DNA from: Candidatus Cloacimonadales bacterium
GTDB taxonomy: Bacteria; Cloacimonadota; Cloacimonadia; Cloacimonadales; JAIOQZ01
Assembly: GCA_963665815.1 (NCBI GenBank)
Contig: OY762463.1
Span: 2,912,001-2,976,000, forward strand
DNA: 64,000 nucleotides
Reading direction: 5' to 3'
Shown here: piece after piece, positions 1 through 64,000 of the stretch
Layout of the letters: each line of letters begins with the position of its first letter
Numbering within the stretch: the first letter of the stretch is position 1
The notes under the pieces: generated by a model
The model's database searches: none
What the model saw: only the letters and a program-made list of their open reading frames with translations
Told to the model about the DNA's origin: nothing
Translations under genes and position numbers: made by a program

Positions 1-2813
1 ACCATTTTCTTTGTTACAACAGTATTTCCTGAATTCAGTCTGTAAAAATATACTCCTGAGCTTACATCAGTTGAATTACTGTCTTTTCCATTCCAGATAA
101 TGCTGTGATTACCTGAATCAAGCTGATCGTTAACAAGTGTTTTGACAAGCTGACCCTTAATGTTATACACGGATAATTTAACATTACCTGAGTTCTTCAG
201 ATTGAAACTTATAGTTGTTTCAGGGTTGAAAGGATTAGGGTAATTTGATACTCCAAAAACTGGTTTGGATACATTATTGTTGGATACAGTCGATCCAAGA
301 ATAACTCTGAGCATCATATTCTTATCCTGATCCATTGACCAGTCATCCTGAATCTGAGCTCTGACATAGGTTCTGCCAAAAGTATCACTGTCGTATCCGG
401 TATGGATATCATCATTGCCTGTGAGACCTACATACACGTTTCCATTCTCAAATGTAGCATTAATATACTCAGGTACTCTTATAAAGTTCCAGCCTGTTGT
501 CAGTTCGTCAGCACTGACATCGAATGATGCAAAAACATTCTCAGGATGATTGCTGCCATCCCAGAACTTGAGTTGAATGTCAGATGTAGTTACATCAGCG
601 AGATAGAGTTGAATCCAGTCAATCTCCAGATCAGATAATTCATTTGTGCCAAGATCAAAATCTGTACTACTGAACATGTTTGCTAGGAAGTGCACGTGTG
701 GATAATCGTACATTCCATTGGCTACACCATCATCATTAAAAAGTAAATGAGTATTTTCCGGAATATATGTTGGAAATGAGTAATTCATCTCAGAACTTGT
801 ATAAACCGGTAAATCATAATCTGCAGTAATAGCATACTGGCAGATATTATCTGTTACAGGACTGTTATCTGTGAATAAAACTGCATTCGGAGCAATATTA
901 TCTTCAAGAAGTACATAATCAGAAGATGGACCTTCTTTTCTGTATATTGAATATCCTGTTCTCTGGATTTCTCTATCATTATTTGTTATCTGAATCGGAT
1001 TTCCGTTAGCATCTTCAATATATGCTTTAATTATCCAGTTAAGACCAGAGTTGTATTCCCATGGATAAACATCAACTTTATAGTAACCTGAGTTGTTGTT
1101 AACAGCAGTTTCAGCTATGCCGCAAGCTGTTGTGTCAATTCCAATCGAGGAATATCCGACCATGTATTCGCGTCCATAGACAATTTCAACAGGAGAGTTA
1201 AGGATTACTTCAGTTAATGTATCCGGGTTCACAGTAACGGGCTGTTCGCAAAGTAGCTCGAAGTTTGATGTAACATCCCAGATTTTAACACTGTACTGGT
1301 CCAGAGGCGAAGTACCCCAGAAAGCAACTTTAGTAATGCTGTTGCCAATATAATCAACAAGATCATTTGCTCTGTATCTATTACCAACATCAAATACAAG
1401 TTCTTCGTCTACAGATACATAACTCCATAATTCATCAGGAGTCCAGGAAAGCCATCCTGTAGAACTATTATAGTCTTCCGGAGCTGTCCAGGCAAGATTT
1501 ACTACATCAGCAGCTTGTGTTGAGATTCTTAAATCCTGTGGGGCTGCCGGTTGTGAAAAGTAGTTTCTTATTTGGAAATCATCGATATATATACCGTTCC
1601 CGGAGTTATCTGTACTATTAGTGTTTAAGGTGAACTTGAATTGAACAGGTCTTCCGGCAAATCTATCAAGATTATTGGTTCCGTTATACTCTGTGAAATT
1701 TTCAAGTGCAAAGATGTAATCAATATGATTCCATTCTGAATTTTGAGTTATATGTGAGTTATTGAAGTGCATTCTTGTCCAGTATGTATCGTTTACTTGT
1801 TTAATACTGACAGTGTAATAATCATTTAGCAGGTATGAGTCAGTATCACCAATATCAGGGAGATCTAATTTCACCCAGTAAGAAATTTGATTTGATCCGG
1901 AGATCGGAATATTAATAATGGGACTGATCACATCATTTTGCAGTCCTGTTTCAACGGGACAATGATATGCTCCGGAGCTGTTATGAGTTTCATCAGTCAC
2001 ATGTTCCCAGAAAGATCCGCCTACAACACCGGCGAAACCCGGAACAAGTTGCGAATCACCTGCTGCACCATCAGCATCACTTACGAGAAGACCTGCAATA
2101 TTGATATCATCAAGCTGAACACCAAACCATTCGGGATTTCCGTCTGCATCATTAGTACATGAGTTACCGTCTGAGCCAAAAGCAAATCGGATTCTCACAT
2201 TCTGCCCCGCATAATTACTGAGATCAAAATTAGAATTGATCCAGCCATTACTGTTTCCTGACCAGCACGATACACCAACACCTTCATCAAAAATATCACC
2301 AAATGCATGGCAGCTTGTATTATCATACTGTGGGCTTCCGCTCAGGACTGTCCAGTTAAGACCGTCATCCGTAGATATTCTTACATTGAAACCATCCCAG
2401 GCATTATAGCCAGCTGGAAATTCTCCAGTTGCCTCTTCAATATAATATTTCATTTTGAAAGTGAGAGTTGCGTTACTCGGCAAAGTTAGCAATGGAGAAT
2501 CCAGAACAACATACCTTTCGTTGTGATATCCGTTAATTTCTTCATCAGCCATCCACCAGAAGTGACCATAATCACTTGTGGATTCAGATACGTGCCACGC
2601 TTCAGTCCAGTTTTCAGGTTCTGTTGCATCAGCGATTCGCCATTCATTATCTGCTGATTCAAAACCTTCTGAATAAACTATATTATATGGCCTTTCCGGC
2701 TGTTCCCTGTCCAGAACAGGACGAACATTCAATTCACTGAGATTATAACTCGGATGTGAAGCAAACAGTGTTATTGATATAAGAACTACTGACAGCAATC
2801 CGATAAATTTCAT
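1..2813 (-). CDS. Large secreted protein (signal peptide, two MAM/immune-inhibitor-A-like jelly-roll domains, FN3-like segment, C-terminal FlgD-Ig/T9SS-type sorting domain); 3' end runs off the window
   Basis: Not in the ORF track. ATG at 2813 after AGGAG; reads [18 protein letters not shown]..., [35 protein letters not shown], and ends [17 protein letters not shown]...[19 protein letters not shown] at position 1, all in one frame where checked. Confidence 0.85.
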
Positions 2814-2959
2814 ATATTCTCCTACATATTGAGATTTTTACATAATAACGTGTTTCTGATTTCATTGTTACCTAATTATGCAAAGGTTCTCATGTTATTT
2901 TTTTGCTTTTTATAAGTCGTATATATCTATTTGTGTAAAGCTTTTTTTCAAGTATTTAC

Positions 2960-3529
2960 TTAATCGTAAGATATTTGGAGTTTGAAATTCCTGTCAGGCA
3001 TGAAGTTTTTCTTACTCCATAAATAGTATCTGTAGTTTCCTGATGCAGATTCAGAATCAGGTTTATAAGCAAAATTGTCTATGGTGATATCTGATTGTAC
3101 TTTCAGCTTATAGGTTACTTCCTCAAATTCTTCTTTCCATTTTTTTGTCGTAAGCAGAATATACTCAACATGATTACCAAGAAAAGGTTGTTTATAGCCG
3201 ACATTATAACTTACAACACTTTCGGGTGGTATCATTACAGTAAAATAAGATCCATGATTATCATTCTTAACAAGAGCGTTTGAAGAGTCTTCACAACAGT
3301 ATGCAAAAATCGAATCTGGTTCCAGATAAGTTGAATCCTTAGGATATGGGTAAAACATAGTTGTTTTCACATATTCATCCGTATTGTTTCTGAAAAAGTA
3401 AATGCCATCAATATAGAAAGCATTTTCTTTCAGAGTAAAATCAATATCCTCCCGGATAAATGAAATCTGCCCTGCCTGAAGCAAATTAAGCACAACAGAC
3501 AGGACAACTGTTAAATATACTTTTCTCAT
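2960..3529 (-). CDS. Secreted hypothetical protein (DUF4424-like)
   Basis: 189 aa ORF with signal peptide; start overlaps the stop of the upstream gene; YILLTTKKW motif resembles DUF4424 proteins. Confidence 0.6.
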   Translation of the reverse strand: MRKVYLTVVLSVVLNLLQAGQISFIREDIDFTLKENAFYIDGIYFFRNNTDEYVKTTMFYPYPKDSTYLEPDSIFAYCCEDSSNALVKNDNHGSYFTVMIPPESVVSYNVGYKQPFLGNHVEYILLTTKKWKEEFEEVTYKLKVQSDITIDNFAYKPDSESASGNYRYYLWSKKNFMPDRNFKLQISYD

Positions 3530-4563
3530 TATTTCAATAATGTCATTTTATTTACAGATAGAATATTGCCGTCAGCTTTGAGCCTGCAATAATATATCCC
3601 GGATGCAGTCTTTCTTCCTGAGCTGTCCTTACCATTCCATGTAACTGAGTTTTCCCCAATAGCCATATTGCTGACTGGGATTGATCGGACTATCTGACCT
3701 TTTGTGTTGAACACTTCTACTTTTACATCAGAGTATTGTTTTTTTAGTGAAAACACTATTTCTGTTTCTGGGTTGAATGGATTCGGATAGTTTGCAATCC
3801 TCAATTCAGATTGAGGAATTGTTTCCTCGTCGATTCCCTGTGAGTAATTATCAAGAGTTATGGTTATTGAATCAGTTGTCCCCGGATCTCCCATATAGCT
3901 GTAAGAATCATACAGTGTTGAGTTGATATAAGTCTGCAGCTGAACTCGCCTACAAGGTAAACTGGAGCGAACATATATACCGTTTGATTGATTTCCCAAG
4001 CTTTGTCCATCCCATTGGTTTCCGTCAAAAGTTATTTCAGCATTATCTACTTCTCTACCGTTAGAATCGAGTAGCTTAACAGTTAAATCTGTAAAAGGAT
4101 TTCCAAGACTGTCAGCATGGCACCACCAGAATATAAAGCTTTCATTGCAATATAATGGCACTATTTTAAGTATATCCCCGGCTGTCAGCGAATTAAGCGG
4201 GGTGCCCTGTCCATACTGGCAAGGACAGACATCACCTGTGATGCTTATATTATCTCCGGCTGGAGTAATTTTTAAATCTGTTCCCAGATCAATTGATGAT
4301 ATTACAGGGGAAGTCCAGATAGTATCATCAGATGAATAATATACATAGAAGTCAACACTTCCATTGTTACAGTTAAATGTGTACTGGAGTGAATCATCGC
4401 GCGAAACTGAATTTGCTCTGCCTAAGATATGTTCCTCCATTGTAATTTCCCAATTTCCCTGATCATCCAACAGTTTAATCTGAGTCAACACAGGTACAAC
4501 AATTGGATTTGCAAACAATATCCCTATAGATATAAATAGAAGATATAGTAATTTTGTTTTCAT
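3529..4563 (-). CDS. Secreted protein with C-terminal FlgD-Ig/T9SS-type sorting domain
   Basis: Signal peptide, GGAGG RBS, C-terminus [14 protein letters not shown]...SGIYYCRL...KMTLLK. Confidence 0.85.
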   Translation of the reverse strand: MKTKLLYLLFISIGILFANPIVVPVLTQIKLLDDQGNWEITMEEHILGRANSVSRDDSLQYTFNCNNGSVDFYVYYSSDDTIWTSPVISSIDLGTDLKITPAGDNISITGDVCPCQYGQGTPLNSLTAGDILKIVPLYCNESFIFWWCHADSLGNPFTDLTVKLLDSNGREVDNAEITFDGNQWDGQSLGNQSNGIYVRSSLPCRRVQLQTYINSTLYDSYSYMGDPGTTDSITITLDNYSQGIDEETIPQSELRIANYPNPFNPETEIVFSLKKQYSDVKVEVFNTKGQIVRSIPVSNMAIGENSVTWNGKDSSGRKTASGIYYCRLKADGNILSVNKMTLLK

Positions 4564-4649
4564 TGATTAACCTCCTAATGACTAATTAATTTATTGCCCA
4601 ATATTTATTTACGCATCATTTTATTATGCAAAATTTATTCCAAAAAAAA

Positions 4650-5201
4650 TTATTCTTTAAATACTCTTTCCGTATTCCATGTTAAATCACAGTTCTTAAC
4701 AAAATTAACCAGATTTCTGATGTCATTGTAAGCATCTTCAGGTGTGTAAGACATATCGATATCTTTTACTACTCTGTATTCCTTGAAAGTCATTCTGAAA
4801 AAATCAAAAGGTTCCATAGCTTTAAGAAGCTCAATATTCTGTTTAGACAATGTTACCTCGGCAACATCCTTTTCGACATCCCTTAGATTGTATACTTCAT
4901 TGAATTTTGCATCATTCAGCTTTACAGCACGTGATAACTTCCATTTATCAAGAAATCTTGTGAGCTTGTTGAAATGTGTTATAAACATGTAATGTTGTGT
5001 TTTGAAGTTAATCTCGATCTTAACTTCCTTGCGTGACATAAAATCAAACTTTACAGGATATTTGTCTACAGTACCGAATAATCTTGGAATTGAACCAAGA
5101 TTTTCCCCGGATCCACTTCTTCTGTCAATTACCAACTCAGATACGATTTCCGATTCCTTAAGCAAAGTTGAAAGTTCGTTCAGAAAATTGTCACCAACCA
5201 T
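4650..5201 (-). CDS. Hypothetical protein
   Basis: 183 aa ORF with AAGGA RBS and upstream TTGACA; no recognised motif. Confidence 0.65.
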   Translation of the reverse strand: MVGDNFLNELSTLLKESEIVSELVIDRRSGSGENLGSIPRLFGTVDKYPVKFDFMSRKEVKIEINFKTQHYMFITHFNKLTRFLDKWKLSRAVKLNDAKFNEVYNLRDVEKDVAEVTLSKQNIELLKAMEPFDFFRMTFKEYRVVKDIDMSYTPEDAYNDIRNLVNFVKNCDLTWNTERVFKE

Positions 5202-5299
5202 ATAACCGTCCTTTATAGTTTATAAGCCAATTAAGGACGTTTTATCTTCAAATGTCAATAATAAAATTTGTTCAGGATAAGATTAATTACTTATCAAGA

Positions 5300-6043
5300 T
5301 TAAAGATATTTCTTATATAAACTACATCCGAGGGACATGATCCCGTAATGTCGTATTACAAGGAATGTGAGCGGGAGGGTTACGAGCAGTCCGAATCCAA
5401 GCAGAAGAGTAGAAACAATAATATACACAAACATAATAAACGCTATGAAAAACTGCTGCCAGCGAGTTTCAGCTCCGCCTTTGTAAGCAGCATAAACAGC
5501 CTTAAACGGATTAACATTGTATCTGTTCATGATGAATGGAACCGGGATTACTATAGCTGCCCAGTATAATACTAACACCAGTCGAACAAGGTGAAGGATA
5601 GGGTCAAATACAAAACTGAATACCGGCTCTCCCGTACATACTACCTTAATTACAAAAAAGTATATTATGTTGATCAAAGTAAAAAGTAAATACTTTGGGT
5701 ATGATTTGAGGTTGGCAAAATAGTTGCCAGTTTTGAAATCGCAGATATTCGTAAATTCAAATGGGATCAATGCCAGTGGAATGAGAAGTGTCAAAGTACC
5801 ATTCAGAATGAAATACTTATCTCTCAAAAGAAAAGCTGCAGCACAAATTGGAAGCAGTATAATCAAAACATAGAATATCGAGAAGATATATGCTTTAGAT
5901 TTATCTTTTTTGATCTCGTTCCACGTTTCTCGTATTGCCTGTTTGGCAGAAAGCTTATCTTTTATGATAGTTGTTTCAGTTCCGCAATTCGTGCAGAAAA
6001 AAGCAAATTCATCAATATCTTTTTTACATTCTATACATCTCAT
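5300..6043 (-). CDS. Zinc-ribbon-containing membrane protein
   Basis: N-terminal CxxC...CxxC (CIEC/CTNC) followed by about 6 hydrophobic helices. Confidence 0.75.
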   Translation of the reverse strand: MRCIECKKDIDEFAFFCTNCGTETTIIKDKLSAKQAIRETWNEIKKDKSKAYIFSIFYVLIILLPICAAAFLLRDKYFILNGTLTLLIPLALIPFEFTNICDFKTGNYFANLKSYPKYLLFTLINIIYFFVIKVVCTGEPVFSFVFDPILHLVRLVLVLYWAAIVIPVPFIMNRYNVNPFKAVYAAYKGGAETRWQQFFIAFIMFVYIIVSTLLLGFGLLVTLPLTFLVIRHYGIMSLGCSLYKKYL

Positions 6044-6622
6044 TGTAATTCCATCCGATTTGAATTTATTGTTAAAGGGATTAATATCTTTTTTTTTGTC
6101 AAATTAATTCCTGAATTAGGCATTTCTTCATTTTAATAGAGCTGCTCTGACTTAATGTCTATATACTGTTTTTTCGTGACTAAAAAAGATTATCTTTTAC
6201 TCATACTGCATTAACGAAAAGATTCCTGAAATATTAACAATTTATTCAAAAAATAAGAATATACATTTCAATTATATGAGATTTTCAATTTGATAGCAAC
6301 TTGAAATTTTTTAGATTGGATACTTCTTCATTTATTCTAAAATATAGTAATAATAGTATTGAGGCAAATTCTGAGTGTTAATCACCAATAACATTTATTT
6401 AAATATTTTTATAACAAATATAGAATTAAAAAGTTGCAATACTCGATTAGTCATAAACTATTGAAAAACAAACACATTTAAGCATTGTTTAATATATTTT
6501 ATAATAGCGGCATTAATTTTATAGGGATAAATATAATATTTTACTTGCCATAAATTCCATGCAGAAAAATCAGAGTATTAGAAATTATAATAATAGTAGA
6601 AAATATAATATAAGGAGTTTAA

Positions 6623-7186
6623 ATGTCAGCAACGAATATGACAATACTTGGATTTCTCATGTATAAGCCTATGCATGGCTATGAATTCAAAAGAGAAATT
6701 CAGTGTCGGAGTATGGAACTCTGGGCAGGGATCAAACTGCCAGCCATATATAAAGCACTGCCAAGACTGGAAGAAGATGGGTATATACTTGGTGAACTAA
6801 TCAAGGGTGATACATCTCCGGATAAGAAAGTTTATGAGATAACTGAATCGGGAAAGAAATACCTGAGGAAAATCGTGTTGAAGAAGCTTTTCGATATGAG
6901 TCAGCCAAAAGGGTTCTGGTTAGCACTTGTATTTATAAACGGAGTGATAAAACTTAGTGAATTCAAAGACGCATTGGAGCAGCAGTATGAATTCTATTAC
7001 AATGATTTCATCGGCAAAAAAGAATTCAGAAAAAACGTTGAAGAGCAGTATTTTTCACTACCATTTAACTGGCAGGCTATGCTTGATATGGGAACTGAGT
7101 TCTCTTACTATAATACAAAAATGTTTGAGAGTCTTCAAAGACTGTTAACATATAAAGAAAATCAGGAAATATTTTTACAGGAGTAG
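6623..7186 (+). CDS. PadR family transcriptional regulator
   Basis: ILGFL..KPMHGYE, IYKALPRLEEDGYI, KKVYEITESGK winged-helix motifs; TAAGGAG RBS. Confidence 0.9.
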   Translation: MSATNMTILGFLMYKPMHGYEFKREIQCRSMELWAGIKLPAIYKALPRLEEDGYILGELIKGDTSPDKKVYEITESGKKYLRKIVLKKLFDMSQPKGFWLALVFINGVIKLSEFKDALEQQYEFYYNDFIGKKEFRKNVEEQYFSLPFNWQAMLDMGTEFSYYNTKMFESLQRLLTYKENQEIFLQE

Positions 7187-7188
7187 AA

Positions 7189-8499
7189 ATGAGGATAACA
7201 ATAATAATATGTTTAACTCTTATAGTCATGTTTTTACCTGCATTGGAGATTGATCTTGATCAGGCAAAGAGCTTAGCTCTGAAGAACAACCATTTATTGA
7301 AGAAAAGTGAGAAAGATTTGAAAGCATCACAATGGAATCTGATCAAGGCCTATAGTAATCTTGGACCATCAGTAGAGCTCACAGGATCGAAATCCTATTT
7401 CGATGACACTATTGTTATGCCGGCACCTGCAAATGCTTATGATGAGCAAAGCAGTCATGGATTCAGTATTTCTCAACCATTATTAGTGGGAGGGAGCCTT
7501 TTCCTGAATTCTAGAATTCAGAGCAATTCGAAAAAAATTGCAGTAGTTGGTTATTCTACTCAAAGGCTTCAGACAATTGCTGATGTGGAATCCAAATACT
7601 TCACTGTGCTTCAAAACGAGAATTTGCTGGAAGTAGCCAGAAAATCACTTAAGCATGCCAGAGAAAATGAGGCTATTGCTAAAGTCAGATATGATTCCGG
7701 TACGCTTACACAAGCGGAATATTTCAGAGTAAAATCTGAAACAGCTTCTCGTGAAGTGTCTATGCTGCAGGCTGAATCTGTATGGAACATCAGCAAAGAA
7801 GATCTGGCAAATTTTCTGGTAGTCAAAGAAGATCTGATTGTAAAGGAAATCATTCTGGCTCAGGTAGAATCAGAAGCATCAGGATATGACAGTTTTTCAA
7901 TATCCAATATTAATGAGTTTGTGAAAAATGCTGTTTCTTATGCAATGAATAACAATAACAGCCTGAAATCATCAAAACTTGGACTGAAAACAGCAAAGTT
8001 GAGTAAATATATGAGTGCCGGACAATTTTTACCAACAATTACACTTGGTTATTCAAAAAGCTGGGAAAAAAAGGGAGATAATGATGAAAACGACAGTGGA
8101 ACACTAAGACTGTCTGCCTCACTTCCGATTTTTCCTATAATTGATAATTTTTCGAGTTACAGAAGTTCAGCCAACAGTTATTCTTCAGCTTTCTACAATC
8201 ATGAGAACACAAAAGATCAGATTAGTCTTGCTGTAAAAAATTCTGCTTATGGGATGATAACTGCAGCAAAATCAATCAAATCTGCTAAACTGGCGCTTGA
8301 CTACGCAGAACAAACCTATATGCAGATGCAGGAAAGATTTCGACAGAATCTTATTTCTGCAACTGATCTTCTTGATACAGAGATAATGTACATCTCTACT
8401 CAGAATCAATATACAAAAAGTCTTTATGATTTTCTCAAAGCAAAATCAGCCTTATTAAATCAATTAGGAGTGGAAAATGAAATTCCGAATTTTAAATAA
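7189..8499 (+). CDS. TolC family outer-membrane efflux protein
   Basis: Signal peptide, duplicated OEP-like repeats, position before MFP and RND genes. Confidence 0.88.
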   Translation: MRITIIICLTLIVMFLPALEIDLDQAKSLALKNNHLLKKSEKDLKASQWNLIKAYSNLGPSVELTGSKSYFDDTIVMPAPANAYDEQSSHGFSISQPLLVGGSLFLNSRIQSNSKKIAVVGYSTQRLQTIADVESKYFTVLQNENLLEVARKSLKHARENEAIAKVRYDSGTLTQAEYFRVKSETASREVSMLQAESVWNISKEDLANFLVVKEDLIVKEIILAQVESEASGYDSFSISNINEFVKNAVSYAMNNNNSLKSSKLGLKTAKLSKYMSAGQFLPTITLGYSKSWEKKGDNDENDSGTLRLSASLPIFPIIDNFSSYRSSANSYSSAFYNHENTKDQISLAVKNSAYGMITAAKSIKSAKLALDYAEQTYMQMQERFRQNLISATDLLDTEIMYISTQNQYTKSLYDFLKAKSALLNQLGVENEIPNFK

Positions 8500-9586
8500 A
8501 GAATCAAAAAATAGACTTGTGATGTTTACTGTAATGCTGTTTGTTCTTCTTACAGCATGTAAGGGCGGACCTTCAAACAGGACTGCAAACAAGAATGAAG
8601 AGGCAAAAAGCATTCCGGTAATAGTAAAGAAAACCGAGCTCAAAGATCTCAAAGAATATATAAAAGTAACCGGCAAACTGGAAGGCATTACCGATATTGC
8701 ATTGATCAGCGAAACTGCCGGAAAGGTAATAGAAGTACATAAAACGCTGGGAGACTGGGTGGAAAAAGGTGAATCAATTGGTAGAGTTGATAATACAGAT
8801 TATCTGCTACAGTATAAGCAATCGGAAGCAAGTGTTTTGTCTTCAGAAGCCTCTTTATCAACTGCCCAGATGAATTTCGATGCTGTGAAAAATCTTCATG
8901 ATGCAGGAAATGCATCTGATTCTGAGCTGTTAACTGCAGAAAGTAATCTTAAGGGAGCTCAAGCGGGATTAAGCGGAGCAAAAGTTGCAATGGAAAAAGC
9001 AAGAAAAACTCTTGATAGTTCAAATCTTGTTGCTCCACGTTCAGGATATATCTCAAACATTGCTATTGAAGAAGGTGATTTACTCAATATAGGTTCAATG
9101 GTCTGCAATATTGTAAACACCAGAAAGCTGATTATAAGAACCGGTGTTGGAGAATCCAATATCACCAAGTTGAAAAGAGGTCAGGAAGTTCAAGTTTATC
9201 ATAAGCTGCTTGAAAAGAGTATTAAAGGTATAATAACTGGTAAAGGTATAAAACCTGAAGGACAAACTGCGAACTACCCTATAGAAATCACTCTGGAAAA
9301 TCCGGATAGAATTCTATATCCCGGTATGATTATAGAAGGCAAAATACTTTCGAAAATATACAAGGATGTAATTTATACTTCACTGAACAATATCAAAAAG
9401 CAGTACGATGATAATTTCGTGTTTACCATTTCTGCAGATAACAAAGCTGTAAGGAAAAAAGTTATTCTGGGAACACAGATAGAAGAAAATGTGATACTGA
9501 AAAGTGGAATTGGACCAGACGAAAATCTGGTAGTAGAAGGAATGGATAATCTTGAAGACAATGTTGCAGTTGAAATCAGGAAATAA
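8477..9586 (+). CDS. Efflux RND transporter periplasmic adaptor (MFP), lipoprotein
   Basis: Lipobox LTAC; GKVIEV...GDWVEKG and LVAPRSGYI lipoyl motifs; LYPGM. Confidence 0.9.
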   Translation: MKFRILNKESKNRLVMFTVMLFVLLTACKGGPSNRTANKNEEAKSIPVIVKKTELKDLKEYIKVTGKLEGITDIALISETAGKVIEVHKTLGDWVEKGESIGRVDNTDYLLQYKQSEASVLSSEASLSTAQMNFDAVKNLHDAGNASDSELLTAESNLKGAQAGLSGAKVAMEKARKTLDSSNLVAPRSGYISNIAIEEGDLLNIGSMVCNIVNTRKLIIRTGVGESNITKLKRGQEVQVYHKLLEKSIKGIITGKGIKPEGQTANYPIEITLENPDRILYPGMIIEGKILSKIYKDVIYTSLNNIKKQYDDNFVFTISADNKAVRKKVILGTQIEENVILKSGIGPDENLVVEGMDNLEDNVAVEIRK

Positions 9587-9600
9587 GACAAGGAGCTGTT

Positions 9601-12600
9601 ATGTCTGTAGCAAAATTTTCTGTTAACAATTCTGCCTTGATAAATATCATAATGATTATGGTGTTTCTCTGGGGTATTTACCAGATGGCAGTTATGCCAA
9701 AGGAAGAAATGCCTGCTGTTGAATTTGGCATGATCTATATTGGTGTGGTCTATCCGGGTGTATCTCCAACAGAAATGGAGCAGTTTGTAGTAAATAAGAT
9801 AGAAGATGAAATATCAGATGTGGATGATATTGATTTCATAGATTCAGAAGCACAGGAAGGTCGATGTTCTATAATGGTTCAGTTCAAACCGGATGCGGAT
9901 ATTGAAAAAGGCTGGAATGACCTTAATGCTGAAATGGATAAGGTCAAAGATCTGCCTGAAGATGCCATGGATCCGATTATCATGCGTATCAACATGAGAG
10001 AAGTGAATGAAATGTGCGATATATCACTTGGTGGGGATTTTTCTGCAAATGCAATAAGAGAAATCGCAGAGAATATGAAAGACGGTATTCTGGACCTTAA
10101 AGATATTTCCAAGGTTGATATTTATGGAACTCAGGAAAGAGAAATCTGGGTTGAAGGAGATATTAATAAGCTGGAACAATATGGTCTTACTCTTGATGAT
10201 TTGTCTAATGCAATCAGAAACAGTAATATGAATGTTCCCGGTGGAAAAATAGATTTCGGAAGAGTGGAATTCATTTTAAGAACTATTGGTGAGTTTGATG
10301 ATACAGAAGATATCGAAGAGCTTATTATCAGAATGGACTCCCACGGCAGAAGCATCAAGGTAAAAGATGTTGCTGTTGTTAATGATACGTTGCAGGAACA
10401 GGATGTTATCAGTAAGCTGGATGGTCATAAAAGTGTCAGTCTTTTTGTTTATCAGGATGCTGATGGAAATATCATGTCTGTTATGAAAGATGTGAGAAAA
10501 TTTGTCGAAGAATTTAAAGAGACTGTCCCCGGGCTTCAAGCAACAATCCGTAATGACAGCTCAATCCCGGTAAAAAACAGTATTAATACACTTGGAACAA
10601 GTGCATTTCTGGGGATTATTCTTGTATTCATCATTCTTATGATTTTTATCGGTTGGAGAAACGCTATTTTTGCAGCTCTTGGGATACCTTTCAGTTTTCT
10701 CCTTACATTTATTCTCATGCGTCAATTTGATGTAACAATGAACAACCTGAGTTTGTTTGGTCTGGTTCTTGTTCTTGGGATGATTGTGGATGATGCTATT
10801 GTTGTACTCGAGAATGTTCATAGATATATGGAACAGGGATTATCACCCAAAGAAGCAGCGATTAAAGGTACTAATGAGATTATGTGGCCGGTGATTGCAG
10901 CAGTAACAACAACTATTGCCGCATTTACACCAATGCTGCTTATGCAGGGAATGATGGGGAAATTCATGCGTATTTTTCCTATTGTTGTGTCTCTGGCTCT
11001 TGCCGCATCCCTGTTTGAAAGTCTCGTAATCCTGCCATCACATATTGCTGAGTTTTCTAAACCATTGAAAAACAAAGCAAAAGAAGCATCCAGAATGATG
11101 AACTTCCTGATTTCAAGGTATCAGAGAGCATTGAAGTTCGCTTTAAGTCACAGATTCCTGACAATTTCTCTGGTGATACTGGCAATGTTCCTGTCATTAG
11201 GTTGTGTAGCAGCAAGATTAGTTAAATTTGAGTTCTTTCCTGCTCAGCAGCCTAAAACAGTGATTCTGCATCTGCAAACTCCTGTTGGAACTGACCTGGA
11301 TGAAACAAACAGAATAGTATCCAGTGTAGAAAACTACATTATGACAATGGAAGAACACACAGATGTTGAAGCAATTGTAACAACGGTCGGGCAGTATATT
11401 GAGCAGCATGACAGACAGGTTGCAACATCAAATGCGGAAATCAAAATTGATTTAAGAGAAGCTGATGAGCGAGAGTTTGGTTATGATCATATTAAAAATG
11501 TAATACGTGAATATGTAAGCAATCTTCCGGGTGTATACACATACAAGTTCTCGACTCAGAGAGGTGGTCCGCCAACAGGAGCAGATGTTGAACTGCGTAT
11601 TAAAGGTGATAACCTGAACAGACTGGACTATATATCTGATGTAATTAAAAATGAGCTTGAGAAAATACCCGGTGTTGTTGATATTGAGGACTCCTTCAAA
11701 CCTGGGAAAAAAGAAATTCAGCTTATTCCTGATCTGGAAAAACTTGGTATTTACGGATTAACCCTTGGTCAGGTTGCATCTGCTGTCAGAATTGCTTCTT
11801 ATGGTTCAACAGTTTCTGAATTCAGAGGTGATGGTCTGGATGAGTATGATATTGTTGTACGCCTTAAAGAATCACAGATGAATAATATTGAAGACTTGAA
11901 AAATCTGACCCTGAGAACACAATCCGGCAGTATAGTTGAACTGAGAGATATTGTTGAAATGAAACTGGAAAACAGCCTTTCATCAATAAAACACAGAGAT
12001 GGTGACAGAATTATCACAATTACTGCGTCTACATCTTTGTACGAATCAAACGGGATAATGACAAAACGTACACCTGATGAAGTAACATACATACTTAAAG
12101 GTGGAAGTCAGAAAGGGCTTTTGCAAAGACTAATTAACTCTATTCTTAAACTGTTTGGAAAGGAAATTCAGGAGAAGAAGGGAATTCTCGAAAACTTTGG
12201 TGGTAGATTCCCCGGATACACAATGGAATATGGCGGTACTGCTGAAGAACAGGCAAAATCTTATGGTTCGTTGTATCTTGCATTCGGAATAGCGATTCTG
12301 CTGGTGTTTGCAATTCTGGCAACTCAGTTCAAGTCGTATATTCAACCTTTGATTGTGATGACTACAATACCTTTTGCATTCATCGGAGTTATATTCGGAC
12401 TTCTTGTAACGCGTCTGCCGTTCTCAATAAACACACTTGTAGCAATTGTAGCACTGGTTGGTGTTGTTGTTAATGATTCGCTTGTACTGGTTGATTTCGT
12501 GAACAGAGAACGTGAGCGAGGTATTAACAGATGGCAGTCACTTATTAATGGTGGATCAATCAGGCTCAGACCAATTATACTGACAACCATTACTACAATT

Positions 12601-12843
12601 ATAGGGCTTATGCCTATGATTATTGCTCCCGGTGATGCCGGTAGAGACTGGAGACCAATGGCAGTTGCAATTGCATTTGGTCTTGCTTTTGCCACAATAC
12701 TTACTCTGTTTGTAATTCCGGTAATCTACTCAATTGTTGACTCTATTGGTGGGAAAATGGGTATATCCAGATTCAAGAAGCACATGACATTCAAGGAAGC
12801 ACTTGAGTCAGGTGAAATCCAGTTAATGGAAAAGAAAAAATAA
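9601..12843 (+). CDS. Efflux RND transporter permease (AcrB/AcrD/AcrF family)
   Basis: 1080 aa; GMIVDDAIVVLEN, GVVVNDSLVLVDF, RLRPIILTTITTIIGLMP. Confidence 0.95.
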   Translation: MSVAKFSVNNSALINIIMIMVFLWGIYQMAVMPKEEMPAVEFGMIYIGVVYPGVSPTEMEQFVVNKIEDEISDVDDIDFIDSEAQEGRCSIMVQFKPDADIEKGWNDLNAEMDKVKDLPEDAMDPIIMRINMREVNEMCDISLGGDFSANAIREIAENMKDGILDLKDISKVDIYGTQEREIWVEGDINKLEQYGLTLDDLSNAIRNSNMNVPGGKIDFGRVEFILRTIGEFDDTEDIEELIIRMDSHGRSIKVKDVAVVNDTLQEQDVISKLDGHKSVSLFVYQDADGNIMSVMKDVRKFVEEFKETVPGLQATIRNDSSIPVKNSINTLGTSAFLGIILVFIILMIFIGWRNAIFAALGIPFSFLLTFILMRQFDVTMNNLSLFGLVLVLGMIVDDAIVVLENVHRYMEQGLSPKEAAIKGTNEIMWPVIAAVTTTIAAFTPMLLMQGMMGKFMRIFPIVVSLALAASLFESLVILPSHIAEFSKPLKNKAKEASRMMNFLISRYQRALKFALSHRFLTISLVILAMFLSLGCVAARLVKFEFFPAQQPKTVILHLQTPVGTDLDETNRIVSSVENYIMTMEEHTDVEAIVTTVGQYIEQHDRQVATSNAEIKIDLREADEREFGYDHIKNVIREYVSNLPGVYTYKFSTQRGGPPTGADVELRIKGDNLNRLDYISDVIKNELEKIPGVVDIEDSFKPGKKEIQLIPDLEKLGIYGLTLGQVASAVRIASYGSTVSEFRGDGLDEYDIVVRLKESQMNNIEDLKNLTLRTQSGSIVELRDIVEMKLENSLSSIKHRDGDRIITITASTSLYESNGIMTKRTPDEVTYILKGGSQKGLLQRLINSILKLFGKEIQEKKGILENFGGRFPGYTMEYGGTAEEQAKSYGSLYLAFGIAILLVFAILATQFKSYIQPLIVMTTIPFAFIGVIFGLLVTRLPFSINTLVAIVALVGVVVNDSLVLVDFVNRERERGINRWQSLINGGSIRLRPIILTTITTIIGLMPMIIAPGDAGRDWRPMAVAIAFGLAFATILTLFVIPVIYSIVDSIGGKMGISRFKKHMTFKEALESGEIQLMEKKK

Positions 12844-12863
12844 AAGATTAATCAATATTAATG

Positions 12864-12895
12864 AGCCTGTCGGGAATTTTCTGACGGGCTTTTTT
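12864..12895 (+). terminator. Rho-independent terminator of efflux operon
   Basis: AGCCTGTCGG...CTGACGGGCT stem followed by T-tract just after the stop. Confidence 0.8.
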
Positions 12896-13111
12896 CTTTG
12901 AAAACACAGAATGCACGGAATAGGGAAATATAATTTTTAGTCAGAACTTGTCCGGCATATTTACTACTTAGTCGGAAACCACCCTACCCATCGGGCACGA
13001 CTCCATGGGATTTGAATTTTATCGATGTTTCATATCTCTATAGCATTTCTGCCGATCGCGTAGAGGTAACCGGACGATTGACTCAGATCAGCATAGTGAG
13101 ACAACTTATAT

Positions 13112-13151
13112 TTATGTAAATACGGAATTATATTCCTGATTTGCATAAAAT
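13112..13151. repeat. 40-bp palindromic direct repeat, copy 1 (upstream of ATPase)
   Basis: TTATGTAAATACGGAATTATATTCCTGATTTGCATAAAAT; 39/40 identical to 14380-14419. Confidence 0.9.
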
Positions 13152-13216
13152 AATTGACAAGTTTATCTGTATCTGCAATGATGATACATGTTTCACACGT
13201 ACAAAGAGGTAATAAA

Positions 13217-14377
13217 ATGTATAAGAAAAGAGATCTGCAAGATCATATTATAAAGGCTCTTGAGTACTTTCCTGTTGTTACCATTACAGGTCCGAGGCAA
13301 TCAGGGAAGACAACTTTTTGTCGTAAGAATTTCCCTGATTACAAATACGTCTCTTTGGAAGATCCGGATACCAGAGAATTTGCTCGAGAAGATCCTCGAG
13401 GGTTTTTAAAGCAATATCCTGACCGAACCATTATTGATGAGTTCCAGAATGTTCCCGAGCTAACTTCATATCTGCAAGGGCACATCGACGATGTTAATGA
13501 TACAGGTATGTATATTTTGACCGGATCAAACCAGTATTTAATGATGGAGAATGTGTCACAATCACTTGCAGGAAGAACTCAGATAATCAGATTATTGCCA
13601 TTTTCTTACAATGAAATACATAAAGACAGCGAAATCAGCCTGGAGCAGGTCCTGCATAAAGGGGGATATCCTCGTATATTTGAAAAGAATATTCCACCGG
13701 CTGATTTCTATTCATCCTACTTCGATACATATTTGCAGAAAGATCTTCGAAATGTACTGAAGGTTATGGATTTGAATCTTTTTCAGCGTTTTGTGACTTT
13801 GTGTGCTGCCCGTACTGCTCAAATAGTCAACCTGAGTTCCTTTTCCAATGAACTTGGCATTGACTCTAAAACTGTTAAGCGTTGGATTTCCATACTGGAG
13901 TCAGGTTATATTGTTAAACTGGTAAGTCCATATTACAAAAACTTCAACAAACGAGTTGTCAAATCTCCCAAGATGTATTTTCTGGATGTTGGACTTGCAT
14001 CCTATTTACTGGGAGTTAAAGAATCAGATCAGCTTATGAATCACCCGTTAAATGGCGAATTGTTTGAAACTTTCATTTTTTCTGAATTACAGAAACAAAT
14101 TATGCATGGGAATATGAAAGCAAACCTGTATTTCTACAGAGATAGTAACGGAAAAGAAATTGATTTTGTTATTGAGTCCGGCATGCAAACCAGACTTGTA
14201 GAAGTGAAGCTTACATCCACACCGTCTAAAGTTAATTTCAAGAATCTGATTTCGCTTCGAGAACAATTTGGTGCAAACTCGTATTCATACTTGTGCTATG
14301 GTGGCGACTTAAAGCAGACAATGTATGATACAGAGCTGGTAAGTTTCAGGAATTCCGGTTCAATTTTAACGAAGTAA
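13217..14377 (+). CDS. AAA_14/DUF4143 family ATP-binding protein
   Basis: Walker A GPRQSGKTT, Walker B IIDEFQ, ILTGS, KSPKMYFLDVG, C-terminal EIDFVIE...VEVK. ATG 13217 with GAGG RBS is preferred over the track start at 13154. Confidence 0.9.
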   Translation: MYKKRDLQDHIIKALEYFPVVTITGPRQSGKTTFCRKNFPDYKYVSLEDPDTREFAREDPRGFLKQYPDRTIIDEFQNVPELTSYLQGHIDDVNDTGMYILTGSNQYLMMENVSQSLAGRTQIIRLLPFSYNEIHKDSEISLEQVLHKGGYPRIFEKNIPPADFYSSYFDTYLQKDLRNVLKVMDLNLFQRFVTLCAARTAQIVNLSSFSNELGIDSKTVKRWISILESGYIVKLVSPYYKNFNKRVVKSPKMYFLDVGLASYLLGVKESDQLMNHPLNGELFETFIFSELQKQIMHGNMKANLYFYRDSNGKEIDFVIESGMQTRLVEVKLTSTPSKVNFKNLISLREQFGANSYSYLCYGGDLKQTMYDTELVSFRNSGSILTK

Positions 14378-14379
14378 AA

Positions 14380-14419
14380 TTATGTAAATACGGAATTAGA
14401 TTCCTGATTTGCATAAAAT
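14380..14419. repeat. 40-bp palindromic direct repeat, copy 2 (2 bp after ATPase stop)
   Basis: TTATGTAAATACGGAATTAGATTCCTGATTTGCATAAAAT. Confidence 0.9.
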
Positions 14420-14449
14420 TACCCTGTCTCGTAAACTCGACATCTACCC

Positions 14450-14546
14450 GTAGATGTTTCCGCAGGAATACATCCAGAATTGACGTAGATGTTTCTGAAA
14501 GAATACATCCAGATTCAGGCTGATGTTTTTTGGCAAAAACATCAAG
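14450..14546. repeat. Tandem 35-bp REP-like palindromic units (GTAGATGTTT...AATACATCC)
   Basis: Units start at 14450 and 14485, with a degenerate third at about 14519; same family at 42888, 42923 and 43273. Confidence 0.8.
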
Positions 14547-14645
14547 GGAGAACATTGTAAGTGCAGAACTTTTTGATTACTGAGAGGTTCTGACAACTTT
14601 AAATACATGTATTGTAATGATGTTCAGATAGTGTTTGATAAAAGA

Positions 14646-15425
14646 TCAATCCCATTGATCCACAAATACTACAACACCTTTTTTTATAAAGAATTGGGTG
14701 AGTATTTCTGTGAACTCATCACTGCTTTTATCTTGTTTAGACTCAAGTATTTTCTCAATTTCATCTCTGAACTCAGCATCATCAATTTTATTGAACTTGA
14801 TCTTATGATTATAATAGAGCTCGCCCAAGACTATTAAATGGTCTAAAGATAATTTTCCTGAGTTTACAAGTAAAATATCTGCACATTCCAGATTGATAAC
14901 AGCAATGTTCTTTGTTTCCCTTTTCAACAGCATAGTAATAGCTTCTTTTGAAAGTTTTCTTATTCCAGAGCAATCTCCAAGACTATGTCCATACTTTCTA
15001 ACAAAAATGGACTTATATTTATCTGAATCCAGTTTTTTAATATCAGAAAAAGATGAAAAGAACAGTTCTGAACTAAAAGCATGAGGACTGTCTTTTGCTA
15101 TTGTTAACTCCTTACTGCCATTGAAATAGAAATTATAACATGGTACTTGTTTTAGATTATCAATTTTATATACTTTTGTGGTGTATTCTCGTTTTACACT
15201 GAATTCATCCTTTATAAGATAGCTCAGCAGGTTTGTTGAAGAGTTCAACTTTCCCAGCTTACCAATACTCATTCTATCAGACCATGTCAGTGATATGAAA
15301 GCTGTGTCAGCAACATTATCTTTAGTAATAAGTTCAACTTCTGCTACAATCATTCCTGGGGCATCAGCAGTAAGATAACATATTGGTACAATTATAAACA
15401 ACATTACTATTACTGCAAGTCTCAT
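14646..15425 (-). CDS. Secreted hypothetical protein
   Basis: 259 aa, signal peptide, AGGAGG RBS. Confidence 0.65.
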   Translation of the reverse strand: MRLAVIVMLFIIVPICYLTADAPGMIVAEVELITKDNVADTAFISLTWSDRMSIGKLGKLNSSTNLLSYLIKDEFSVKREYTTKVYKIDNLKQVPCYNFYFNGSKELTIAKDSPHAFSSELFFSSFSDIKKLDSDKYKSIFVRKYGHSLGDCSGIRKLSKEAITMLLKRETKNIAVINLECADILLVNSGKLSLDHLIVLGELYYNHKIKFNKIDDAEFRDEIEKILESKQDKSSDEFTEILTQFFIKKGVVVFVDQWD

Positions 15426-15578
15426 AATTCCTCCTTTTCTTTAGGAAAAATGTATGTGATAATAAAGCTAGGAAGCAAATTTTATTGATCATATTTTCTC
15501 CTATTTGTAGCAACTTAGGTTAGTTATATAATACTAGTCAAGTAATTTAGTTATGCTCCTTTACAAAATGTTAAGCTT

Positions 15579-16106
15579 CTACCTATACCTATCCTCTTCA
15601 CTATAAATACACCCGCAATACTGCTGGCGGTACATTCCCAACCGTTTCGATTCCTCTATCCCGAATTTCCAGTGCTCCCTGAAATCCTTATACAGGAACT
15701 TCACTCCGACTTCCTTTGCTGCTGCTTCTCCAATACTCCTGATAAGCTCGTGCTTCTGGAATTTACTGTAAAGCAGGGTTGTCGTAAAGTAGTCAAACTT
15801 GCCTTTTCTGGCAATATGCGCAGCAGCTTTAAGTCTTACATAGTAGCAGTAACTGCATCTCTGGGACTCTCTGTAGACAACGTTTCTCAGGAATTCACCT
15901 ATATCATACTCGTCCTGCCAGATCACCCTGATATCATTCTGTTCGGTAAACTCTAGGAACGTCTCTTTTCTTCTGTTGTATTCTGTCAGAGGGTGGATGT
16001 TGGGATTATACCAGAACCCGAAAACCTCGTAACCTTCTTCCTTAAGGGCTGTATGCGGACCTATCATGCAGGGGCCGCAGCATGTATGCAATAATACTCT
16101 TTTCAT
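15579..16106 (-). CDS. queH: Epoxyqueuosine reductase QueH (DUF208)
   Basis: LLHTCCGPC, YNPNIHP, RCSYCY, YRQQYCGC. Confidence 0.92.
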   Translation of the reverse strand: MKRVLLHTCCGPCMIGPHTALKEEGYEVFGFWYNPNIHPLTEYNRRKETFLEFTEQNDIRVIWQDEYDIGEFLRNVVYRESQRCSYCYYVRLKAAAHIARKGKFDYFTTTLLYSKFQKHELIRSIGEAAAKEVGVKFLYKDFREHWKFGIEESKRLGMYRQQYCGCIYSEEDRYR

Positions 16107-17008
16107 TATCCCTTCAATATTTCGTCTGTGGTTTTAAAATGCAGTTTACCGATCTTCTCAAGCTCTTTTCCTGAGTGTTTACTTACAAATTGTTTACCTA
16201 ATTTGATAATGTCTGCTCCTGCTCCCGATTTCAATTCGATGTCATATTTACGGGATAGATGTTTAAGGACTTTCAGGTAATTGTATCTGGCAACAATTGA
16301 GGCCGCCGCAACAGCAATATCACGTTCGCCTTTGGTTGCAGCTCTCAGCGGGATGTTCTTCAGTTCTTTCAGACCTGATGAGATTGTATTCATGTTACTG
16401 AACTTATCGAGAAAGGCACCGTCGAATTGTCTTCTTTTTGCCAGATTGACAATCGCTCTGGCGTGCATCCACGCAAGCAGTTCATTGAGCTTTTTGCCCT
16501 GCTGAGTAAAACGGGCATATAATTCATTGTATTTTTCAGGAGTGAGAATCATAACTTCATAAGAACCACGCAGCTTGGTGGCTATAGCGCTGTTCATCTT
16601 TTCCAGAGCATCAAAGCTTTTGACTGTTTTAGAATCTCTGACTTTAATAGCAGCTAGTTGTTTTTTTACATAATCATCGCAATAAAAGGCACATACTACG
16701 AGCGGCCCGAAATAATCACCTTTTCCAGCTTCGTCAGATCCTGACCACTTTTTCCAGTCATGCAGTTTTTCTTCGGATATCGGTCCGGAAATAACAGTCT
16801 GAAGCTGTTTTTTCAGAAGGGAATCTTTCCCCTGAATAACGTATTTCGTGCCTTTTTTCTCTGTATGGTATATATTGATTTTGCAAGTGTATTCAGCCTT
16901 GGAAAGTGTAAGACTGATCCCGTAAGGAATTTCCTTTTCATCGGAAACCATAATCCCCAACTGATTGATCTTTTTAACAAATTCTGCAGTAATTTCCAGT
17001 ATCTTCAT
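16106..17008 (-). CDS. rnhC: Ribonuclease HIII
   Basis: GSDEAGKGDYFGP, RDSK, VAAASIVAR, KLHFKT, N-terminal extension; likely start ATG 17008. Confidence 0.88.
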   Translation of the reverse strand: MKILEITAEFVKKINQLGIMVSDEKEIPYGISLTLSKAEYTCKINIYHTEKKGTKYVIQGKDSLLKKQLQTVISGPISEEKLHDWKKWSGSDEAGKGDYFGPLVVCAFYCDDYVKKQLAAIKVRDSKTVKSFDALEKMNSAIATKLRGSYEVMILTPEKYNELYARFTQQGKKLNELLAWMHARAIVNLAKRRQFDGAFLDKFSNMNTISSGLKELKNIPLRAATKGERDIAVAAASIVARYNYLKVLKHLSRKYDIELKSGAGADIIKLGKQFVSKHSGKELEKIGKLHFKTTDEILKG

Positions 17009-17290
17009 GTTTATTCCGTTTTGAGAGATAATTGCTCTCATCAGTTTAGTATGATCATTAAAATATGTCATGTAATAAATGACAAACAATTTCTACAATA
17101 AATTGTAAATTTTCTGATATTGTTAAGGATTATCTGAAATAAAAAGGATGATTTACAGTTTTAATCATATATACTCAGAGAAAAGACAAAACAGGAATAA
17201 TATATTTAATTATATAAATAAATAAACATCATTTGACAAACAAACTCAATTTCGTAGTTTGTAAACTGCAATAATTTTGGAGAAATATTA

Positions 17291-18535
17291 ATGACGAGAA
17301 CTAAATACGTATTCATGGCAATGCTTATAGCAGCATTCGCATTCTCAGGCAGTCTTTTTGCTAATTCAATATTCGCATCAAGTGACGGAACTGAATATCC
17401 CGAAAGATTTTACGGTTACGATTCCTATTCGGCAGGTATGGGTTATACCGGAGCAGGCGACCTTTTCAGAATCAATAATTACACTGCTAATCCTGCATTA
17501 ATGACAACCAGCAGCAATGTGAATTTTTCTGCCTCAATAAAACTTGGTTATAACACTTATAAACAGGATATTAACAACCAAAGCGAATCTTACAGAGATG
17601 ACGGACTTATTTTATCTCAGTTCAGTTTTGCTTTTCCGTACAATAATAACAGATTTGGCGCTAATATTCAGGCTTTTTCCTCAGGAAACTTTGAAAATGA
17701 AGTCAAGGGTATAGTAATTGATGAAGATAATGAGTATGATCTTAAAAACAGCATTACAAGAAACATGTATCAGTTTAATCTGAATTACGCTTACAAGCTT
17801 GATAAACTCAGTCTTGGAGCATCCGTGAACTATCTACTCGGAAGTAACAATCTTGAAATGTCTCACGACCACGATTCATATATCGATACATACTATATGG
17901 ATATTCGCAGATATAACGGAGCAGCATATACTATTGGGGCAACCTATGATTTTACTAAATATTCAGCAGGTATTTCTTATAGAACAAAAGCTGATCTTTC
18001 CGGCAAAAGAGAACTGGAAACTGTTGTACATGATGATGATAACAGAATCAGTCTGAGCACAGATGATATGGAAATTGCCGACGAATTATGTCTGGGCTTT
18101 GCTGCAAAAATCAAAGATGAGTTCAAAATGACTTTCGATACTCACTTTGAAAGATGGTCAGAGATTTCCGATGATTATAATGATTCTTACATGGTTGGAT
18201 TTGGTGCGTCATACGACCCATACAAAAAGAAAGATAACTTTTTCCTGAAAATACCTGTCAGAGCAGGATACAGTCTCCGTAAACTACAGTATAAGATGAA
18301 TAATGAAGATATTATGGAACATACTTTGACAATGGGTATCAGTCTGCCAATTAAATCTACAAAGCAGGCGATTACATTTTCTGTTGAATTGATGAAGCGT
18401 GGAGATAAATCAAAACATGGAATCGAAGATAACGGTATCATGTTTACAATCGGTTCACAGGGATTTGATGTATTCAGTAGAAGAAAGAACAAAACCGGGC
18501 ATAGAGATATTCCAAAGCCTGATTCAAATTATTAG
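17291..18535 (+). CDS. Outer-membrane beta-barrel protein (FadL/OmpP1-like)
   Basis: Signal peptide, SAGMG..G...NPA motif, alternating beta-strand pattern. Confidence 0.65.
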   Translation: MTRTKYVFMAMLIAAFAFSGSLFANSIFASSDGTEYPERFYGYDSYSAGMGYTGAGDLFRINNYTANPALMTTSSNVNFSASIKLGYNTYKQDINNQSESYRDDGLILSQFSFAFPYNNNRFGANIQAFSSGNFENEVKGIVIDEDNEYDLKNSITRNMYQFNLNYAYKLDKLSLGASVNYLLGSNNLEMSHDHDSYIDTYYMDIRRYNGAAYTIGATYDFTKYSAGISYRTKADLSGKRELETVVHDDDNRISLSTDDMEIADELCLGFAAKIKDEFKMTFDTHFERWSEISDDYNDSYMVGFGASYDPYKKKDNFFLKIPVRAGYSLRKLQYKMNNEDIMEHTLTMGISLPIKSTKQAITFSVELMKRGDKSKHGIEDNGIMFTIGSQGFDVFSRRKNKTGHRDIPKPDSNY

Positions 18536-18558
18536 ATAATAAATTTTAAAGAGGGTCT

Positions 18559-18726
18559 ATGAAAATAGATAAAGAACTATGTGATGTCTGTAGTACATGT
18601 GCTGCAGCATGTCCTGTTGATGCAATAACAATCAGCGAATTCGATGTAAAAATAGATGAAGAAAAATGTGTGCATTGCGGTAATTGTATTATCAGCTGTC
18701 CGATCAGTGCGATTTCGGAGGAATAA
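18559..18726 (+). CDS. 2x[4Fe-4S] ferredoxin (55 aa)
   Basis: Not in the ORF track. MKIDKELCDVCSTCAAACPVDAITISEFDVKIDEEKCVHCGNCIISCPISAISEE, two CxxCxxCxxxCP motifs; GAGG RBS; stop overlaps the next ATG. Confidence 0.92.
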   Translation: MKIDKELCDVCSTCAAACPVDAITISEFDVKIDEEKCVHCGNCIISCPISAISEE

Positions 18727-19907
18727 TGTTTTATGATGTAGTCGTGGTTGGTGCCGGCCCGGCAGGAGCAGTAGCAGCCTGGTATGCAGCGAAAAGCGGA
18801 GCTTCCGTTCTGCTTCTTGAGAGAGACAGAGAACCAGGAATTCCTGTAAGATGTGCCGAAGGTGCTTCTCAGGCAGGAGTTCATGAATTTCTCGACCCTG
18901 ATCCACGCTGGGTTTCCGCAAAGACCAATACACTTAGAATTATATCTCCTGATGGAAACCATGCTGATCTTAATCACTTGAGAGATGCTTACATTCTTGA
19001 GAGAAGAGTTTTTGATAAAACCTTATGCGATAAAGCGTGCAATGCCGGAGCAAAACTTCTTGTCAAAGCTGATGCTGTAAGGCTTTACAAAGAAAATGAC
19101 GTTGTAAAAGGTGTTGTTTTCAGGCATCTTGGAGAAGAGAAAACTGTCCGTTGTAATATCGTTATAGGAGCAGACGGCATCGAATCAAAAGTCGGCCGTT
19201 GGGCAGGAATCAGAACCGAACTGAAGGTTGAAGATCTGGAACCTACAGCTCAATATACACTTACAGGAATCAAAGTTGATTCAACTGTCAGTCAGTTTTT
19301 TGTAGGTGCTAAATACGCTCCGGGGGGTTATGCCTGGATTTTCCCGAAATCCGAGACCTCCGCTAATGTTGGACTGGGAATTGCAACACAGATGGCAGAA
19401 GGGAAAAACGCTAAATACTATCTTGATAAATTTGTAGATGATGTATTCCCGGATGCATCGAGAAACTATCTTGTTCTCGGCAGTGTACCTACTTCCGGAA
19501 CACTTCCGCAGATCACAACTGACAATGTTATGCTTGTAGGGGATGCAGCCCGTCAGGTTGATCCGCTTACGGGTGCAGGAATTCTCAACGGTATGTTTGC
19601 AGCTAAAATTGCCGGAACTATTGCCGGTGATGCTTTAAAGAAGAAAGACTTCTCAAACAAATTCCTGAAGAAATATCAGAAGCAATGGCATAATGATCTT
19701 GGTAAAAGACTGGCTATTCTTCATGAGTTGAAAGAAACTTATTTCGGATTTTCGGAAGAACGCTTCAATAATATTGTTAAGAGTCTGAATAAAATGCCGT
19801 CATCAGATATCGATGTTAAGAAACTGTTTGTAACAGCAGTAAAGGATGATCCGAAACTTGTACTACAAGTAAGTAAAGCATTTCTCATAGGAAATTTTAT
19901 AAAGTAA
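18726..19907 (+). CDS. Geranylgeranyl reductase family FAD oxidoreductase (archaeal DGGGPL-reductase-like)
   Basis: YDVVVVGAGPAG, RCAEG, GADG, APGGYAWIFPK, VGDAARQVDPLTGAGI; start ATG 18726. Confidence 0.88.
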   Translation: MFYDVVVVGAGPAGAVAAWYAAKSGASVLLLERDREPGIPVRCAEGASQAGVHEFLDPDPRWVSAKTNTLRIISPDGNHADLNHLRDAYILERRVFDKTLCDKACNAGAKLLVKADAVRLYKENDVVKGVVFRHLGEEKTVRCNIVIGADGIESKVGRWAGIRTELKVEDLEPTAQYTLTGIKVDSTVSQFFVGAKYAPGGYAWIFPKSETSANVGLGIATQMAEGKNAKYYLDKFVDDVFPDASRNYLVLGSVPTSGTLPQITTDNVMLVGDAARQVDPLTGAGILNGMFAAKIAGTIAGDALKKKDFSNKFLKKYQKQWHNDLGKRLAILHELKETYFGFSEERFNNIVKSLNKMPSSDIDVKKLFVTAVKDDPKLVLQVSKAFLIGNFIK

Positions 19908-20498
19908 ATGAAAAAGAAATACAGAACGGAAATTTACAGGAAGCTGATTCACATCAGCTCTCTTGCTATCCCGATGTCTTTCCGTTTCATTGTTAGTAGA
20001 ACCACTATGCTTCGCGTACTGATTCCATTAACGCTTATTGTATTTGCAATAGAAATAATCAGATTAGAGAATAAGTCACTCAAACGTATATTTTACAGTC
20101 TTTTCGGCATTATGCTGAGGCGTCATGAAATAAATAATTACACAGGTGCATCTTATCTGATGGTATCGGCTATTTTCTGTATATCATTTTTCCCGGCAGA
20201 TATAGCATTCCTGGCATTATCATCTCTGGCAATTGGAGATACTTTTGCCGCTATCATAGGTATGATGTACGGGAAAAGAAAGATCCGCGGATCGAAGAAA
20301 AGCCTGGAAGGATCACTGGCATGCTTTGTAACAACATGTGCTTATGCTCTGTTGTTCGGAGCCCATCCGTTGATTGCTATTGTTGGAGGTATATCCACGA
20401 CAATAGCTGAAACTTCGTCAATCCCGATTGATGACAATATAAAAATCCCAATAATATCAGCAGTGGCTATGACAGCGGCTCAGCTGTTTATCTTTTAA
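19908..20498 (+). CDS. CTP-dependent polyprenol/phytol/dolichol kinase family membrane protein
   Basis: RKLIH, GDTFAAIIG..YGK, KKSLEGSLA, IDDN motifs. Confidence 0.8.
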   Translation: MKKKYRTEIYRKLIHISSLAIPMSFRFIVSRTTMLRVLIPLTLIVFAIEIIRLENKSLKRIFYSLFGIMLRRHEINNYTGASYLMVSAIFCISFFPADIAFLALSSLAIGDTFAAIIGMMYGKRKIRGSKKSLEGSLACFVTTCAYALLFGAHPLIAIVGGISTTIAETSSIPIDDNIKIPIISAVAMTAAQLFIF

Positions 20499-20507
20499 GA
20501 GGTTTAA

Positions 20508-21449
20508 ATGTTATTATCATTTGTAATCCCTGTTTTTAATGAAGAAGAATCCCTGAACACTCTGTACTCGGAGATAATCGAGAACGCAAAAGCTTATGAT
20601 TACGAGATCATATTTATTGATGATGGTAGTACCGACAAAAGTTTTGATGTTATGAGCAGTCTTGCAGATAAAGACTTGAATGTAAAGATTGTCAGATTCA
20701 GAAAAAACTTTGGTAAGGCTACAGGTCTGAATGTCGGATTCGAACATGCTCAGGGTGATATAGTATTCACAATGGATGCAGATCTTCAGGATGACCCGAA
20801 GGAAATACCGAGATTCATAGAAAAAATGAATGAAGGCTATGATCTTGTTTCGGGTTGGAAAGAAAACAGAAAAGATCCTATTCATAAGACTCTGCCTTCA
20901 AAGCTGTTTAACAAAGTAACCTCAAAAACATTTAATGTTAATCTGCATGATCATAACTGTGGATTCAAAGCATACAAAAAAGAAGTTATTCAGGAACTGG
21001 ATATCTATGGAGAACTACACAGATTTGTTCCTCCTCTGGCGGGAGCAAAAGGATTTAAAATAACTGAAATCCCTGTGCATCATCGTAAGAGAGAATTCGG
21101 TAAATCCAAATATGGGTCAAAGAGACTTCTCAGAGGTTTTCTCGATCTTCTTACAGTCAAGCTGGTGACGCACTATAACCAGAGCCCTCTGTACTTATTC
21201 GGTAGAACCGGTACGATGTTTTTCAGTATTGGATTTCTGATAAATCTTTATCTGACTATCATGAAATTTGGTTTTGGACAGCCACTGGCAAACAGACCTT
21301 TGTTATGGTTAGGCATCCTTTTGATTATGGTAGGAATTCAGTTTTTCTCTATCGGATTGATTGGTGAGTTAATAGTGAATCAGAACAGACATCGGAATAA
21401 ACGTACAACATATTCTATAAAAGAAAAAGTAAATATTGAAAAGGAGTAA
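20508..21449 (+). CDS. GT2 polyprenyl-phosphate glycosyltransferase (DPM1/ArnC-like)
   Basis: VIPVFNEE, DDGSTD, NFGK, MDADLQDDP, HRF, two C-terminal TM helices. Confidence 0.9.
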   Translation: MLLSFVIPVFNEEESLNTLYSEIIENAKAYDYEIIFIDDGSTDKSFDVMSSLADKDLNVKIVRFRKNFGKATGLNVGFEHAQGDIVFTMDADLQDDPKEIPRFIEKMNEGYDLVSGWKENRKDPIHKTLPSKLFNKVTSKTFNVNLHDHNCGFKAYKKEVIQELDIYGELHRFVPPLAGAKGFKITEIPVHHRKREFGKSKYGSKRLLRGFLDLLTVKLVTHYNQSPLYLFGRTGTMFFSIGFLINLYLTIMKFGFGQPLANRPLLWLGILLIMVGIQFFSIGLIGELIVNQNRHRNKRTTYSIKEKVNIEKE

Positions 21450-21453
21450 ATCC

Positions 21454-23166
21454 ATGAGTAATAAAGAAGTTATAAATAAAATCCCACGTAAATACTACGC
21501 AGAAGATATCAATATCACGGAATGGGAAAAAGTAGAGCCATTATATAATGAGCTCCTCGAGATGGAAGTTAACTCAGCAGATGACCTTGTAGCAATGATG
21601 GAAAAATACAGTGAGCTGGAATTTATCCTCATGAACGAAATGGCATGGCGTTATGTTCGCATGACCTGCTACGCCGATGACAAAGAAAAAGAAGAAGCAT
21701 TCAATGATTTCTACGGAAATATTGTTTCTCCTGCAATGAACTACGACTTCAAACTCAAAAAGAAATACTATGAAAGTCCATATAAAAAAGAGTTATCCGA
21801 TGAAAGATATTCTCACCTGAATAAAATTATTTCCAAAGATATTGAGATGTTCAGAGAAGAAAATATATCTCTGATGACCGAAGAACGTAAACTGGCAAAT
21901 AACTACGGATCAATTCTTGGTGGAATGACTGCCGAATATAAAGGTGAAGAAAAAACCATGACTCAGCTTGCTGTGTTTATGAAAGATCCGGACAGATCAG
22001 TCAGAGAAGAAACCTGGAAACTCAGATTCGGTAAGCTTCTTGAAAACAGCAAAAAACTGGATGATCTCTTTAATGAGCTGATGAAGATTCGTAACAAAAT
22101 TGCGGCTAATACTGGGTTTGATAACTATAGAGATTATGAACATAAGAATAAAGGTAGGTTCTCGTATACTCCTGAAGATGTAATGGAATTCCATAAATCT
22201 GTTGAAGAATACGTTGTTCCTTTCATGAAAGAAAAAAACGAAGAAAGAAAACGGAAGCTCGGTGTTGAAAAACTTGAACCATGGGATACAAGTGTTGATC
22301 TTGACGGAAAAATTTTAAAACCGTTCAAAGATACAGATGAGCTCATTGCTCTGTCACAGAATGTTCTCGGAAAAGTTAAACCTGAATTCGGTAAACAGCT
22401 TGAGTTAATGAACAACACAGGACTGCTTGACCTTGCTAACAGAAAAGGCAAAGCTCCGGGTGGATATAACTATCCGCTTCCTGAACTGGGATCATCATTT
22501 ATATTTATGAACTCAGTAGGGCTGCAGTCTGATGTAAGTACTTTACTTCACGAAATGGGACATGCTCTCCATGCAAAAGCTGTTACTGACGAACCTCTGG
22601 CGATATATTCAGAACCACCTAGTGAAGTAGCTGAACTTGCTTCCATGTCTATGGAGCTTCTTTCTATGGATTACTGGGATGAGTATTATGACAATGCCGA
22701 GGATCTGAAGAAAGCTAAACGTGAGCAGCTTGAAGGTACTCTTATGTTCCTGCCATGGTGTATGGTTGTGGATGCTTTCCAGCAATGGATTTACACATCA
22801 GGTGAACACACAAACGAAGAAAGAGCAGAATACTTCAGTAATTTGATGGATCGTTTCGGACTTGGTGAATATTGGGCGAACTATTCAGAAGAGAAGAAGA
22901 ATCGCTGGATGTTCCAGCTTCATATCTTCGAAGTACCTTTCTATTATATTGAATACGGTATTGCTCAACTCGGTGCTCTCAGTATTTACAAGAACTACAA
23001 AGAAAATCCGGGGAAAGCAGTTAAAGACTATGAAGCATTCCTGAAATTGGGTTACTCAAAATCCATGAAAGAAATATATGAGACAGGTGGAATTGATTTC
23101 AGTTTCTCAGCTGATCATATTAAGAAAATTGTAGCTTTTGTAAAAGAAGAACTGCAAAACCTGTAA
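21454..23166 (+). CDS. M3 family oligoendopeptidase
   Basis: HEMGH zinc motif, KGKAPGGY, EVAELASMSMEL, PFYYIEY; ATG 21454 after AAGGAG. Confidence 0.92.
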   Translation: MSNKEVINKIPRKYYAEDINITEWEKVEPLYNELLEMEVNSADDLVAMMEKYSELEFILMNEMAWRYVRMTCYADDKEKEEAFNDFYGNIVSPAMNYDFKLKKKYYESPYKKELSDERYSHLNKIISKDIEMFREENISLMTEERKLANNYGSILGGMTAEYKGEEKTMTQLAVFMKDPDRSVREETWKLRFGKLLENSKKLDDLFNELMKIRNKIAANTGFDNYRDYEHKNKGRFSYTPEDVMEFHKSVEEYVVPFMKEKNEERKRKLGVEKLEPWDTSVDLDGKILKPFKDTDELIALSQNVLGKVKPEFGKQLELMNNTGLLDLANRKGKAPGGYNYPLPELGSSFIFMNSVGLQSDVSTLLHEMGHALHAKAVTDEPLAIYSEPPSEVAELASMSMELLSMDYWDEYYDNAEDLKKAKREQLEGTLMFLPWCMVVDAFQQWIYTSGEHTNEERAEYFSNLMDRFGLGEYWANYSEEKKNRWMFQLHIFEVPFYYIEYGIAQLGALSIYKNYKENPGKAVKDYEAFLKLGYSKSMKEIYETGGIDFSFSADHIKKIVAFVKEELQNL

Positions 23167-23177
23167 AAAGATGTCTA

Positions 23178-24536
23178 ATGGATGCTGATAATATATTTTC
23201 GGTTTCTGAAATAAATTTTCACGTCAAAAACGTACTGGAGAACTCACTTTCCAGAATGTATATTGAAGGTGAAGTAGCAAACTTTACAGCTCATCACTCA
23301 GGACACTTTTACTTCTCCCTGAAGGATGAGCTGTCCTCTATTCGCTGTGTATTTTTTAAATCTGCCAATAAAGGACTGGCTTTTACTCCCAAAACAGGAG
23401 ACAAGGTCATTTGTACCGGAAACATTACTGTTTATGTAAAAAACGGAAGTTATCAACTACAGGTTGCAAATATGTATCCCGCAGGGAAAGGTCTGTTGCA
23501 GATTAAGTTTGAAGAACTGAAAGCAAAGCTGGCAGAGGAAGGCTTGTTTGAGCCTGAGCATAAAAAGGAAATACCGGAGTTTCCGCGTAAAATCGGACTG
23601 GTGACATCTCCTGACGGAGCAGCAGTAAAAGACGTTATATCTGTGAGTGAGCGTAGGTTCCCGGTTGATCTTGTTGTATATCCGGCTCTGATGCAGGGAG
23701 ATAAAGCCTCTGAGACAATTGTAAAAGGTATAGAGTACTTTAATTCATGCGATGATATCGACCTGATAATTGTAACACGTGGGGGAGGATCTCAGGAAGA
23801 TCTGTTTGTTTTTAATGACGAACGTATTGCCAGAGCTGTTTATAAATCCAAAATACCTCTGATTTCTGCTATAGGGCATGAGATAGATTTTACCATCTGT
23901 GATTTTGTTGCTGATCTGCGAGCTCCAACACCCTCATCTGCAGCTGAAATAGCCGTTCCGAATAAAGAAAACGTGATTGCGGATTTGATGATGAAATATT
24001 CCCGTATACTTTCTTTATTCAGGAGTAAGCTGGATTTCTCTGAGAAACAGTTAATGAGATTTAAACTCAGACTTGCAGATAGACACCCTAAAAACGTTCT
24101 CAGGCAAAACAGACAGGAAATGGAAAAGCTTAGTTTGAGACTGTTGAGCAGTAAAAATCAAGTGCAGGACATGAGAAATTCTGTATCTTATGAGAACGAT
24201 AAACTCCGTAAATATTTGAATAAGTTCCGAATAGATTTGTTGAACAGGCAGAATCAAGTTATGCAGAAGTTCAGAAGTTTGAAAAGCAGTTCAGATAAAT
24301 GGCTCATGAATAGAAGTGACGATCTGAGAAGCAGAAAGGAAGATTTGCGGGAGCTGTCTCCATATAATGCTCTCAAGCGTGGATATGCTGTCCTGAAAAA
24401 GGAACGTAAAATACTTAAGTCTGTAAAACAGATGGAAAAGGGCATGGCGTTCCAGATTGTACTGAATGACGGGATAGCTGAATGTGAATGCATAGATATT
24501 GTCGGTAAGTCAGAAGATAGAGATAATTTCATGTAA
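23178..24536 (+). CDS. xseA: Exodeoxyribonuclease VII large subunit
   Basis: SGHFYFSLKD, RGGGSQEDL, SAIGHEIDFTICDFVADLRAPTPS. Confidence 0.95.
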   Translation: MDADNIFSVSEINFHVKNVLENSLSRMYIEGEVANFTAHHSGHFYFSLKDELSSIRCVFFKSANKGLAFTPKTGDKVICTGNITVYVKNGSYQLQVANMYPAGKGLLQIKFEELKAKLAEEGLFEPEHKKEIPEFPRKIGLVTSPDGAAVKDVISVSERRFPVDLVVYPALMQGDKASETIVKGIEYFNSCDDIDLIIVTRGGGSQEDLFVFNDERIARAVYKSKIPLISAIGHEIDFTICDFVADLRAPTPSSAAEIAVPNKENVIADLMMKYSRILSLFRSKLDFSEKQLMRFKLRLADRHPKNVLRQNRQEMEKLSLRLLSSKNQVQDMRNSVSYENDKLRKYLNKFRIDLLNRQNQVMQKFRSLKSSSDKWLMNRSDDLRSRKEDLRELSPYNALKRGYAVLKKERKILKSVKQMEKGMAFQIVLNDGIAECECIDIVGKSEDRDNFM

Positions 24537-24676
24537 TTAATAAACATCTGTGACGTTCTGAAAAAAGAAAGTAATCTTAATTGTTGACATTATGCAGTAA
24601 AAGATTTCTATAAGGTGTCATGGTAGTTGTTTTTCAACAACTTGCATGTAAATGACTGAATTGAAATGAGGTTCCA

Positions 24677-26539
24677 ATGCTGGAAAAGATAAAGAAACCA
24701 AGAGATATACGAAAACTGGGATTCAAAGAACTTATTTTGCTTGCTGAAGATGTGAGACAACGAATTATTGAAGTAACAGCCCAAAACGGGGGACATCTTG
24801 CTCCTAGTTTGGGAGCAACGGATATTGCAATTGCCTTGCTGAAAGTATTTGATCCGGTTACACATAGAATCGTCTGGGATGTGGGACATCAGTCTTATGC
24901 CTGGAAGATACTGACTGAAAGAAACGAACGCTTTGATACTCTCAGACAATTTGGTGGAATAAGCGGATTTAACAACATATTCGAGAGCAAATACGATGCA
25001 TTCAGTGTTGGGCACTCCAGTACATCCATTTCGGCTGCTCTTGGGATAAATGTTGCTGATGAGCTTCAGGGAATTAACCATAGAACTATCGCTGTTATCG
25101 GTGACGGAGCTTTGACAGGGGGGATATCTTTCGAAGCAATAAATAATGCAGGTGGAATGCAGAAGAATTTGATTGTTATCTTGAATGACAATGAGATGTC
25201 CATTTCAAAAAATGTGGGAGCATTGCAGAATTATCTTACGAATGTGCTCGTGAGTAAATCCTACAATTCTCTTAAAGACAAAGTCTGGAATTTATCTCAG
25301 GCACTACCTACAGCGATCAAAAGAAAATTTATTACCGGAGCACAAAAGTTAGAGGAATCTCTGATAAATATCCTTGTACCGAATATTATTTTCGAAGATC
25401 TCGGATTCAAGTATGTTGGTCCAATAGATGGACATGATATTCCGAGAATGGTTAGAATTTTGAACAAAGTACACCATAATGTGATTGGTCCCGTGTTTAT
25501 TCATATGCTTACCCAGAAAGGAAAAGGCTGTCACTTTGCTGAAGATAACTCGCAGAAATTCCACGGAGTCGGACCTTATGAGAGAAAAACCGGCGTAACC
25601 AAGATGAAACCTACTTCTTATTCCGGTGCATTCGGGAAAAAACTTTGTGAGTTGGCAAAAACAAACAAAAAAGTTGTTGCTGTTACTGCTGCCATGACCG
25701 ATGGAACGGGACTGACTGACTTTGCTAAAAAATTCCCTAAACGTTTTTTTGACGTAGGTATAGCAGAACAACATGCCGTGACTTTTGCCGGAGGTATGGC
25801 TGTCAGGGGAATTAAACCGTTCGTTGCTATATATTCGACATTTATCCAGAGAGCTTTCGATCAGGTTGTGCACGATATAGCTATGCAGAAATTACCTGTA
25901 GTGATATGCCTCGACAGAGCCGGATTGGTTGGAGAAGACGGAGCAACCCATCAGGGTGTATTCGATCTTTCCTTCCTCAAGACCGTTCCTGAACTTATTA
26001 TTATGGCACCATCCTGCAGGCAGGAACTGGAGCAGATGCTTGATTTTGCTGCCGAGTATCAAGATGGACCAATTATCATTAGATATCCTCGTGGAACTGC
26101 CAGAATGTGTGAGAGAGAACTCCCGTCAGTGGAATCTTATAAATCAGAAGTAATCCGAGAAGGTAAGAAGATTGCAGTGTTCTCAATCGGTAAAGCTCTG
26201 GAGGATGCAGAGAATATTTGCGATCTGATAGAAAAAGAAACCGGTAATAAAGCGGGGCTGGTGAATCTACGATTCCTGAAACCTCTTGATAAGGAAACAC
26301 TCGATACAATTGCCAAAAACTACGATTATGTTGTAACGCTTGAGGATAATGCCCTTATCGGTGGAATGGGCGAATCTGTAAAAGCCTACTATTGTAATTC
26401 CGATGTAAAAGTATATAGTTATGGTATCCCGGATTTCTTTGTTGAACACGGAGCTGTAAAAGTACTTAAAGAACACCTTAACCTGACACCTGAACAGGTT
26501 TGGGAAGATCTGAAGACAGTTATTGCAGAAGAGTTCTGA
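24677..26539 (+). CDS. dxs: 1-deoxy-D-xylulose-5-phosphate synthase
   Basis: GGHLAPSLG, WDVGHQSY, GDGALTGG...NDN, DVGIAEQHAV, DRAGLVGEDGATH. Confidence 0.97.
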   Translation: MLEKIKKPRDIRKLGFKELILLAEDVRQRIIEVTAQNGGHLAPSLGATDIAIALLKVFDPVTHRIVWDVGHQSYAWKILTERNERFDTLRQFGGISGFNNIFESKYDAFSVGHSSTSISAALGINVADELQGINHRTIAVIGDGALTGGISFEAINNAGGMQKNLIVILNDNEMSISKNVGALQNYLTNVLVSKSYNSLKDKVWNLSQALPTAIKRKFITGAQKLEESLINILVPNIIFEDLGFKYVGPIDGHDIPRMVRILNKVHHNVIGPVFIHMLTQKGKGCHFAEDNSQKFHGVGPYERKTGVTKMKPTSYSGAFGKKLCELAKTNKKVVAVTAAMTDGTGLTDFAKKFPKRFFDVGIAEQHAVTFAGGMAVRGIKPFVAIYSTFIQRAFDQVVHDIAMQKLPVVICLDRAGLVGEDGATHQGVFDLSFLKTVPELIIMAPSCRQELEQMLDFAAEYQDGPIIIRYPRGTARMCERELPSVESYKSEVIREGKKIAVFSIGKALEDAENICDLIEKETGNKAGLVNLRFLKPLDKETLDTIAKNYDYVVTLEDNALIGGMGESVKAYYCNSDVKVYSYGIPDFFVEHGAVKVLKEHLNLTPEQVWEDLKTVIAEEF

Positions 26540-26540
26540 A

Positions 26541-27884
26541 ATGAATTCTAATGATACAATAGCCGCAATATCAACTCCTTCCGGAAACGGTGCAATATCT
26601 GTAATAAGAATCAGTGGTCCGGATTCATTCGAGACTGTTCAATCTATATTCAGCTCGAAACTGCCCGAACCAGGTACAATTAAGTATGGAAAAATTACAG
26701 ATGATTCAAGAGTGATTGATGATGTTGTAGTAACCTGTTTCAAATCTCCTGCAAGTTACACAGGAGAGGATATTGTTGAGATTTCCTGTCATGGAAATCA
26801 GTTTATTGCTAGGCAGATTCTGGAAGTACTCCTGATAAAAGTCAGAATTGCAGAACCCGGAGAATTTACTCAGAGAGCATTTCTGAATGGGAAAATGGAT
26901 TTAACACAGGCAGAGGCTGTTGGTGATCTGCTTATGGCTAAAACAAGGATTTCTCAGATGGCAGCTCTTGATCAATTGCATGGTGTTCTGCATAAGAAAA
27001 TCAGCAAAATCCATAAAAAAATGACTGATACAAGAATTCTGCTTGAACTGGAGATAGATTTTTCGGAGCAAGAATTACCGGATATAGATGTAGAATCTGT
27101 AGTTACTGACTTGGCTGATGTTAAAGCGAAGCTTGAGAATCTTGCAGAGTCAGGAGATGCCGGATTAATAATCAGAGATGGATTTCGTATCAGTTTTGCC
27201 GGAATGCCTAATGTTGGTAAATCAAGTCTTTTCAATGCCTTTCTGGAAACAGAAAGAGCAATTGTTACACCGGTACCGGGTACAACAAGAGATTATATAG
27301 AAGAAGCTGTTTCCATTGAAGGATATCTGGTCAGATTTTTTGATACTGCAGGGCTAAGGGATTCTGATGATCACATTGAATTAATGGGAATGGAAAGATC
27401 CCGAAAAATGATAGATGAGTCACATTGTATATTTGCAGTTTATGATGCATCAAATGTTCTGACAGGAAGTGAGTGCCAGGAGACATTTGAAGGGCTGAAT
27501 AAACCTGTAATAAAAATTGCGAATAAATCAGATTTGATATCTGAAGAACAAAAACATTTATTGAATGAAAAGAATTATATAGTTTGTTCAGCAGTAACCA
27601 AAGAAGGTTTTAAGTTACTGGAAGAAACAATAATAGATTTAATTAACACCGGTGCGGCAGAAATTCATGACGGTATGTTGACGAATACAAGGCAGATTTC
27701 TGCTTGCAGAAGAGCTGTTAATGGAGTGGATAGGAGCATAACAGCACTTGAATCCGGTTTGGGATTTGAGTTTGCTGCATTTGATTTAAAAGAGGCGTGT
27801 CAGGCACTTGAGGAAATAACGGGTGCAGTTTCAACAGATGATCTTCTTAATAGAATTTTCTCGAATTTTTGTATAGGTAAATAG
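26541..27884 (+). CDS. mnmE: tRNA modification GTPase MnmE/TrmE
   Basis: DTIAAISTP, SYTGED, GMPNVGKSS, GTTRD, DTAG, C-terminal FCIGK. Confidence 0.96.
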   Translation: MNSNDTIAAISTPSGNGAISVIRISGPDSFETVQSIFSSKLPEPGTIKYGKITDDSRVIDDVVVTCFKSPASYTGEDIVEISCHGNQFIARQILEVLLIKVRIAEPGEFTQRAFLNGKMDLTQAEAVGDLLMAKTRISQMAALDQLHGVLHKKISKIHKKMTDTRILLELEIDFSEQELPDIDVESVVTDLADVKAKLENLAESGDAGLIIRDGFRISFAGMPNVGKSSLFNAFLETERAIVTPVPGTTRDYIEEAVSIEGYLVRFFDTAGLRDSDDHIELMGMERSRKMIDESHCIFAVYDASNVLTGSECQETFEGLNKPVIKIANKSDLISEEQKHLLNEKNYIVCSAVTKEGFKLLEETIIDLINTGAAEIHDGMLTNTRQISACRRAVNGVDRSITALESGLGFEFAAFDLKEACQALEEITGAVSTDDLLNRIFSNFCIGK

Positions 27885-27993
27885 CTATTCATAATTAAAG
27901 AATTCAGATTATAATTTTATTGCTAATACAGCATATTTTAAGTATCTTATTATTGCAAAGTAAATATCAATCAGAATTAAGGAGTATGTAAGT

Positions 27994-30108
27994 TTGAGCA
28001 TTAAAGCCAAAAGGATTCTTGGTCTGGTCATTCTTATATTGATTTATACAGGCTTTATCATTTATAATGAAAAAGAAGTTGTCAAGAATGCAAGATCAGA
28101 ACTCACAAAACATGTAACCGTTGTGGAGAATGCTTTATGGAACTATAATAAGCAGAGTTCACAACAGTATTTGAAGATGGTGTCGAAATACTCCAATTAT
28201 GCTAGCGTGATCGTATACAATTCCGATGGAGAAGTATTTCTGGAAATGAAATCTGATAAATTCAGTGCTCTGGACAGTTTTTTATACAATCTTAAGATAA
28301 TTCGAATTATTCCTATGAGTCTTGATGTCTTCAGAAAAGGTTTGAAGATTGGTACAATTGAAGTGAAACAAAAACATGATACTGTATACCTTTATAGTAT
28401 TTTGTTCCTTATTTTCTGTTTGCTGTATCTGAGTTATCTCGGATTATTGAAAACTATTTATATAAAACATGAGCTGGAAATTAAAGTTGGTGAAAGAACG
28501 ATAGATCTGGAAAAAACCAATGAAAGACTTTTTGACAGCGAGAGAAAATACAGAGATCTTACTGAAAGTATTTCAGACTGGATCTGGGAAGTTGATGTAG
28601 AATCAAGATATGTTTATGCCAGCCCGAAAATTAAGGATTTGCTGGGTTATACTCCTGAGGACGTACTTGGGAAAACTCCGTATGACCTTATGCTTCCGGA
28701 TCAAATTAACATGAAAAAACTGGAATTCAGAAAATATGTGCTTCTGAAGCAGCCTTTCGATAATGTTGAAAATCAGTGTATTCATAAAAACGGATCAGTT
28801 GTAACTCTTGAAACAAGCGGAGTACCTATTTTCGATAAATATGGTAATGTGACTGGATATCGCGGGATTGACAGAGATGTTACCGAGAGAAAAAAATCTG
28901 ACACGGAACTTAAAAACCTGAGAAATTATCTGAGTAACATCATTAACTCCATGCCATCAATGCTGATTGTTGTAAATTCAGATGGAATTATCACGCAATG
29001 GAATTATGAGTCAGAAAAAAGATCAGGTATTTCCTCGGATGCTGCTGTTGGAAAAATGCTGACTGATATTCTTCCGTTCCTGGAGAAAGAACTGGATAGA
29101 GTGGATGTGGCCATCAATACAAGACAGACTCAGATAGATTCAAAAGTGCTGAGAGATGCAACAGGAAAACTGACTTATGAGGATGTTGTGATATACCCTC
29201 TGATCGCAAATGGTGTTGAAGGTGCTGTAATACGAATAGATGATGTTACTGATCAGGTAAAAATGGAAGAAATCATTGTGCAGTCGGAAAAAATGCTCTC
29301 GATAGGTGGTCTTGCAGCAGGTATGGCTCATGAAATAAATAATCCGCTTGCCGGTATGATGCAGAATGCTGACGTCCTCATGAGAAGGCTTTCTGCTAAC
29401 AGTAAGGGGAACGTACAGGCAGCCGAAAGCGTGGGTACAGATATGGATGCTATCCGTGGATTTATGGAGAGAAGACATATTCTCAGAATGCTTAAACTCA
29501 TCCATGAATCGGGAACCAGAGCAGCTAAGATTGTTGATAATATGCTGAGCTTTGCCAGAAAAACAGATTCAGATGCAAACTACTTCAGTATGCCTGAACT
29601 CTTGAATTTAACAATCAGCCTTGCAGAAAATGATTATGATTTGAAAAAGAAGTATGATTTCAGGCAGATTAATATTAAAAAAGAATATAAGGATGATCTC
29701 CCGAATGTGTTCTGTGAATCAAGTAAGATTCAGCAGGTTTTCCTTAATCTGCTTAAGAATGGTGCAGAAGCAATGTCACAGAAGATTGCTGAAATGCAGA
29801 ACAAAGGTGAAGACTATACGCCTCAATTTATTGTAAGAATATATAATGCTTCTAAAAATATGGTTGGAATTGAGATAGAAGACAATGGTCCTGGAATGAA
29901 TGATGAGATAAGAAGACGTGTTTTTGAACCGTTCTTCACGACGAAGGGTGTTGGTCTTGGTACCGGGCTTGGATTATCAGTATCTTATTTTATCATCACG
30001 GAAAATCATGGTGGAACCATGAAAGTTGATTCTGTTAAGGGTGAGAAAACGAAATTTACCATACAGCTTCCTGTTAAGAAGCATGAACAGGAACATAACA
30101 GTCTATGA
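27994..30108 (+). CDS. Membrane-bound PAS/PAC sensor histidine kinase
   Basis: Two TM helices, two PAS domains, H-box AHEINNP, N-box NLLKN, DNGPGM, FFTTK, GTGLGL. Confidence 0.93.
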   Translation: MSIKAKRILGLVILILIYTGFIIYNEKEVVKNARSELTKHVTVVENALWNYNKQSSQQYLKMVSKYSNYASVIVYNSDGEVFLEMKSDKFSALDSFLYNLKIIRIIPMSLDVFRKGLKIGTIEVKQKHDTVYLYSILFLIFCLLYLSYLGLLKTIYIKHELEIKVGERTIDLEKTNERLFDSERKYRDLTESISDWIWEVDVESRYVYASPKIKDLLGYTPEDVLGKTPYDLMLPDQINMKKLEFRKYVLLKQPFDNVENQCIHKNGSVVTLETSGVPIFDKYGNVTGYRGIDRDVTERKKSDTELKNLRNYLSNIINSMPSMLIVVNSDGIITQWNYESEKRSGISSDAAVGKMLTDILPFLEKELDRVDVAINTRQTQIDSKVLRDATGKLTYEDVVIYPLIANGVEGAVIRIDDVTDQVKMEEIIVQSEKMLSIGGLAAGMAHEINNPLAGMMQNADVLMRRLSANSKGNVQAAESVGTDMDAIRGFMERRHILRMLKLIHESGTRAAKIVDNMLSFARKTDSDANYFSMPELLNLTISLAENDYDLKKKYDFRQINIKKEYKDDLPNVFCESSKIQQVFLNLLKNGAEAMSQKIAEMQNKGEDYTPQFIVRIYNASKNMVGIEIEDNGPGMNDEIRRRVFEPFFTTKGVGLGTGLGLSVSYFIITENHGGTMKVDSVKGEKTKFTIQLPVKKHEQEHNSL

Positions 30109-30124
30109 ACTTGTCAGATAGATT

Positions 30125-30526
30125 ATGGAGGATACAATGTCGTCAAAGGCAATAGAAGATTTATTCATACTAGTTCTTGATGATGATGATGCAATAAGAA
30201 TCAGTTTGCAGATTTATCTTGAGGATGAAGGATTCAATGCTTATTCTGCTACTAGTGCGGAAGAAGGACTTGAAATTGTAAAAACTAATGAGGTTGATCT
30301 CGTTATTGTTGATCTACGTCTGCCTGAGATGAATGGTATAGATTTTGTAAAAGAATCCATAAAGATATCTCCGAATACAAAGTACATTATCCATTCCGGT
30401 TCACTGGAAATGGATTCACTTATGGATATTATGACAGATCACAGAGTATCAGACAATTTTCTGCATAAACCTGTTTCTGAAATTGAATTCTTTAAAAAAG
30501 AGATACTACGAGTTTTGGATGTTTAA
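30125..30526 (+). CDS. Single-domain response regulator
   Basis: ILVLDDD, VIVDLRLPEMNG, HKP; start could be 30137. Confidence 0.9.
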   Translation: MEDTMSSKAIEDLFILVLDDDDAIRISLQIYLEDEGFNAYSATSAEEGLEIVKTNEVDLVIVDLRLPEMNGIDFVKESIKISPNTKYIIHSGSLEMDSLMDIMTDHRVSDNFLHKPVSEIEFFKKEILRVLDV

Positions 30527-30600
30527 TTATTTAAAATAAAGAAATCCGTTGACTTGTCATTATACAGTTTTTTTGTGGCAAAAAAAGACCGGATGAATAT

Positions 30601-31782
30601 ATGGAACAAACTAATCACCTGTTGCTGCATTTAGCAGTTATAATATTCCTTTCAAAAATACTTGGAGCAATATCAAGAAAGTATAAACAACCACCGGTTA
30701 TAGGAATGCTTTTACTGGGTATAGTTCTTGGTCCCACAGCATTTCATTTTATTGAATCAGGTGAGGCTATATTCTGGTTTGCCAAACTGGGTGTACTGTT
30801 TCTTCTGTTTGAAGCAGGACTTGAAACGGATATCAAGAGAATAAAAAAAGACTCTAAGGAAGCTCTTCTTCCGGCTCTCGGTGGAGTAACAATTCCCTTC
30901 ATCATGGGTTTTCTTCTATCATATATTATTGATCCCAATCTTTTCAAAGCTCTGGTTATCGGGGTTATTTTCACAGCAACAAGTGTAAGTATATCTGTTA
31001 TTACTCTGTTAGATCTGGATAAAATGAAGGGCCCCGAGGGACGATGTATAATAAATGCTGCAATTATCGATGATATTCTGGGAATTATACTTGTAACGTT
31101 TATTTTCGGTATGAGTGTTGCCGGAGAGGGAACTCCGGGATCATCCAATATGGAATTGATTTTCTCAATAGGTAAGATTGTGCTTTTCTTTGTTGTTATA
31201 ACAGTTGTAGGACTGTTTATCATCAAGCCTGTATTTATGAATCTGAAAAAAATGTATCTGGCCCCTGCTTTTTTCTCGCTCAGTATTGCTTTTGTTTTTG
31301 CATATTCCTGGTTTGCAGAATATTCCGGAATAGCTGCAATTACCGGCGCATACTTTGCAGGTCTTTTTCTTGGTCAGACAGATTATAAACACCAGATTCA
31401 AGAGAATACTTCTCAATTAGGCAAATCATTTTTTGTAGATATGTTTTTTGTTAATATTGGTCTCGAAATAAATTTGATGGAAGTAGAAAGCAATTGGATT
31501 TTTATGTTGATTTTTGTTCTGCTCGCAATTTCCGGAAAAATTTTCGGATCCAGCATTGGTGCAAGATTAACCGGATTCGACTGGATTCGTTCAATGCGTA
31601 TTGGAACCGGCATGATTCCACGTGGAGAAGTTGCTCTTATAATAGCAAATATGGCATTGCAAAAGAACATTATCAGCAGCAGTGAATTGTCAGCAACAAT
31701 TATAATGGTAATAGCAACTGCAATACTGACACCAATTTTATTAAAATATTCATTTACAAAACTTCAACGAAAAACATTTTAA
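30601..31782 (+). CDS. Cation:proton antiporter (CPA2/NapA-like)
   Basis: LFEAGLE, TATSVSI, AAIIDD, GMIPRGEV. Confidence 0.9.
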   Translation: MEQTNHLLLHLAVIIFLSKILGAISRKYKQPPVIGMLLLGIVLGPTAFHFIESGEAIFWFAKLGVLFLLFEAGLETDIKRIKKDSKEALLPALGGVTIPFIMGFLLSYIIDPNLFKALVIGVIFTATSVSISVITLLDLDKMKGPEGRCIINAAIIDDILGIILVTFIFGMSVAGEGTPGSSNMELIFSIGKIVLFFVVITVVGLFIIKPVFMNLKKMYLAPAFFSLSIAFVFAYSWFAEYSGIAAITGAYFAGLFLGQTDYKHQIQENTSQLGKSFFVDMFFVNIGLEINLMEVESNWIFMLIFVLLAISGKIFGSSIGARLTGFDWIRSMRIGTGMIPRGEVALIIANMALQKNIISSSELSATIIMVIATAILTPILLKYSFTKLQRKTF

Positions 31783-31818
31783 TGGTATGGTAACAATAAT
31801 TGGCTCTGGAGAAACGAA

Positions 31819-32643
31819 ATGTGGTCGAATTATATTAATACAGATCTTATAATACTGAATCCGGTTGTGAAAAGTAAAGATGAGCTTTTCAGTAAAATGG
31901 TAAATCATGCATATAATCATGATCTTATAGTAAAAAATGATGAGTTTCTTTCTGCTCTAAAAGATCGAGAATCAAAAGGTAATACTCAGATAATGAAGGA
32001 TGTTGCTTTACCGCATGCCCGAAGTATCCATGTTGAAAGACTTTTCATGCAGATTGTTGTGTTTAATGATGGCTTTGATTATGGGAATCCTGACCTTGGA
32101 GATATACGAGTAGTTTTCTTTTTCGGATCTCCGGATAATAGTAATAAAGAGTATCTCCAGCTTATCGCAAAATCTTCAAGATTACTGAGGAATCAGGAAT
32201 TCAGAGATGGCATTATTAATGCCCGGAAACCTGAAGATATCATGTCGATACTAAACAAACATGATGTCGATGAAGCAAAGGACAGAAAACTAGAATTCTA
32301 TACTATGAAAGTAATTGTTCATGATGAAGATGTGTCAGATGATGTATTATCTGCTCTGGCAGAACTTGGTATTACAAACGGAACAATTTCCGAGTGTACA
32401 TCTGTTGCTCGAAAGATTGCGTACGAAATCCCTGTATTTGCAGGTTTTAGTTATCTGAATGATGAAAAATCAACTAAGACATTTTGTATAGAATCAATCA
32501 TAAATAACAAAGATATTGGGAAAAAACTGTATAATATACTTAAAGAAAATGATATTGATCTCAATAACCCGAATACAGGATATATTAAATTAACTCCTGT
32601 AGAAGCAATAATTGGTAATATTGACGAGAATATTGATTTATGA
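31819..32643 (+). CDS. PTS EIIA (Ntr/Fru-type) domain protein with C-terminal P-II-like domain
   Basis: RE..G.T, VALPHARS (phospho-His); C-terminal L.ELGITNGT...PVFAG...PNTG segment. Confidence 0.75.
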   Translation: MWSNYINTDLIILNPVVKSKDELFSKMVNHAYNHDLIVKNDEFLSALKDRESKGNTQIMKDVALPHARSIHVERLFMQIVVFNDGFDYGNPDLGDIRVVFFFGSPDNSNKEYLQLIAKSSRLLRNQEFRDGIINARKPEDIMSILNKHDVDEAKDRKLEFYTMKVIVHDEDVSDDVLSALAELGITNGTISECTSVARKIAYEIPVFAGFSYLNDEKSTKTFCIESIINNKDIGKKLYNILKENDIDLNNPNTGYIKLTPVEAIIGNIDENIDL

Positions 32644-33206
32644 GAAAAAAGATACATATCATGAGACACGCACATTCGTCTCATCTTGTGAGTGGTTTTA
32701 AAGGTATAATGAATGTCAGAGATTATTTTATAAGGCAGAATTCCTGGCAATATGCCGAGTTTACCGAGAAAGGTAAGAGACAAATGGATGAGGTTGTTAA
32801 AAAGGTGAAAATCAACTTCAATACCGTTTTTTCCAGCCCTGTTAAAAGATGTATAGAAACTGCAAAATACTTCAAGGAAGAAAGCGAGATAATTATTGAT
32901 AAAAGACTTATTGAGGTACAAGCTGATCAGATGACAGCTCCCGGTTTTTTTAAGATGTCCCCAAGAGCATGGATCATTTATTTCTCTTTTGTGACGTTAT
33001 TCAGAAAAAGAGTAATTGATATCCTGAGAGAAACAAAAGAAATGATGTTTCAACTGGCAGGATGTAATGGACCAGTACTGGCAGTAAGTCATGAATTCAG
33101 AATGATAATTTTTTATCTTATCGCAAAAATCCACCCCAGATGGAAAGTTATTAAAAAAGATTTTTCCACAACAGGATTTCTCATTCTGGAATACAAAAAC
33201 AAATAA
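32640..33206 (+). CDS. Histidine phosphatase superfamily protein
   Basis: MRHA, FSSPVKRCIETA, DKRLIE, VSH. Confidence 0.75.
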   Translation: MRKKIHIMRHAHSSHLVSGFKGIMNVRDYFIRQNSWQYAEFTEKGKRQMDEVVKKVKINFNTVFSSPVKRCIETAKYFKEESEIIIDKRLIEVQADQMTAPGFFKMSPRAWIIYFSFVTLFRKRVIDILRETKEMMFQLAGCNGPVLAVSHEFRMIIFYLIAKIHPRWKVIKKDFSTTGFLILEYKNK

Positions 33207-33262
33207 TGATTGACAAGTACAGATAAAATTTGCTTCTTCATGTATTTAGAAAGGAGTGTAAC

Positions 33263-33553
33263 ATGAAAGCCAAAAAAGAAAATGTGAAAAGTAATCCGAT
33301 CTTATCAAATTTAATTGGCATGTCTTTTGATCTGGTCAAACATGTGATTAAAGACTTTGAGCAGGCTCGCAGTGTAAAGAAAATTGATAAGTTCAATGAA
33401 CAGTTTTCTACTATAGAGCACCTGCTGGTTAAGCTTGAATCTAAAGTTGATAAAAACCGCAAAGAAATTCATGATCTGAAAACAAAACTTCTTGTTTCGT
33501 CAGTGATTTCAATTGCACTTTCAATAACAATTCTGCTTCAGATTATTTTTTAA
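33263..33553 (+). CDS. Hypothetical coiled-coil protein with C-terminal TM anchor
   Basis: ATG 33263 after AAGGAG; hydrophobic C-terminus. Confidence 0.65.
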   Translation: MKAKKENVKSNPILSNLIGMSFDLVKHVIKDFEQARSVKKIDKFNEQFSTIEHLLVKLESKVDKNRKEIHDLKTKLLVSSVISIALSITILLQIIF

Positions 33554-33562
33554 GAGCATTGT

Positions 33563-36271
33563 ATGAACAGACTGATTCTGATCGATGGAACGGCAATAAT
33601 CTACAGATCCTATTACGCATTTATAAAACGCCCTCTGATTAACAGCAAAGGAATGAATACAAGTGCCGTTTATGGAACTATAAACACTTTTATTAAGCTT
33701 GTTTCAGACTTTTCGGCAGATAATGTTGTAATATCCTTCGATCGGAAAGAGCCTACATTCAGGCATAAAATGTACAAAGAGTACAAGGCTAACAGACCTC
33801 CCATGCCGGATGATCTTGTAAGTCAGCTTAAACCTGTATCTGATTTCTTCAGGGAAATTGATGTTCTGGAAATATCTATTCCCGGTTTCGAAGCCGATGA
33901 CATTATTGCTTCTCTTGCAGAGAAATATAAGAATGACTTCGAAATCCTGATGGTAACAGGTGATAAGGATTATTTACAGCTTCTTGATGATAATGTTTCA
34001 ATTTTCGATCCGTTTAAAAGTAATATTAAGGATTTGGAATATCTTCAGGAAAAATATGAGATTAAAAGCGACCAGTTTATAGATTTTCTGGCAATTACAG
34101 GTGATACAGCCGATAACGTGCCCGGGATTAAGGGAATAGGTGAGAAGGGCGCATTAAAACTCCTTCATGAATATGGAACTCTCGAAAACATCTATGAGAA
34201 TATAGATAACATCAAATCCAAGTCTATTGTCAAGAAACTTGAGGAATCCAGAGAAAATGCTTTTCTGTCCAAAGACCTTGTCAGAATAGACAGACATGTT
34301 CCATTAAACATTAAGGATGATAAACAAGTTGAGTTTGACAGAAAGAAGCTGATGAATGCTGTTCCGTTTTTGGAAGAGTACGAAATATCCTCGCTTGTTA
34401 AAAGAATAAGAAGTGTTGTTCCTGAAGAATCTTTGTTTGAAATGATGGGAGTTCAGGAAGAAAATGGATCTGACACAATTAAGCTTGAATATGAACTTAT
34501 TGAAAACAACTCCGAGTTTGATGAACTTGTTCAGATTCTGAGGAAACACGATAAGGTTGCAATTGACACGGAAACAACCTCTGTGCATCCTGTTGAAGCT
34601 GAGATTGTAGGTATATCGGTATCAACAGACTCATGTGGATATTACATACCGTTGAGTCATAAAATGTATGTGAATCTTGATAAGGGTTATGTAATTGAGT
34701 CTTTGAGAAAAAACCTGAAAGGCAAAATGCTTATTGGTCATAACATCAAGTATGATATGCAGATTTTTGAGAAATATGGATGGGTAATAGATAACAAAAT
34801 TTTTGATACGATGATAGCATCTTATCTTATTGATCCACAACTGATGCAGCATAACATGGATAAGTGTGCTGAACGTGAACTGAATTATGAAACTGTTCCG
34901 ATCAGTAATCTTATAGGTAAAGGAAAAAAGCAGATTACATTTGATCTTGTTGATGTTCCAACTGCTGCAAAGTATGCTGCAGAAGATGCCTTTGTAACAT
35001 ATAAACTGTATGAAGTCTATAACAGACGTCTTAAAGAACTTGAACTGGTTGAACTTTTTGAAAATATTGAGATACCACTTGTAGAAGTTCTTAAATCCAT
35101 GGAAAATACAGGGGTATTCGTATCAGAAGAAATTCTTGGAAATCTTTCTAAAGAAGCCGGAGCAAGATTGTCCGAATTGACAAAGTGGATATATGATAAA
35201 GCAGGTTATCCATTCAACATCAATTCTACTCAGCAATTAGCAAAACTTCTCTTTGATGAAATGAAGATTCCTCCTGTCAAGAAAACGAAAACAGGTTATT
35301 CTACAGATAACTCTGTATTGGAAAAACTTGCTGAAAACTACGAAATTGCTGAAAAACTCATTGAATACAGAATGCTCAATAAACTGGAATCAACATACAT
35401 AAAAGCATTACCAAAGTTGATCTCAGGCAGAACTGGCAGAGTCCACAGCTCATTTAATCAAACTGTTGCTTCAACAGGTAGACTGAGCAGCTCAAATCCT
35501 AATTTGCAGAATATCCCTATTCGCTCAGAGTTCGGAAGACGTATCAGAAATGCTTTTACTGTATCTGATTCTGATTATGTAATTCTGGCAGCAGATTATT
35601 CTCAGGTAGAACTTCGTGTAATGGCTTTACTCTCCGGTGATGAAAATCTCATTTCTGCTTTCCGTAATAACGAAGATATTCACACTCAAACAGCTTCTCT
35701 GGTATTCAATGTGACTAAAGAAGAAGTTACTTCCGGTCAGAGAGCTCAGGCAAAGGCAGTCAATTTTGGTATTATCTATGGAATGGGATACGTAAGACTT
35801 TCTCAGGAGCTGGGAATCAGCAGAAATGATGCAAAGGCATTTATCGAAAATTATTTTGCGAAATTTTCGGCAATCAAAGAATATATGGATAGGCAGACAG
35901 AATTTGTGAAGTCTAACGGTTATACATCAACACTATTCGGAAGAAAGTTGTATCTACCCGGTATAAACAGCACTGATAACAGAACAGCCGGAGATGCAGC
36001 ACGAGTGGCTATAAATATGCCGATTCAAGGAACGGCTGCTGATATTATCAAACTTGCTATGATAAATATTCACGATCAAATTATAGATAATCCTTGTATT
36101 AAAATGATTCTTCAGGTTCACGATGAGTTAGTTTTTGAAGTTCATAAAGATAAGCTTGAAGAAGCAAAATCTCTAATTAAAACTGCCATGGAGAATGTTG
36201 AGATACCAAATTCTTCAGTACCCTTCAAAGTAGACATTGGGACAGGTGTAAACTGGTTTGATGCTCATTAG
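33563..36271 (+). CDS. polA: DNA polymerase I
   Basis: 5'-3' exonuclease (LIDG, EADD, GDTADNVPG), 3'-5' exonuclease DTETT, TGRLSSSNPNLQNIP, ADYSQVELR, QVHDEL. Confidence 0.97.
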   Translation: MNRLILIDGTAIIYRSYYAFIKRPLINSKGMNTSAVYGTINTFIKLVSDFSADNVVISFDRKEPTFRHKMYKEYKANRPPMPDDLVSQLKPVSDFFREIDVLEISIPGFEADDIIASLAEKYKNDFEILMVTGDKDYLQLLDDNVSIFDPFKSNIKDLEYLQEKYEIKSDQFIDFLAITGDTADNVPGIKGIGEKGALKLLHEYGTLENIYENIDNIKSKSIVKKLEESRENAFLSKDLVRIDRHVPLNIKDDKQVEFDRKKLMNAVPFLEEYEISSLVKRIRSVVPEESLFEMMGVQEENGSDTIKLEYELIENNSEFDELVQILRKHDKVAIDTETTSVHPVEAEIVGISVSTDSCGYYIPLSHKMYVNLDKGYVIESLRKNLKGKMLIGHNIKYDMQIFEKYGWVIDNKIFDTMIASYLIDPQLMQHNMDKCAERELNYETVPISNLIGKGKKQITFDLVDVPTAAKYAAEDAFVTYKLYEVYNRRLKELELVELFENIEIPLVEVLKSMENTGVFVSEEILGNLSKEAGARLSELTKWIYDKAGYPFNINSTQQLAKLLFDEMKIPPVKKTKTGYSTDNSVLEKLAENYEIAEKLIEYRMLNKLESTYIKALPKLISGRTGRVHSSFNQTVASTGRLSSSNPNLQNIPIRSEFGRRIRNAFTVSDSDYVILAADYSQVELRVMALLSGDENLISAFRNNEDIHTQTASLVFNVTKEEVTSGQRAQAKAVNFGIIYGMGYVRLSQELGISRNDAKAFIENYFAKFSAIKEYMDRQTEFVKSNGYTSTLFGRKLYLPGINSTDNRTAGDAARVAINMPIQGTAADIIKLAMINIHDQIIDNPCIKMILQVHDELVFEVHKDKLEEAKSLIKTAMENVEIPNSSVPFKVDIGTGVNWFDAH

Positions 36272-36552
36272 TATTAAGAGAGTCAATAAATTACAAACTA
36301 TCAATGAAATACTTTCATTATCAAAAAAATATTATAAGGGTCTAATCATAAAGGACATTTGCTTTTGAATATACTTTCCTTTAAATACGTTACATACCCT
36401 AAACTATTAATAAACAAATACTTAACAAATAATTAACACAAAAAAAAATAACAAAAGAGTTTGACATTTTATAGTCTATTCTGCCAAATTAAATGCTGCT
36501 TAAAAAAGCATAGTTTACGAAAATATAAAAAAATCTTAAAAAGGAGTTACTG

Positions 36553-39500
36553 ATGAAAGGAAAAGTAAGTGTTTTTACTTTGTTTCTCATCTGCATGATG
36601 GTAAGCAGTTTATTTGCAACAGACCATTTTGTGGAAAGCTTTGAGAATCCTGATTCCTGGAGTAGTTATACTACAGGTACTGTTACGTTTGACAGTGGTC
36701 CATGGGAATTTGTTTCTGTTTATCCGGAAGCATCTTCAAACTCATATGATGGAGTCAAAGCATGTCGTATTAATGATGATACAGCCGGAGCTTCAATTAC
36801 TGCTCCAGCAGTAAACACAGCCGGAACAATATCATTTTACTATCACAGACCATTTACAGGAACAGGTAGTTTCATACTTCAGAAATCAACTGATGGCGGA
36901 ACAACATTCGTTGATCTTGATACAGTAAATTTTGATAATGTAACAACACCAACTTACTATAGTTACAACGTTAATGACATGAGCTCAAGTGTTATTCTTA
37001 AAATATTGAATGATGATAATACTGCTCATTTAGCAATTGATTATGTTACCGTTACCGATTTCAGTGGCGTAGCTGATCCAGTAGCAAATCTCAGTCTCAG
37101 TGCTAACACCGGTACTGAAGCTGACCAGACTGTAATAACTGTTACAGCTACTACAGACATGGCTGTTACCGGAGATAAAACTGTTGATGTAGTTGTTTCC
37201 GGAGCAGGTATTGACGGAGACGATTACGTACTTTCCAATACAGTTCTTACAATTGCTGATGGAACTACTTCAGGTAACGTCACTTTTACAGTAAGTGATG
37301 ATACAGTCTATGAAGGTGATGAAACTGCAACAATCTCAATCACAAATCCTTCTGCAGGTTTAAGTCTTGGTACAACAACCTCAGATGATGTTGCAATTGT
37401 TGATAATGACACTCCTTCTATTCCTTTGACAGAAGATTTCGAATCAAACTCACTTGGAGTATTCACAGCATACAGCTCTGCTTCCGATAGAGACTGGTAC
37501 ACCGATGTATACAATAGCAACTACTTTGCAAAAATTAGTGGTTTCGGTGGGAACGAAGACTCAGACGACTGGATGATTTCACCTGTTCTTGATCTTTCCG
37601 CTGCTACAGCTCCACAGATAACATTTGATAATACTTTTAATTATGATGGTCCGGATCTTGAACTTGTAGTTTCTACAGATTACGATGGTGTATCCGATCC
37701 TGCAACTCAGGGAACATGGACATCACTCACTTATACATTGTCAACTGGTGACTGGGTATGGGCATCTTCAGGAGCAGTAGATCTTACTCCTTATATCAGC
37801 AGTGCGACTTATGTGGCATTTCATTATACTTCAGATGCAACAGGTGCTAAAACCTGGGAAATTGATAACATTGTAATTGAAGAAGCTCCTGCACTTCCTG
37901 TTGTTACACTCAGCTTAGGTGATAATGCAGGTACAGAAGCAGACCAGACAGTTATTACTGTTACAGCGGTTGCAAATGCAGCTGTTTCCGGTGCACAAAC
38001 TGTTGACTTGGCAGTTTCCGGTACAGGAATTGATGGAAACGATTATGTCCTTTCTAATACAACAATTACAATTGCAGACGGTACAACTTCAGGTAGCGTT
38101 ACATTCACAATAAGTGATGATGCTGATTATGAAGGAACGGAAACAGCTACACTTACAATTTCAAATCCTTCAGCAGGAATCGTTCTTGGAACACCTGACT
38201 CAGATACAATTGCAATAACAGATAATGATGTGTTTGTTGCAACATTACCTTTTGTCGAAGATTTTGAATCTCAGACACTTGGTGTATTTACAGCATACAG
38301 TGCTGCAAGTAACAGAGACTGGGGTCCTGCATCATACAATAACAACTACTATGCATATGTAAATGGATATGGTGGAGATGCTCCTTCAAATGACTGGTTG
38401 ATTTCTCCTGTATTCGATCTTTCTACAACAGCTGCCCCATATGTAATGTTCGATAATGCTAAAAACTATAATGGTCCGGATTTAGAAATTAAGGTTTCTA
38501 CTGACTACGATGGTAGTTCTGATCCTACAACACAAGGTACCTGGACAACTCTTACCTACAATATGTCCGGTGGAAGCTGGGCTTGGGTATCATCAGGAGT
38601 AATAGATCTTTCTTCATATATCAGTACAACAACCTATGTTGCATTCCATTACACATCAGATGCTGGTGCGTCTGCCTGGGAAATTGATAATATTGTTGTG
38701 GAAGACATGGGTAACTTACCTGTTGTTGAATTATCAATAGATGTTGAAACCGGTTTTGAAAATGTTGGAACAGTTGTAACTTGTACAGCAACTGCCAGCG
38801 ATCCAGTATCCGGAGCACAGACAGTGACAATCGGATTCAGTGGAACAAACATTGATGCTAATGACGGTTCACTCTCAAATACAACAATTACTATTGCTGA
38901 TGGTGCTACTACAGGTAGTGTAACATATACAATACTTAATGACACAGATCTTGAAGGAACTGAATATGCTGTTCTCACAATTTCTAATGCTTCAGCAGGA
39001 ATTACAATAGGTAATGCAGATTCTCAAACTGTAACAATAGTAGATAATGAAAGTGCTACAATTCCATATACAGAAACATTTGAGAATGATGATTTCGGTT
39101 ATTGGAGACCATATAGTGTTATTGGAGACCAGTCCTGGTATATAACTGGATCCGGAGCAGAAGGATCTTCTTTCTCTGCAAAGATGAATGGATATTCCGG
39201 TGGAACTCAGCTTAATGAAGACTGGTTGATTTCTCCTCCAATCGATTTCAATAGCTCTTCAAACGAAGAATTGCAATTCTACACAAGCTGGAGCTATGGA
39301 AACAACGATGCAACAGATTATCTTAAAGTAATGTACTCAACTGATTTCTCAGTTGAAATGAATCCTTCAACCGCAACATGGACTGAACTCACATTTGACT
39401 TTGCTGCATCGTCTGATACATGGCAGCAGACAACAGCAATTGATATCAGTACAATCGGCGGAACAGGTTATATCGCATTCAAATACAGATCAGAAACAGC

Positions 39501-42006
39501 AGCAAGAGGTTGGTTGATTGATAATATCGAGCTCAGAGAGCAAGTTATTATTCCTACACCTAATCCTGTTAACAATCTGGCGTATGGCAGCGAAACACAG
39601 AGCGATGTTAATATTACCTGGAACCAGCCTACCGGTGTTCACAATACAGATTGGTCTGGTGTAGTTGTATTTGTTTCAGATAACCAGTTTGAAAACATTC
39701 TTACTAATAACTCAATAGATAACTCAGCTTATTCAAGCAATCTTGCATATGGTACTGTAACTTCACAAATGCAGGCTGATGATGCAGGAAATTACGGTTA
39801 TTGTGTATATAATGGTAATACTGACGATGCAGGTAACATAACAGTTACAGGACTCAATGGTAATACAACATATTACGTTGCTGCTTATGCATATTACGAA
39901 AATGGAACAACTGACTCATGGTCATCATTATCTAATATCGCATTCACAACAACAGGTGTTGCTGATATCGCAAACTTTGATGTTCAGTATATCACATACG
40001 ACCATGTAAGCTTTACCTGGGATGCAATGACATCAGAATCTGTTGTTATAATTGCCAGTGAAAGCGGAGCAATCACTTCAGTTCCTTCTGTAGATCCTGC
40101 AACATTATCAGCAGGTTCCAATGTATTTGGTAACGGAACAGAATTAAATACAGGTGAATTTGTTGTATACAAGGGTACAACAAATCAGGCAACAATTACT
40201 TTAACATCTCAAAACAACTATTATTTCAAAGCATACACATATATTGGAACAACATGGGGTAACGGATTCGAATCAAACCCTTCATCTATTACACCGGAAC
40301 CACAACCTGTAACAAACTTTTCATCAGTTCCCGGAGACGGAGAAGTCACACTCAACTGGAATAACTACTCCGGATCATCTTCAGGTTGGTGGGATGGTGG
40401 AGTCGTTGTAGTAATGAACGCTGCAATGGCTGTAGATATCACAAAATCAGATCTTAACGGTTCAGGTTTCGGAAGTTCAGACTTCTCAGTTAACGATGAT
40501 TTATATGCAAATCACGGAATAGGAACTCAAGCTGGTAACATAGTTGTATACAAAGGTACAGCTGAAACTGCTACAATCACAGGTTTAACAAACTGGACAA
40601 ACTATCACTTTGCAATATTCACAAATGATGGTACAGCTTTAAGTCCAAGTTACTGGTCAGATGTTGAAGTTGCAGAAGAGACTCCGGAAGTTCCTGGATC
40701 AGATCTTGCAGCCGGTGATATTGCTATCACAGGTTACAATGCTGATACATACGATGACTTCTCATTTGTACTCTTAGAAGATGTATTGCCGAATACTCAA
40801 ATTCATTTCACTGATCATGGTTGGACAACTGCTGAAGCATTCCGTGCTTCTGAAAATGTTGTAACATGGAATAGTGGAACTTCTTCACTTAGTGCAGGAA
40901 CTCATATCAGAGTTTATGAAGATACATCAAATAACCCTCTAACAGATGTTGGAACAGTTTCAGGGGATTTACCTGCACTTTCATCATCTGGTGACCAGTT
41001 ATTCGCATTCCAGGGTGATGAAGCTACTCCAGTTCTTCTTGCCGGTCTTCAAATGAACGGTGCATGGGATGCAGAAGCTTCAAGTTCTAATACTTCTATT
41101 CTTCCTGCAGCACTTACTGAAGGACTCCATGCAATGGCAATTGATCCTGAAGTTGATAATGCTGTATACAACATGTCTGTTGTTTCAGGAACAAAAGAAC
41201 AACTGCTTGCAGCTATCTATAACCCGGCTAACTGGTTGACAGATAACAGCACAGCGTTCACTCTTCCTCCAACCGGAGCATTTGTACTTGCAGGACTTAA
41301 CACATATGCAAAAGCAAAAGTATTCCTTGCAGGTCCTTATAATACAACTACATCAAGCATGGATGATGTTCTTGATGTGAACAACTATCTTCCTCTGCAA
41401 TCTCCATACATTGATTCATTAACAATCACAAGTATGCCGGACAGCATTGTAGACTGGGTTTATGTTGAACTCAGAGATCAGATTGATAACATTGTTGAAG
41501 GTAAATCAATGCTTCTCAAAACTGATGGTACAGTTGTTGATGGTGATTACTCAGGTGATGATGACATTGACTTCATGAAATTCAACGCTGATGAAGGTGA
41601 TTACTATCTTGTAATTCATCACAGAAATCACATTGGAATTATGTCTTCAACAACAATCACAACTGTTACTTCTTCTGCTTCAGCAACAGTTTATAACTTC
41701 ACAACCAGCTCAGCTTCAGCTTATACAAGTGGTCCTGTTGCTATGAGTGAAGTTGAAACAGGTGTCTGGGCAATGACTGCCGGTGATGTTAATCATGACG
41801 GATCTATTCTCGTAAGTGATGCAACCATGTGGCAGGAAGCATTCAGTGCCGGAACTGCTGATGGATATCATAACGCAGATGTAAACATGGATGGATCAGT
41901 AATCGCAAGTGATAACACTATGTGGGTTGCTACATTCCAGGGTGGTGCTGCTGACTGTCAAATTCCTGCTGCGGAAGGTGACCAGTGGATGCCTACAGAA
42001 GAATAA
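36553..42006 (+). CDS. 1817-aa secreted modular protein: 3x [Calx-beta-like + cleaved-adhesin/DUF5017-like], FN3-like repeats, C-terminal dockerin-like module
   Basis: Signal peptide; repeated DD.YEG.ETAT..ISNPS and DWLISP.DL motifs; GDVNHDGSILVSD and ADVNMDGSVIASD at the C-terminus. Confidence 0.8.
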   Translation: MKGKVSVFTLFLICMMVSSLFATDHFVESFENPDSWSSYTTGTVTFDSGPWEFVSVYPEASSNSYDGVKACRINDDTAGASITAPAVNTAGTISFYYHRPFTGTGSFILQKSTDGGTTFVDLDTVNFDNVTTPTYYSYNVNDMSSSVILKILNDDNTAHLAIDYVTVTDFSGVADPVANLSLSANTGTEADQTVITVTATTDMAVTGDKTVDVVVSGAGIDGDDYVLSNTVLTIADGTTSGNVTFTVSDDTVYEGDETATISITNPSAGLSLGTTTSDDVAIVDNDTPSIPLTEDFESNSLGVFTAYSSASDRDWYTDVYNSNYFAKISGFGGNEDSDDWMISPVLDLSAATAPQITFDNTFNYDGPDLELVVSTDYDGVSDPATQGTWTSLTYTLSTGDWVWASSGAVDLTPYISSATYVAFHYTSDATGAKTWEIDNIVIEEAPALPVVTLSLGDNAGTEADQTVITVTAVANAAVSGAQTVDLAVSGTGIDGNDYVLSNTTITIADGTTSGSVTFTISDDADYEGTETATLTISNPSAGIVLGTPDSDTIAITDNDVFVATLPFVEDFESQTLGVFTAYSAASNRDWGPASYNNNYYAYVNGYGGDAPSNDWLISPVFDLSTTAAPYVMFDNAKNYNGPDLEIKVSTDYDGSSDPTTQGTWTTLTYNMSGGSWAWVSSGVIDLSSYISTTTYVAFHYTSDAGASAWEIDNIVVEDMGNLPVVELSIDVETGFENVGTVVTCTATASDPVSGAQTVTIGFSGTNIDANDGSLSNTTITIADGATTGSVTYTILNDTDLEGTEYAVLTISNASAGITIGNADSQTVTIVDNESATIPYTETFENDDFGYWRPYSVIGDQSWYITGSGAEGSSFSAKMNGYSGGTQLNEDWLISPPIDFNSSSNEELQFYTSWSYGNNDATDYLKVMYSTDFSVEMNPSTATWTELTFDFAASSDTWQQTTAIDISTIGGTGYIAFKYRSETAARGWLIDNIELREQVIIPTPNPVNNLAYGSETQSDVNITWNQPTGVHNTDWSGVVVFVSDNQFENILTNNSIDNSAYSSNLAYGTVTSQMQADDAGNYGYCVYNGNTDDAGNITVTGLNGNTTYYVAAYAYYENGTTDSWSSLSNIAFTTTGVADIANFDVQYITYDHVSFTWDAMTSESVVIIASESGAITSVPSVDPATLSAGSNVFGNGTELNTGEFVVYKGTTNQATITLTSQNNYYFKAYTYIGTTWGNGFESNPSSITPEPQPVTNFSSVPGDGEVTLNWNNYSGSSSGWWDGGVVVVMNAAMAVDITKSDLNGSGFGSSDFSVNDDLYANHGIGTQAGNIVVYKGTAETATITGLTNWTNYHFAIFTNDGTALSPSYWSDVEVAEETPEVPGSDLAAGDIAITGYNADTYDDFSFVLLEDVLPNTQIHFTDHGWTTAEAFRASENVVTWNSGTSSLSAGTHIRVYEDTSNNPLTDVGTVSGDLPALSSSGDQLFAFQGDEATPVLLAGLQMNGAWDAEASSSNTSILPAALTEGLHAMAIDPEVDNAVYNMSVVSGTKEQLLAAIYNPANWLTDNSTAFTLPPTGAFVLAGLNTYAKAKVFLAGPYNTTTSSMDDVLDVNNYLPLQSPYIDSLTITSMPDSIVDWVYVELRDQIDNIVEGKSMLLKTDGTVVDGDYSGDDDIDFMKFNADEGDYYLVIHHRNHIGIMSSTTITTVTSSASATVYNFTTSSASAYTSGPVAMSEVETGVWAMTAGDVNHDGSILVSDATMWQEAFSAGTADGYHNADVNMDGSVIASDNTMWVATFQGGAADCQIPAAEGDQWMPTEE

Positions 42007-42028
42007 TCAATTCTTAATCTGATATATT

Positions 42029-42057
42029 GGCTGTCGGTTTCCGACAGCCTTTTTTTT
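42029..42057 (+). terminator. Rho-independent terminator
   Basis: GGCTGTCGG-TTT-CCGACAGCC followed by T8. Confidence 0.9.
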
Positions 42058-42078
42058 GTTATGCTGATATTGATTTTC

Positions 42079-42106
42079 TTGACACAAATCGAATTACTCT
42101 TATACT
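42079..42106 (+). promoter_or_regulatory. Sigma70-type promoter
   Basis: TTGACA-16 bp-TATACT upstream of the flavin reductase gene. Confidence 0.6.
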
Positions 42107-42216
42107 TTATTTAACAAACTGAGATCTTTGCATAATTGGACAGTCCCTCTATTTTTTTAATCAAAGCTGTTTGATTCTGTTGTTATGCAAAGCTTTTAAA
42201 CTATACAGGAGAGATT

Positions 42217-42756
42217 ATGAGAAAAGACACATTTCCAATTTACGATAGAATTTCATTTATTCTTGAGAAGCTTAAACGAGGAATACTTCTGACAACGAAG
42301 CATGATGGAAAAGTTAACACAATGTCAATTGGCTGGGGGCAAATCGGAATTGAATGGAACAGACTTTTTTTTGTAGCCCTGGTAAGAAAAGGTCGGTATA
42401 CACATGAAATGCTGGAGAAAAATGGTGAGTTCACAATCAATGTACCACTGCATGATGATTGTAACGATATCATTGGATATTGTGGATCTCACAGTGGAAG
42501 AGATACAGACAAAATTAAAGACCTGAATCTTACATTGGAAGACAGTTTGATTGTGAGTGTCCCCGGAATCGTTGAACTTCCGCTTACTCTGGAGTGTACT
42601 GTGCTTTACAAACAGGATCAGGATTTAAGTCTGCTGCCGGAACACCTCAGAAATCAGTTTTATCCTCAGGATAAAGGCAGTGCAGAATCAGGATCAAACC
42701 AAAACCTGCATACAATGTTTTATGGTGAAATAGAGAAATACTATGTTCTGGAATAG
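42217..42756 (+). CDS. Flavin reductase/flavoredoxin family protein
   Basis: NTMSIGWG, RYT, EFTINVP, CGSHSGRDTDK, HTMFYGEI. Confidence 0.88.
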   Translation: MRKDTFPIYDRISFILEKLKRGILLTTKHDGKVNTMSIGWGQIGIEWNRLFFVALVRKGRYTHEMLEKNGEFTINVPLHDDCNDIIGYCGSHSGRDTDKIKDLNLTLEDSLIVSVPGIVELPLTLECTVLYKQDQDLSLLPEHLRNQFYPQDKGSAESGSNQNLHTMFYGEIEKYYVLE

Positions 42757-42799
42757 TCTGAATGCAAAGAAAATATTATACATCTCCAGCCTGTAAAGC

Positions 42800-43460
42800 A
42801 CTGCTTAATGAGATAAGCTTTTCGACGCCAAGCGTCGCCAAAACGCTCTGCGTGTTGTGGAACACCTTCGCAATGGTACATAGACCTGTAGATGTTTTCG
42901 AAGAAATACATCCAGAATTGACGTAGATGTTTATGAAAGAACACATCCGGTGAAGTTCGCGAATGGTGGTCATAATATACTCTGAGAGCTATTTTGGAGT
43001 GCATTGACTGTTTCAATGCGAAATTATAAAAACCAAAACTATAAGGATTTAATTAACTTCAGGACTATGTAGAGACGTTGCATGCAACGTCGTTCTACAA
43101 ATCGAATAAATTCGATTTGACTCGATATTCCAAACGAGTGCATAGCAGAGACACAACATGAGGTTAATCATACGGAACAATGATTATTGTTCCCTACATA
43201 GCCGATGCATGCATCGGCTCTACAACAGTTGGATTGTTTCAGAGGAACACCTTCCAAATGGTACCTAGACTCGTAGATGTTTTCGAAGAAATACATCCAG
43301 TGAAGTTGGTAACGGTGTGACTTTTGATGGAAATGAAATGAGTGCTCCCTGAGTCCCGATTAAGCGGGGAATGGATTAGTTTTAAAATGAATGAAGCGAC
43401 AAAAATTACATGAAATTTTTGGGATTATGAAGACAACCGTCCGGTTGTCTCTACGCGGAA
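42800..43460. repeat. Mosaic of REP-like palindromes
   Basis: GTAGAGACGTTGCATGCAACGTC (43069), GGAACAATGATTATTGTTCCCTAC (43174), AGCCGATGCATGCATCGGCTCTAC (43200), GACAACCGTCCGGTTGTCTCTAC (about 43432); 42859-42915 is duplicated at 43243-43300. Confidence 0.75.
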
Positions 43461-43490
43461 CGAGGACTTTCTCTTTTCTGCAAAATTAAA

Positions 43491-43524
43491 AAACAGTATT
43501 GAACAAATTTTTGAATTGACAGGA
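43491..43524 (+). promoter_or_regulatory. Repeated leader ending in TTGACA (-35), copy A
   Basis: AAACAGTATTGAACAAATTTTTGAATTGACAGGA; near-identical copies at 44657 and 45981. Confidence 0.7.
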
Positions 43525-43592
43525 AATAACTTGAACATAAGTATGATGTATAATTATAGTTTTGCTTTTGGATTATTATCGGGAGACAGACC

Positions 43593-44600
43593 ATGAAAAA
43601 GATAATTGTATTATTTCTGAGTTCTCTTTTCTTGTTTTCTTGCACTATCAAATCTTTTGTTAAAGATGTCAATACAGAAATGATTGAAGAAGGTAATAAA
43701 ATAAAAGGGAAATTTGTTTATACTGTCAAACCTATGAGAACTCTTATTGGTTTGAAAAGTCCCAAAAATCCCATAACAAGAATAACTTTAGATGCAAAAC
43801 TTATTAGCAACATAGATTATCCTGTAAAAAGTAATTTCGACAACGTGAAACAATATTTCATTGGATCGAATGGAATTGAGCAAATTGAGTACTTCTGTGG
43901 TCCAATTTCTTTAGAAAAGAACATAGTAAATTTTGAAAGCGAATTACCTGATACTTACTGTTTCCCAGAAAGTATAAGTGTTTACTTAGATATAGAAAAA
44001 ATGAGTGATCTTGTTGGTAAAGCAACTGTAGACAGTCTAATTGGAAAGCACTCAAATAATTATTGTTTATACTTTAACATTGAATCTGAAAACTCTATTA
44101 TTGCTTCAGAATATAATCGTAATATGAGGTTGCTAAGAAAAAGAAAGAATACTATCAATGTTGTTAATTATAAATTTGTTTTAGTAGATTTTATTTCATT
44201 ATTTATCAAGAGAATTCACATAAACGTAAAAGATGCATATACGCATGAGAATATTCAGAATTATAGAACTAGTTATAGCTTTGACTTAGATGATAGATTC
44301 CTAAGTCATTTTATCATTAAAAACTTCACAAATAATGCTTTTAATAATGACAATTTACTACTAGGATATGAACCATATCTTTCAAAATACAAAAAAATGG
44401 ACATAGCTTATTACAATTTTGCTATTAATGATATAAAACTTTTTCTGAAAATCACACATCCTGAGTATCATTATTTCGAGAAAACAATTTCTCTCAAAGA
44501 TGGTCAAAATACAATTGATATATACATGCACAATATTAAGAATACTATAAATATTGATGATTCAAAAGGAAATAGAAACGAGCAATTCAAAGTACATTAG
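43593..44600 (+). CDS. Lipoprotein, paralog of 46083-47246
   Basis: Lipobox LFSC; last 51 aa identical to the paralog. Confidence 0.8.
   Translation: MKKIIVLFLSSLFLFSCTIKSFVKDVNTEMIEEGNKIKGKFVYTVKPMRTLIGLKSPKNPITRITLDAKLISNIDYPVKSNFDNVKQYFIGSNGIEQIEYFCGPISLEKNIVNFESELPDTYCFPESISVYLDIEKMSDLVGKATVDSLIGKHSNNYCLYFNIESENSIIASEYNRNMRLLRKRKNTINVVNYKFVLVDFISLFIKRIHINVKDAYTHENIQNYRTSYSFDLDDRFLSHFIIKNFTNNAFNNDNLLLGYEPYLSKYKKMDIAYYNFAINDIKLFLKITHPEYHYFEKTISLKDGQNTIDIYMHNIKNTINIDDSKGNRNEQFKVH
44444..44599 (+). repeat. 156-bp exact repeat, copy 1
   Basis: Identical to 47090-47245. Confidence 0.95.
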
Positions 44601-44656
44601 CAATACTGGATAATTTCATCTTCCTTATGTCGGGAAAGGGCAGATATACTCCCCAA

Positions 44657-44690
44657 AAACAGTATTGAACAGATTATTGAATTGACAGGA
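44657..44690 (+). promoter_or_regulatory. Repeated leader ending in TTGACA, copy B
   Basis: AAACAGTATTGAACAGATTATTGAATTGACAGGA. Confidence 0.7.
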
Positions 44691-44758
44691 TAAAGTCATC
44701 ATCATTTTGTAATTCGTGTCTATTGTAAAATCGTATAGTTTTATAACTTGGGAGAATT

Positions 44759-45508
44759 ATGTTATTACTAAAAAGAATACTTGCAAAGTTAATTGATTTC
44801 TTCTTTTATTTAATCTTGATATTCATTGGAATGATGTTATTTGACGCTTATCTCCCATTAGACGGAGATAATTTCAGTTGGAAGCTAATAGTCATTCTTA
44901 CTTTAGTAATGAATTTCATACTCAATTTATTGAATCTTGGATTTCCATCTCAAACTATTGGTAAAATGGTTATGGGATTAAAACTGACAGAAAAAGATAA
45001 ATCAAAGCCCAAATATACTCGAAGAATAAAACATGCAATAGAAAGCTTTAAGAAATTCTCGAATTTTTGCACACAATTGGGTCCTTTAACCGGAGAGATA
45101 GAACTCAATCCAACATACTATAAAACAAAAGAAGTATTAATTCATACTCAGGAAAAGATCACTGTTAAACCAGTGATAGCAATTGTATTGCTTATTTCAA
45201 CAATATTTTTCATAAGTAACGGTCAAAAAATCCTTGTGCCTGTAATAATACACCAGATGGGTGTTGTTGATCAAGTAATGAGTTATGATAACTTAAAGAT
45301 TCTAAATGTATCATCTGTAGATATGGTGAATGATAATTGTACAATGGATGTGTTACTATATGACAATACAGCTCAACGGCTTCATTTGATGAAGGATAAT
45401 CATATCTGGAGGATAACAAAAAAAGATTCTTTGGATGTTGATTCGCTGAAAGTTTTTGTAAAATATGAGAAATCAGATGGTAGTGGTTATACGTCAATAT
45501 ATTACTAA
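44759..45508 (+). CDS. RDD family membrane protein
   Basis: KRILAKLID, QTIGKMVMGLK, TM helices. Confidence 0.75.
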   Translation: MLLLKRILAKLIDFFFYLILIFIGMMLFDAYLPLDGDNFSWKLIVILTLVMNFILNLLNLGFPSQTIGKMVMGLKLTEKDKSKPKYTRRIKHAIESFKKFSNFCTQLGPLTGEIELNPTYYKTKEVLIHTQEKITVKPVIAIVLLISTIFFISNGQKILVPVIIHQMGVVDQVMSYDNLKILNVSSVDMVNDNCTMDVLLYDNTAQRLHLMKDNHIWRITKKDSLDVDSLKVFVKYEKSDGSGYTSIYY

Positions 45509-45710
45509 ATGAATATTACTCGACCTAATTTATCTTTTTTTTAAATCGTAAGCTGTGACTTTTGATGGAAAATGAAATGAGCTCTACCTGACTGATTGTG
45601 CAAAAATGCAAGTAATCTTATAGTTAATACTTAATTATATCGCAGATTTTCCCGATTATTCGGGATTCAATCAGCTTAACTTATTGACATATTTAACCTT
45701 GCAAGCTCCA

Positions 45711-45894
45711 TGACAGACTGTGTAAAAACGTAATTTTTGTCGTTACTTTTGTACACGGCATAATCCCTTCGACTCCGCTCAGGAAACTTTCAACTATATC
45801 TTTTTCAGTATGTTAAGCTGATTGAGCGGAGTCGAAATCGCGACATAAATTACTTCAAATTTCAATAAAATCTTGCGTTTCACACAGTCTGTCA
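45711..45894. mobile_element. MITE-like element, copy 1 (184 bp)
   Basis: 13-bp perfect terminal inverted repeats TGACAGACTGTGT/ACACAGTCTGTCA; internal inverted TTCGACTCCGCTCA/TGAGCGGAGTCGAA; non-coding. Confidence 0.7.
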
Positions 45895-45980
45895 AAAAGC
45901 TTTACCTATTGATAAACTTTAAAATGCTCGCTCCCTGAGTCCCGATGAAGTCGGGAAAGGGTAGATATTCTGCAAAATAA

Positions 45981-46014
45981 ATACAGTATTGAACAAATTA
46001 TTGAATTGACAGGA
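45981..46014 (+). promoter_or_regulatory. Repeated leader ending in TTGACA, copy C
   Basis: ATACAGTATTGAACAAATTATTGAATTGACAGGA. Confidence 0.7.
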
Positions 46015-46082
46015 TTAATTTGTTAATTCAGTCATGATGTAACATTGTAATCTTAGCTTTGCATAATATTGGGAGATTTAAT

Positions 46083-47246
46083 ATGAAACAGATTGTTGCT
46101 TTACTTCTATGCATTCTATTTATTATTTCATGTACTACATCTTGGGTTATTGAGGATGTGGACATTTACAAAGTAAACTCATCAGATCCAGCAATTATTC
46201 GGGCAGATATTGATAAAGAAGATGATATCTCCAAAGTAGCTAGATTAAAGGGGGAAATAGATTTTAATTTTAAGAAGAAAAGATCTTTTTTTCATAAGGA
46301 GCAAACAAGCCTGTTTTCTATTGAATTCACCCCTAAGCTATTGACAAATCTAAATTATCCTTCTGATTACAATGAACTTGTTAACAAAACTAATTTTACA
46401 TTAAGAAACGTTGATAGTTCAAAACTTGTAAAAGCAGATTCTATTGTTGTAAATAAAAATACAAATCAATTTTCTCTTTTATGTATGTTACCTGATGATT
46501 ATTGTTTTTCTGAAGACATTTTAGACTATCTAAACATTAAGTTAATGAAAATACTATGTGATAGCACCTTAGTTGATAGTCTTCTAAGCAAACATACCTC
46601 TGAATTTGATGTAGAAGTAATTTTCAAGAAGTGTGGATATCGAGATGTAAATCCTTATTCTCCATATTTTTACAAAAAGAATAATTTGGGAAATTCACAT
46701 GATCCCTATGATAAAATTGCAAACACTAGCAAAAATTATTACTCCCAGAAACAATCCAACTTGAATATGGGACTGTACAGGAAAGATACTCTTTCTGTAA
46801 AATTAGTTAATTACCACTTTATGCTCATAGATTTCATCAATGAATTTACGAACAAAATTAATATAAATGTTTGGGATGCATATACGCATATTCCTATAAA
46901 TAATTGTAATTTTGACTTCAATTTCAATTATGATTTTTCCAAACTGAACAAACAAGTATTGAAACTGTTTACAAAAGAGAAATATCCCAGAGACTTCTTT
47001 ATTTGGGGAATAAGAAGGATAAGAAACTCTTATTTTTATATTCCCAAGGACTGCTATTATAGAGTTAGTAATGACGATGTTCTTCTGGATCTGAAAATCA
47101 CACATCCTGAGTATCATTATTTCGAGAAAACAATTTCTCTCAAAGATGGTCAAAATACAATTGATATATACATGCACAATATTAAGAATACTATAAATAT
47201 TGATGATTCAAAAGGAAATAGAAACGAGCAATTCAAAGTACATTAA
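46083..47246 (+). CDS. Lipoprotein, paralog of 43593-44600
   Basis: ATG 46083 after GGGAGA; lipobox IISC; shared motifs LPD.YCF.E, VDSL..KH, DAYTH. Confidence 0.8.
   Translation: MKQIVALLLCILFIISCTTSWVIEDVDIYKVNSSDPAIIRADIDKEDDISKVARLKGEIDFNFKKKRSFFHKEQTSLFSIEFTPKLLTNLNYPSDYNELVNKTNFTLRNVDSSKLVKADSIVVNKNTNQFSLLCMLPDDYCFSEDILDYLNIKLMKILCDSTLVDSLLSKHTSEFDVEVIFKKCGYRDVNPYSPYFYKKNNLGNSHDPYDKIANTSKNYYSQKQSNLNMGLYRKDTLSVKLVNYHFMLIDFINEFTNKININVWDAYTHIPINNCNFDFNFNYDFSKLNKQVLKLFTKEKYPRDFFIWGIRRIRNSYFYIPKDCYYRVSNDDVLLDLKITHPEYHYFEKTISLKDGQNTIDIYMHNIKNTINIDDSKGNRNEQFKVH
47090..47245 (+). repeat. 156-bp exact repeat, copy 2
   Basis: Identical to 44444-44599. Confidence 0.95.
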
Positions 47247-47250
47247 TACA

Positions 47251-47284
47251 AAATCCCCCTAGCTCTCACAAGCCAGGGGGATTT
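47251..47284. terminator. Probable bidirectional terminator
   Basis: AAATCCCCCT(A)GCT...AGC(C)AGGGGGATTT stem between convergent genes. Confidence 0.65.
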
Positions 47285-47298
47285 AAATATTATATCAT

Positions 47299-47485
47299 AG
47301 ACTGTGTATAAACGCAAAATAATTAAAATTATTGGTGCTTCATTGTCGCGATTTCGACTCCGCTCAATCAGCTTACCTTATTGCTATCACTTATCTTAAA
47401 AGTTACCTGAGGCCCGATTAAATCGGGAAAGGGTAATATGCTTTTAACAACAGAAACGGCAATAAAAACGTTTTTACACATATCT
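47299..47485. mobile_element. MITE-like element, copy 2 (inverted relative to copy 1, degenerate)
   Basis: AGACTGTGTATAAACGCAA...TGTCGCGATTTCGACTCCGCTCAATCAGCTTA...ACGTTTTTACACA aligns along the reverse complement of 45711-45894. Confidence 0.7.
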
Positions 47486-47493
47486 CAGTATAT

Positions 47494-49272
47494 CTACTGA
47501 TTCTTAATCCAGTTAACAAGTCCTTTTTTCTCAAGGATTTCCATTAATTTATCTGGCAGCGGAGCAAAAGTAAATTCTTTGTCTGCTACCGTAATCTTAC
47601 CATTCATGAAATCAACGTTTACATTGTCTCCCGGTTTGTATGCGTCTACAATCTCAGGATAAACTATAATAGGCAACCCCTGGTTGATTGATGAACGGTA
47701 GAAGATTCTGTTTACGGATTTACATATCACGGCTTTAACACCTGCATGAGCAAGTCCTACAGCAGGGTGCTCTCTCGAGCTTCCGCAACCGAAGTTGTCG
47801 CCTGTAACAATTACATCATCTTTCTGTACGTTATCTGTGAAGTTCACGTCAAAACCCTTGAACAGGTGCGGCATGATTGCTTCAGGATCAGAGCTCAGTA
47901 CGGTGTATGTCAGGTTTCCGGCAAACATCTGGTCTGTGTTCATGTTATCAATATCAGTGTAGTTCCATACGTTTCCGAGTCTTCTGTTATCATCTTCATT
48001 TACTTCGATTGTAGCAGCTTTCTCTTTTTTGTATGGGAATGCATCCTTAGTAGGGTTAGCACGTGGATCGGTAATCTCTCCCTTAAGAGCACTATGTGCT
48101 ACGCAGGCAGGAGAAGCGAGGTAGATTTGAGCTTCTTTATTACCCATTCTGCCAAAGAAGTTTCTGTTGGCAGTAGAGATAACTGTAACACCGTCTGCAG
48201 GGATTCCCTGTCCTGTTCCGAGGCATGGACCGCAGGATGAACCAAGGATACAAGCTCCGGCTTTAATGAAAGTCTGGATTATTCCTTCTTCCATAGCCTG
48301 AAGATAGATCTCCTGAGATGCAGGTGCAACGAGAAGCTGGAAGTCTTTGGCAATTTTTTTGCCTTCCAGAACTTTGGCAGCCTGTCTGAGATCGTCAAGA
48401 CGACCGTTTGTACAGGTTCCGATCAGTCCCTGCTGTACAGGTGTTCCTGCTACTTCAGCAACAGCTTTCACATTGTCTACCTGATGAGGTGCAGCCACAA
48501 GCGGATACAGCTCACTGAGGTTGATTTCTATTTCTTTGATGTATTCTGCATCAGGATCAGCCCAGACACCGTTCTCAATCTTATGACCGAGGAACTCTTC
48601 CAGAACTTCATCCGGTGGGAATACTGCGTTTTTAGCTCCCATTTCGGAAGCCAGGTTCGCCAGTGTCATTCTTTCTGATTGAGAAAGAGTTTTAACACCT
48701 TCACCATGATATTCTATTGAAAGATAGTTTGCACCTGCAGAACCAATCATTCCGATGATCCACAGGGATATATCTTTTGCGTATACGCCTTCGTTAAGCT
48801 TACCTGTAAGAGTTACCTTCATTGAGTCAGGCACTCTGAACCAGGTCTCACCGCGCTTCCAGATACCGGCGGATTCTGTTCTGTCGATTCCTGCAGCAAG
48901 AGCGTTGAATGATCCTGCTGTACAGGTGTGACTGTCAGATCCAACTACAATCATACCCGGTCTTGCATGGTAAGACATAATCTGGTGACAGATACCTTTT
49001 CCGGCATCGTAGAAGTTTTTAACTCCCTGATAGTTTACAATATCTCTGATAGTCTGATATTGTGTTGCCAGTTTAGCAGATGTAGGAGGAGCATTATGAT
49101 CAAGTACGATCAAAAGCTGATCAGGATCAGCAACTTTATCTCCACCCATTTTTTTGAATGTATTATGAATACTCGCTGTATTATCGTGAGTAAGTACAAT
49201 ATTCGGTTTTCTGAAAACAATTGCACCTTTCTCAGCACCGAGTACTTTTTCAACAAAAGTTTTTCCAGCCAT
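47494..49272 (-). CDS. Single-chain homoaconitase-like hydratase (fused large+small subunit; resembles fungal Lys4)
   Basis: THDN, LDH, GICHQIM, DSHT, GTCTNGR, CGPCLG, NRNF.GRMG, NTD, GCGSSREH. Confidence 0.85.
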   Translation of the reverse strand: MAGKTFVEKVLGAEKGAIVFRKPNIVLTHDNTASIHNTFKKMGGDKVADPDQLLIVLDHNAPPTSAKLATQYQTIRDIVNYQGVKNFYDAGKGICHQIMSYHARPGMIVVGSDSHTCTAGSFNALAAGIDRTESAGIWKRGETWFRVPDSMKVTLTGKLNEGVYAKDISLWIIGMIGSAGANYLSIEYHGEGVKTLSQSERMTLANLASEMGAKNAVFPPDEVLEEFLGHKIENGVWADPDAEYIKEIEINLSELYPLVAAPHQVDNVKAVAEVAGTPVQQGLIGTCTNGRLDDLRQAAKVLEGKKIAKDFQLLVAPASQEIYLQAMEEGIIQTFIKAGACILGSSCGPCLGTGQGIPADGVTVISTANRNFFGRMGNKEAQIYLASPACVAHSALKGEITDPRANPTKDAFPYKKEKAATIEVNEDDNRRLGNVWNYTDIDNMNTDQMFAGNLTYTVLSSDPEAIMPHLFKGFDVNFTDNVQKDDVIVTGDNFGCGSSREHPAVGLAHAGVKAVICKSVNRIFYRSSINQGLPIIVYPEIVDAYKPGDNVNVDFMNGKITVADKEFTFAPLPDKLMEILEKKGLVNWIKNQ

Positions 49273-49305
49273 GTTTTCTCCTTATAAAACCATTTCATTT
49301 GTGCT

Positions 49306-49540
49306 ATCCTTCGACAAGCTCAGGATGACAAACTCAATCTTGTTCGGTCTGTAGAGCCGTAGCATGCTACGGCTATTATTACCCACACCATTCGCAAGGT
49401 TTTCAACCATTGCGAAGGGGTAAGTCATAGTTTGAGCGACCTTGCGAATGGTCTTAAGACCTTCGCAATGGTCAATCACTCAAAACTGTTTCATGTTTAC
49501 AATTCCACCATTCGCAAGGTTTTCAACCATTGCGAAGGTG
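49306..49540. repeat. REP-like cluster inside the operon
   Basis: CCTTCGACAAGCTCAGG; GTAGAGCCGTAGCATGCTACGGCT; 33-bp CACCATTCGCAAGGTTTTCAACCATTGCGAAGG at 49386 and 49506 with an inverted variant between them. Confidence 0.8.
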
Positions 49541-49554
49541 CAGCAATTAATTAT

Positions 49555-51360
49555 CTAACTGAATATACCACCACGGTGATAGATTTCCATCTGAACGTCT
49601 GAGAATTTATTTCCCTGAACTGTTTTACCCTTGGTTTTATTGGCTAATTCACCTGTTTCAAGGTTAACACTGATAATGTTACCGTCTTCAAGTTCCAGAG
49701 CATCAATAGAATCATAAGTAAGGATAGGGAATGCTGCATTGATTGCGTTTCTTTCGTAGATTGCACCGAAGGATTCAGCAACAACAGCCTGAACACCGAG
49801 AGCTTTGAAGCAATCCACAGCCTGTTGTCTGGAGCTACCGCTTCCGAAGTTCTTATGAACAACAACAATATCGCCTTTCTCCGCTCTTTTTGCGAAATCT
49901 TCGTATCCAGCCAGATTATCGAATGTATATTGTCCCATCTCGTTGATATCTGTGATAGCAAGGTATCTGTTGTGGTAAATCATGTCGGTATCAATATTAT
50001 CTTCTTTGATGTACCATACTTTTCCTTCCAGAACGAGTGGTTTTTCGGTAACTTCAGCTTTAGCTTTTGCAGCATGAGCTTCTTCTTTTACTTCTTTAGA
50101 AGTAAATACAGCAGGTTCAGCAGGAATTGCATCTGTTGTGGTTACATAACCGGCAACTGCAGAAGCTGCCACTGTAGCAGGAGATGCAAGATAAACGCTT
50201 CCTTTACCTTGTTTACCGGGGAAGTTTCTGTTACCGGTACTGATGGTGATTTCACCTTTACCATTCTGTCCAACCTGTCCTGCAGCACAACCGGCACAAC
50301 CGGCGTTAGAAACAAGAGCACCTGCTTTTTTGAATATCTCGATCAGTCCGTTTTCAAGACATTGATTCCATACTTCATCTGTAGATGGAACTATCTTGAG
50401 AACAACGCCCGGAGCTATTTTTCTGCCTTTAAGGATATCGGCAGCAGCTTTCATATCTTCATAACGTCCGTTTGTACATGATCCGATGAAAGCAGAGTCG
50501 ATTTTGATCTTGTCTTCAACAGGTACGGGAACAGAATCATGAGGAGCACCAGGTCTGGAAACCATAGGCTTAAATTCTGTAATATCAATAGTGAATTCTT
50601 CAGCGTACTCGGCATTTTCGTCAGCATAAACAGGCTCGATTTTCTTACCTGAACGTGCTTCACAGAAATCAATAACATCTTTATTTGGCGGGAACATTAC
50701 AATAATAGCACCCATTTCAGTACCCATGGAAGCAATGGTTATTCTTTCATCAAGAGTAAGCCCGTCGATTGCTTCACCGTACATTTCTACGGAGTAACCG
50801 AGAAGTGTATTAGCACCGAATTTATTCAGAAGGTTAAGCACGATATCCTTAGCGGAGATATTAGCAGCTTTTTTGCCTTCGAATGTGATTTTTGCTGATT
50901 TTGGAACTTTGAACCAGGTTTTACCGAAAGCCCAGGCAGCAGCAATGTCCTGATCTCCCATTCCCTGTCCGAATGCACCGACAGCACCGAGAATGTTAGC
51001 ATGAGAGTCAGTTGTTACAGTTGTTGATCCCGGAACAGCGAGACCTTCGTGGATTACTATATGAGTTCCGATTCCAACGTCGATATCAAATACCTTAATA
51101 GCATGATCTCTTGCGAAATCACGGCATATTTGCTGGTTTACAGCGTACTTCTGATCTGATCCGGTAGGATTACAGTCAAAAGTAAAGAAAGTCTTGGAAA
51201 CATCGTCTATCGGAAGGTTATTATCTTTGATGTTTTTTACAACATTAGCTCCGCCAAAGTCTCTGGCAGCTCTTACATCCATTCTTACATCAACGATATC
51301 ACCCGGTTTTACAACATCCTGATCTGAGTGATTAGCTAAAATTTTTTCAATAATTGTCAT
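49555..51360 (-). CDS. Second single-chain aconitase-family (LeuC/LeuD-type) enzyme with divergent active-site motifs
   Basis: GSCTNGR and GCAGC supply three Fe-S cysteines; NRNFPGKQG, DNIDTD, GSGSSRQQA. Confidence 0.85.
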   Translation of the reverse strand: MTIIEKILANHSDQDVVKPGDIVDVRMDVRAARDFGGANVVKNIKDNNLPIDDVSKTFFTFDCNPTGSDQKYAVNQQICRDFARDHAIKVFDIDVGIGTHIVIHEGLAVPGSTTVTTDSHANILGAVGAFGQGMGDQDIAAAWAFGKTWFKVPKSAKITFEGKKAANISAKDIVLNLLNKFGANTLLGYSVEMYGEAIDGLTLDERITIASMGTEMGAIIVMFPPNKDVIDFCEARSGKKIEPVYADENAEYAEEFTIDITEFKPMVSRPGAPHDSVPVPVEDKIKIDSAFIGSCTNGRYEDMKAAADILKGRKIAPGVVLKIVPSTDEVWNQCLENGLIEIFKKAGALVSNAGCAGCAAGQVGQNGKGEITISTGNRNFPGKQGKGSVYLASPATVAASAVAGYVTTTDAIPAEPAVFTSKEVKEEAHAAKAKAEVTEKPLVLEGKVWYIKEDNIDTDMIYHNRYLAITDINEMGQYTFDNLAGYEDFAKRAEKGDIVVVHKNFGSGSSRQQAVDCFKALGVQAVVAESFGAIYERNAINAAFPILTYDSIDALELEDGNIISVNLETGELANKTKGKTVQGNKFSDVQMEIYHRGGIFS

Positions 51361-51370
51361 ACACAGCCCC

Positions 51371-51937
51371 TTACTTAATCATAAGGCCTTTAGCCATCAT
51401 AACAAGCGGATTGAATGTCGCGAAGTCAGCTTGATGGATAAGAACAGTTTCAACTCTCTGAGGTCTGCCGTCACCTTCTTTAGCGTGGCAGGCGATTGTG
51501 TTAACAATCTCGTCACAGAGACCAACCTGAGCAGCAAGGATAGCACCAGAGAATGGGTGTCTTGCACATTTACCGTTATGTGATTTCTGGTATTTACCAT
51601 CTACACATTCGATTTCTTTGAGTTTACCGACATCATGAAGAAGTCCACCGGAGTAAAGGATGTCCATATCTATTTCATATGGCATAGCCTTGTATGTAGA
51701 TTTTTTAGCATCAGCCAGTGCTGCTGCACCGAGAGTTACAGCTATAGTGTGTTCAATAAGATTCACACCATGAGTTTCTGTAAGTAGAGTAAATGGTATT
51801 TTTTCAAGGTCTTCAGGTTTCCATCCACCTTCTTCTGCGCCTTTAACCCAGCATTCTACGGTTTTATTTTTGATATCTTCATCTTTGATTTTATTTAAAA
51901 TCGGAGCAAAAACTTTTTCAATATAATTCTTCATCAT
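51371..51937 (-). CDS. HD-domain metal-dependent phosphohydrolase
   Basis: LIEH...LLHDVGK...RH...H...AD motif set. Confidence 0.85.
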   Translation of the reverse strand: MMKNYIEKVFAPILNKIKDEDIKNKTVECWVKGAEEGGWKPEDLEKIPFTLLTETHGVNLIEHTIAVTLGAAALADAKKSTYKAMPYEIDMDILYSGGLLHDVGKLKEIECVDGKYQKSHNGKCARHPFSGAILAAQVGLCDEIVNTIACHAKEGDGRPQRVETVLIHQADFATFNPLVMMAKGLMIK

Positions 51938-51955
51938 TTCTCCTTTTTAGAAAAT

Positions 51956-51989
51956 AGACCCTTGTTGCTCCGAAGAGCAGCAAAGGTCT
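51956..51989 (-). terminator. Intra-operon hairpin with C(UUCG)G tetraloop (partial terminator or stabiliser)
   Basis: Minus strand AGACCTTTGCTGCTC-TTCG-GAGCAACAAGGGTCT followed by ATTTTCT. Confidence 0.55.
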
Positions 51990-52031
51990 GTAAATTAACA
52001 TCTATTACAGCTTATAAGAAAGCCGGTAATA

Positions 52032-53219
52032 TTATTTAAGTTTAGCAATAATTGCATCAGCCATTTCTGTAGTTGAAGCAGCTCCCTGATTAAGAACTTC
52101 TTGAGAACCGCGAAGTTTAAGCATATCGTAAGCTTGTACTTTACCTTCTTCAATTACTTCTGCAACAGCTTTTCTGATTTTTGCAGCCATTTCTTTTTCA
52201 TCGATATGATCAAGCATCATACATGCTGAAAGAACCATAGCGATAGGATTAACAATTGATGGGCTGAAGTTTTCGTATTTTGGAGCTGAACCGTGAGTAG
52301 GTTCGAAAATAGCTACTTCTTTACCAATGTTAGCACTACAAGCGAATCCGAGACCACCAACGAGTCCTGCGAAACCATCAGAAACGATATCACCGAACAT
52401 GTTTCCGGCTACGATTACACCGTAAGTTTCAGGATTTTTTGTAAGCCACATCATTTGTGCATCGATGTTTGTGTTCCAGAGATCGATTCCGGGATATTCT
52501 TTTGCTATTTCTTTTGCGAGTGCAAGCATCATACCGGATGTTTCTCTGATTACGTTTGGTTTTTCACAAAGTGTTACGCTTTTGTAACCGAACTTCTCAG
52601 CATATTCAAAAGCAGCTCTTACGATTCTTTCTGTGTACTTTTTTGTAAAAATACGAGTAGAAACTGAGAGTTCTTCTTTTGGACACCATGCAAAGTTTTT
52701 CATTTTTGGGTGTGTGTTAATTGCGTTGTAAACTTCATCACTTGGATTAGTCCACTCAACACCACCGTAAAGACCTTCTGTATTCTGACGGAATACTACA
52801 ACATCAACTTCTGGTTCTTCGATTGTGTTGTTTGGTCCTTTGCGGATGAAGTTAAGAGGGTTGTTTTTGAATGTACGACATGGACGTGTACAGATATCTA
52901 AGTCAAAGTGTTGACGTAATGCAACGATGGGACTGTAGTAAACATAGCCTTTGTCCTGAAGTTCAGGAGCAAGTTCTGCTGCAGCATCAGATTTTGGTTT
53001 TGATGTGATCGCTCCAAAAAGACTGATTTTGTGTTCTTCAAGTAAATCCAGTGTTCTTTGTGGTAAAGGATTACCTTCTTTACACCAGAATTCCCATCCG
53101 ATATCTGCATGTACGTAGTTTGCTTCGAAACCTGCTGCTTCGAGTACTCTTACAGCTTCAGGTAAAACAACTTTTCCAATACCATCTCCGGGCATTAAAA
53201 CTATTGTTCTTTTAGACAT
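52032..53219 (-). CDS. Isocitrate/isopropylmalate dehydrogenase family; probable homoisocitrate dehydrogenase
   Basis: PGDGIG, LFGAITS, YYSPIVALR, NTEGLY, NMFGDIVSD, FEPTHGSAP. Confidence 0.85.
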   Translation of the reverse strand: MSKRTIVLMPGDGIGKVVLPEAVRVLEAAGFEANYVHADIGWEFWCKEGNPLPQRTLDLLEEHKISLFGAITSKPKSDAAAELAPELQDKGYVYYSPIVALRQHFDLDICTRPCRTFKNNPLNFIRKGPNNTIEEPEVDVVVFRQNTEGLYGGVEWTNPSDEVYNAINTHPKMKNFAWCPKEELSVSTRIFTKKYTERIVRAAFEYAEKFGYKSVTLCEKPNVIRETSGMMLALAKEIAKEYPGIDLWNTNIDAQMMWLTKNPETYGVIVAGNMFGDIVSDGFAGLVGGLGFACSANIGKEVAIFEPTHGSAPKYENFSPSIVNPIAMVLSACMMLDHIDEKEMAAKIRKAVAEVIEEGKVQAYDMLKLRGSQEVLNQGAASTTEMADAIIAKLK

Positions 53220-53267
53220 AGTTCCTCCTTAAATAATAACTATTTGTCTTATTTTATTTTTATTGTT

Positions 53268-54842
53268 CTAATCTAATACTTCTCTGACACTGTCGATGAT
53301 TGTTCCGTCTACCCATTTAATTGCAGCAACAACTTTGTCACCAAGTTTCGGATTATCCGGAACACCGCAGATTCTTTCTGCTTCATCTTTCAGTTCTTCG
53401 ATTGTTTTTATAGGAAGTCCTGAGCCTTTCACTTTATCAATAAGATCCTGACGTTTAGGATTAATTGCAATTCCGCGTTCTGTAACGATAACATCTACCA
53501 GTTCTCCCGGTCCACAGATTGTTGTGACAGCTTCACGTATGACAGGAAGCCTATCTCTGAACAGCGGAATAGGAAGGATAGTACACTTAGCGTGCAGACA
53601 GTTCTGCCATCCACCGATACCATGAAGAAGATAACCGTCTGAGTGTGTTGCAACATTACCGTTATAATTAACGTCAACTTCTGTTGCACCGAGTATCATA
53701 ACGTCCATCATGGTGGTGTAATTACCTTTACCGTGGAAATCATAGCAATGGAATATGGAAATATCCTGATGGTTTGTGTTATCTCTCATTGATCTTACTG
53801 CTTCAAGGTCAAATGTCTGAGCATCCATCATAATATCAAGGTAGCCTTCTTCCAGCATTTTTACGGAATACTGAGTAGATCCACCAACAGCAAAACGCGC
53901 TCTGATGTTACGTTTCTTCAGCATTTCGTGGAAGTAAATACCAATTGCAAGAGATGTTCCGCCTGCTCCTGCCTGGAAGCAGAAACCATCGTAGATGAGT
54001 CCTGCAGCATCACAGAATCTCGCTGTAAGATCAGCTATTCTGAGTCTGTCCGGGCTTTTGGTAATCTGAGTTGTACCGGAAACGATTTTTTCAGGGATAC
54101 CGATTTTATCGAATTTAACAACCTGATCAACATAGTTTCCTTCTACCTGCATTGGAAGGCATGGAAAATCTACGAGGTTATCTGTTACAATCATTACATG
54201 TTCAGCATAATGATAATCTGCCAGAGCGTAACCGAGTCCACCACATGCGGATGGTCCGTACATACCGTTTGCATTACCAAATTTATCTGCTGAAGGAGCA
54301 GCAATAACAGCGATGTCAATCACTACTTCACCATCCTGAATAGCCTGATATCTTCCACCGTGGGATCTGAGAATTGCCATTCCACGCATTTTACCTTTAG
54401 AGCAGTAGCGACCGAGAGGTCCGTTCATGGAACCTTCTATATGATGTATAGTACCATCTTCAAGGTAATCAATAATTTCTGCATGACATGGGAATGATGC
54501 TGATGGGAACCATACAAGGTCCTTTACTCCCAGTTCAGATGCTATTGAGAATACCTGATTAGCAACAAGGTCACCATTTCTGAGGTGGTGATGAGTGGAA
54601 ATAACCATTCCGTCTTTCAGACCTGCATTCTGAAGAGCTCTTTTAAGGTTTTCTCTTTCGCTGCCGACATCTATAACTTTGTTACCGTCTGCAGGATAAT
54701 CCAGAGAAGTAGAAATTTTTGGTCCGAATTTTCTTCCGGTAGGTCTGTGCTGACCAACACCTTTAAAAGCAACTTCTTCTTTTCCATTTATTTCCGTAGG
54801 AACTAAGCGTCCTACTGCATTTTTTACGAGATTTACTGACAT
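53268..54842 (-). CDS. citF: Citrate lyase alpha subunit-like CoA/ACP transferase
   Basis: GLKDGM.IS.HHHLRNGD, RSHGGR, CGGLGYA..D, FQAGAGG, ILGATEVD, VTERGIAINPKR. Confidence 0.9.
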   Translation of the reverse strand: MSVNLVKNAVGRLVPTEINGKEEVAFKGVGQHRPTGRKFGPKISTSLDYPADGNKVIDVGSERENLKRALQNAGLKDGMVISTHHHLRNGDLVANQVFSIASELGVKDLVWFPSASFPCHAEIIDYLEDGTIHHIEGSMNGPLGRYCSKGKMRGMAILRSHGGRYQAIQDGEVVIDIAVIAAPSADKFGNANGMYGPSACGGLGYALADYHYAEHVMIVTDNLVDFPCLPMQVEGNYVDQVVKFDKIGIPEKIVSGTTQITKSPDRLRIADLTARFCDAAGLIYDGFCFQAGAGGTSLAIGIYFHEMLKKRNIRARFAVGGSTQYSVKMLEEGYLDIMMDAQTFDLEAVRSMRDNTNHQDISIFHCYDFHGKGNYTTMMDVMILGATEVDVNYNGNVATHSDGYLLHGIGGWQNCLHAKCTILPIPLFRDRLPVIREAVTTICGPGELVDVIVTERGIAINPKRQDLIDKVKGSGLPIKTIEELKDEAERICGVPDNPKLGDKVVAAIKWVDGTIIDSVREVLD

Positions 54843-56062
54843 AATTCTTCCCTCCAGTTTTCAGCGAGGATACCTGATTTGATAGCCATATCGATTGTTC
54901 TTTCTGCTCTTTTCACAACAGGCGGATCAATCATTTTTGACCCGAGAGATACAACTCCAAGTCCTTTTTCTGTTGCTTCTATGAAAGCATTCACGATTTT
55001 TTTAGCTTTATCGATTTCTTTTTCATTTGGAGCAAAGTATCTGTGAATTACATCAATCTGACGTGGGTGAATACAGCCCATTCCGTCAAATCCAAGTGAT
55101 TTTGATTCCAGAATAACATCTCTGAGAGCATCCATATCGGAAACATCTGAGAATACGGAGTCAATAGGCTGAATACCGGCTGCTCTGGCAGCGTTTACAA
55201 CCTGTGAACGTGCGAAGAATGTTTCTCTTCCTTCTTTAGTTCTCTGTGTTCCAAGGTCTGCTGTGTAGTCTTCAAGCCCTATTGCCAGAGATACAACATT
55301 ATCAGATGCTGTAGCAATTTCGTATGCTTTGAGTACGCCCATAGCACTTTCGATGATAGGCATGTAGTACACAGGATAATCCATGTTATTTTCTTTCTGG
55401 ATTCTTTTTACTTCATCTTCTACCTGTACAACATGATCTTTTGATTCACATTTTGGAATCAGGATTAGATTTACATTGTAAGGTACAATATATTTAAGAT
55501 CTTCAAGTCCCATCGGAACCTGATTAATTCTTACCATTCTTTCTGCTCCGTACAGTATGCAGGCGAGGAGGGTATTCCTTACGAGAATACGTGCTTCTCC
55601 TTTTTTTGCATGAGCAACAGAGTCTTCCAGATCAAGAATCAGTCCGTCAGGAGAATGAACTCCGGCATTAATAGCCAATTTAGGAGTATTACCCGGAAGA
55701 TAAAGTCTTGATCTTCTGTAACGGTCTTTTTCTGTGTGATATTTGTTTTCAGGAAGCATTTCCGGCAGATACATCTTGTCAGTATCTTTTATCTGCTTAA
55801 CGGCATATTCGATACGTGCCGCCATAACATATTCCAGTGCTCCAGAATCAACAATTTTGACATCAGCATTTTCGATATCAAAGAAACGGATTACTTTTTC
55901 TGCAAATTTTTCAATCTGTGCTCCAAAGAGTATCTTGACTTTACTTTGCAGATCAATCTTGATACCTCCGGATTCTGTCAGTTCTATTTCAACATAACAG
56001 TCGGAACGAACAGATTTACCTTGATTTCCGGCTTTACCTATCTTTGCCAATTCTTCCTCCAT
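54833..56062 (-). CDS. citE: Fusion of citrate lyase ACP (CitD-like, N-terminal) and beta subunit (CitE-like lyase)
   Basis: N-terminal AG...SD..V...S.V...FG..I...D.GAL....AR (CitD); RRSRLYLPGN, LDLEDSV, VRIN, IES, G.EDY, GFDG..CIHPRQ, MIDPP (CitE). Confidence 0.88.
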   Translation of the reverse strand: MEEELAKIGKAGNQGKSVRSDCYVEIELTESGGIKIDLQSKVKILFGAQIEKFAEKVIRFFDIENADVKIVDSGALEYVMAARIEYAVKQIKDTDKMYLPEMLPENKYHTEKDRYRRSRLYLPGNTPKLAINAGVHSPDGLILDLEDSVAHAKKGEARILVRNTLLACILYGAERMVRINQVPMGLEDLKYIVPYNVNLILIPKCESKDHVVQVEDEVKRIQKENNMDYPVYYMPIIESAMGVLKAYEIATASDNVVSLAIGLEDYTADLGTQRTKEGRETFFARSQVVNAARAAGIQPIDSVFSDVSDMDALRDVILESKSLGFDGMGCIHPRQIDVIHRYFAPNEKEIDKAKKIVNAFIEATEKGLGVVSLGSKMIDPPVVKRAERTIDMAIKSGILAENWREELCQ

Positions 56063-56065
56063 GTT

Positions 56066-57358
56066 TTATAAGTATTTTTCTAAGAATTTATATTCGTCTT
56101 CAAGTTTACCGTTATGGGCAATACAAGCTTTTCTTATTTCGAAAGGCAGGTCTGAATCTTTTATTTGTTTGCTGTAATCATTCAGTAATGTTGCTTCCAT
56201 AAACGGCATTAACGCAGCTGAGAATGAATCTGAAGCTTCTCTGGAAAACTCACAAGGCAGATTATCAACTGCACAGTCTGCAAAGCCTTCACCTTCGAAA
56301 CCATCCTGAATCTCACTTGTTTCAGCATTGTAGACAAACACAGGTTTGTCCGGATATGTAGCCTTAACTGTAGGTTCGACTGATCCGTTAATGTCACAGG
56401 TTATATCTCCTATTATAATCATTTTCTGATCTTTGCCTTGTACTTTTTTTAATTCTTCACGAGGTAAAAATACAGGATAGTCAGGAGTCCAGTATATTGC
56501 GTTAACGTAAATTGAAGTATGTTTGATGTATGGTGCGAAAATTGATTTGTATTCTTTGCCGTTTTTAAAGTAGTGTTGTAGATCAAAATCTGAGCCGTCT
56601 TTTCTTGCAGCAAGATGATGCTCTTTAAATACAACAACATAAAGCTTCTTGTTAGAGTAATTACCTTTCAGTTTTTCCAGTTCTTCCGGCTGAATATACT
56701 CTATAGGTAATGTCTCGAGTACTTCACGGCAACCACGTGCAACATGTCCGTATCCAAGTAGCATTATGTTGAATGGTGCAAGCTCTTCAGGTAGTCCGTT
56801 TGTACTGATTTCTTCTCCGATTACTTTCAGTTCTTCCAGAGCATTCTCTAAAGAAGAATACTCATATGACTGTTTAACTTTAAGGAATGGTGTTTCAATA
56901 CCGTTTTGTTTGAGTAGACGCTGTCCTGCTCCCCATAAAGTATCAATCATTCCGGCGTTTCCTGCGAATTTGCCGAAGAATACAAGTCTTTTTCCATCTT
57001 TGTTAACAATTCGTTCGTAGTCGAGTAATGTAGTTTTGGTATCGAGAAACTTCTGAAGTAAAGGCATGTTATAATCCTGCCCTTTGATTGTATGTGAAAA
57101 GAATAAGTGAGGGATTCCGGGGATAATTTTATCAATTGGAATCTCTTTTACTCCTGAAATAAAATCACAATCAGATAAATCTTCTGAGAACACTGCACCT
57201 GCTTTTTCATATTCATCCTGCGTATAAATACGTATATCAGATGGTTGAATAACAACTTCAAATCCTTTTTCCACAAGAGTTTTCACCGCTTCAGGATTAA
57301 GTGCAACGCGTCTTTCCCATTTGTTCTTTGTTTCTTTCATGATACCAAGTTTCTTCAT
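56066..57358 (-). CDS. Lysine-ketoglutarate reductase (saccharopine-forming; like the LKR domain of AASS)
   Basis: WERRVAL.P, GVKE, FFSHTIKGQ..NM.LL, LDYE, FGKFAG.AGMID, DITCD..GS, VDNLP.E..REAS..F; ATG 57358 after AGGAG. Confidence 0.87.
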   Translation of the reverse strand: MKKLGIMKETKNKWERRVALNPEAVKTLVEKGFEVVIQPSDIRIYTQDEYEKAGAVFSEDLSDCDFISGVKEIPIDKIIPGIPHLFFSHTIKGQDYNMPLLQKFLDTKTTLLDYERIVNKDGKRLVFFGKFAGNAGMIDTLWGAGQRLLKQNGIETPFLKVKQSYEYSSLENALEELKVIGEEISTNGLPEELAPFNIMLLGYGHVARGCREVLETLPIEYIQPEELEKLKGNYSNKKLYVVVFKEHHLAARKDGSDFDLQHYFKNGKEYKSIFAPYIKHTSIYVNAIYWTPDYPVFLPREELKKVQGKDQKMIIIGDITCDINGSVEPTVKATYPDKPVFVYNAETSEIQDGFEGEGFADCAVDNLPCEFSREASDSFSAALMPFMEATLLNDYSKQIKDSDLPFEIRKACIAHNGKLEDEYKFLEKYL

Positions 57359-57403
57359 TAGCAAGCTCCTTTCGAATTCAAAATTTTATTTATAACCAGA
57401 TTT

Positions 57404-58726
57404 CTAGTTATAGTATTTTTCTTTAATGTGAATACCAAGTTCTTCAAGTTCTTTAAGAACAGGTTCGTAAATATCAGCAGTTTTAGGCATGAGAACACCT
57501 TTTCTGGTAATTTTGCCACTGAGTATAAGATGTACACCGATTGCGAGAGGAAGTGCAACAGTTCTAGACATGGATGAGTCTCCATTTGGAATACCGTAAT
57601 CAATCATGGTTGATGTAATACGTTGTTCTTTACCATTAAACTCTGCAACAAACTCATGATGAAGCACAAGCAGGTCTCTTTCACCTTCTTCATAAGACAT
57701 TTTATCCAGCATCAATGCTGTAAGAACGTCAATCGCTCCACCTTTTTTAATAGGAATTGGTGTTTCATCAAAGAATCCAAGCCATCCCATCTTCTTGAGG
57801 ACAATGCCCTTAGGATTGAGATTAAGCTTTTCAGCAAGAATTTTCTCAAGATTATCTGAGTTATCAAGTTTCATGATTTTTTCAGCGATGAAATCACGAA
57901 CTGTTCCTGTGAGGTTGTCATGAATTACTTCTTCCGAGAAGAATCCAAGCTGACCGAATACGTACCATAAGTCACAATGACTGATATTTCTGAATGTTCC
58001 TCTGTACATTGTTTTAACGTGTTTAAGATCGTAAAGATCAATGTAACTGAGTGAATCTCTGTTAGGATAAGCTTCCAGTGTTCCGTATCCTGGAACATCT
58101 ACCAGCCAGTAGTGAGAGAACAGGTTTTTACCTTCGATCTCTACAACTTTTCCGTCACGGAGATATTTTGCATTATTTGATGCAGCAGAAAGTACACCTT
58201 TTGGTGCCCATGAGAATTTGTATCCAAGTGGATTGGTGTTAGCTTCAGGAGCAGGAAGTCCACCGCAATATGACATGAATGATACAATTTTTCCGCCCTT
58301 TTCTTCCACTTCGTGGAATATTTTCATGGCAGACATGTGATCTATACCAGGGTCAACCCCGATTTCGTTAAGTATTGTAATTCCGTTTTCAACAGCCTGA
58401 TCATGCATTGCACGCATTGCCGGGCTTATGTAGGAAGCAGTAGCCATGTTAACTTTATGCTTAATACATTTTTCAGCAACTACAGGATGCATGAATGCCG
58501 GCAGAATACTGACAACGATGTCTTTTCCGATAATATACTCGTCAAGCGAATCAGAGTTTGATCCGTCAATTTGAACTGCTGTCACGTTTGAGTATGGTTT
58601 TGCAAGCTTTTCAGCTTTTTCAAGTATGATGTCCGCAAGGACGATTTCGTAATTGTGTTCCGCTAAATAGTCTACGAGAGGTTTGGAAACCAAACCGGCA
58701 CCGAAAATTGTAACTTTTTTCGACAT
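57404..58726 (-). CDS. Saccharopine dehydrogenase (glutamate-forming; Lys9/AASS-SDH type)
   Basis: GAGLV, TASY, NEIGVDPGIDHM, SYCGGLPAPE..NPLGYKFSW, YPNRDS, RGTFR, MSRTV. Confidence 0.93.
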   Translation of the reverse strand: MSKKVTIFGAGLVSKPLVDYLAEHNYEIVLADIILEKAEKLAKPYSNVTAVQIDGSNSDSLDEYIIGKDIVVSILPAFMHPVVAEKCIKHKVNMATASYISPAMRAMHDQAVENGITILNEIGVDPGIDHMSAMKIFHEVEEKGGKIVSFMSYCGGLPAPEANTNPLGYKFSWAPKGVLSAASNNAKYLRDGKVVEIEGKNLFSHYWLVDVPGYGTLEAYPNRDSLSYIDLYDLKHVKTMYRGTFRNISHCDLWYVFGQLGFFSEEVIHDNLTGTVRDFIAEKIMKLDNSDNLEKILAEKLNLNPKGIVLKKMGWLGFFDETPIPIKKGGAIDVLTALMLDKMSYEEGERDLLVLHHEFVAEFNGKEQRITSTMIDYGIPNGDSSMSRTVALPLAIGVHLILSGKITRKGVLMPKTADIYEPVLKELEELGIHIKEKYYN

Positions 58727-58756
58727 GAATCCTCCAAATTTTTACAACTTGGAGAA

Positions 58757-58786
58757 AAAGTTTCACTTTCCAGAAAATGATGTCAA
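58757..58786 (-). promoter_or_regulatory. Putative sigma70 promoter of the saccharopine/homocitrate operon
   Basis: TTGACA at 58786-58781 on the minus strand with a weak -10; GGAGG RBS before ATG 58726. Confidence 0.45.
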
Positions 58787-59212
58787 TGATTTAAATGAAA
58801 ATATGGATCTTTTAATTTTAATCTCACATCTTAAATAAAATTGCGTTCGTTAATATTCAGGGAAATATTCAAGTTCAAATAATGATTCTCTCAAGAGCTG
58901 TTTAATCGCTTTATAATTCAAATTGAAAAATATCATGTAAAATACGAAAAACCCTATTTGTTAAATAACAAAACAAATAAGCAAACTGTAATACTATGAT
59001 ATTCAGAATGTTAATACTGCGAAATGTAAAATAAGTATTTTCCGGAATGCAAATAATATACATAAATTACTTTTTGAAAGTAACCTCCAAAGACATCATT
59101 ATATACTTCCTGTTTTTTCCTCGTATTTCTTACAAGATTTTTTTTGATTGACACTCAGAAAAATTTGTATCAGTTTATGTACAAATACTTTTAAACTTGC
59201 AAAGGAGAATGT

Positions 59213-61486
59213 ATGAAAAAAACTATTATACTATTATTGTTTGTGTCAATTTACATGTTTTTGTCATCTGTAGATGTACAGAATCAGGTTCAGAAATTAA
59301 TGGCAAGTGATGGAGAAAACAGCGATTATATGGGTTGTTCAGTTGATATTGACGGTAATTGGCTTGTTGTCGGAGCTAAAGGCGATAATGACTATGGTGA
59401 AAGCAGTTGATCAGCTTATGTGTTTCAGTATGACAATGGAACATGGTCTCAGCATTCAAAGCTTGTTGCGGGAAGCGGTAATATGCATGATGACTTTGGC
59501 TATTCTGTTGCAATCTCAGGAAGCTATATTGTAGTTGGTTGTCCGGGAGATGACAATGCAGTCAACGATGTAGGTTCTGTCTATATATATCACTATGATA
59601 ACAATAACTGGACATTCATGACTGTACTTTATGCTTATGATGCTGCTTACGCAGACTATTATGGAAACTGTGTAGATATTTCGGGTAATTATGCAGTTGT
59701 TGGAGCTTATGGTGATGATGATGGAGGATCAGAATCAGGATCAGCCTACGTTTACGAGCTCAGTAATGGGAATTGGATATTCGACACAAAACTAACTGCC
59801 TCAAATCCTTCTTCCGGTGATAATTTCGCCTACTCTGTTAGTATTGACGGTGACAGAATAATATGTGGATCAGACAGAGAAGACAGCCGAGGTTATAATT
59901 CCGGTCTGGCTTACATTTATCAGCTTCAGAATGGTAACTGGCTGGAAAGATGGACAGTTTATGGAGCAGATACCTGGAGTGAAGAGCATTTTGGTATTGC
60001 TGTTAATATCAATGGTGATTATGCAATTGCTGGTGCAACGGGACAGGATGATAATGGAGATGATTCAGGTTGTGCTTATATCTATCACTATAATAATGAT
60101 GCATGGTATCAGCAGACAAAACTTGTTCCATCCGATGGAGCAGAGAATACAAGATTCGGAAGTTCAGTATCAACTTACGGAAATTCTGCAGTGATAGGTG
60201 CAATAATGGATAATGCTCAAGGTAGTATGTCCGGTGCAGCATACATTTTTCAGTTGGACAGTGGAAACTGGGTAGAAAGAAAAAAGATGCTTCCATCTGA
60301 TGGGGCTGCCATGGACTTCTTTGGAGGCAACGTAGCAATGTATGGAGCTAAAGCAGTTGTAAGCTGCGAACGAGATGATACTAATGCATCTGATGCAGGT
60401 GCAGCTTATATGTATACTATTGCAAATTATTATGTTCCACCTTCAGCACAGCAGGAAGTTGTGTCAGCAGATGACACTTCGGAAATACCCTTTAACGATG
60501 TTGAAGTAAGCTTAAGATTTACAGGAAGCCATGTAGAAACAACAATAGATTTAACTAAGAATTTTCAGGAACCAAATGTAGTTGGAGGATTACCTGCAGG
60601 AGTTGTTAATCTGGCGAAAAACTACTGGCAAGTTGAATCTTCTGCGGGGAATGTCGGAACTTATGACATAACTTTCGATCTTAGTGGAGTTTCAGGAATT
60701 GAAAACTTTGCTACACTAAAGATTCTCAAGAGAGATGACGACAGCTCTCCATGGCAGGATGTAGTTGCTGATCTGGGAGCAACTCTTGTTTATAACAATC
60801 CTTATATCACTGTGCAGGGATTAAACGCCTTCTCAGAGTTTGTACCGGCAGGAGATAATGACAACTCACTTCCTGTTACTCTATCTTTCTTCAATGCAGT
60901 TCAGACTTCTGATAATAACGTTCTTATTGAATGGAGTACTGCTTCCGAAACTGAAATGAATGGATTTAACCTTTATAGAAACAACGAAAACAATAAAACT
61001 AATGTGGCTTTAGTAAATACTCAGATTATTAACTGCAATAATTCTTCAACAGGTGGAACATACAGCATAAGAGATTTCGATGTTGATTATAATAATACTT
61101 ATTACTACTGGTTGGAAAGTGTTTCTCTTGATGGCAATAGTGATTTCTACGGACCTGTCAGAGTTACAATTGAGAAGAAAAAAGATGATGATAATCCTGT
61201 AGAATTTATAAAACTTGGAATCCAGGGAATCTATCCCAATCCATTCAATCCTGAAACAAACATAGATTACTCTGTTAAGGAAGAAACAGCAGTTCAGGTT
61301 TCAGTATATAACATGAAAGGTCAGAGAGTTAAGACTCTGGTGGATAAATCTGTTTCAGCAGGTGATCATAAAGTGGTCTGGCAAGGTGACTCAGATTCAG
61401 GAAATTCTGTATCATCCGGTGTATACTTTGTGAAGATGATTACAGGGAACCACATAGAAACTCGTAAGATTGTGCTGATGAAATAA
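59213..61486 (+). pseudogene. Secreted FG-GAP repeat beta-propeller protein with FlgD-Ig/T9SS-type tail, interrupted by one in-frame TGA at 59408-59410
   Basis: ORFs 59213-59410 and 59420-61486 are in the same frame and read ...DYGESS*SAYVFQY...; other repeats read SGSAYVY, SGLAYIY, SGCAYIY. Confidence 0.75.
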
Positions 61487-61633
61487 TGCAATTGGATCTA
61501 AGTTTAACAAATAATAGTTAAACTTTGGTTTGTATTATTCAGCGTTACAGAAATGAAAATTTCTAAGTGGCAAACTATGTATATATTAGGACGATGCCTT
61601 ATATTGCGAATAGTATGAAAAATATTATATTTG

Positions 61634-61660
61634 AGAGACGCTTTAACCGGCGTCTCTTTT
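61634..61660 (+). terminator. Rho-independent terminator
   Basis: AGAGACGC...GCGTCTCT followed by T-tract. Confidence 0.65.
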
Positions 61661-61849
61661 ATTGCTTCATATAGTATAGAAGATTAGGCAAGGATAAGGC
61701 ATGGCGCTACAGGACATAAATAGAGATACAGCATTTTGTGTCTCAAACGATATGCAAGTTTTCCACCTGTGTAACATGCTAAAACCTTAATTTCCCTTAT
61801 TTTCTGTGCTCTTTATAATATAATTTAGATTATAATAATTGAAATTATA

Positions 61850-62134
61850 TCAATCTGAGTCAGGGTGTAAAACTACCGCTGAATTATCTAATCTCTCAAA
61901 CTCTCGTTTCAGTTCTTCTTTAACTTCTTTCGGTAAGCTGTGCCAGCGGATTCCCCTGATCGCACCTTCCAATGCATACAGCATATTTATACAGCCGGAA
62001 TCCGATTCAAGTCTTATTTTCTGCAATGCATTCTGACTACCGGTTCCAATTAACTTTTCGGGAGTATCGATCCCTACTGATATCAGTTTGTCAGCTAGTG
62101 TTTTTCCAATATTTGGTAGATCAGTCAGTTGCAA
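61850..62134 (-). CDS. TfoX C-terminal domain protein
   Basis: LTDLPNIG...L..VGI.T..L...G; LYALEGAIRG..W. Confidence 0.85.
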   Translation of the reverse strand: MQLTDLPNIGKTLADKLISVGIDTPEKLIGTGSQNALQKIRLESDSGCINMLYALEGAIRGIRWHSLPKEVKEELKREFERLDNSAVVLHPDSD

Positions 62135-62462
62135 AATTCACCTCATCAAATGCTTTCAGGGCCGAAGGCAACGCCCGAGTTACTTTGTGTCCTACTGCAG
62201 GTAAACCCAGCATTATTGCACTGATTATCTCATCTCTGGTTATACCCTGTTCTTTAGCTTCCAAAACATGGAACGGTATTCCTGAATGATTGCCTGTCAC
62301 TGCCAGTACAGCAAGATAGGCTAGACTATAGGTCTTTGCATCCAGACTGCTTGCTCCGGAAATCTTTCCTATCATCTCTCTCCAGGCTTCTGCCTGCTTA
62401 GGGGCTTGTGTCATAAATGCTTTGAATGCATCACTTATGTAATCGTATTTGTTCATGTTCAC
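62121..62462 (-). CDS. Carboxymuconolactone decarboxylase (CMD) family protein, no CxxC
   Basis: SLDAKT..LAYLAVLA...GIPFHV..AK..G.TRDEI. Confidence 0.8.
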   Translation of the reverse strand: MNMNKYDYISDAFKAFMTQAPKQAEAWREMIGKISGASSLDAKTYSLAYLAVLAVTGNHSGIPFHVLEAKEQGITRDEIISAIMLGLPAVGHKVTRALPSALKAFDEVNFATD

Positions 62463-62713
62463 TCCTTATGCATTTTCTGCCAGTGAGGAAGCTTCATCAG
62501 ATTGAATTTTGCCGTTTCTCTTGCTTCTTTTTCTGTTACACCGGTTCTTTTCATTATGAAATCCGTCATATCTTCTACTTTCTGATCGAATGTTTTCATG
62601 TTTCCATTTTCATCGGTGCAGTATACACAGAAGTTTCTGGTTGCATCTCCGTTGCTGAACTGCTCAGCCGTTTCCATTGGCATTCCACAGCAAATACATA
62701 CTTTTTTATCCAT
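62459..62713 (-). CDS. Putative zinc-ribbon domain protein
   Basis: CICCGMPM...FCVYC...LPHW. Confidence 0.8.
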   Translation of the reverse strand: MDKKVCICCGMPMETAEQFSNGDATRNFCVYCTDENGNMKTFDQKVEDMTDFIMKRTGVTEKEARETAKFNLMKLPHWQKMHKE

Positions 62714-62725
62714 AGTCCTGTCCTT

Positions 62726-63322
62726 TTAATGATTAGGCTGCCAAGGATATTCTCCAGCAACAGCCAGGGTTGTTTTTATAATTGTTTGACTCTTATGTTT
62801 TATAACACTTCCGGATTCAGCGAATTTCTTCTTATGTCTGAGATAATACTCCAGTTGCGAGAAAAACACATTGATTATCTCGGTAGGACTGAAATCAAAG
62901 GTCGTTGTTTTCAATCGGCTGAATACCCCGTCTCTCACAATTACTTCCACAGCAAGAATGATTCTCTGAATATCTTCAGAATACAACGGATACTCGACTG
63001 CTATCATTGAGTAAAAATCCTCGTTTTTTGCAACGAAATTCAGATATTCTCTCAAGTAAGCAGTCAGTTCTGAAGTTTCAATTGATTTAAGCTCTGTGAA
63101 GAACGAGCCTGTCATTTCCATGAGGATTTCTCGGATAAGATGATCGACATTTTCAAAATGAGCGAATAGCGTTCCGTTAGCAATTCCGCACTCACGGGCA
63201 ATCATTCTTGAGCTGGTATTCAGTATACCGTGATGAATAAACAGCTCTTTTGTCTTATAAAGAATAGTATTTCTAGTATTCTTTTTTGCGGTTTTTCTTT
63301 TGTTTTTCTTTTCGTTGAGCAT
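62726..63322 (-). CDS. TetR/AcrR family transcriptional regulator
   Basis: TRNTIL....LF...G...TS...IARECGIANGTLFAHF. Confidence 0.88.
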   Translation of the reverse strand: MLNEKKNKRKTAKKNTRNTILYKTKELFIHHGILNTSSRMIARECGIANGTLFAHFENVDHLIREILMEMTGSFFTELKSIETSELTAYLREYLNFVAKNEDFYSMIAVEYPLYSEDIQRIILAVEVIVRDGVFSRLKTTTFDFSPTEIINVFFSQLEYYLRHKKKFAESGSVIKHKSQTIIKTTLAVAGEYPWQPNH

Positions 63323-63573
63323 GTGCTCAAGGTATAGGGATATGCATTTTCATGTCAACAAATTATTTCTGTTCATGTTTGAGTTAAAATCTTTTGACAA
63401 TAATAGCCACAAACATTTTCTTGTTTTCAGTAGAGTCTTAACATTCGAAGATAAAGTAGTAATCGGGGTAATCAGTTAACATTCAGAAAGCTTTGCATAA
63501 TTGCAAAATCGAGTCAACTACACCGATCAGGCAAAGATCTCATTCATTAAAAGTAAAAACAAAAGGGGTAATT

Positions 63574-63897
63574 ATGAAAAAGAGAATTCATCTTGATTCA
63601 TTCCATGTTGCCGGATTCCAGTACTACAATGGGGCATCTGTCTGGGCAGAGCTGGAGTTGGGGACAAAGCTGGACTTAGTTCCGGAACCTGAAAACAGAC
63701 ATGATGAACATGCTGTGGCAATCACGTACAAAAACAGTAAAATAGGATTTGTTCCATCTCAGAGGAATACTATGCTGGCAAAGCTTTTGAATGCAGGATA
63801 TCTGAGCAGAGCATTGGAATTGATCGTACAGAAAAAAGATTCAAGTGAACATACTGAAAGACAATTGTATGTAGGATTGTTTATCAAAGAAAAATAG
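63574..63897 (+). CDS. Stand-alone HIRAN domain protein
   Basis: FHVAGFQYY, LVPEPENRHDEHAV, KIGFVP; ATG 63574 after AGGGG. Confidence 0.85.
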   Translation: MKKRIHLDSFHVAGFQYYNGASVWAELELGTKLDLVPEPENRHDEHAVAITYKNSKIGFVPSQRNTMLAKLLNAGYLSRALELIVQKKDSSEHTERQLYVGLFIKEK

Positions 63898-63916
63898 CGT
63901 ATTTGAAATCAATAAT

Positions 63917-63949
63917 AAAAAAGGACTTCCTTTTTGAGGGAAGTCCTTT
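63917..63949. terminator. Bidirectional terminator-like hairpin
   Basis: AAAAAAGGACTTCC...GGAAGTCCTTT. Confidence 0.7.
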
Positions 63950-64000
63950 AATATTTATGGGCACCGCCCCCTAAAGTGTGTCTGATTTGACAAGAAATAG

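Follow-up and report, generated by a model that had tools for sequence, protein, structure and literature searches.

In animals, plants and some bacteria, lysine is degraded through saccharopine by the lysine–2-oxoglutarate reductase (LKR) and saccharopine dehydrogenase (SDH) activities of AASS and by ALDH7A1/P6C dehydrogenase (P6CDH), and this pathway continues via 2-oxoadipate to glutaryl-CoA. The upper α-aminoadipate pathway is known from fungi, Thermus and the Aks enzymes of methanogens, and in fungi its isomerisation is carried out by two enzymes. Citrate lyase CitDEF (EC 4.1.3.6) of E. coli and Klebsiella comprises an acyl carrier protein (ACP), a lyase and a transferase, and the methylcitrate cycle divides dehydration and rehydration between two enzymes, PrpD and AcnB. 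Here we report the analysis of an eight-gene operon that shares LKR and SDH with saccharopine catabolism but then continues with a module of lyase, hydro-lyase and dehydrogenase genes. From its gene families and gene neighbourhoods, we estimate a probability of about 0.6 that the operon encodes a catabolic, reverse α-aminoadipate route for the oxygen-independent breakdown of lysine. If true, this would be a so far undescribed way of digesting lysine, in which the fungal lysine-making pathway runs in reverse; the preliminary description of the locus knew of no such pathway, and our literature search found no description of one either.

Gene content of the operon

The window, a 64,000-nucleotide (nt) stretch of DNA, comes from a closed Cloacimonadales genome; the source organism is an uncultured anaerobe. 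Its eight minus-strand genes between positions 47494 and 58726, with two associated non-coding regions, are as follows.

58727..59419, minus strand: upstream non-coding region without an ORF of at least 80 aa, presumed to contain the operon promoter
57404..58726, minus strand: SDH, glutamate-forming saccharopine dehydrogenase (Lys9 / AASS C-terminal domain), 440 aa, from Pfam and PDB matches
56066..57364, minus strand: LKR of the AASS (catabolic) type, 432 aa, from AlaDh_PNT_N (85 bits) and PDB matches
54833..56062, minus strand: CitD–CitE fusion (CitDE), 409 aa, with an acyl-carrier domain (residues ~8–97) and a citryl-ACP-lyase-like TIM barrel (residues ~114–398)
53268..54842, minus strand: CitF-like acyl-ACP:tricarboxylate transferase (alpha subunit), 524 aa, overlapping CitDE by 10 nt
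52032..53219, minus strand: beta-decarboxylating dehydrogenase of the ICDH/HICDH family, 395 aa (Iso_dh, 261 bits), proposed 2-oxoadipate reductive carboxylase
51371..51937, minus strand: HD-domain protein, 188 aa (Pfam HD, 43 bits; HDIG, 37.6 bits)
49555..51360, minus strand: AcoA, fused LeuC/HacA-type large and LeuD-type small hydro-lyase, 601 aa, from NF001614 and PDB matches
49273..49554, minus strand: AcoA–AcoB spacer, 282 nt, with repeated palindromic units and a strongly folded RNA
47494..49272, minus strand: AcoB, second fused hydro-lyase, 592 aa (hacA_fam, 486.9 bits; cut-off 385.7)

The preliminary description had given eight co-oriented genes in this order and of these families, and the ORF positions and the Pfam and NCBIfam matches agree with it (Sacchrp_dh_NADP and Sacchrp_dh_C; AlaDh_PNT_N; ACP (CitD) and HpcH_HpaI (CitE) in a single protein; CitF; Iso_dh; HD; Aconitase and Aconitase_C in both hydro-lyases). 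The tight spacing that it had described holds for the first six intergenic distances from SDH onwards (39, 3, −10 (an overlap), 48, 94 and 10 nt) but not for the 282 nt between AcoA and AcoB.

SDH matches Sacchrp_dh_C (279 bits) and Sacchrp_dh_NADP (83 bits), and its solved relatives include 2axq (E = 2e-93), 1e5l (E = 3e-90) and the SDH domain of human AASS (5l78, E = 9e-82). LKR aligns over its full length (residues 6–429) with the LKR domain of human AASS (8dda, E = 2e-81), whereas its similarity to fungal Lys1 (E = 4e-18) covers the N-terminal ~130 residues only (residues 8–139), in line with its earlier assignment to the catabolic AASS type. The two activities reside here on separate proteins, SDH preceding LKR. 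The third enzyme of saccharopine catabolism, a semialdehyde dehydrogenase that had been placed outside the window, is encoded 2.2 Mb away from the operon by a gene whose product qualifies as a P6C/AASA dehydrogenase equivalog (781 bits; cut-off 730).

CitDE and CitF together provide all three components of citrate lyase, but CitD is fused to CitE. The CitD domain scores just over the citD cut-off (64.8 versus 63.5 bits), and the CitE domain, with 39% identity to E. coli CitE, falls far below its own (277 versus 443 bits); a conserved serine, part of an [R/K]SD motif, is offset by one alignment column from the serine of the E. coli ESGD motif. CitF, the sole member of its family in the genome (Pfam CitF, 450 bits; 37% identity to E. 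coli CitF), scores 498.5 bits against TIGR01584, 3 bits short of this citrate-lyase alpha cut-off of 501.45. The accessory proteins CitC (best match 24 bits; no tblastn match) and CitX were not found in the genome, and CitG was found neither there nor in 10 other genomes carrying the operon. Moreover, the lyase genes lie among α-aminoadipate-type and lysine-catabolic genes, and not beside a citrate carrier or an oxaloacetate decarboxylase.

The dehydrogenase, the only Iso_dh member of the genome, is conserved across phyla at 72–85% identity. Its top NCBIfam matches are to AksF (278 and 266 bits), all under the equivalog cut-offs, and its best solved relatives include PDB 6lky and Thermus HICDH, compared with which it is ~60 residues longer, with two insertions. 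Its motif S-P-I-V-A-L-R corresponds to S-L-N-V-A-L-R in E. coli Icd, retaining the serine aligned with Ser113 but placing isoleucine at the Asn115 equivalent, and valine occupies the position of Arg85 in Thermus HICDH; Asn115 and Arg85 are the residues that hold the γ-carboxylate of isocitrate. Ile-Val stands at the positions of Leu-Leu in E. coli LeuB.

The two hydro-lyases share 33% identity with each other, and in both the large and small subunits are fused, a difference from the upper α-aminoadipate pathway, whose superfamilies and whose use of two enzymes for isomerisation in fungi they otherwise fit. AcoA scores 406.7 bits against NF001614 (cut-off 385) and 369.6 bits against hacA_fam (cut-off 385.7), and matches 4nqy, 4kp1 and 4kp2 (E about 5e-68). 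The top PDB match of AcoB is the large subunit of Methanocaldococcus jannaschii homoaconitase (4kp2, E = 8e-107). The small-domain specificity loops read YLAI/YLTI in AcoA and NLTY in AcoB, and the YLRT loop of the solved methanogen homoaconitase 2pkp is absent from both; the AcoA loop is nearer to the YLVY of isopropylmalate isomerase 3vba. No operon protein scores high enough to count as an equivalog of homoaconitase or HICDH.

Conservation within and beyond Cloacimonadota

All eight genes occur in the same order in seven of ten loci from related genomes, and the arrangement is therefore not due to chance; the remaining three either run into a contig end or have no SDH. In two families outside the genus, the operon is conserved at 57–83% identity. 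Of 41 related genomes, 11 carry both LKR and CitF, and the remaining 30 carry neither. CitDE follows LKR in 31 of the 36 Cloacimonadota-type loci with at least 3 kb of downstream sequence, and CitDE, CitF, ICDH, HD and AcoA are all present in 16 of the 20 with at least 9.5 kb, so that SDH and LKR are conserved along with the remaining six genes, as the reading in the preliminary description demands. The P6CDH equivalog is found in 5 of the 11 carriers and in none of the 30 non-carriers; the remaining six carriers have generic ALDHs only.

The linkage recurs in a second phylum. In one Melioribacteraceae genome (G041), the genes ICDH–CstA–HD–Aco–PrpD-like–CitDE–CitF converge on P6CDH–SDH–LKR within 20 kb. 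Here a PrpD-like dehydratase (MmgE_PrpD_N, 247 bits) replaces one hydro-lyase: the AcoA counterpart is absent, and the single Aco (36% identity to AcoB; loop KYTY, again not YLRT) stands beside it. Both phyla thus retain two hydro-lyase steps, with AcoA in one and the non-homologous PrpD-like protein in the other. The pairing resembles that of PrpD with an aconitase in the methylcitrate cycle, but the cluster has no methylcitrate synthase or methylisocitrate lyase, and a beta-decarboxylating dehydrogenase comes next. Among 61 Melioribacteraceae relatives, 47 have both CitF and P6CDH, two CitF alone, three P6CDH alone and nine neither. All 27 LKR-positive genomes in this set are CitF-positive, and 22 of the 49 CitF-positive genomes lack LKR.

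In other phyla, clusters of LKR, SDH and P6CDH are common, with P6CDH adjoining LKR in 12 of 34 LKR loci. Outside Cloacimonadota and Melioribacteraceae, the ICDH–HD core usually stands alone: among 80 ICDH-centred metagenome loci, 23 extend for 8 kb or more to each side, and of these six include CitF and one LKR/SDH; the core is therefore uninformative about lysine in most lineages.

Proposed route and competing readings

In the proposed route, LKR and SDH would convert lysine and 2-oxoglutarate through saccharopine to glutamate and aminoadipate semialdehyde, which the P6C/AASA dehydrogenase encoded outside the operon would oxidise to 2-aminoadipate, and a putative aminotransferase would yield 2-oxoadipate. 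The ICDH-family enzyme may then carry out a reductive carboxylation to homoisocitrate, AcoB may dehydrate this to cis-homoaconitate and AcoA may form homocitrate, which the CitDE/CitF complex would split into 2-oxoglutarate and acetate by the citrate-lyase mechanism. The analysis shows which gene families are present, that the operon is conserved, what it co-occurs with and which other pathway genes the genome has or lacks; we infer which substrates the six downstream proteins use, in which direction the dehydrogenase runs and how the hydro-lyases divide the labour. The reverse lysine pathway put forward in the preliminary description is thus partly supported, being backed by the gene families, their co-conservation and P6CDH, but not by the homoaconitase and HICDH cut-offs or the YLRT loop.

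The direction looks catabolic because the genome encodes the P6CDH equivalog and neither homocitrate synthase nor LeuA nor a Lys2-type aminoadipate reductase was found in it (NAD_binding_4 occurs only on ORFs of 310–344 aa), because P6CDH neighbours LKR in other phyla, and because two Melioribacteraceae carriers (G042 and G043) have LysA over its cut-off and would not need the module for lysine synthesis. Lysine 2,3-aminomutase (KamA) likewise has no match over cut-off in the genome, so the usual lysine fermentation is missing; these searches, like the other refuting checks from the preliminary description that the analysis covered, favour the earlier reading.

The six downstream genes could instead encode an ordinary citrate lyase, aconitase(s) and isocitrate dehydrogenase, which might ferment the glutamate or 2-oxoglutarate released by SDH (with CO2 and NAD(P)H, through isocitrate and citrate, to oxaloacetate and acetate) or interconvert citrate and 2-oxoglutarate. 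The near-threshold CitF score, the CitD score, the retained serine and the fact that the operon holds the only aconitase- and Iso_dh-family genes of its genome speak for such a set, and the Ignavibacterium album genome paper annotates the orthologous CitF and CitE–CitD fusion as an ordinary ATP-independent citrate lyase (PMC3362086). We nevertheless consider it unlikely, because in G041, G042 and G043 the orthologs (64–74% identity) are accompanied by a canonical monomeric ICDH (1229–1279 bits) and a 755–764-aa aconitase, and in G042 and G043 also by a LeuB/LeuC-type pair; because two hydro-lyase steps are conserved, whereas one aconitase suffices for citrate; and because of the isoleucine and valine substitutions in the dehydrogenase and the low CitE score. 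Neither citrate synthase nor CitC, CitX, CitG or a CitT-type carrier was found in the genome, and the module tracks P6CDH, an aminoadipate-forming enzyme, in 47 of 49 cases.

Fungal-type lysine synthesis through aminoadipate and saccharopine appears more doubtful still. The genome leaves room for it, since DapA is present (339 bits) and LysA was not found (best match 29.5 bits; cut-off 297.9), and in principle every reaction other than the semialdehyde step could run either way. However, as homocitrate synthase is missing, a substitute would be needed, and the citrate-lyase-like complex would have to join an acetyl unit to 2-oxoglutarate in a lyase-type condensation without thioester hydrolysis as a driving force. 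Matches to the lysA model of at least 80 bits, all below its cut-off, are rarer in carriers (G002 and G004 of 11) than in non-carriers (~18 of 30), but many non-carriers likewise have no match, and LysA exceeds its cut-off in just one of 41 Cloacimonadales, so lysine auxotrophy looks common in the order. The missing Lys2-type reductase, the oxidising nature of the semialdehyde enzyme, the LysA of G042 and G043, the catabolic type of LKR and the thiolase and CoA-transferase genes that adjoin SDH–LKR in other Cloacimonadota also count against synthesis. We give very little weight to a third alternative, in which another 2-oxoacid is shortened, for example by a citramalate or isopropylmalate pathway that runs in reverse and uses a citramalate-lyase-like enzyme, the lysine link being regulatory or accidental. 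The hydrophobic AcoA loop, the Ile-Val of the dehydrogenase and the absence of lysine genes near most metagenome ICDH–HD–Aco loci fit it, and citramalate lyase is a known homologue of citrate lyase; yet it leaves unexplained the conserved LKR/SDH operon, the P6CDH–SDH–LKR neighbourhood of G041 and the co-occurrence with P6CDH, and G042 already has a separate LeuB/LeuC pair.

Non-coding regions and the HD protein

Against Rfam, the upstream region gives no match with an E value of 1 or below, and hence no lysine riboswitch, and sigma-70-like matches show no enrichment in the scanned region (39 versus 35 ± 6.4). The AcoA–AcoB spacer contains a 33-nt unit whose only two copies in the genome both lie within it, and its RNA has a minimum free energy of −96.4 kcal/mol (z = −6.3 versus shuffles); in the related genome G003, the spacer measures only ~40 nt. 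The predicted model of the HD-domain protein (pLDDT 88) has the YhaM HD domain as its best fold match (TMq 0.69). The protein regularly accompanies the dehydrogenase: in 48 of 57 metagenome loci, its gene comes after the ICDH-like one.

Operon structure and genome setting

Open reading frame calls and Pfam and NCBIfam profile searches recovered eight genes on the minus strand (47494–58726), with the families that the preliminary description had assigned from the sequence, and the observed cluster is real. In order, the genes encode saccharopine dehydrogenase (SDH), lysine-2-oxoglutarate reductase (LKR), CitDE, CitF, an isocitrate dehydrogenase (ICDH)-like dehydrogenase, an HD protein and two aconitase-family proteins (AcoA and AcoB). 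The genome (G000) is closed, 3.96 Mb in length and 98.7% complete, and the window corresponds to C1:2912001–2976000. From SDH to AcoB, the intergenic distances are 39, 3, −10, 48, 94, 10 and 282 nt, the last of which is a structured spacer:

49273–49554, minus strand: AcoA–AcoB spacer, 282 nt, with repeated palindromic units

This spacer contains two copies of a 33-nt unit, one inverted copy and an extra GC hairpin, and its folding is much stronger than that of shuffled sequences (z = −6.3). The exact 33-nt unit is absent from the rest of the genome, and in another genus the spacer is ~40 nt. A search for a riboswitch or other RNA within 46000–60500 returned no Rfam family at E values up to 1, and a scan of the region detected promoter-like sites (39 versus 35 ± 6.4) and terminator-like sites (10 versus 8 ± 2.8) at numbers not above those in shuffled sequences. 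Among the sequencing runs listed, three from a single study contain this stretch, none of them recorded as RNA. Several large proteins encoded on the flanks of the operon (36553–42006, 59420–61486 and 3–4563) are secreted and carry C-terminal sorting domains for type-IX secretion; they include a Calx-beta protein of 1,817 residues, one with FG-GAP repeats and an InhA-like MAM protein. Such secreted proteins fit a protein-degrading lifestyle.

Association of the lysine genes with the downstream module

The preliminary description proposed that SDH and LKR belong with the six genes downstream of them (hereafter referred to as the module), and the gene order in other genomes bears this out. All eight genes occur in order at seven of ten CitF-centred loci from related genomes; among the exceptions, SDH is absent from the available DNA of L015, and L020 and L022 end at contig ends. 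Searching species genomes with an alignment of LKR sequences yielded 80 loci, 46 of which encode an LKR that is at least 57% identical. Where at least 3 kb of downstream sequence is available in this subset (36 loci), CitDE follows LKR in 31, and where at least 9.5 kb is available (20 loci), CitDE, CitF, ICDH, HD and AcoA are all found in 16. CitF and LKR are present in the same 11 of 41 Cloacimonadales genomes (G000 and 40 relatives), hereafter the carriers, and neither was found in the other 30. The module is missing from five Cloacimonadota-type LKR loci, at two of which SDH–LKR is followed by an alternative gene set:

L037, 6324–19027: alternative SDH–LKR set in other Cloacimonadota
L049, 5089–15806: alternative SDH–LKR set in other Cloacimonadota

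In this set, a remote member of the KamA radical SAM family (535 aa; 83 bits, under the cut-off) is encoded together with CoA-transferases A and B, an aminomutase/aminotransferase resembling HemL, a thiolase, a permease for amino acids and another Sacchrp_dh protein. The set likewise looks catabolic and may represent another undescribed lysine route.

Beyond the Cloacimonadota, a CitF ortholog with 65–71% identity is encoded by four of five LKR-bearing genomes, namely two from Melioribacteraceae, a Bacteroidales bin and a Krumholzibacteriota bin, and was not found in the fifth, a 1.6-Mb Thermoplasmatales bin. In one Melioribacteraceae genome (G041), genes for ICDH (74% identity), CstA, HD, one aconitase-family protein, a PrpD-family protein, CitDE and CitF are arranged in this order within ~20 kb, and converge on an L-piperidine-6-carboxylate/aminoadipate-semialdehyde dehydrogenase (P6CDH; 818 bits) followed by SDH and LKR. 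The other (G042) contains this module with inserted genes, among them those for a YoeB toxin and a TonB-dependent receptor, and its LKR and P6CDH genes lie at other sites. In both genomes, a PrpD/MmgE-family gene takes the place of the second fused aconitase-family gene:

L115 (from G041), 6410–7834: PrpD/MmgE-family gene
L117 (from G042), 2759–4192: PrpD/MmgE-family gene

Since a PrpD homolog was not detected in G000, AcoA and the PrpD-like protein look like alternatives for one hydro-lyase step, an arrangement that resembles a non-homologous replacement in an otherwise orthologous module.

Among G041 and 60 relatives, CitF is present in 49 genomes, LKR in 27 and P6CDH in 50, and all 27 LKR-positive genomes encode both CitF and P6CDH. 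Both CitF and P6CDH occur in 47 genomes, whereas 2 have CitF alone, 3 have P6CDH alone and 9 lack both. Because the genomes are related to one another and not independent, the counts describe an association and carry no statistic. P6CDH is retained in 20 of the 22 genomes that have CitF and lack LKR, which would fit a candidate other route to the semialdehyde. Two lineages thus provide good support for a link between the module and lysine catabolism.

A wider link to lysine was not upheld by a metagenome scan centred on the dehydrogenase (80 loci). The HD gene follows the dehydrogenase gene in 48 of 57 loci with room for it, and an aconitase-family gene is present in 25 of 45, whereas of 23 loci that extend at least 8 kb to each side, 6 contain CitF and 1 contains LKR or SDH. 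These counts mark the dehydrogenase and HD protein as the tightest unit. The ICDH–HD(–Aco) core mostly lies amid unrelated housekeeping genes, as it does in the twelve long loci whose neighbours were inspected. Physical linkage to lysine genes is therefore a feature of Cloacimonadota, and partly of Melioribacteraceae.

Saccharopine enzymes and direction of the pathway

The LKR has an AlaDh_PNT_N domain and is of the AASS type, matching the LKR domain of human AASS (PDB 8dda) with an E value of 2e-81 over residues 6–429 of 432, whereas its match to fungal Lys1 is confined to the first 130 residues (E = 4e-18). The SDH contains Sacchrp_dh_NADP (83 bits) and Sacchrp_dh_C (279 bits) domains and belongs to the glutamate-forming type; in the PDB it matches Lys9 of yeast, the saccharopine reductase of Magnaporthe and the SDH domain of AASS (E = 2e-93 for 2axq). 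The semialdehyde dehydrogenase, for which the preliminary description suggested a search of the rest of the genome, was located at the equivalog level (NF050084, 781 bits; cut-off, 730):

G000, C1:716836–718383, outside the window: P6CDH (aldehyde dehydrogenase), NF050084

This equivalog was found in 5 of the 11 carriers and in none of the 30 non-carriers. A P6CDH in every carrier was thus not borne out; the remaining six encode only aldehyde dehydrogenases whose best models, succinate-semialdehyde or lactaldehyde dehydrogenase, score below the cut-offs.

The genome-wide search of G000 found no homocitrate synthase, and likewise no Lys2-like reductase and no KamA match above cut-off. The only HMGL-like matches are two weak ones, which score 73 and 35 bits and lie in ORFs of 673 and 594 aa, tblastn with E. 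coli LeuA returned no match, and NAD_binding_4 is confined to ORFs of 310–344 aa. A tblastn search with E. coli GltA also detected no citrate synthase in G000. Of the diaminopimelate pathway, DapA is present (C1:54871–55719), and LysA was not detected in the genome. LysA exceeds the cut-off in just 1 of the 41 Cloacimonadales genomes, and many non-carriers lack any match; its absence from G000 therefore says little about the direction of the pathway. This pattern suggests widespread lysine auxotrophy in Cloacimonadales, in which diaminopimelate would be produced solely for the cell wall. Overall, a catabolic direction of the operon is favoured.

Module enzymes and the proposed pathway

The citrate-lyase-like complex comprises CitF and a protein in which a CitD-type carrier domain is joined to a CitE-type lyase. 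CitF scores 498.5 bits with TIGR01584, 3 bits below the cut-off of 501.45, and the CitD domain reaches 64.8 bits with TIGR01608 (cut-off, 63.5), whereas CitE stays 166 bits short of equivalog level (TIGR01588, 277.2 versus 443.4 bits). CitF and CitE are 37% and 39% identical to the E. coli proteins, respectively. A conserved serine in the CitD domain lies one alignment column away from the serine of the E. coli ESGD motif, which we take to be the prosthetic-group attachment site. In G000, profile searches detected neither CitG nor CitX and gave only a 24-bit CitC match inside a 175-aa ORF, and tblastn with the E. coli CitC, CitX and CitG proteins returned no match. CitG was also not found in any of the ten further carriers by a search that was positive in the E. 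coli control. The Ignavibacterium album genome paper describes CitF and a CitE–CitD fusion, interprets them as an ATP-independent citrate lyase and suggests that the enzyme perhaps helps to ferment citrate or takes part in an unconventional reverse TCA cycle (PMC3362086). In the passages covered here, the Melioribacter genome paper does not mention such genes (PMC3534657).

The dehydrogenase (395 aa) belongs to the Iso_dh family, and its nearest solved structures are a putative NAD-dependent ICDH (6lky) and Thermus homoisocitrate dehydrogenase (HICDH). Its top NCBIfam models are AksF homoisocitrate dehydrogenases (278 and 266 bits; cut-off, 500 for the 278-bit match). In an ungapped reading, its S-P-I-V-A-L-R motif corresponds to S-L-N-V-A-L-R in E. 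coli Icd and places Ile at the position of Asn115, which, together with Ser113, presumably binds the γ-carboxylate of isocitrate. The position of Thermus HICDH Arg85, which we take to be the residue conferring isocitrate activity, is occupied by Val; the R85V variant of the Thermus enzyme retains homoisocitrate activity. The dehydrogenase is much more conserved than its operon partners, with 78–86% identity across very distant phyla (80–85% in Caldithrix abyssi, Acidobacteriota, Aminicenantes and Omnitrophota), as compared with 44–51% between phyla for LKR. Public records name this family only 'isocitrate/isopropylmalate dehydrogenase family protein' or similar.

AcoA and AcoB are fused large-plus-small aconitase-family proteins that share 33% identity. 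AcoB exceeds the hacA_fam subfamily cut-off of 385.7 bits (486.9 bits) and is closest to the large subunit of M. jannaschii homoaconitase in a PDB search (E = 8e-107), whereas AcoA falls below this cut-off (369.6 bits) and is farther from solved relatives (E ~5e-68). Neither protein reaches the homoaconitase equivalog cut-off of NCBIfam.

These features bear on whether the module acts on citrate/isocitrate-type (C6) or homocitrate/homoaconitate/homoisocitrate-type (C7) substrates. A housekeeping role as TCA-cycle aconitase and ICDH would suit the standing of the dehydrogenase and hydro-lyases as the sole members of their families in G000. However, none of them reaches an ICDH or aconitase equivalog cut-off of NCBIfam, and three other genomes, the two from Melioribacteraceae and a further genome with orthologs of these proteins (G043), additionally possess a monomeric ICDH (1,229–1,279 bits) and a 755–764-aa aconitase, so that the module proteins there are extra paralogs. 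LeuB- and LeuC-type genes are found in G042 and G043 as well. As judged from identities of 64–74%, the window's module proteins are orthologous to these paralogs, and the missed cut-offs and this coexistence argue against the housekeeping role. For the module, we infer C7 substrates and reductive carboxylation. The small-domain loop, which we take to set specificity between homoaconitase and isopropylmalate isomerase, counts against C7 substrates: it reads YLRT in methanogen homoaconitase (2pkp) and YLVY in isopropylmalate isomerase (3vba), but YLAI/YLTI in AcoA, NLTY in AcoB and KYTY in the Melioribacteraceae protein, and YLRT was found in none of the three. Outside methanogens, this loop rule may not apply.

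The HD protein (51371–51937; 188 aa) gave a confident structural model (pLDDT 88), which retrieved only generic HD folds (best, YhaM; E = 6e-5), and its look-alikes in the Atlas are just 'HD domain' clusters with no function indicated. Among 14 orthologs, 10 have Ala or Ile in place of the histidine of the HD doublet and only 4, which form the window's subgroup (LLHDVGK), keep it, whereas the aspartate and several other histidines are invariant. The alignment suggests that the metal site may be unusual.

We assign a probability of roughly 0.6 to the reading of the operon as a reversed aminoadipate pathway. Lysine would be converted via saccharopine and aminoadipate to 2-oxoadipate, which would be reductively carboxylated to homoisocitrate and isomerized by two dedicated hydro-lyases. 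A new ACP-dependent 'homocitrate lyase', operating without CitC, CitX and CitG, would then split homocitrate into 2-oxoglutarate and acetate, and the conserved HD protein would be a new accessory of the dehydrogenase. The net reaction would be lysine + 2-oxoglutarate + CO2 → 2 glutamate + acetate. For the full proposal, a complete oxygen-independent catabolism of lysine with both the new lyase and the HD accessory, we consider the chances even.

Lysine belongs to a small number of amino acids for which anaerobic breakdown is thought to run chiefly through the radical aminomutase (Kam) route. If the reversed aminoadipate pathway operates, a second route, leading to glutamate and acetate through NAD(P)-linked and Fe–S enzymes alone, would change models of amino-acid fermentation in digesters, sediments and guts rich in Cloacimonadota, Ignavibacteria, Calditrichia and related groups. 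It would also extend citrate-lyase machinery to a new class of substrates, give a homoisocitrate-dehydrogenase-type enzyme a physiological role in reductive carboxylation and assign a function to a very widespread family of dehydrogenases with 70–85% identity across phyla. The literature searched, partly at the level of titles and abstracts, yielded no report of a homocitrate lyase, of lysine breakdown by a reversed aminoadipate route, of a reductive carboxylation of 2-oxoadipate to homoisocitrate or of a role of Arg85 in the substrate specificity of HICDH, and nothing linking Cloacimonadota to saccharopine or to citrate lyase together with lysine. At least part of the module is present in the cultured organisms Caldithrix abyssi (dehydrogenase, 85% identity) and, according to its genome paper, Ignavibacterium album (CitF and the CitE–CitD fusion), which makes the pathway directly testable.
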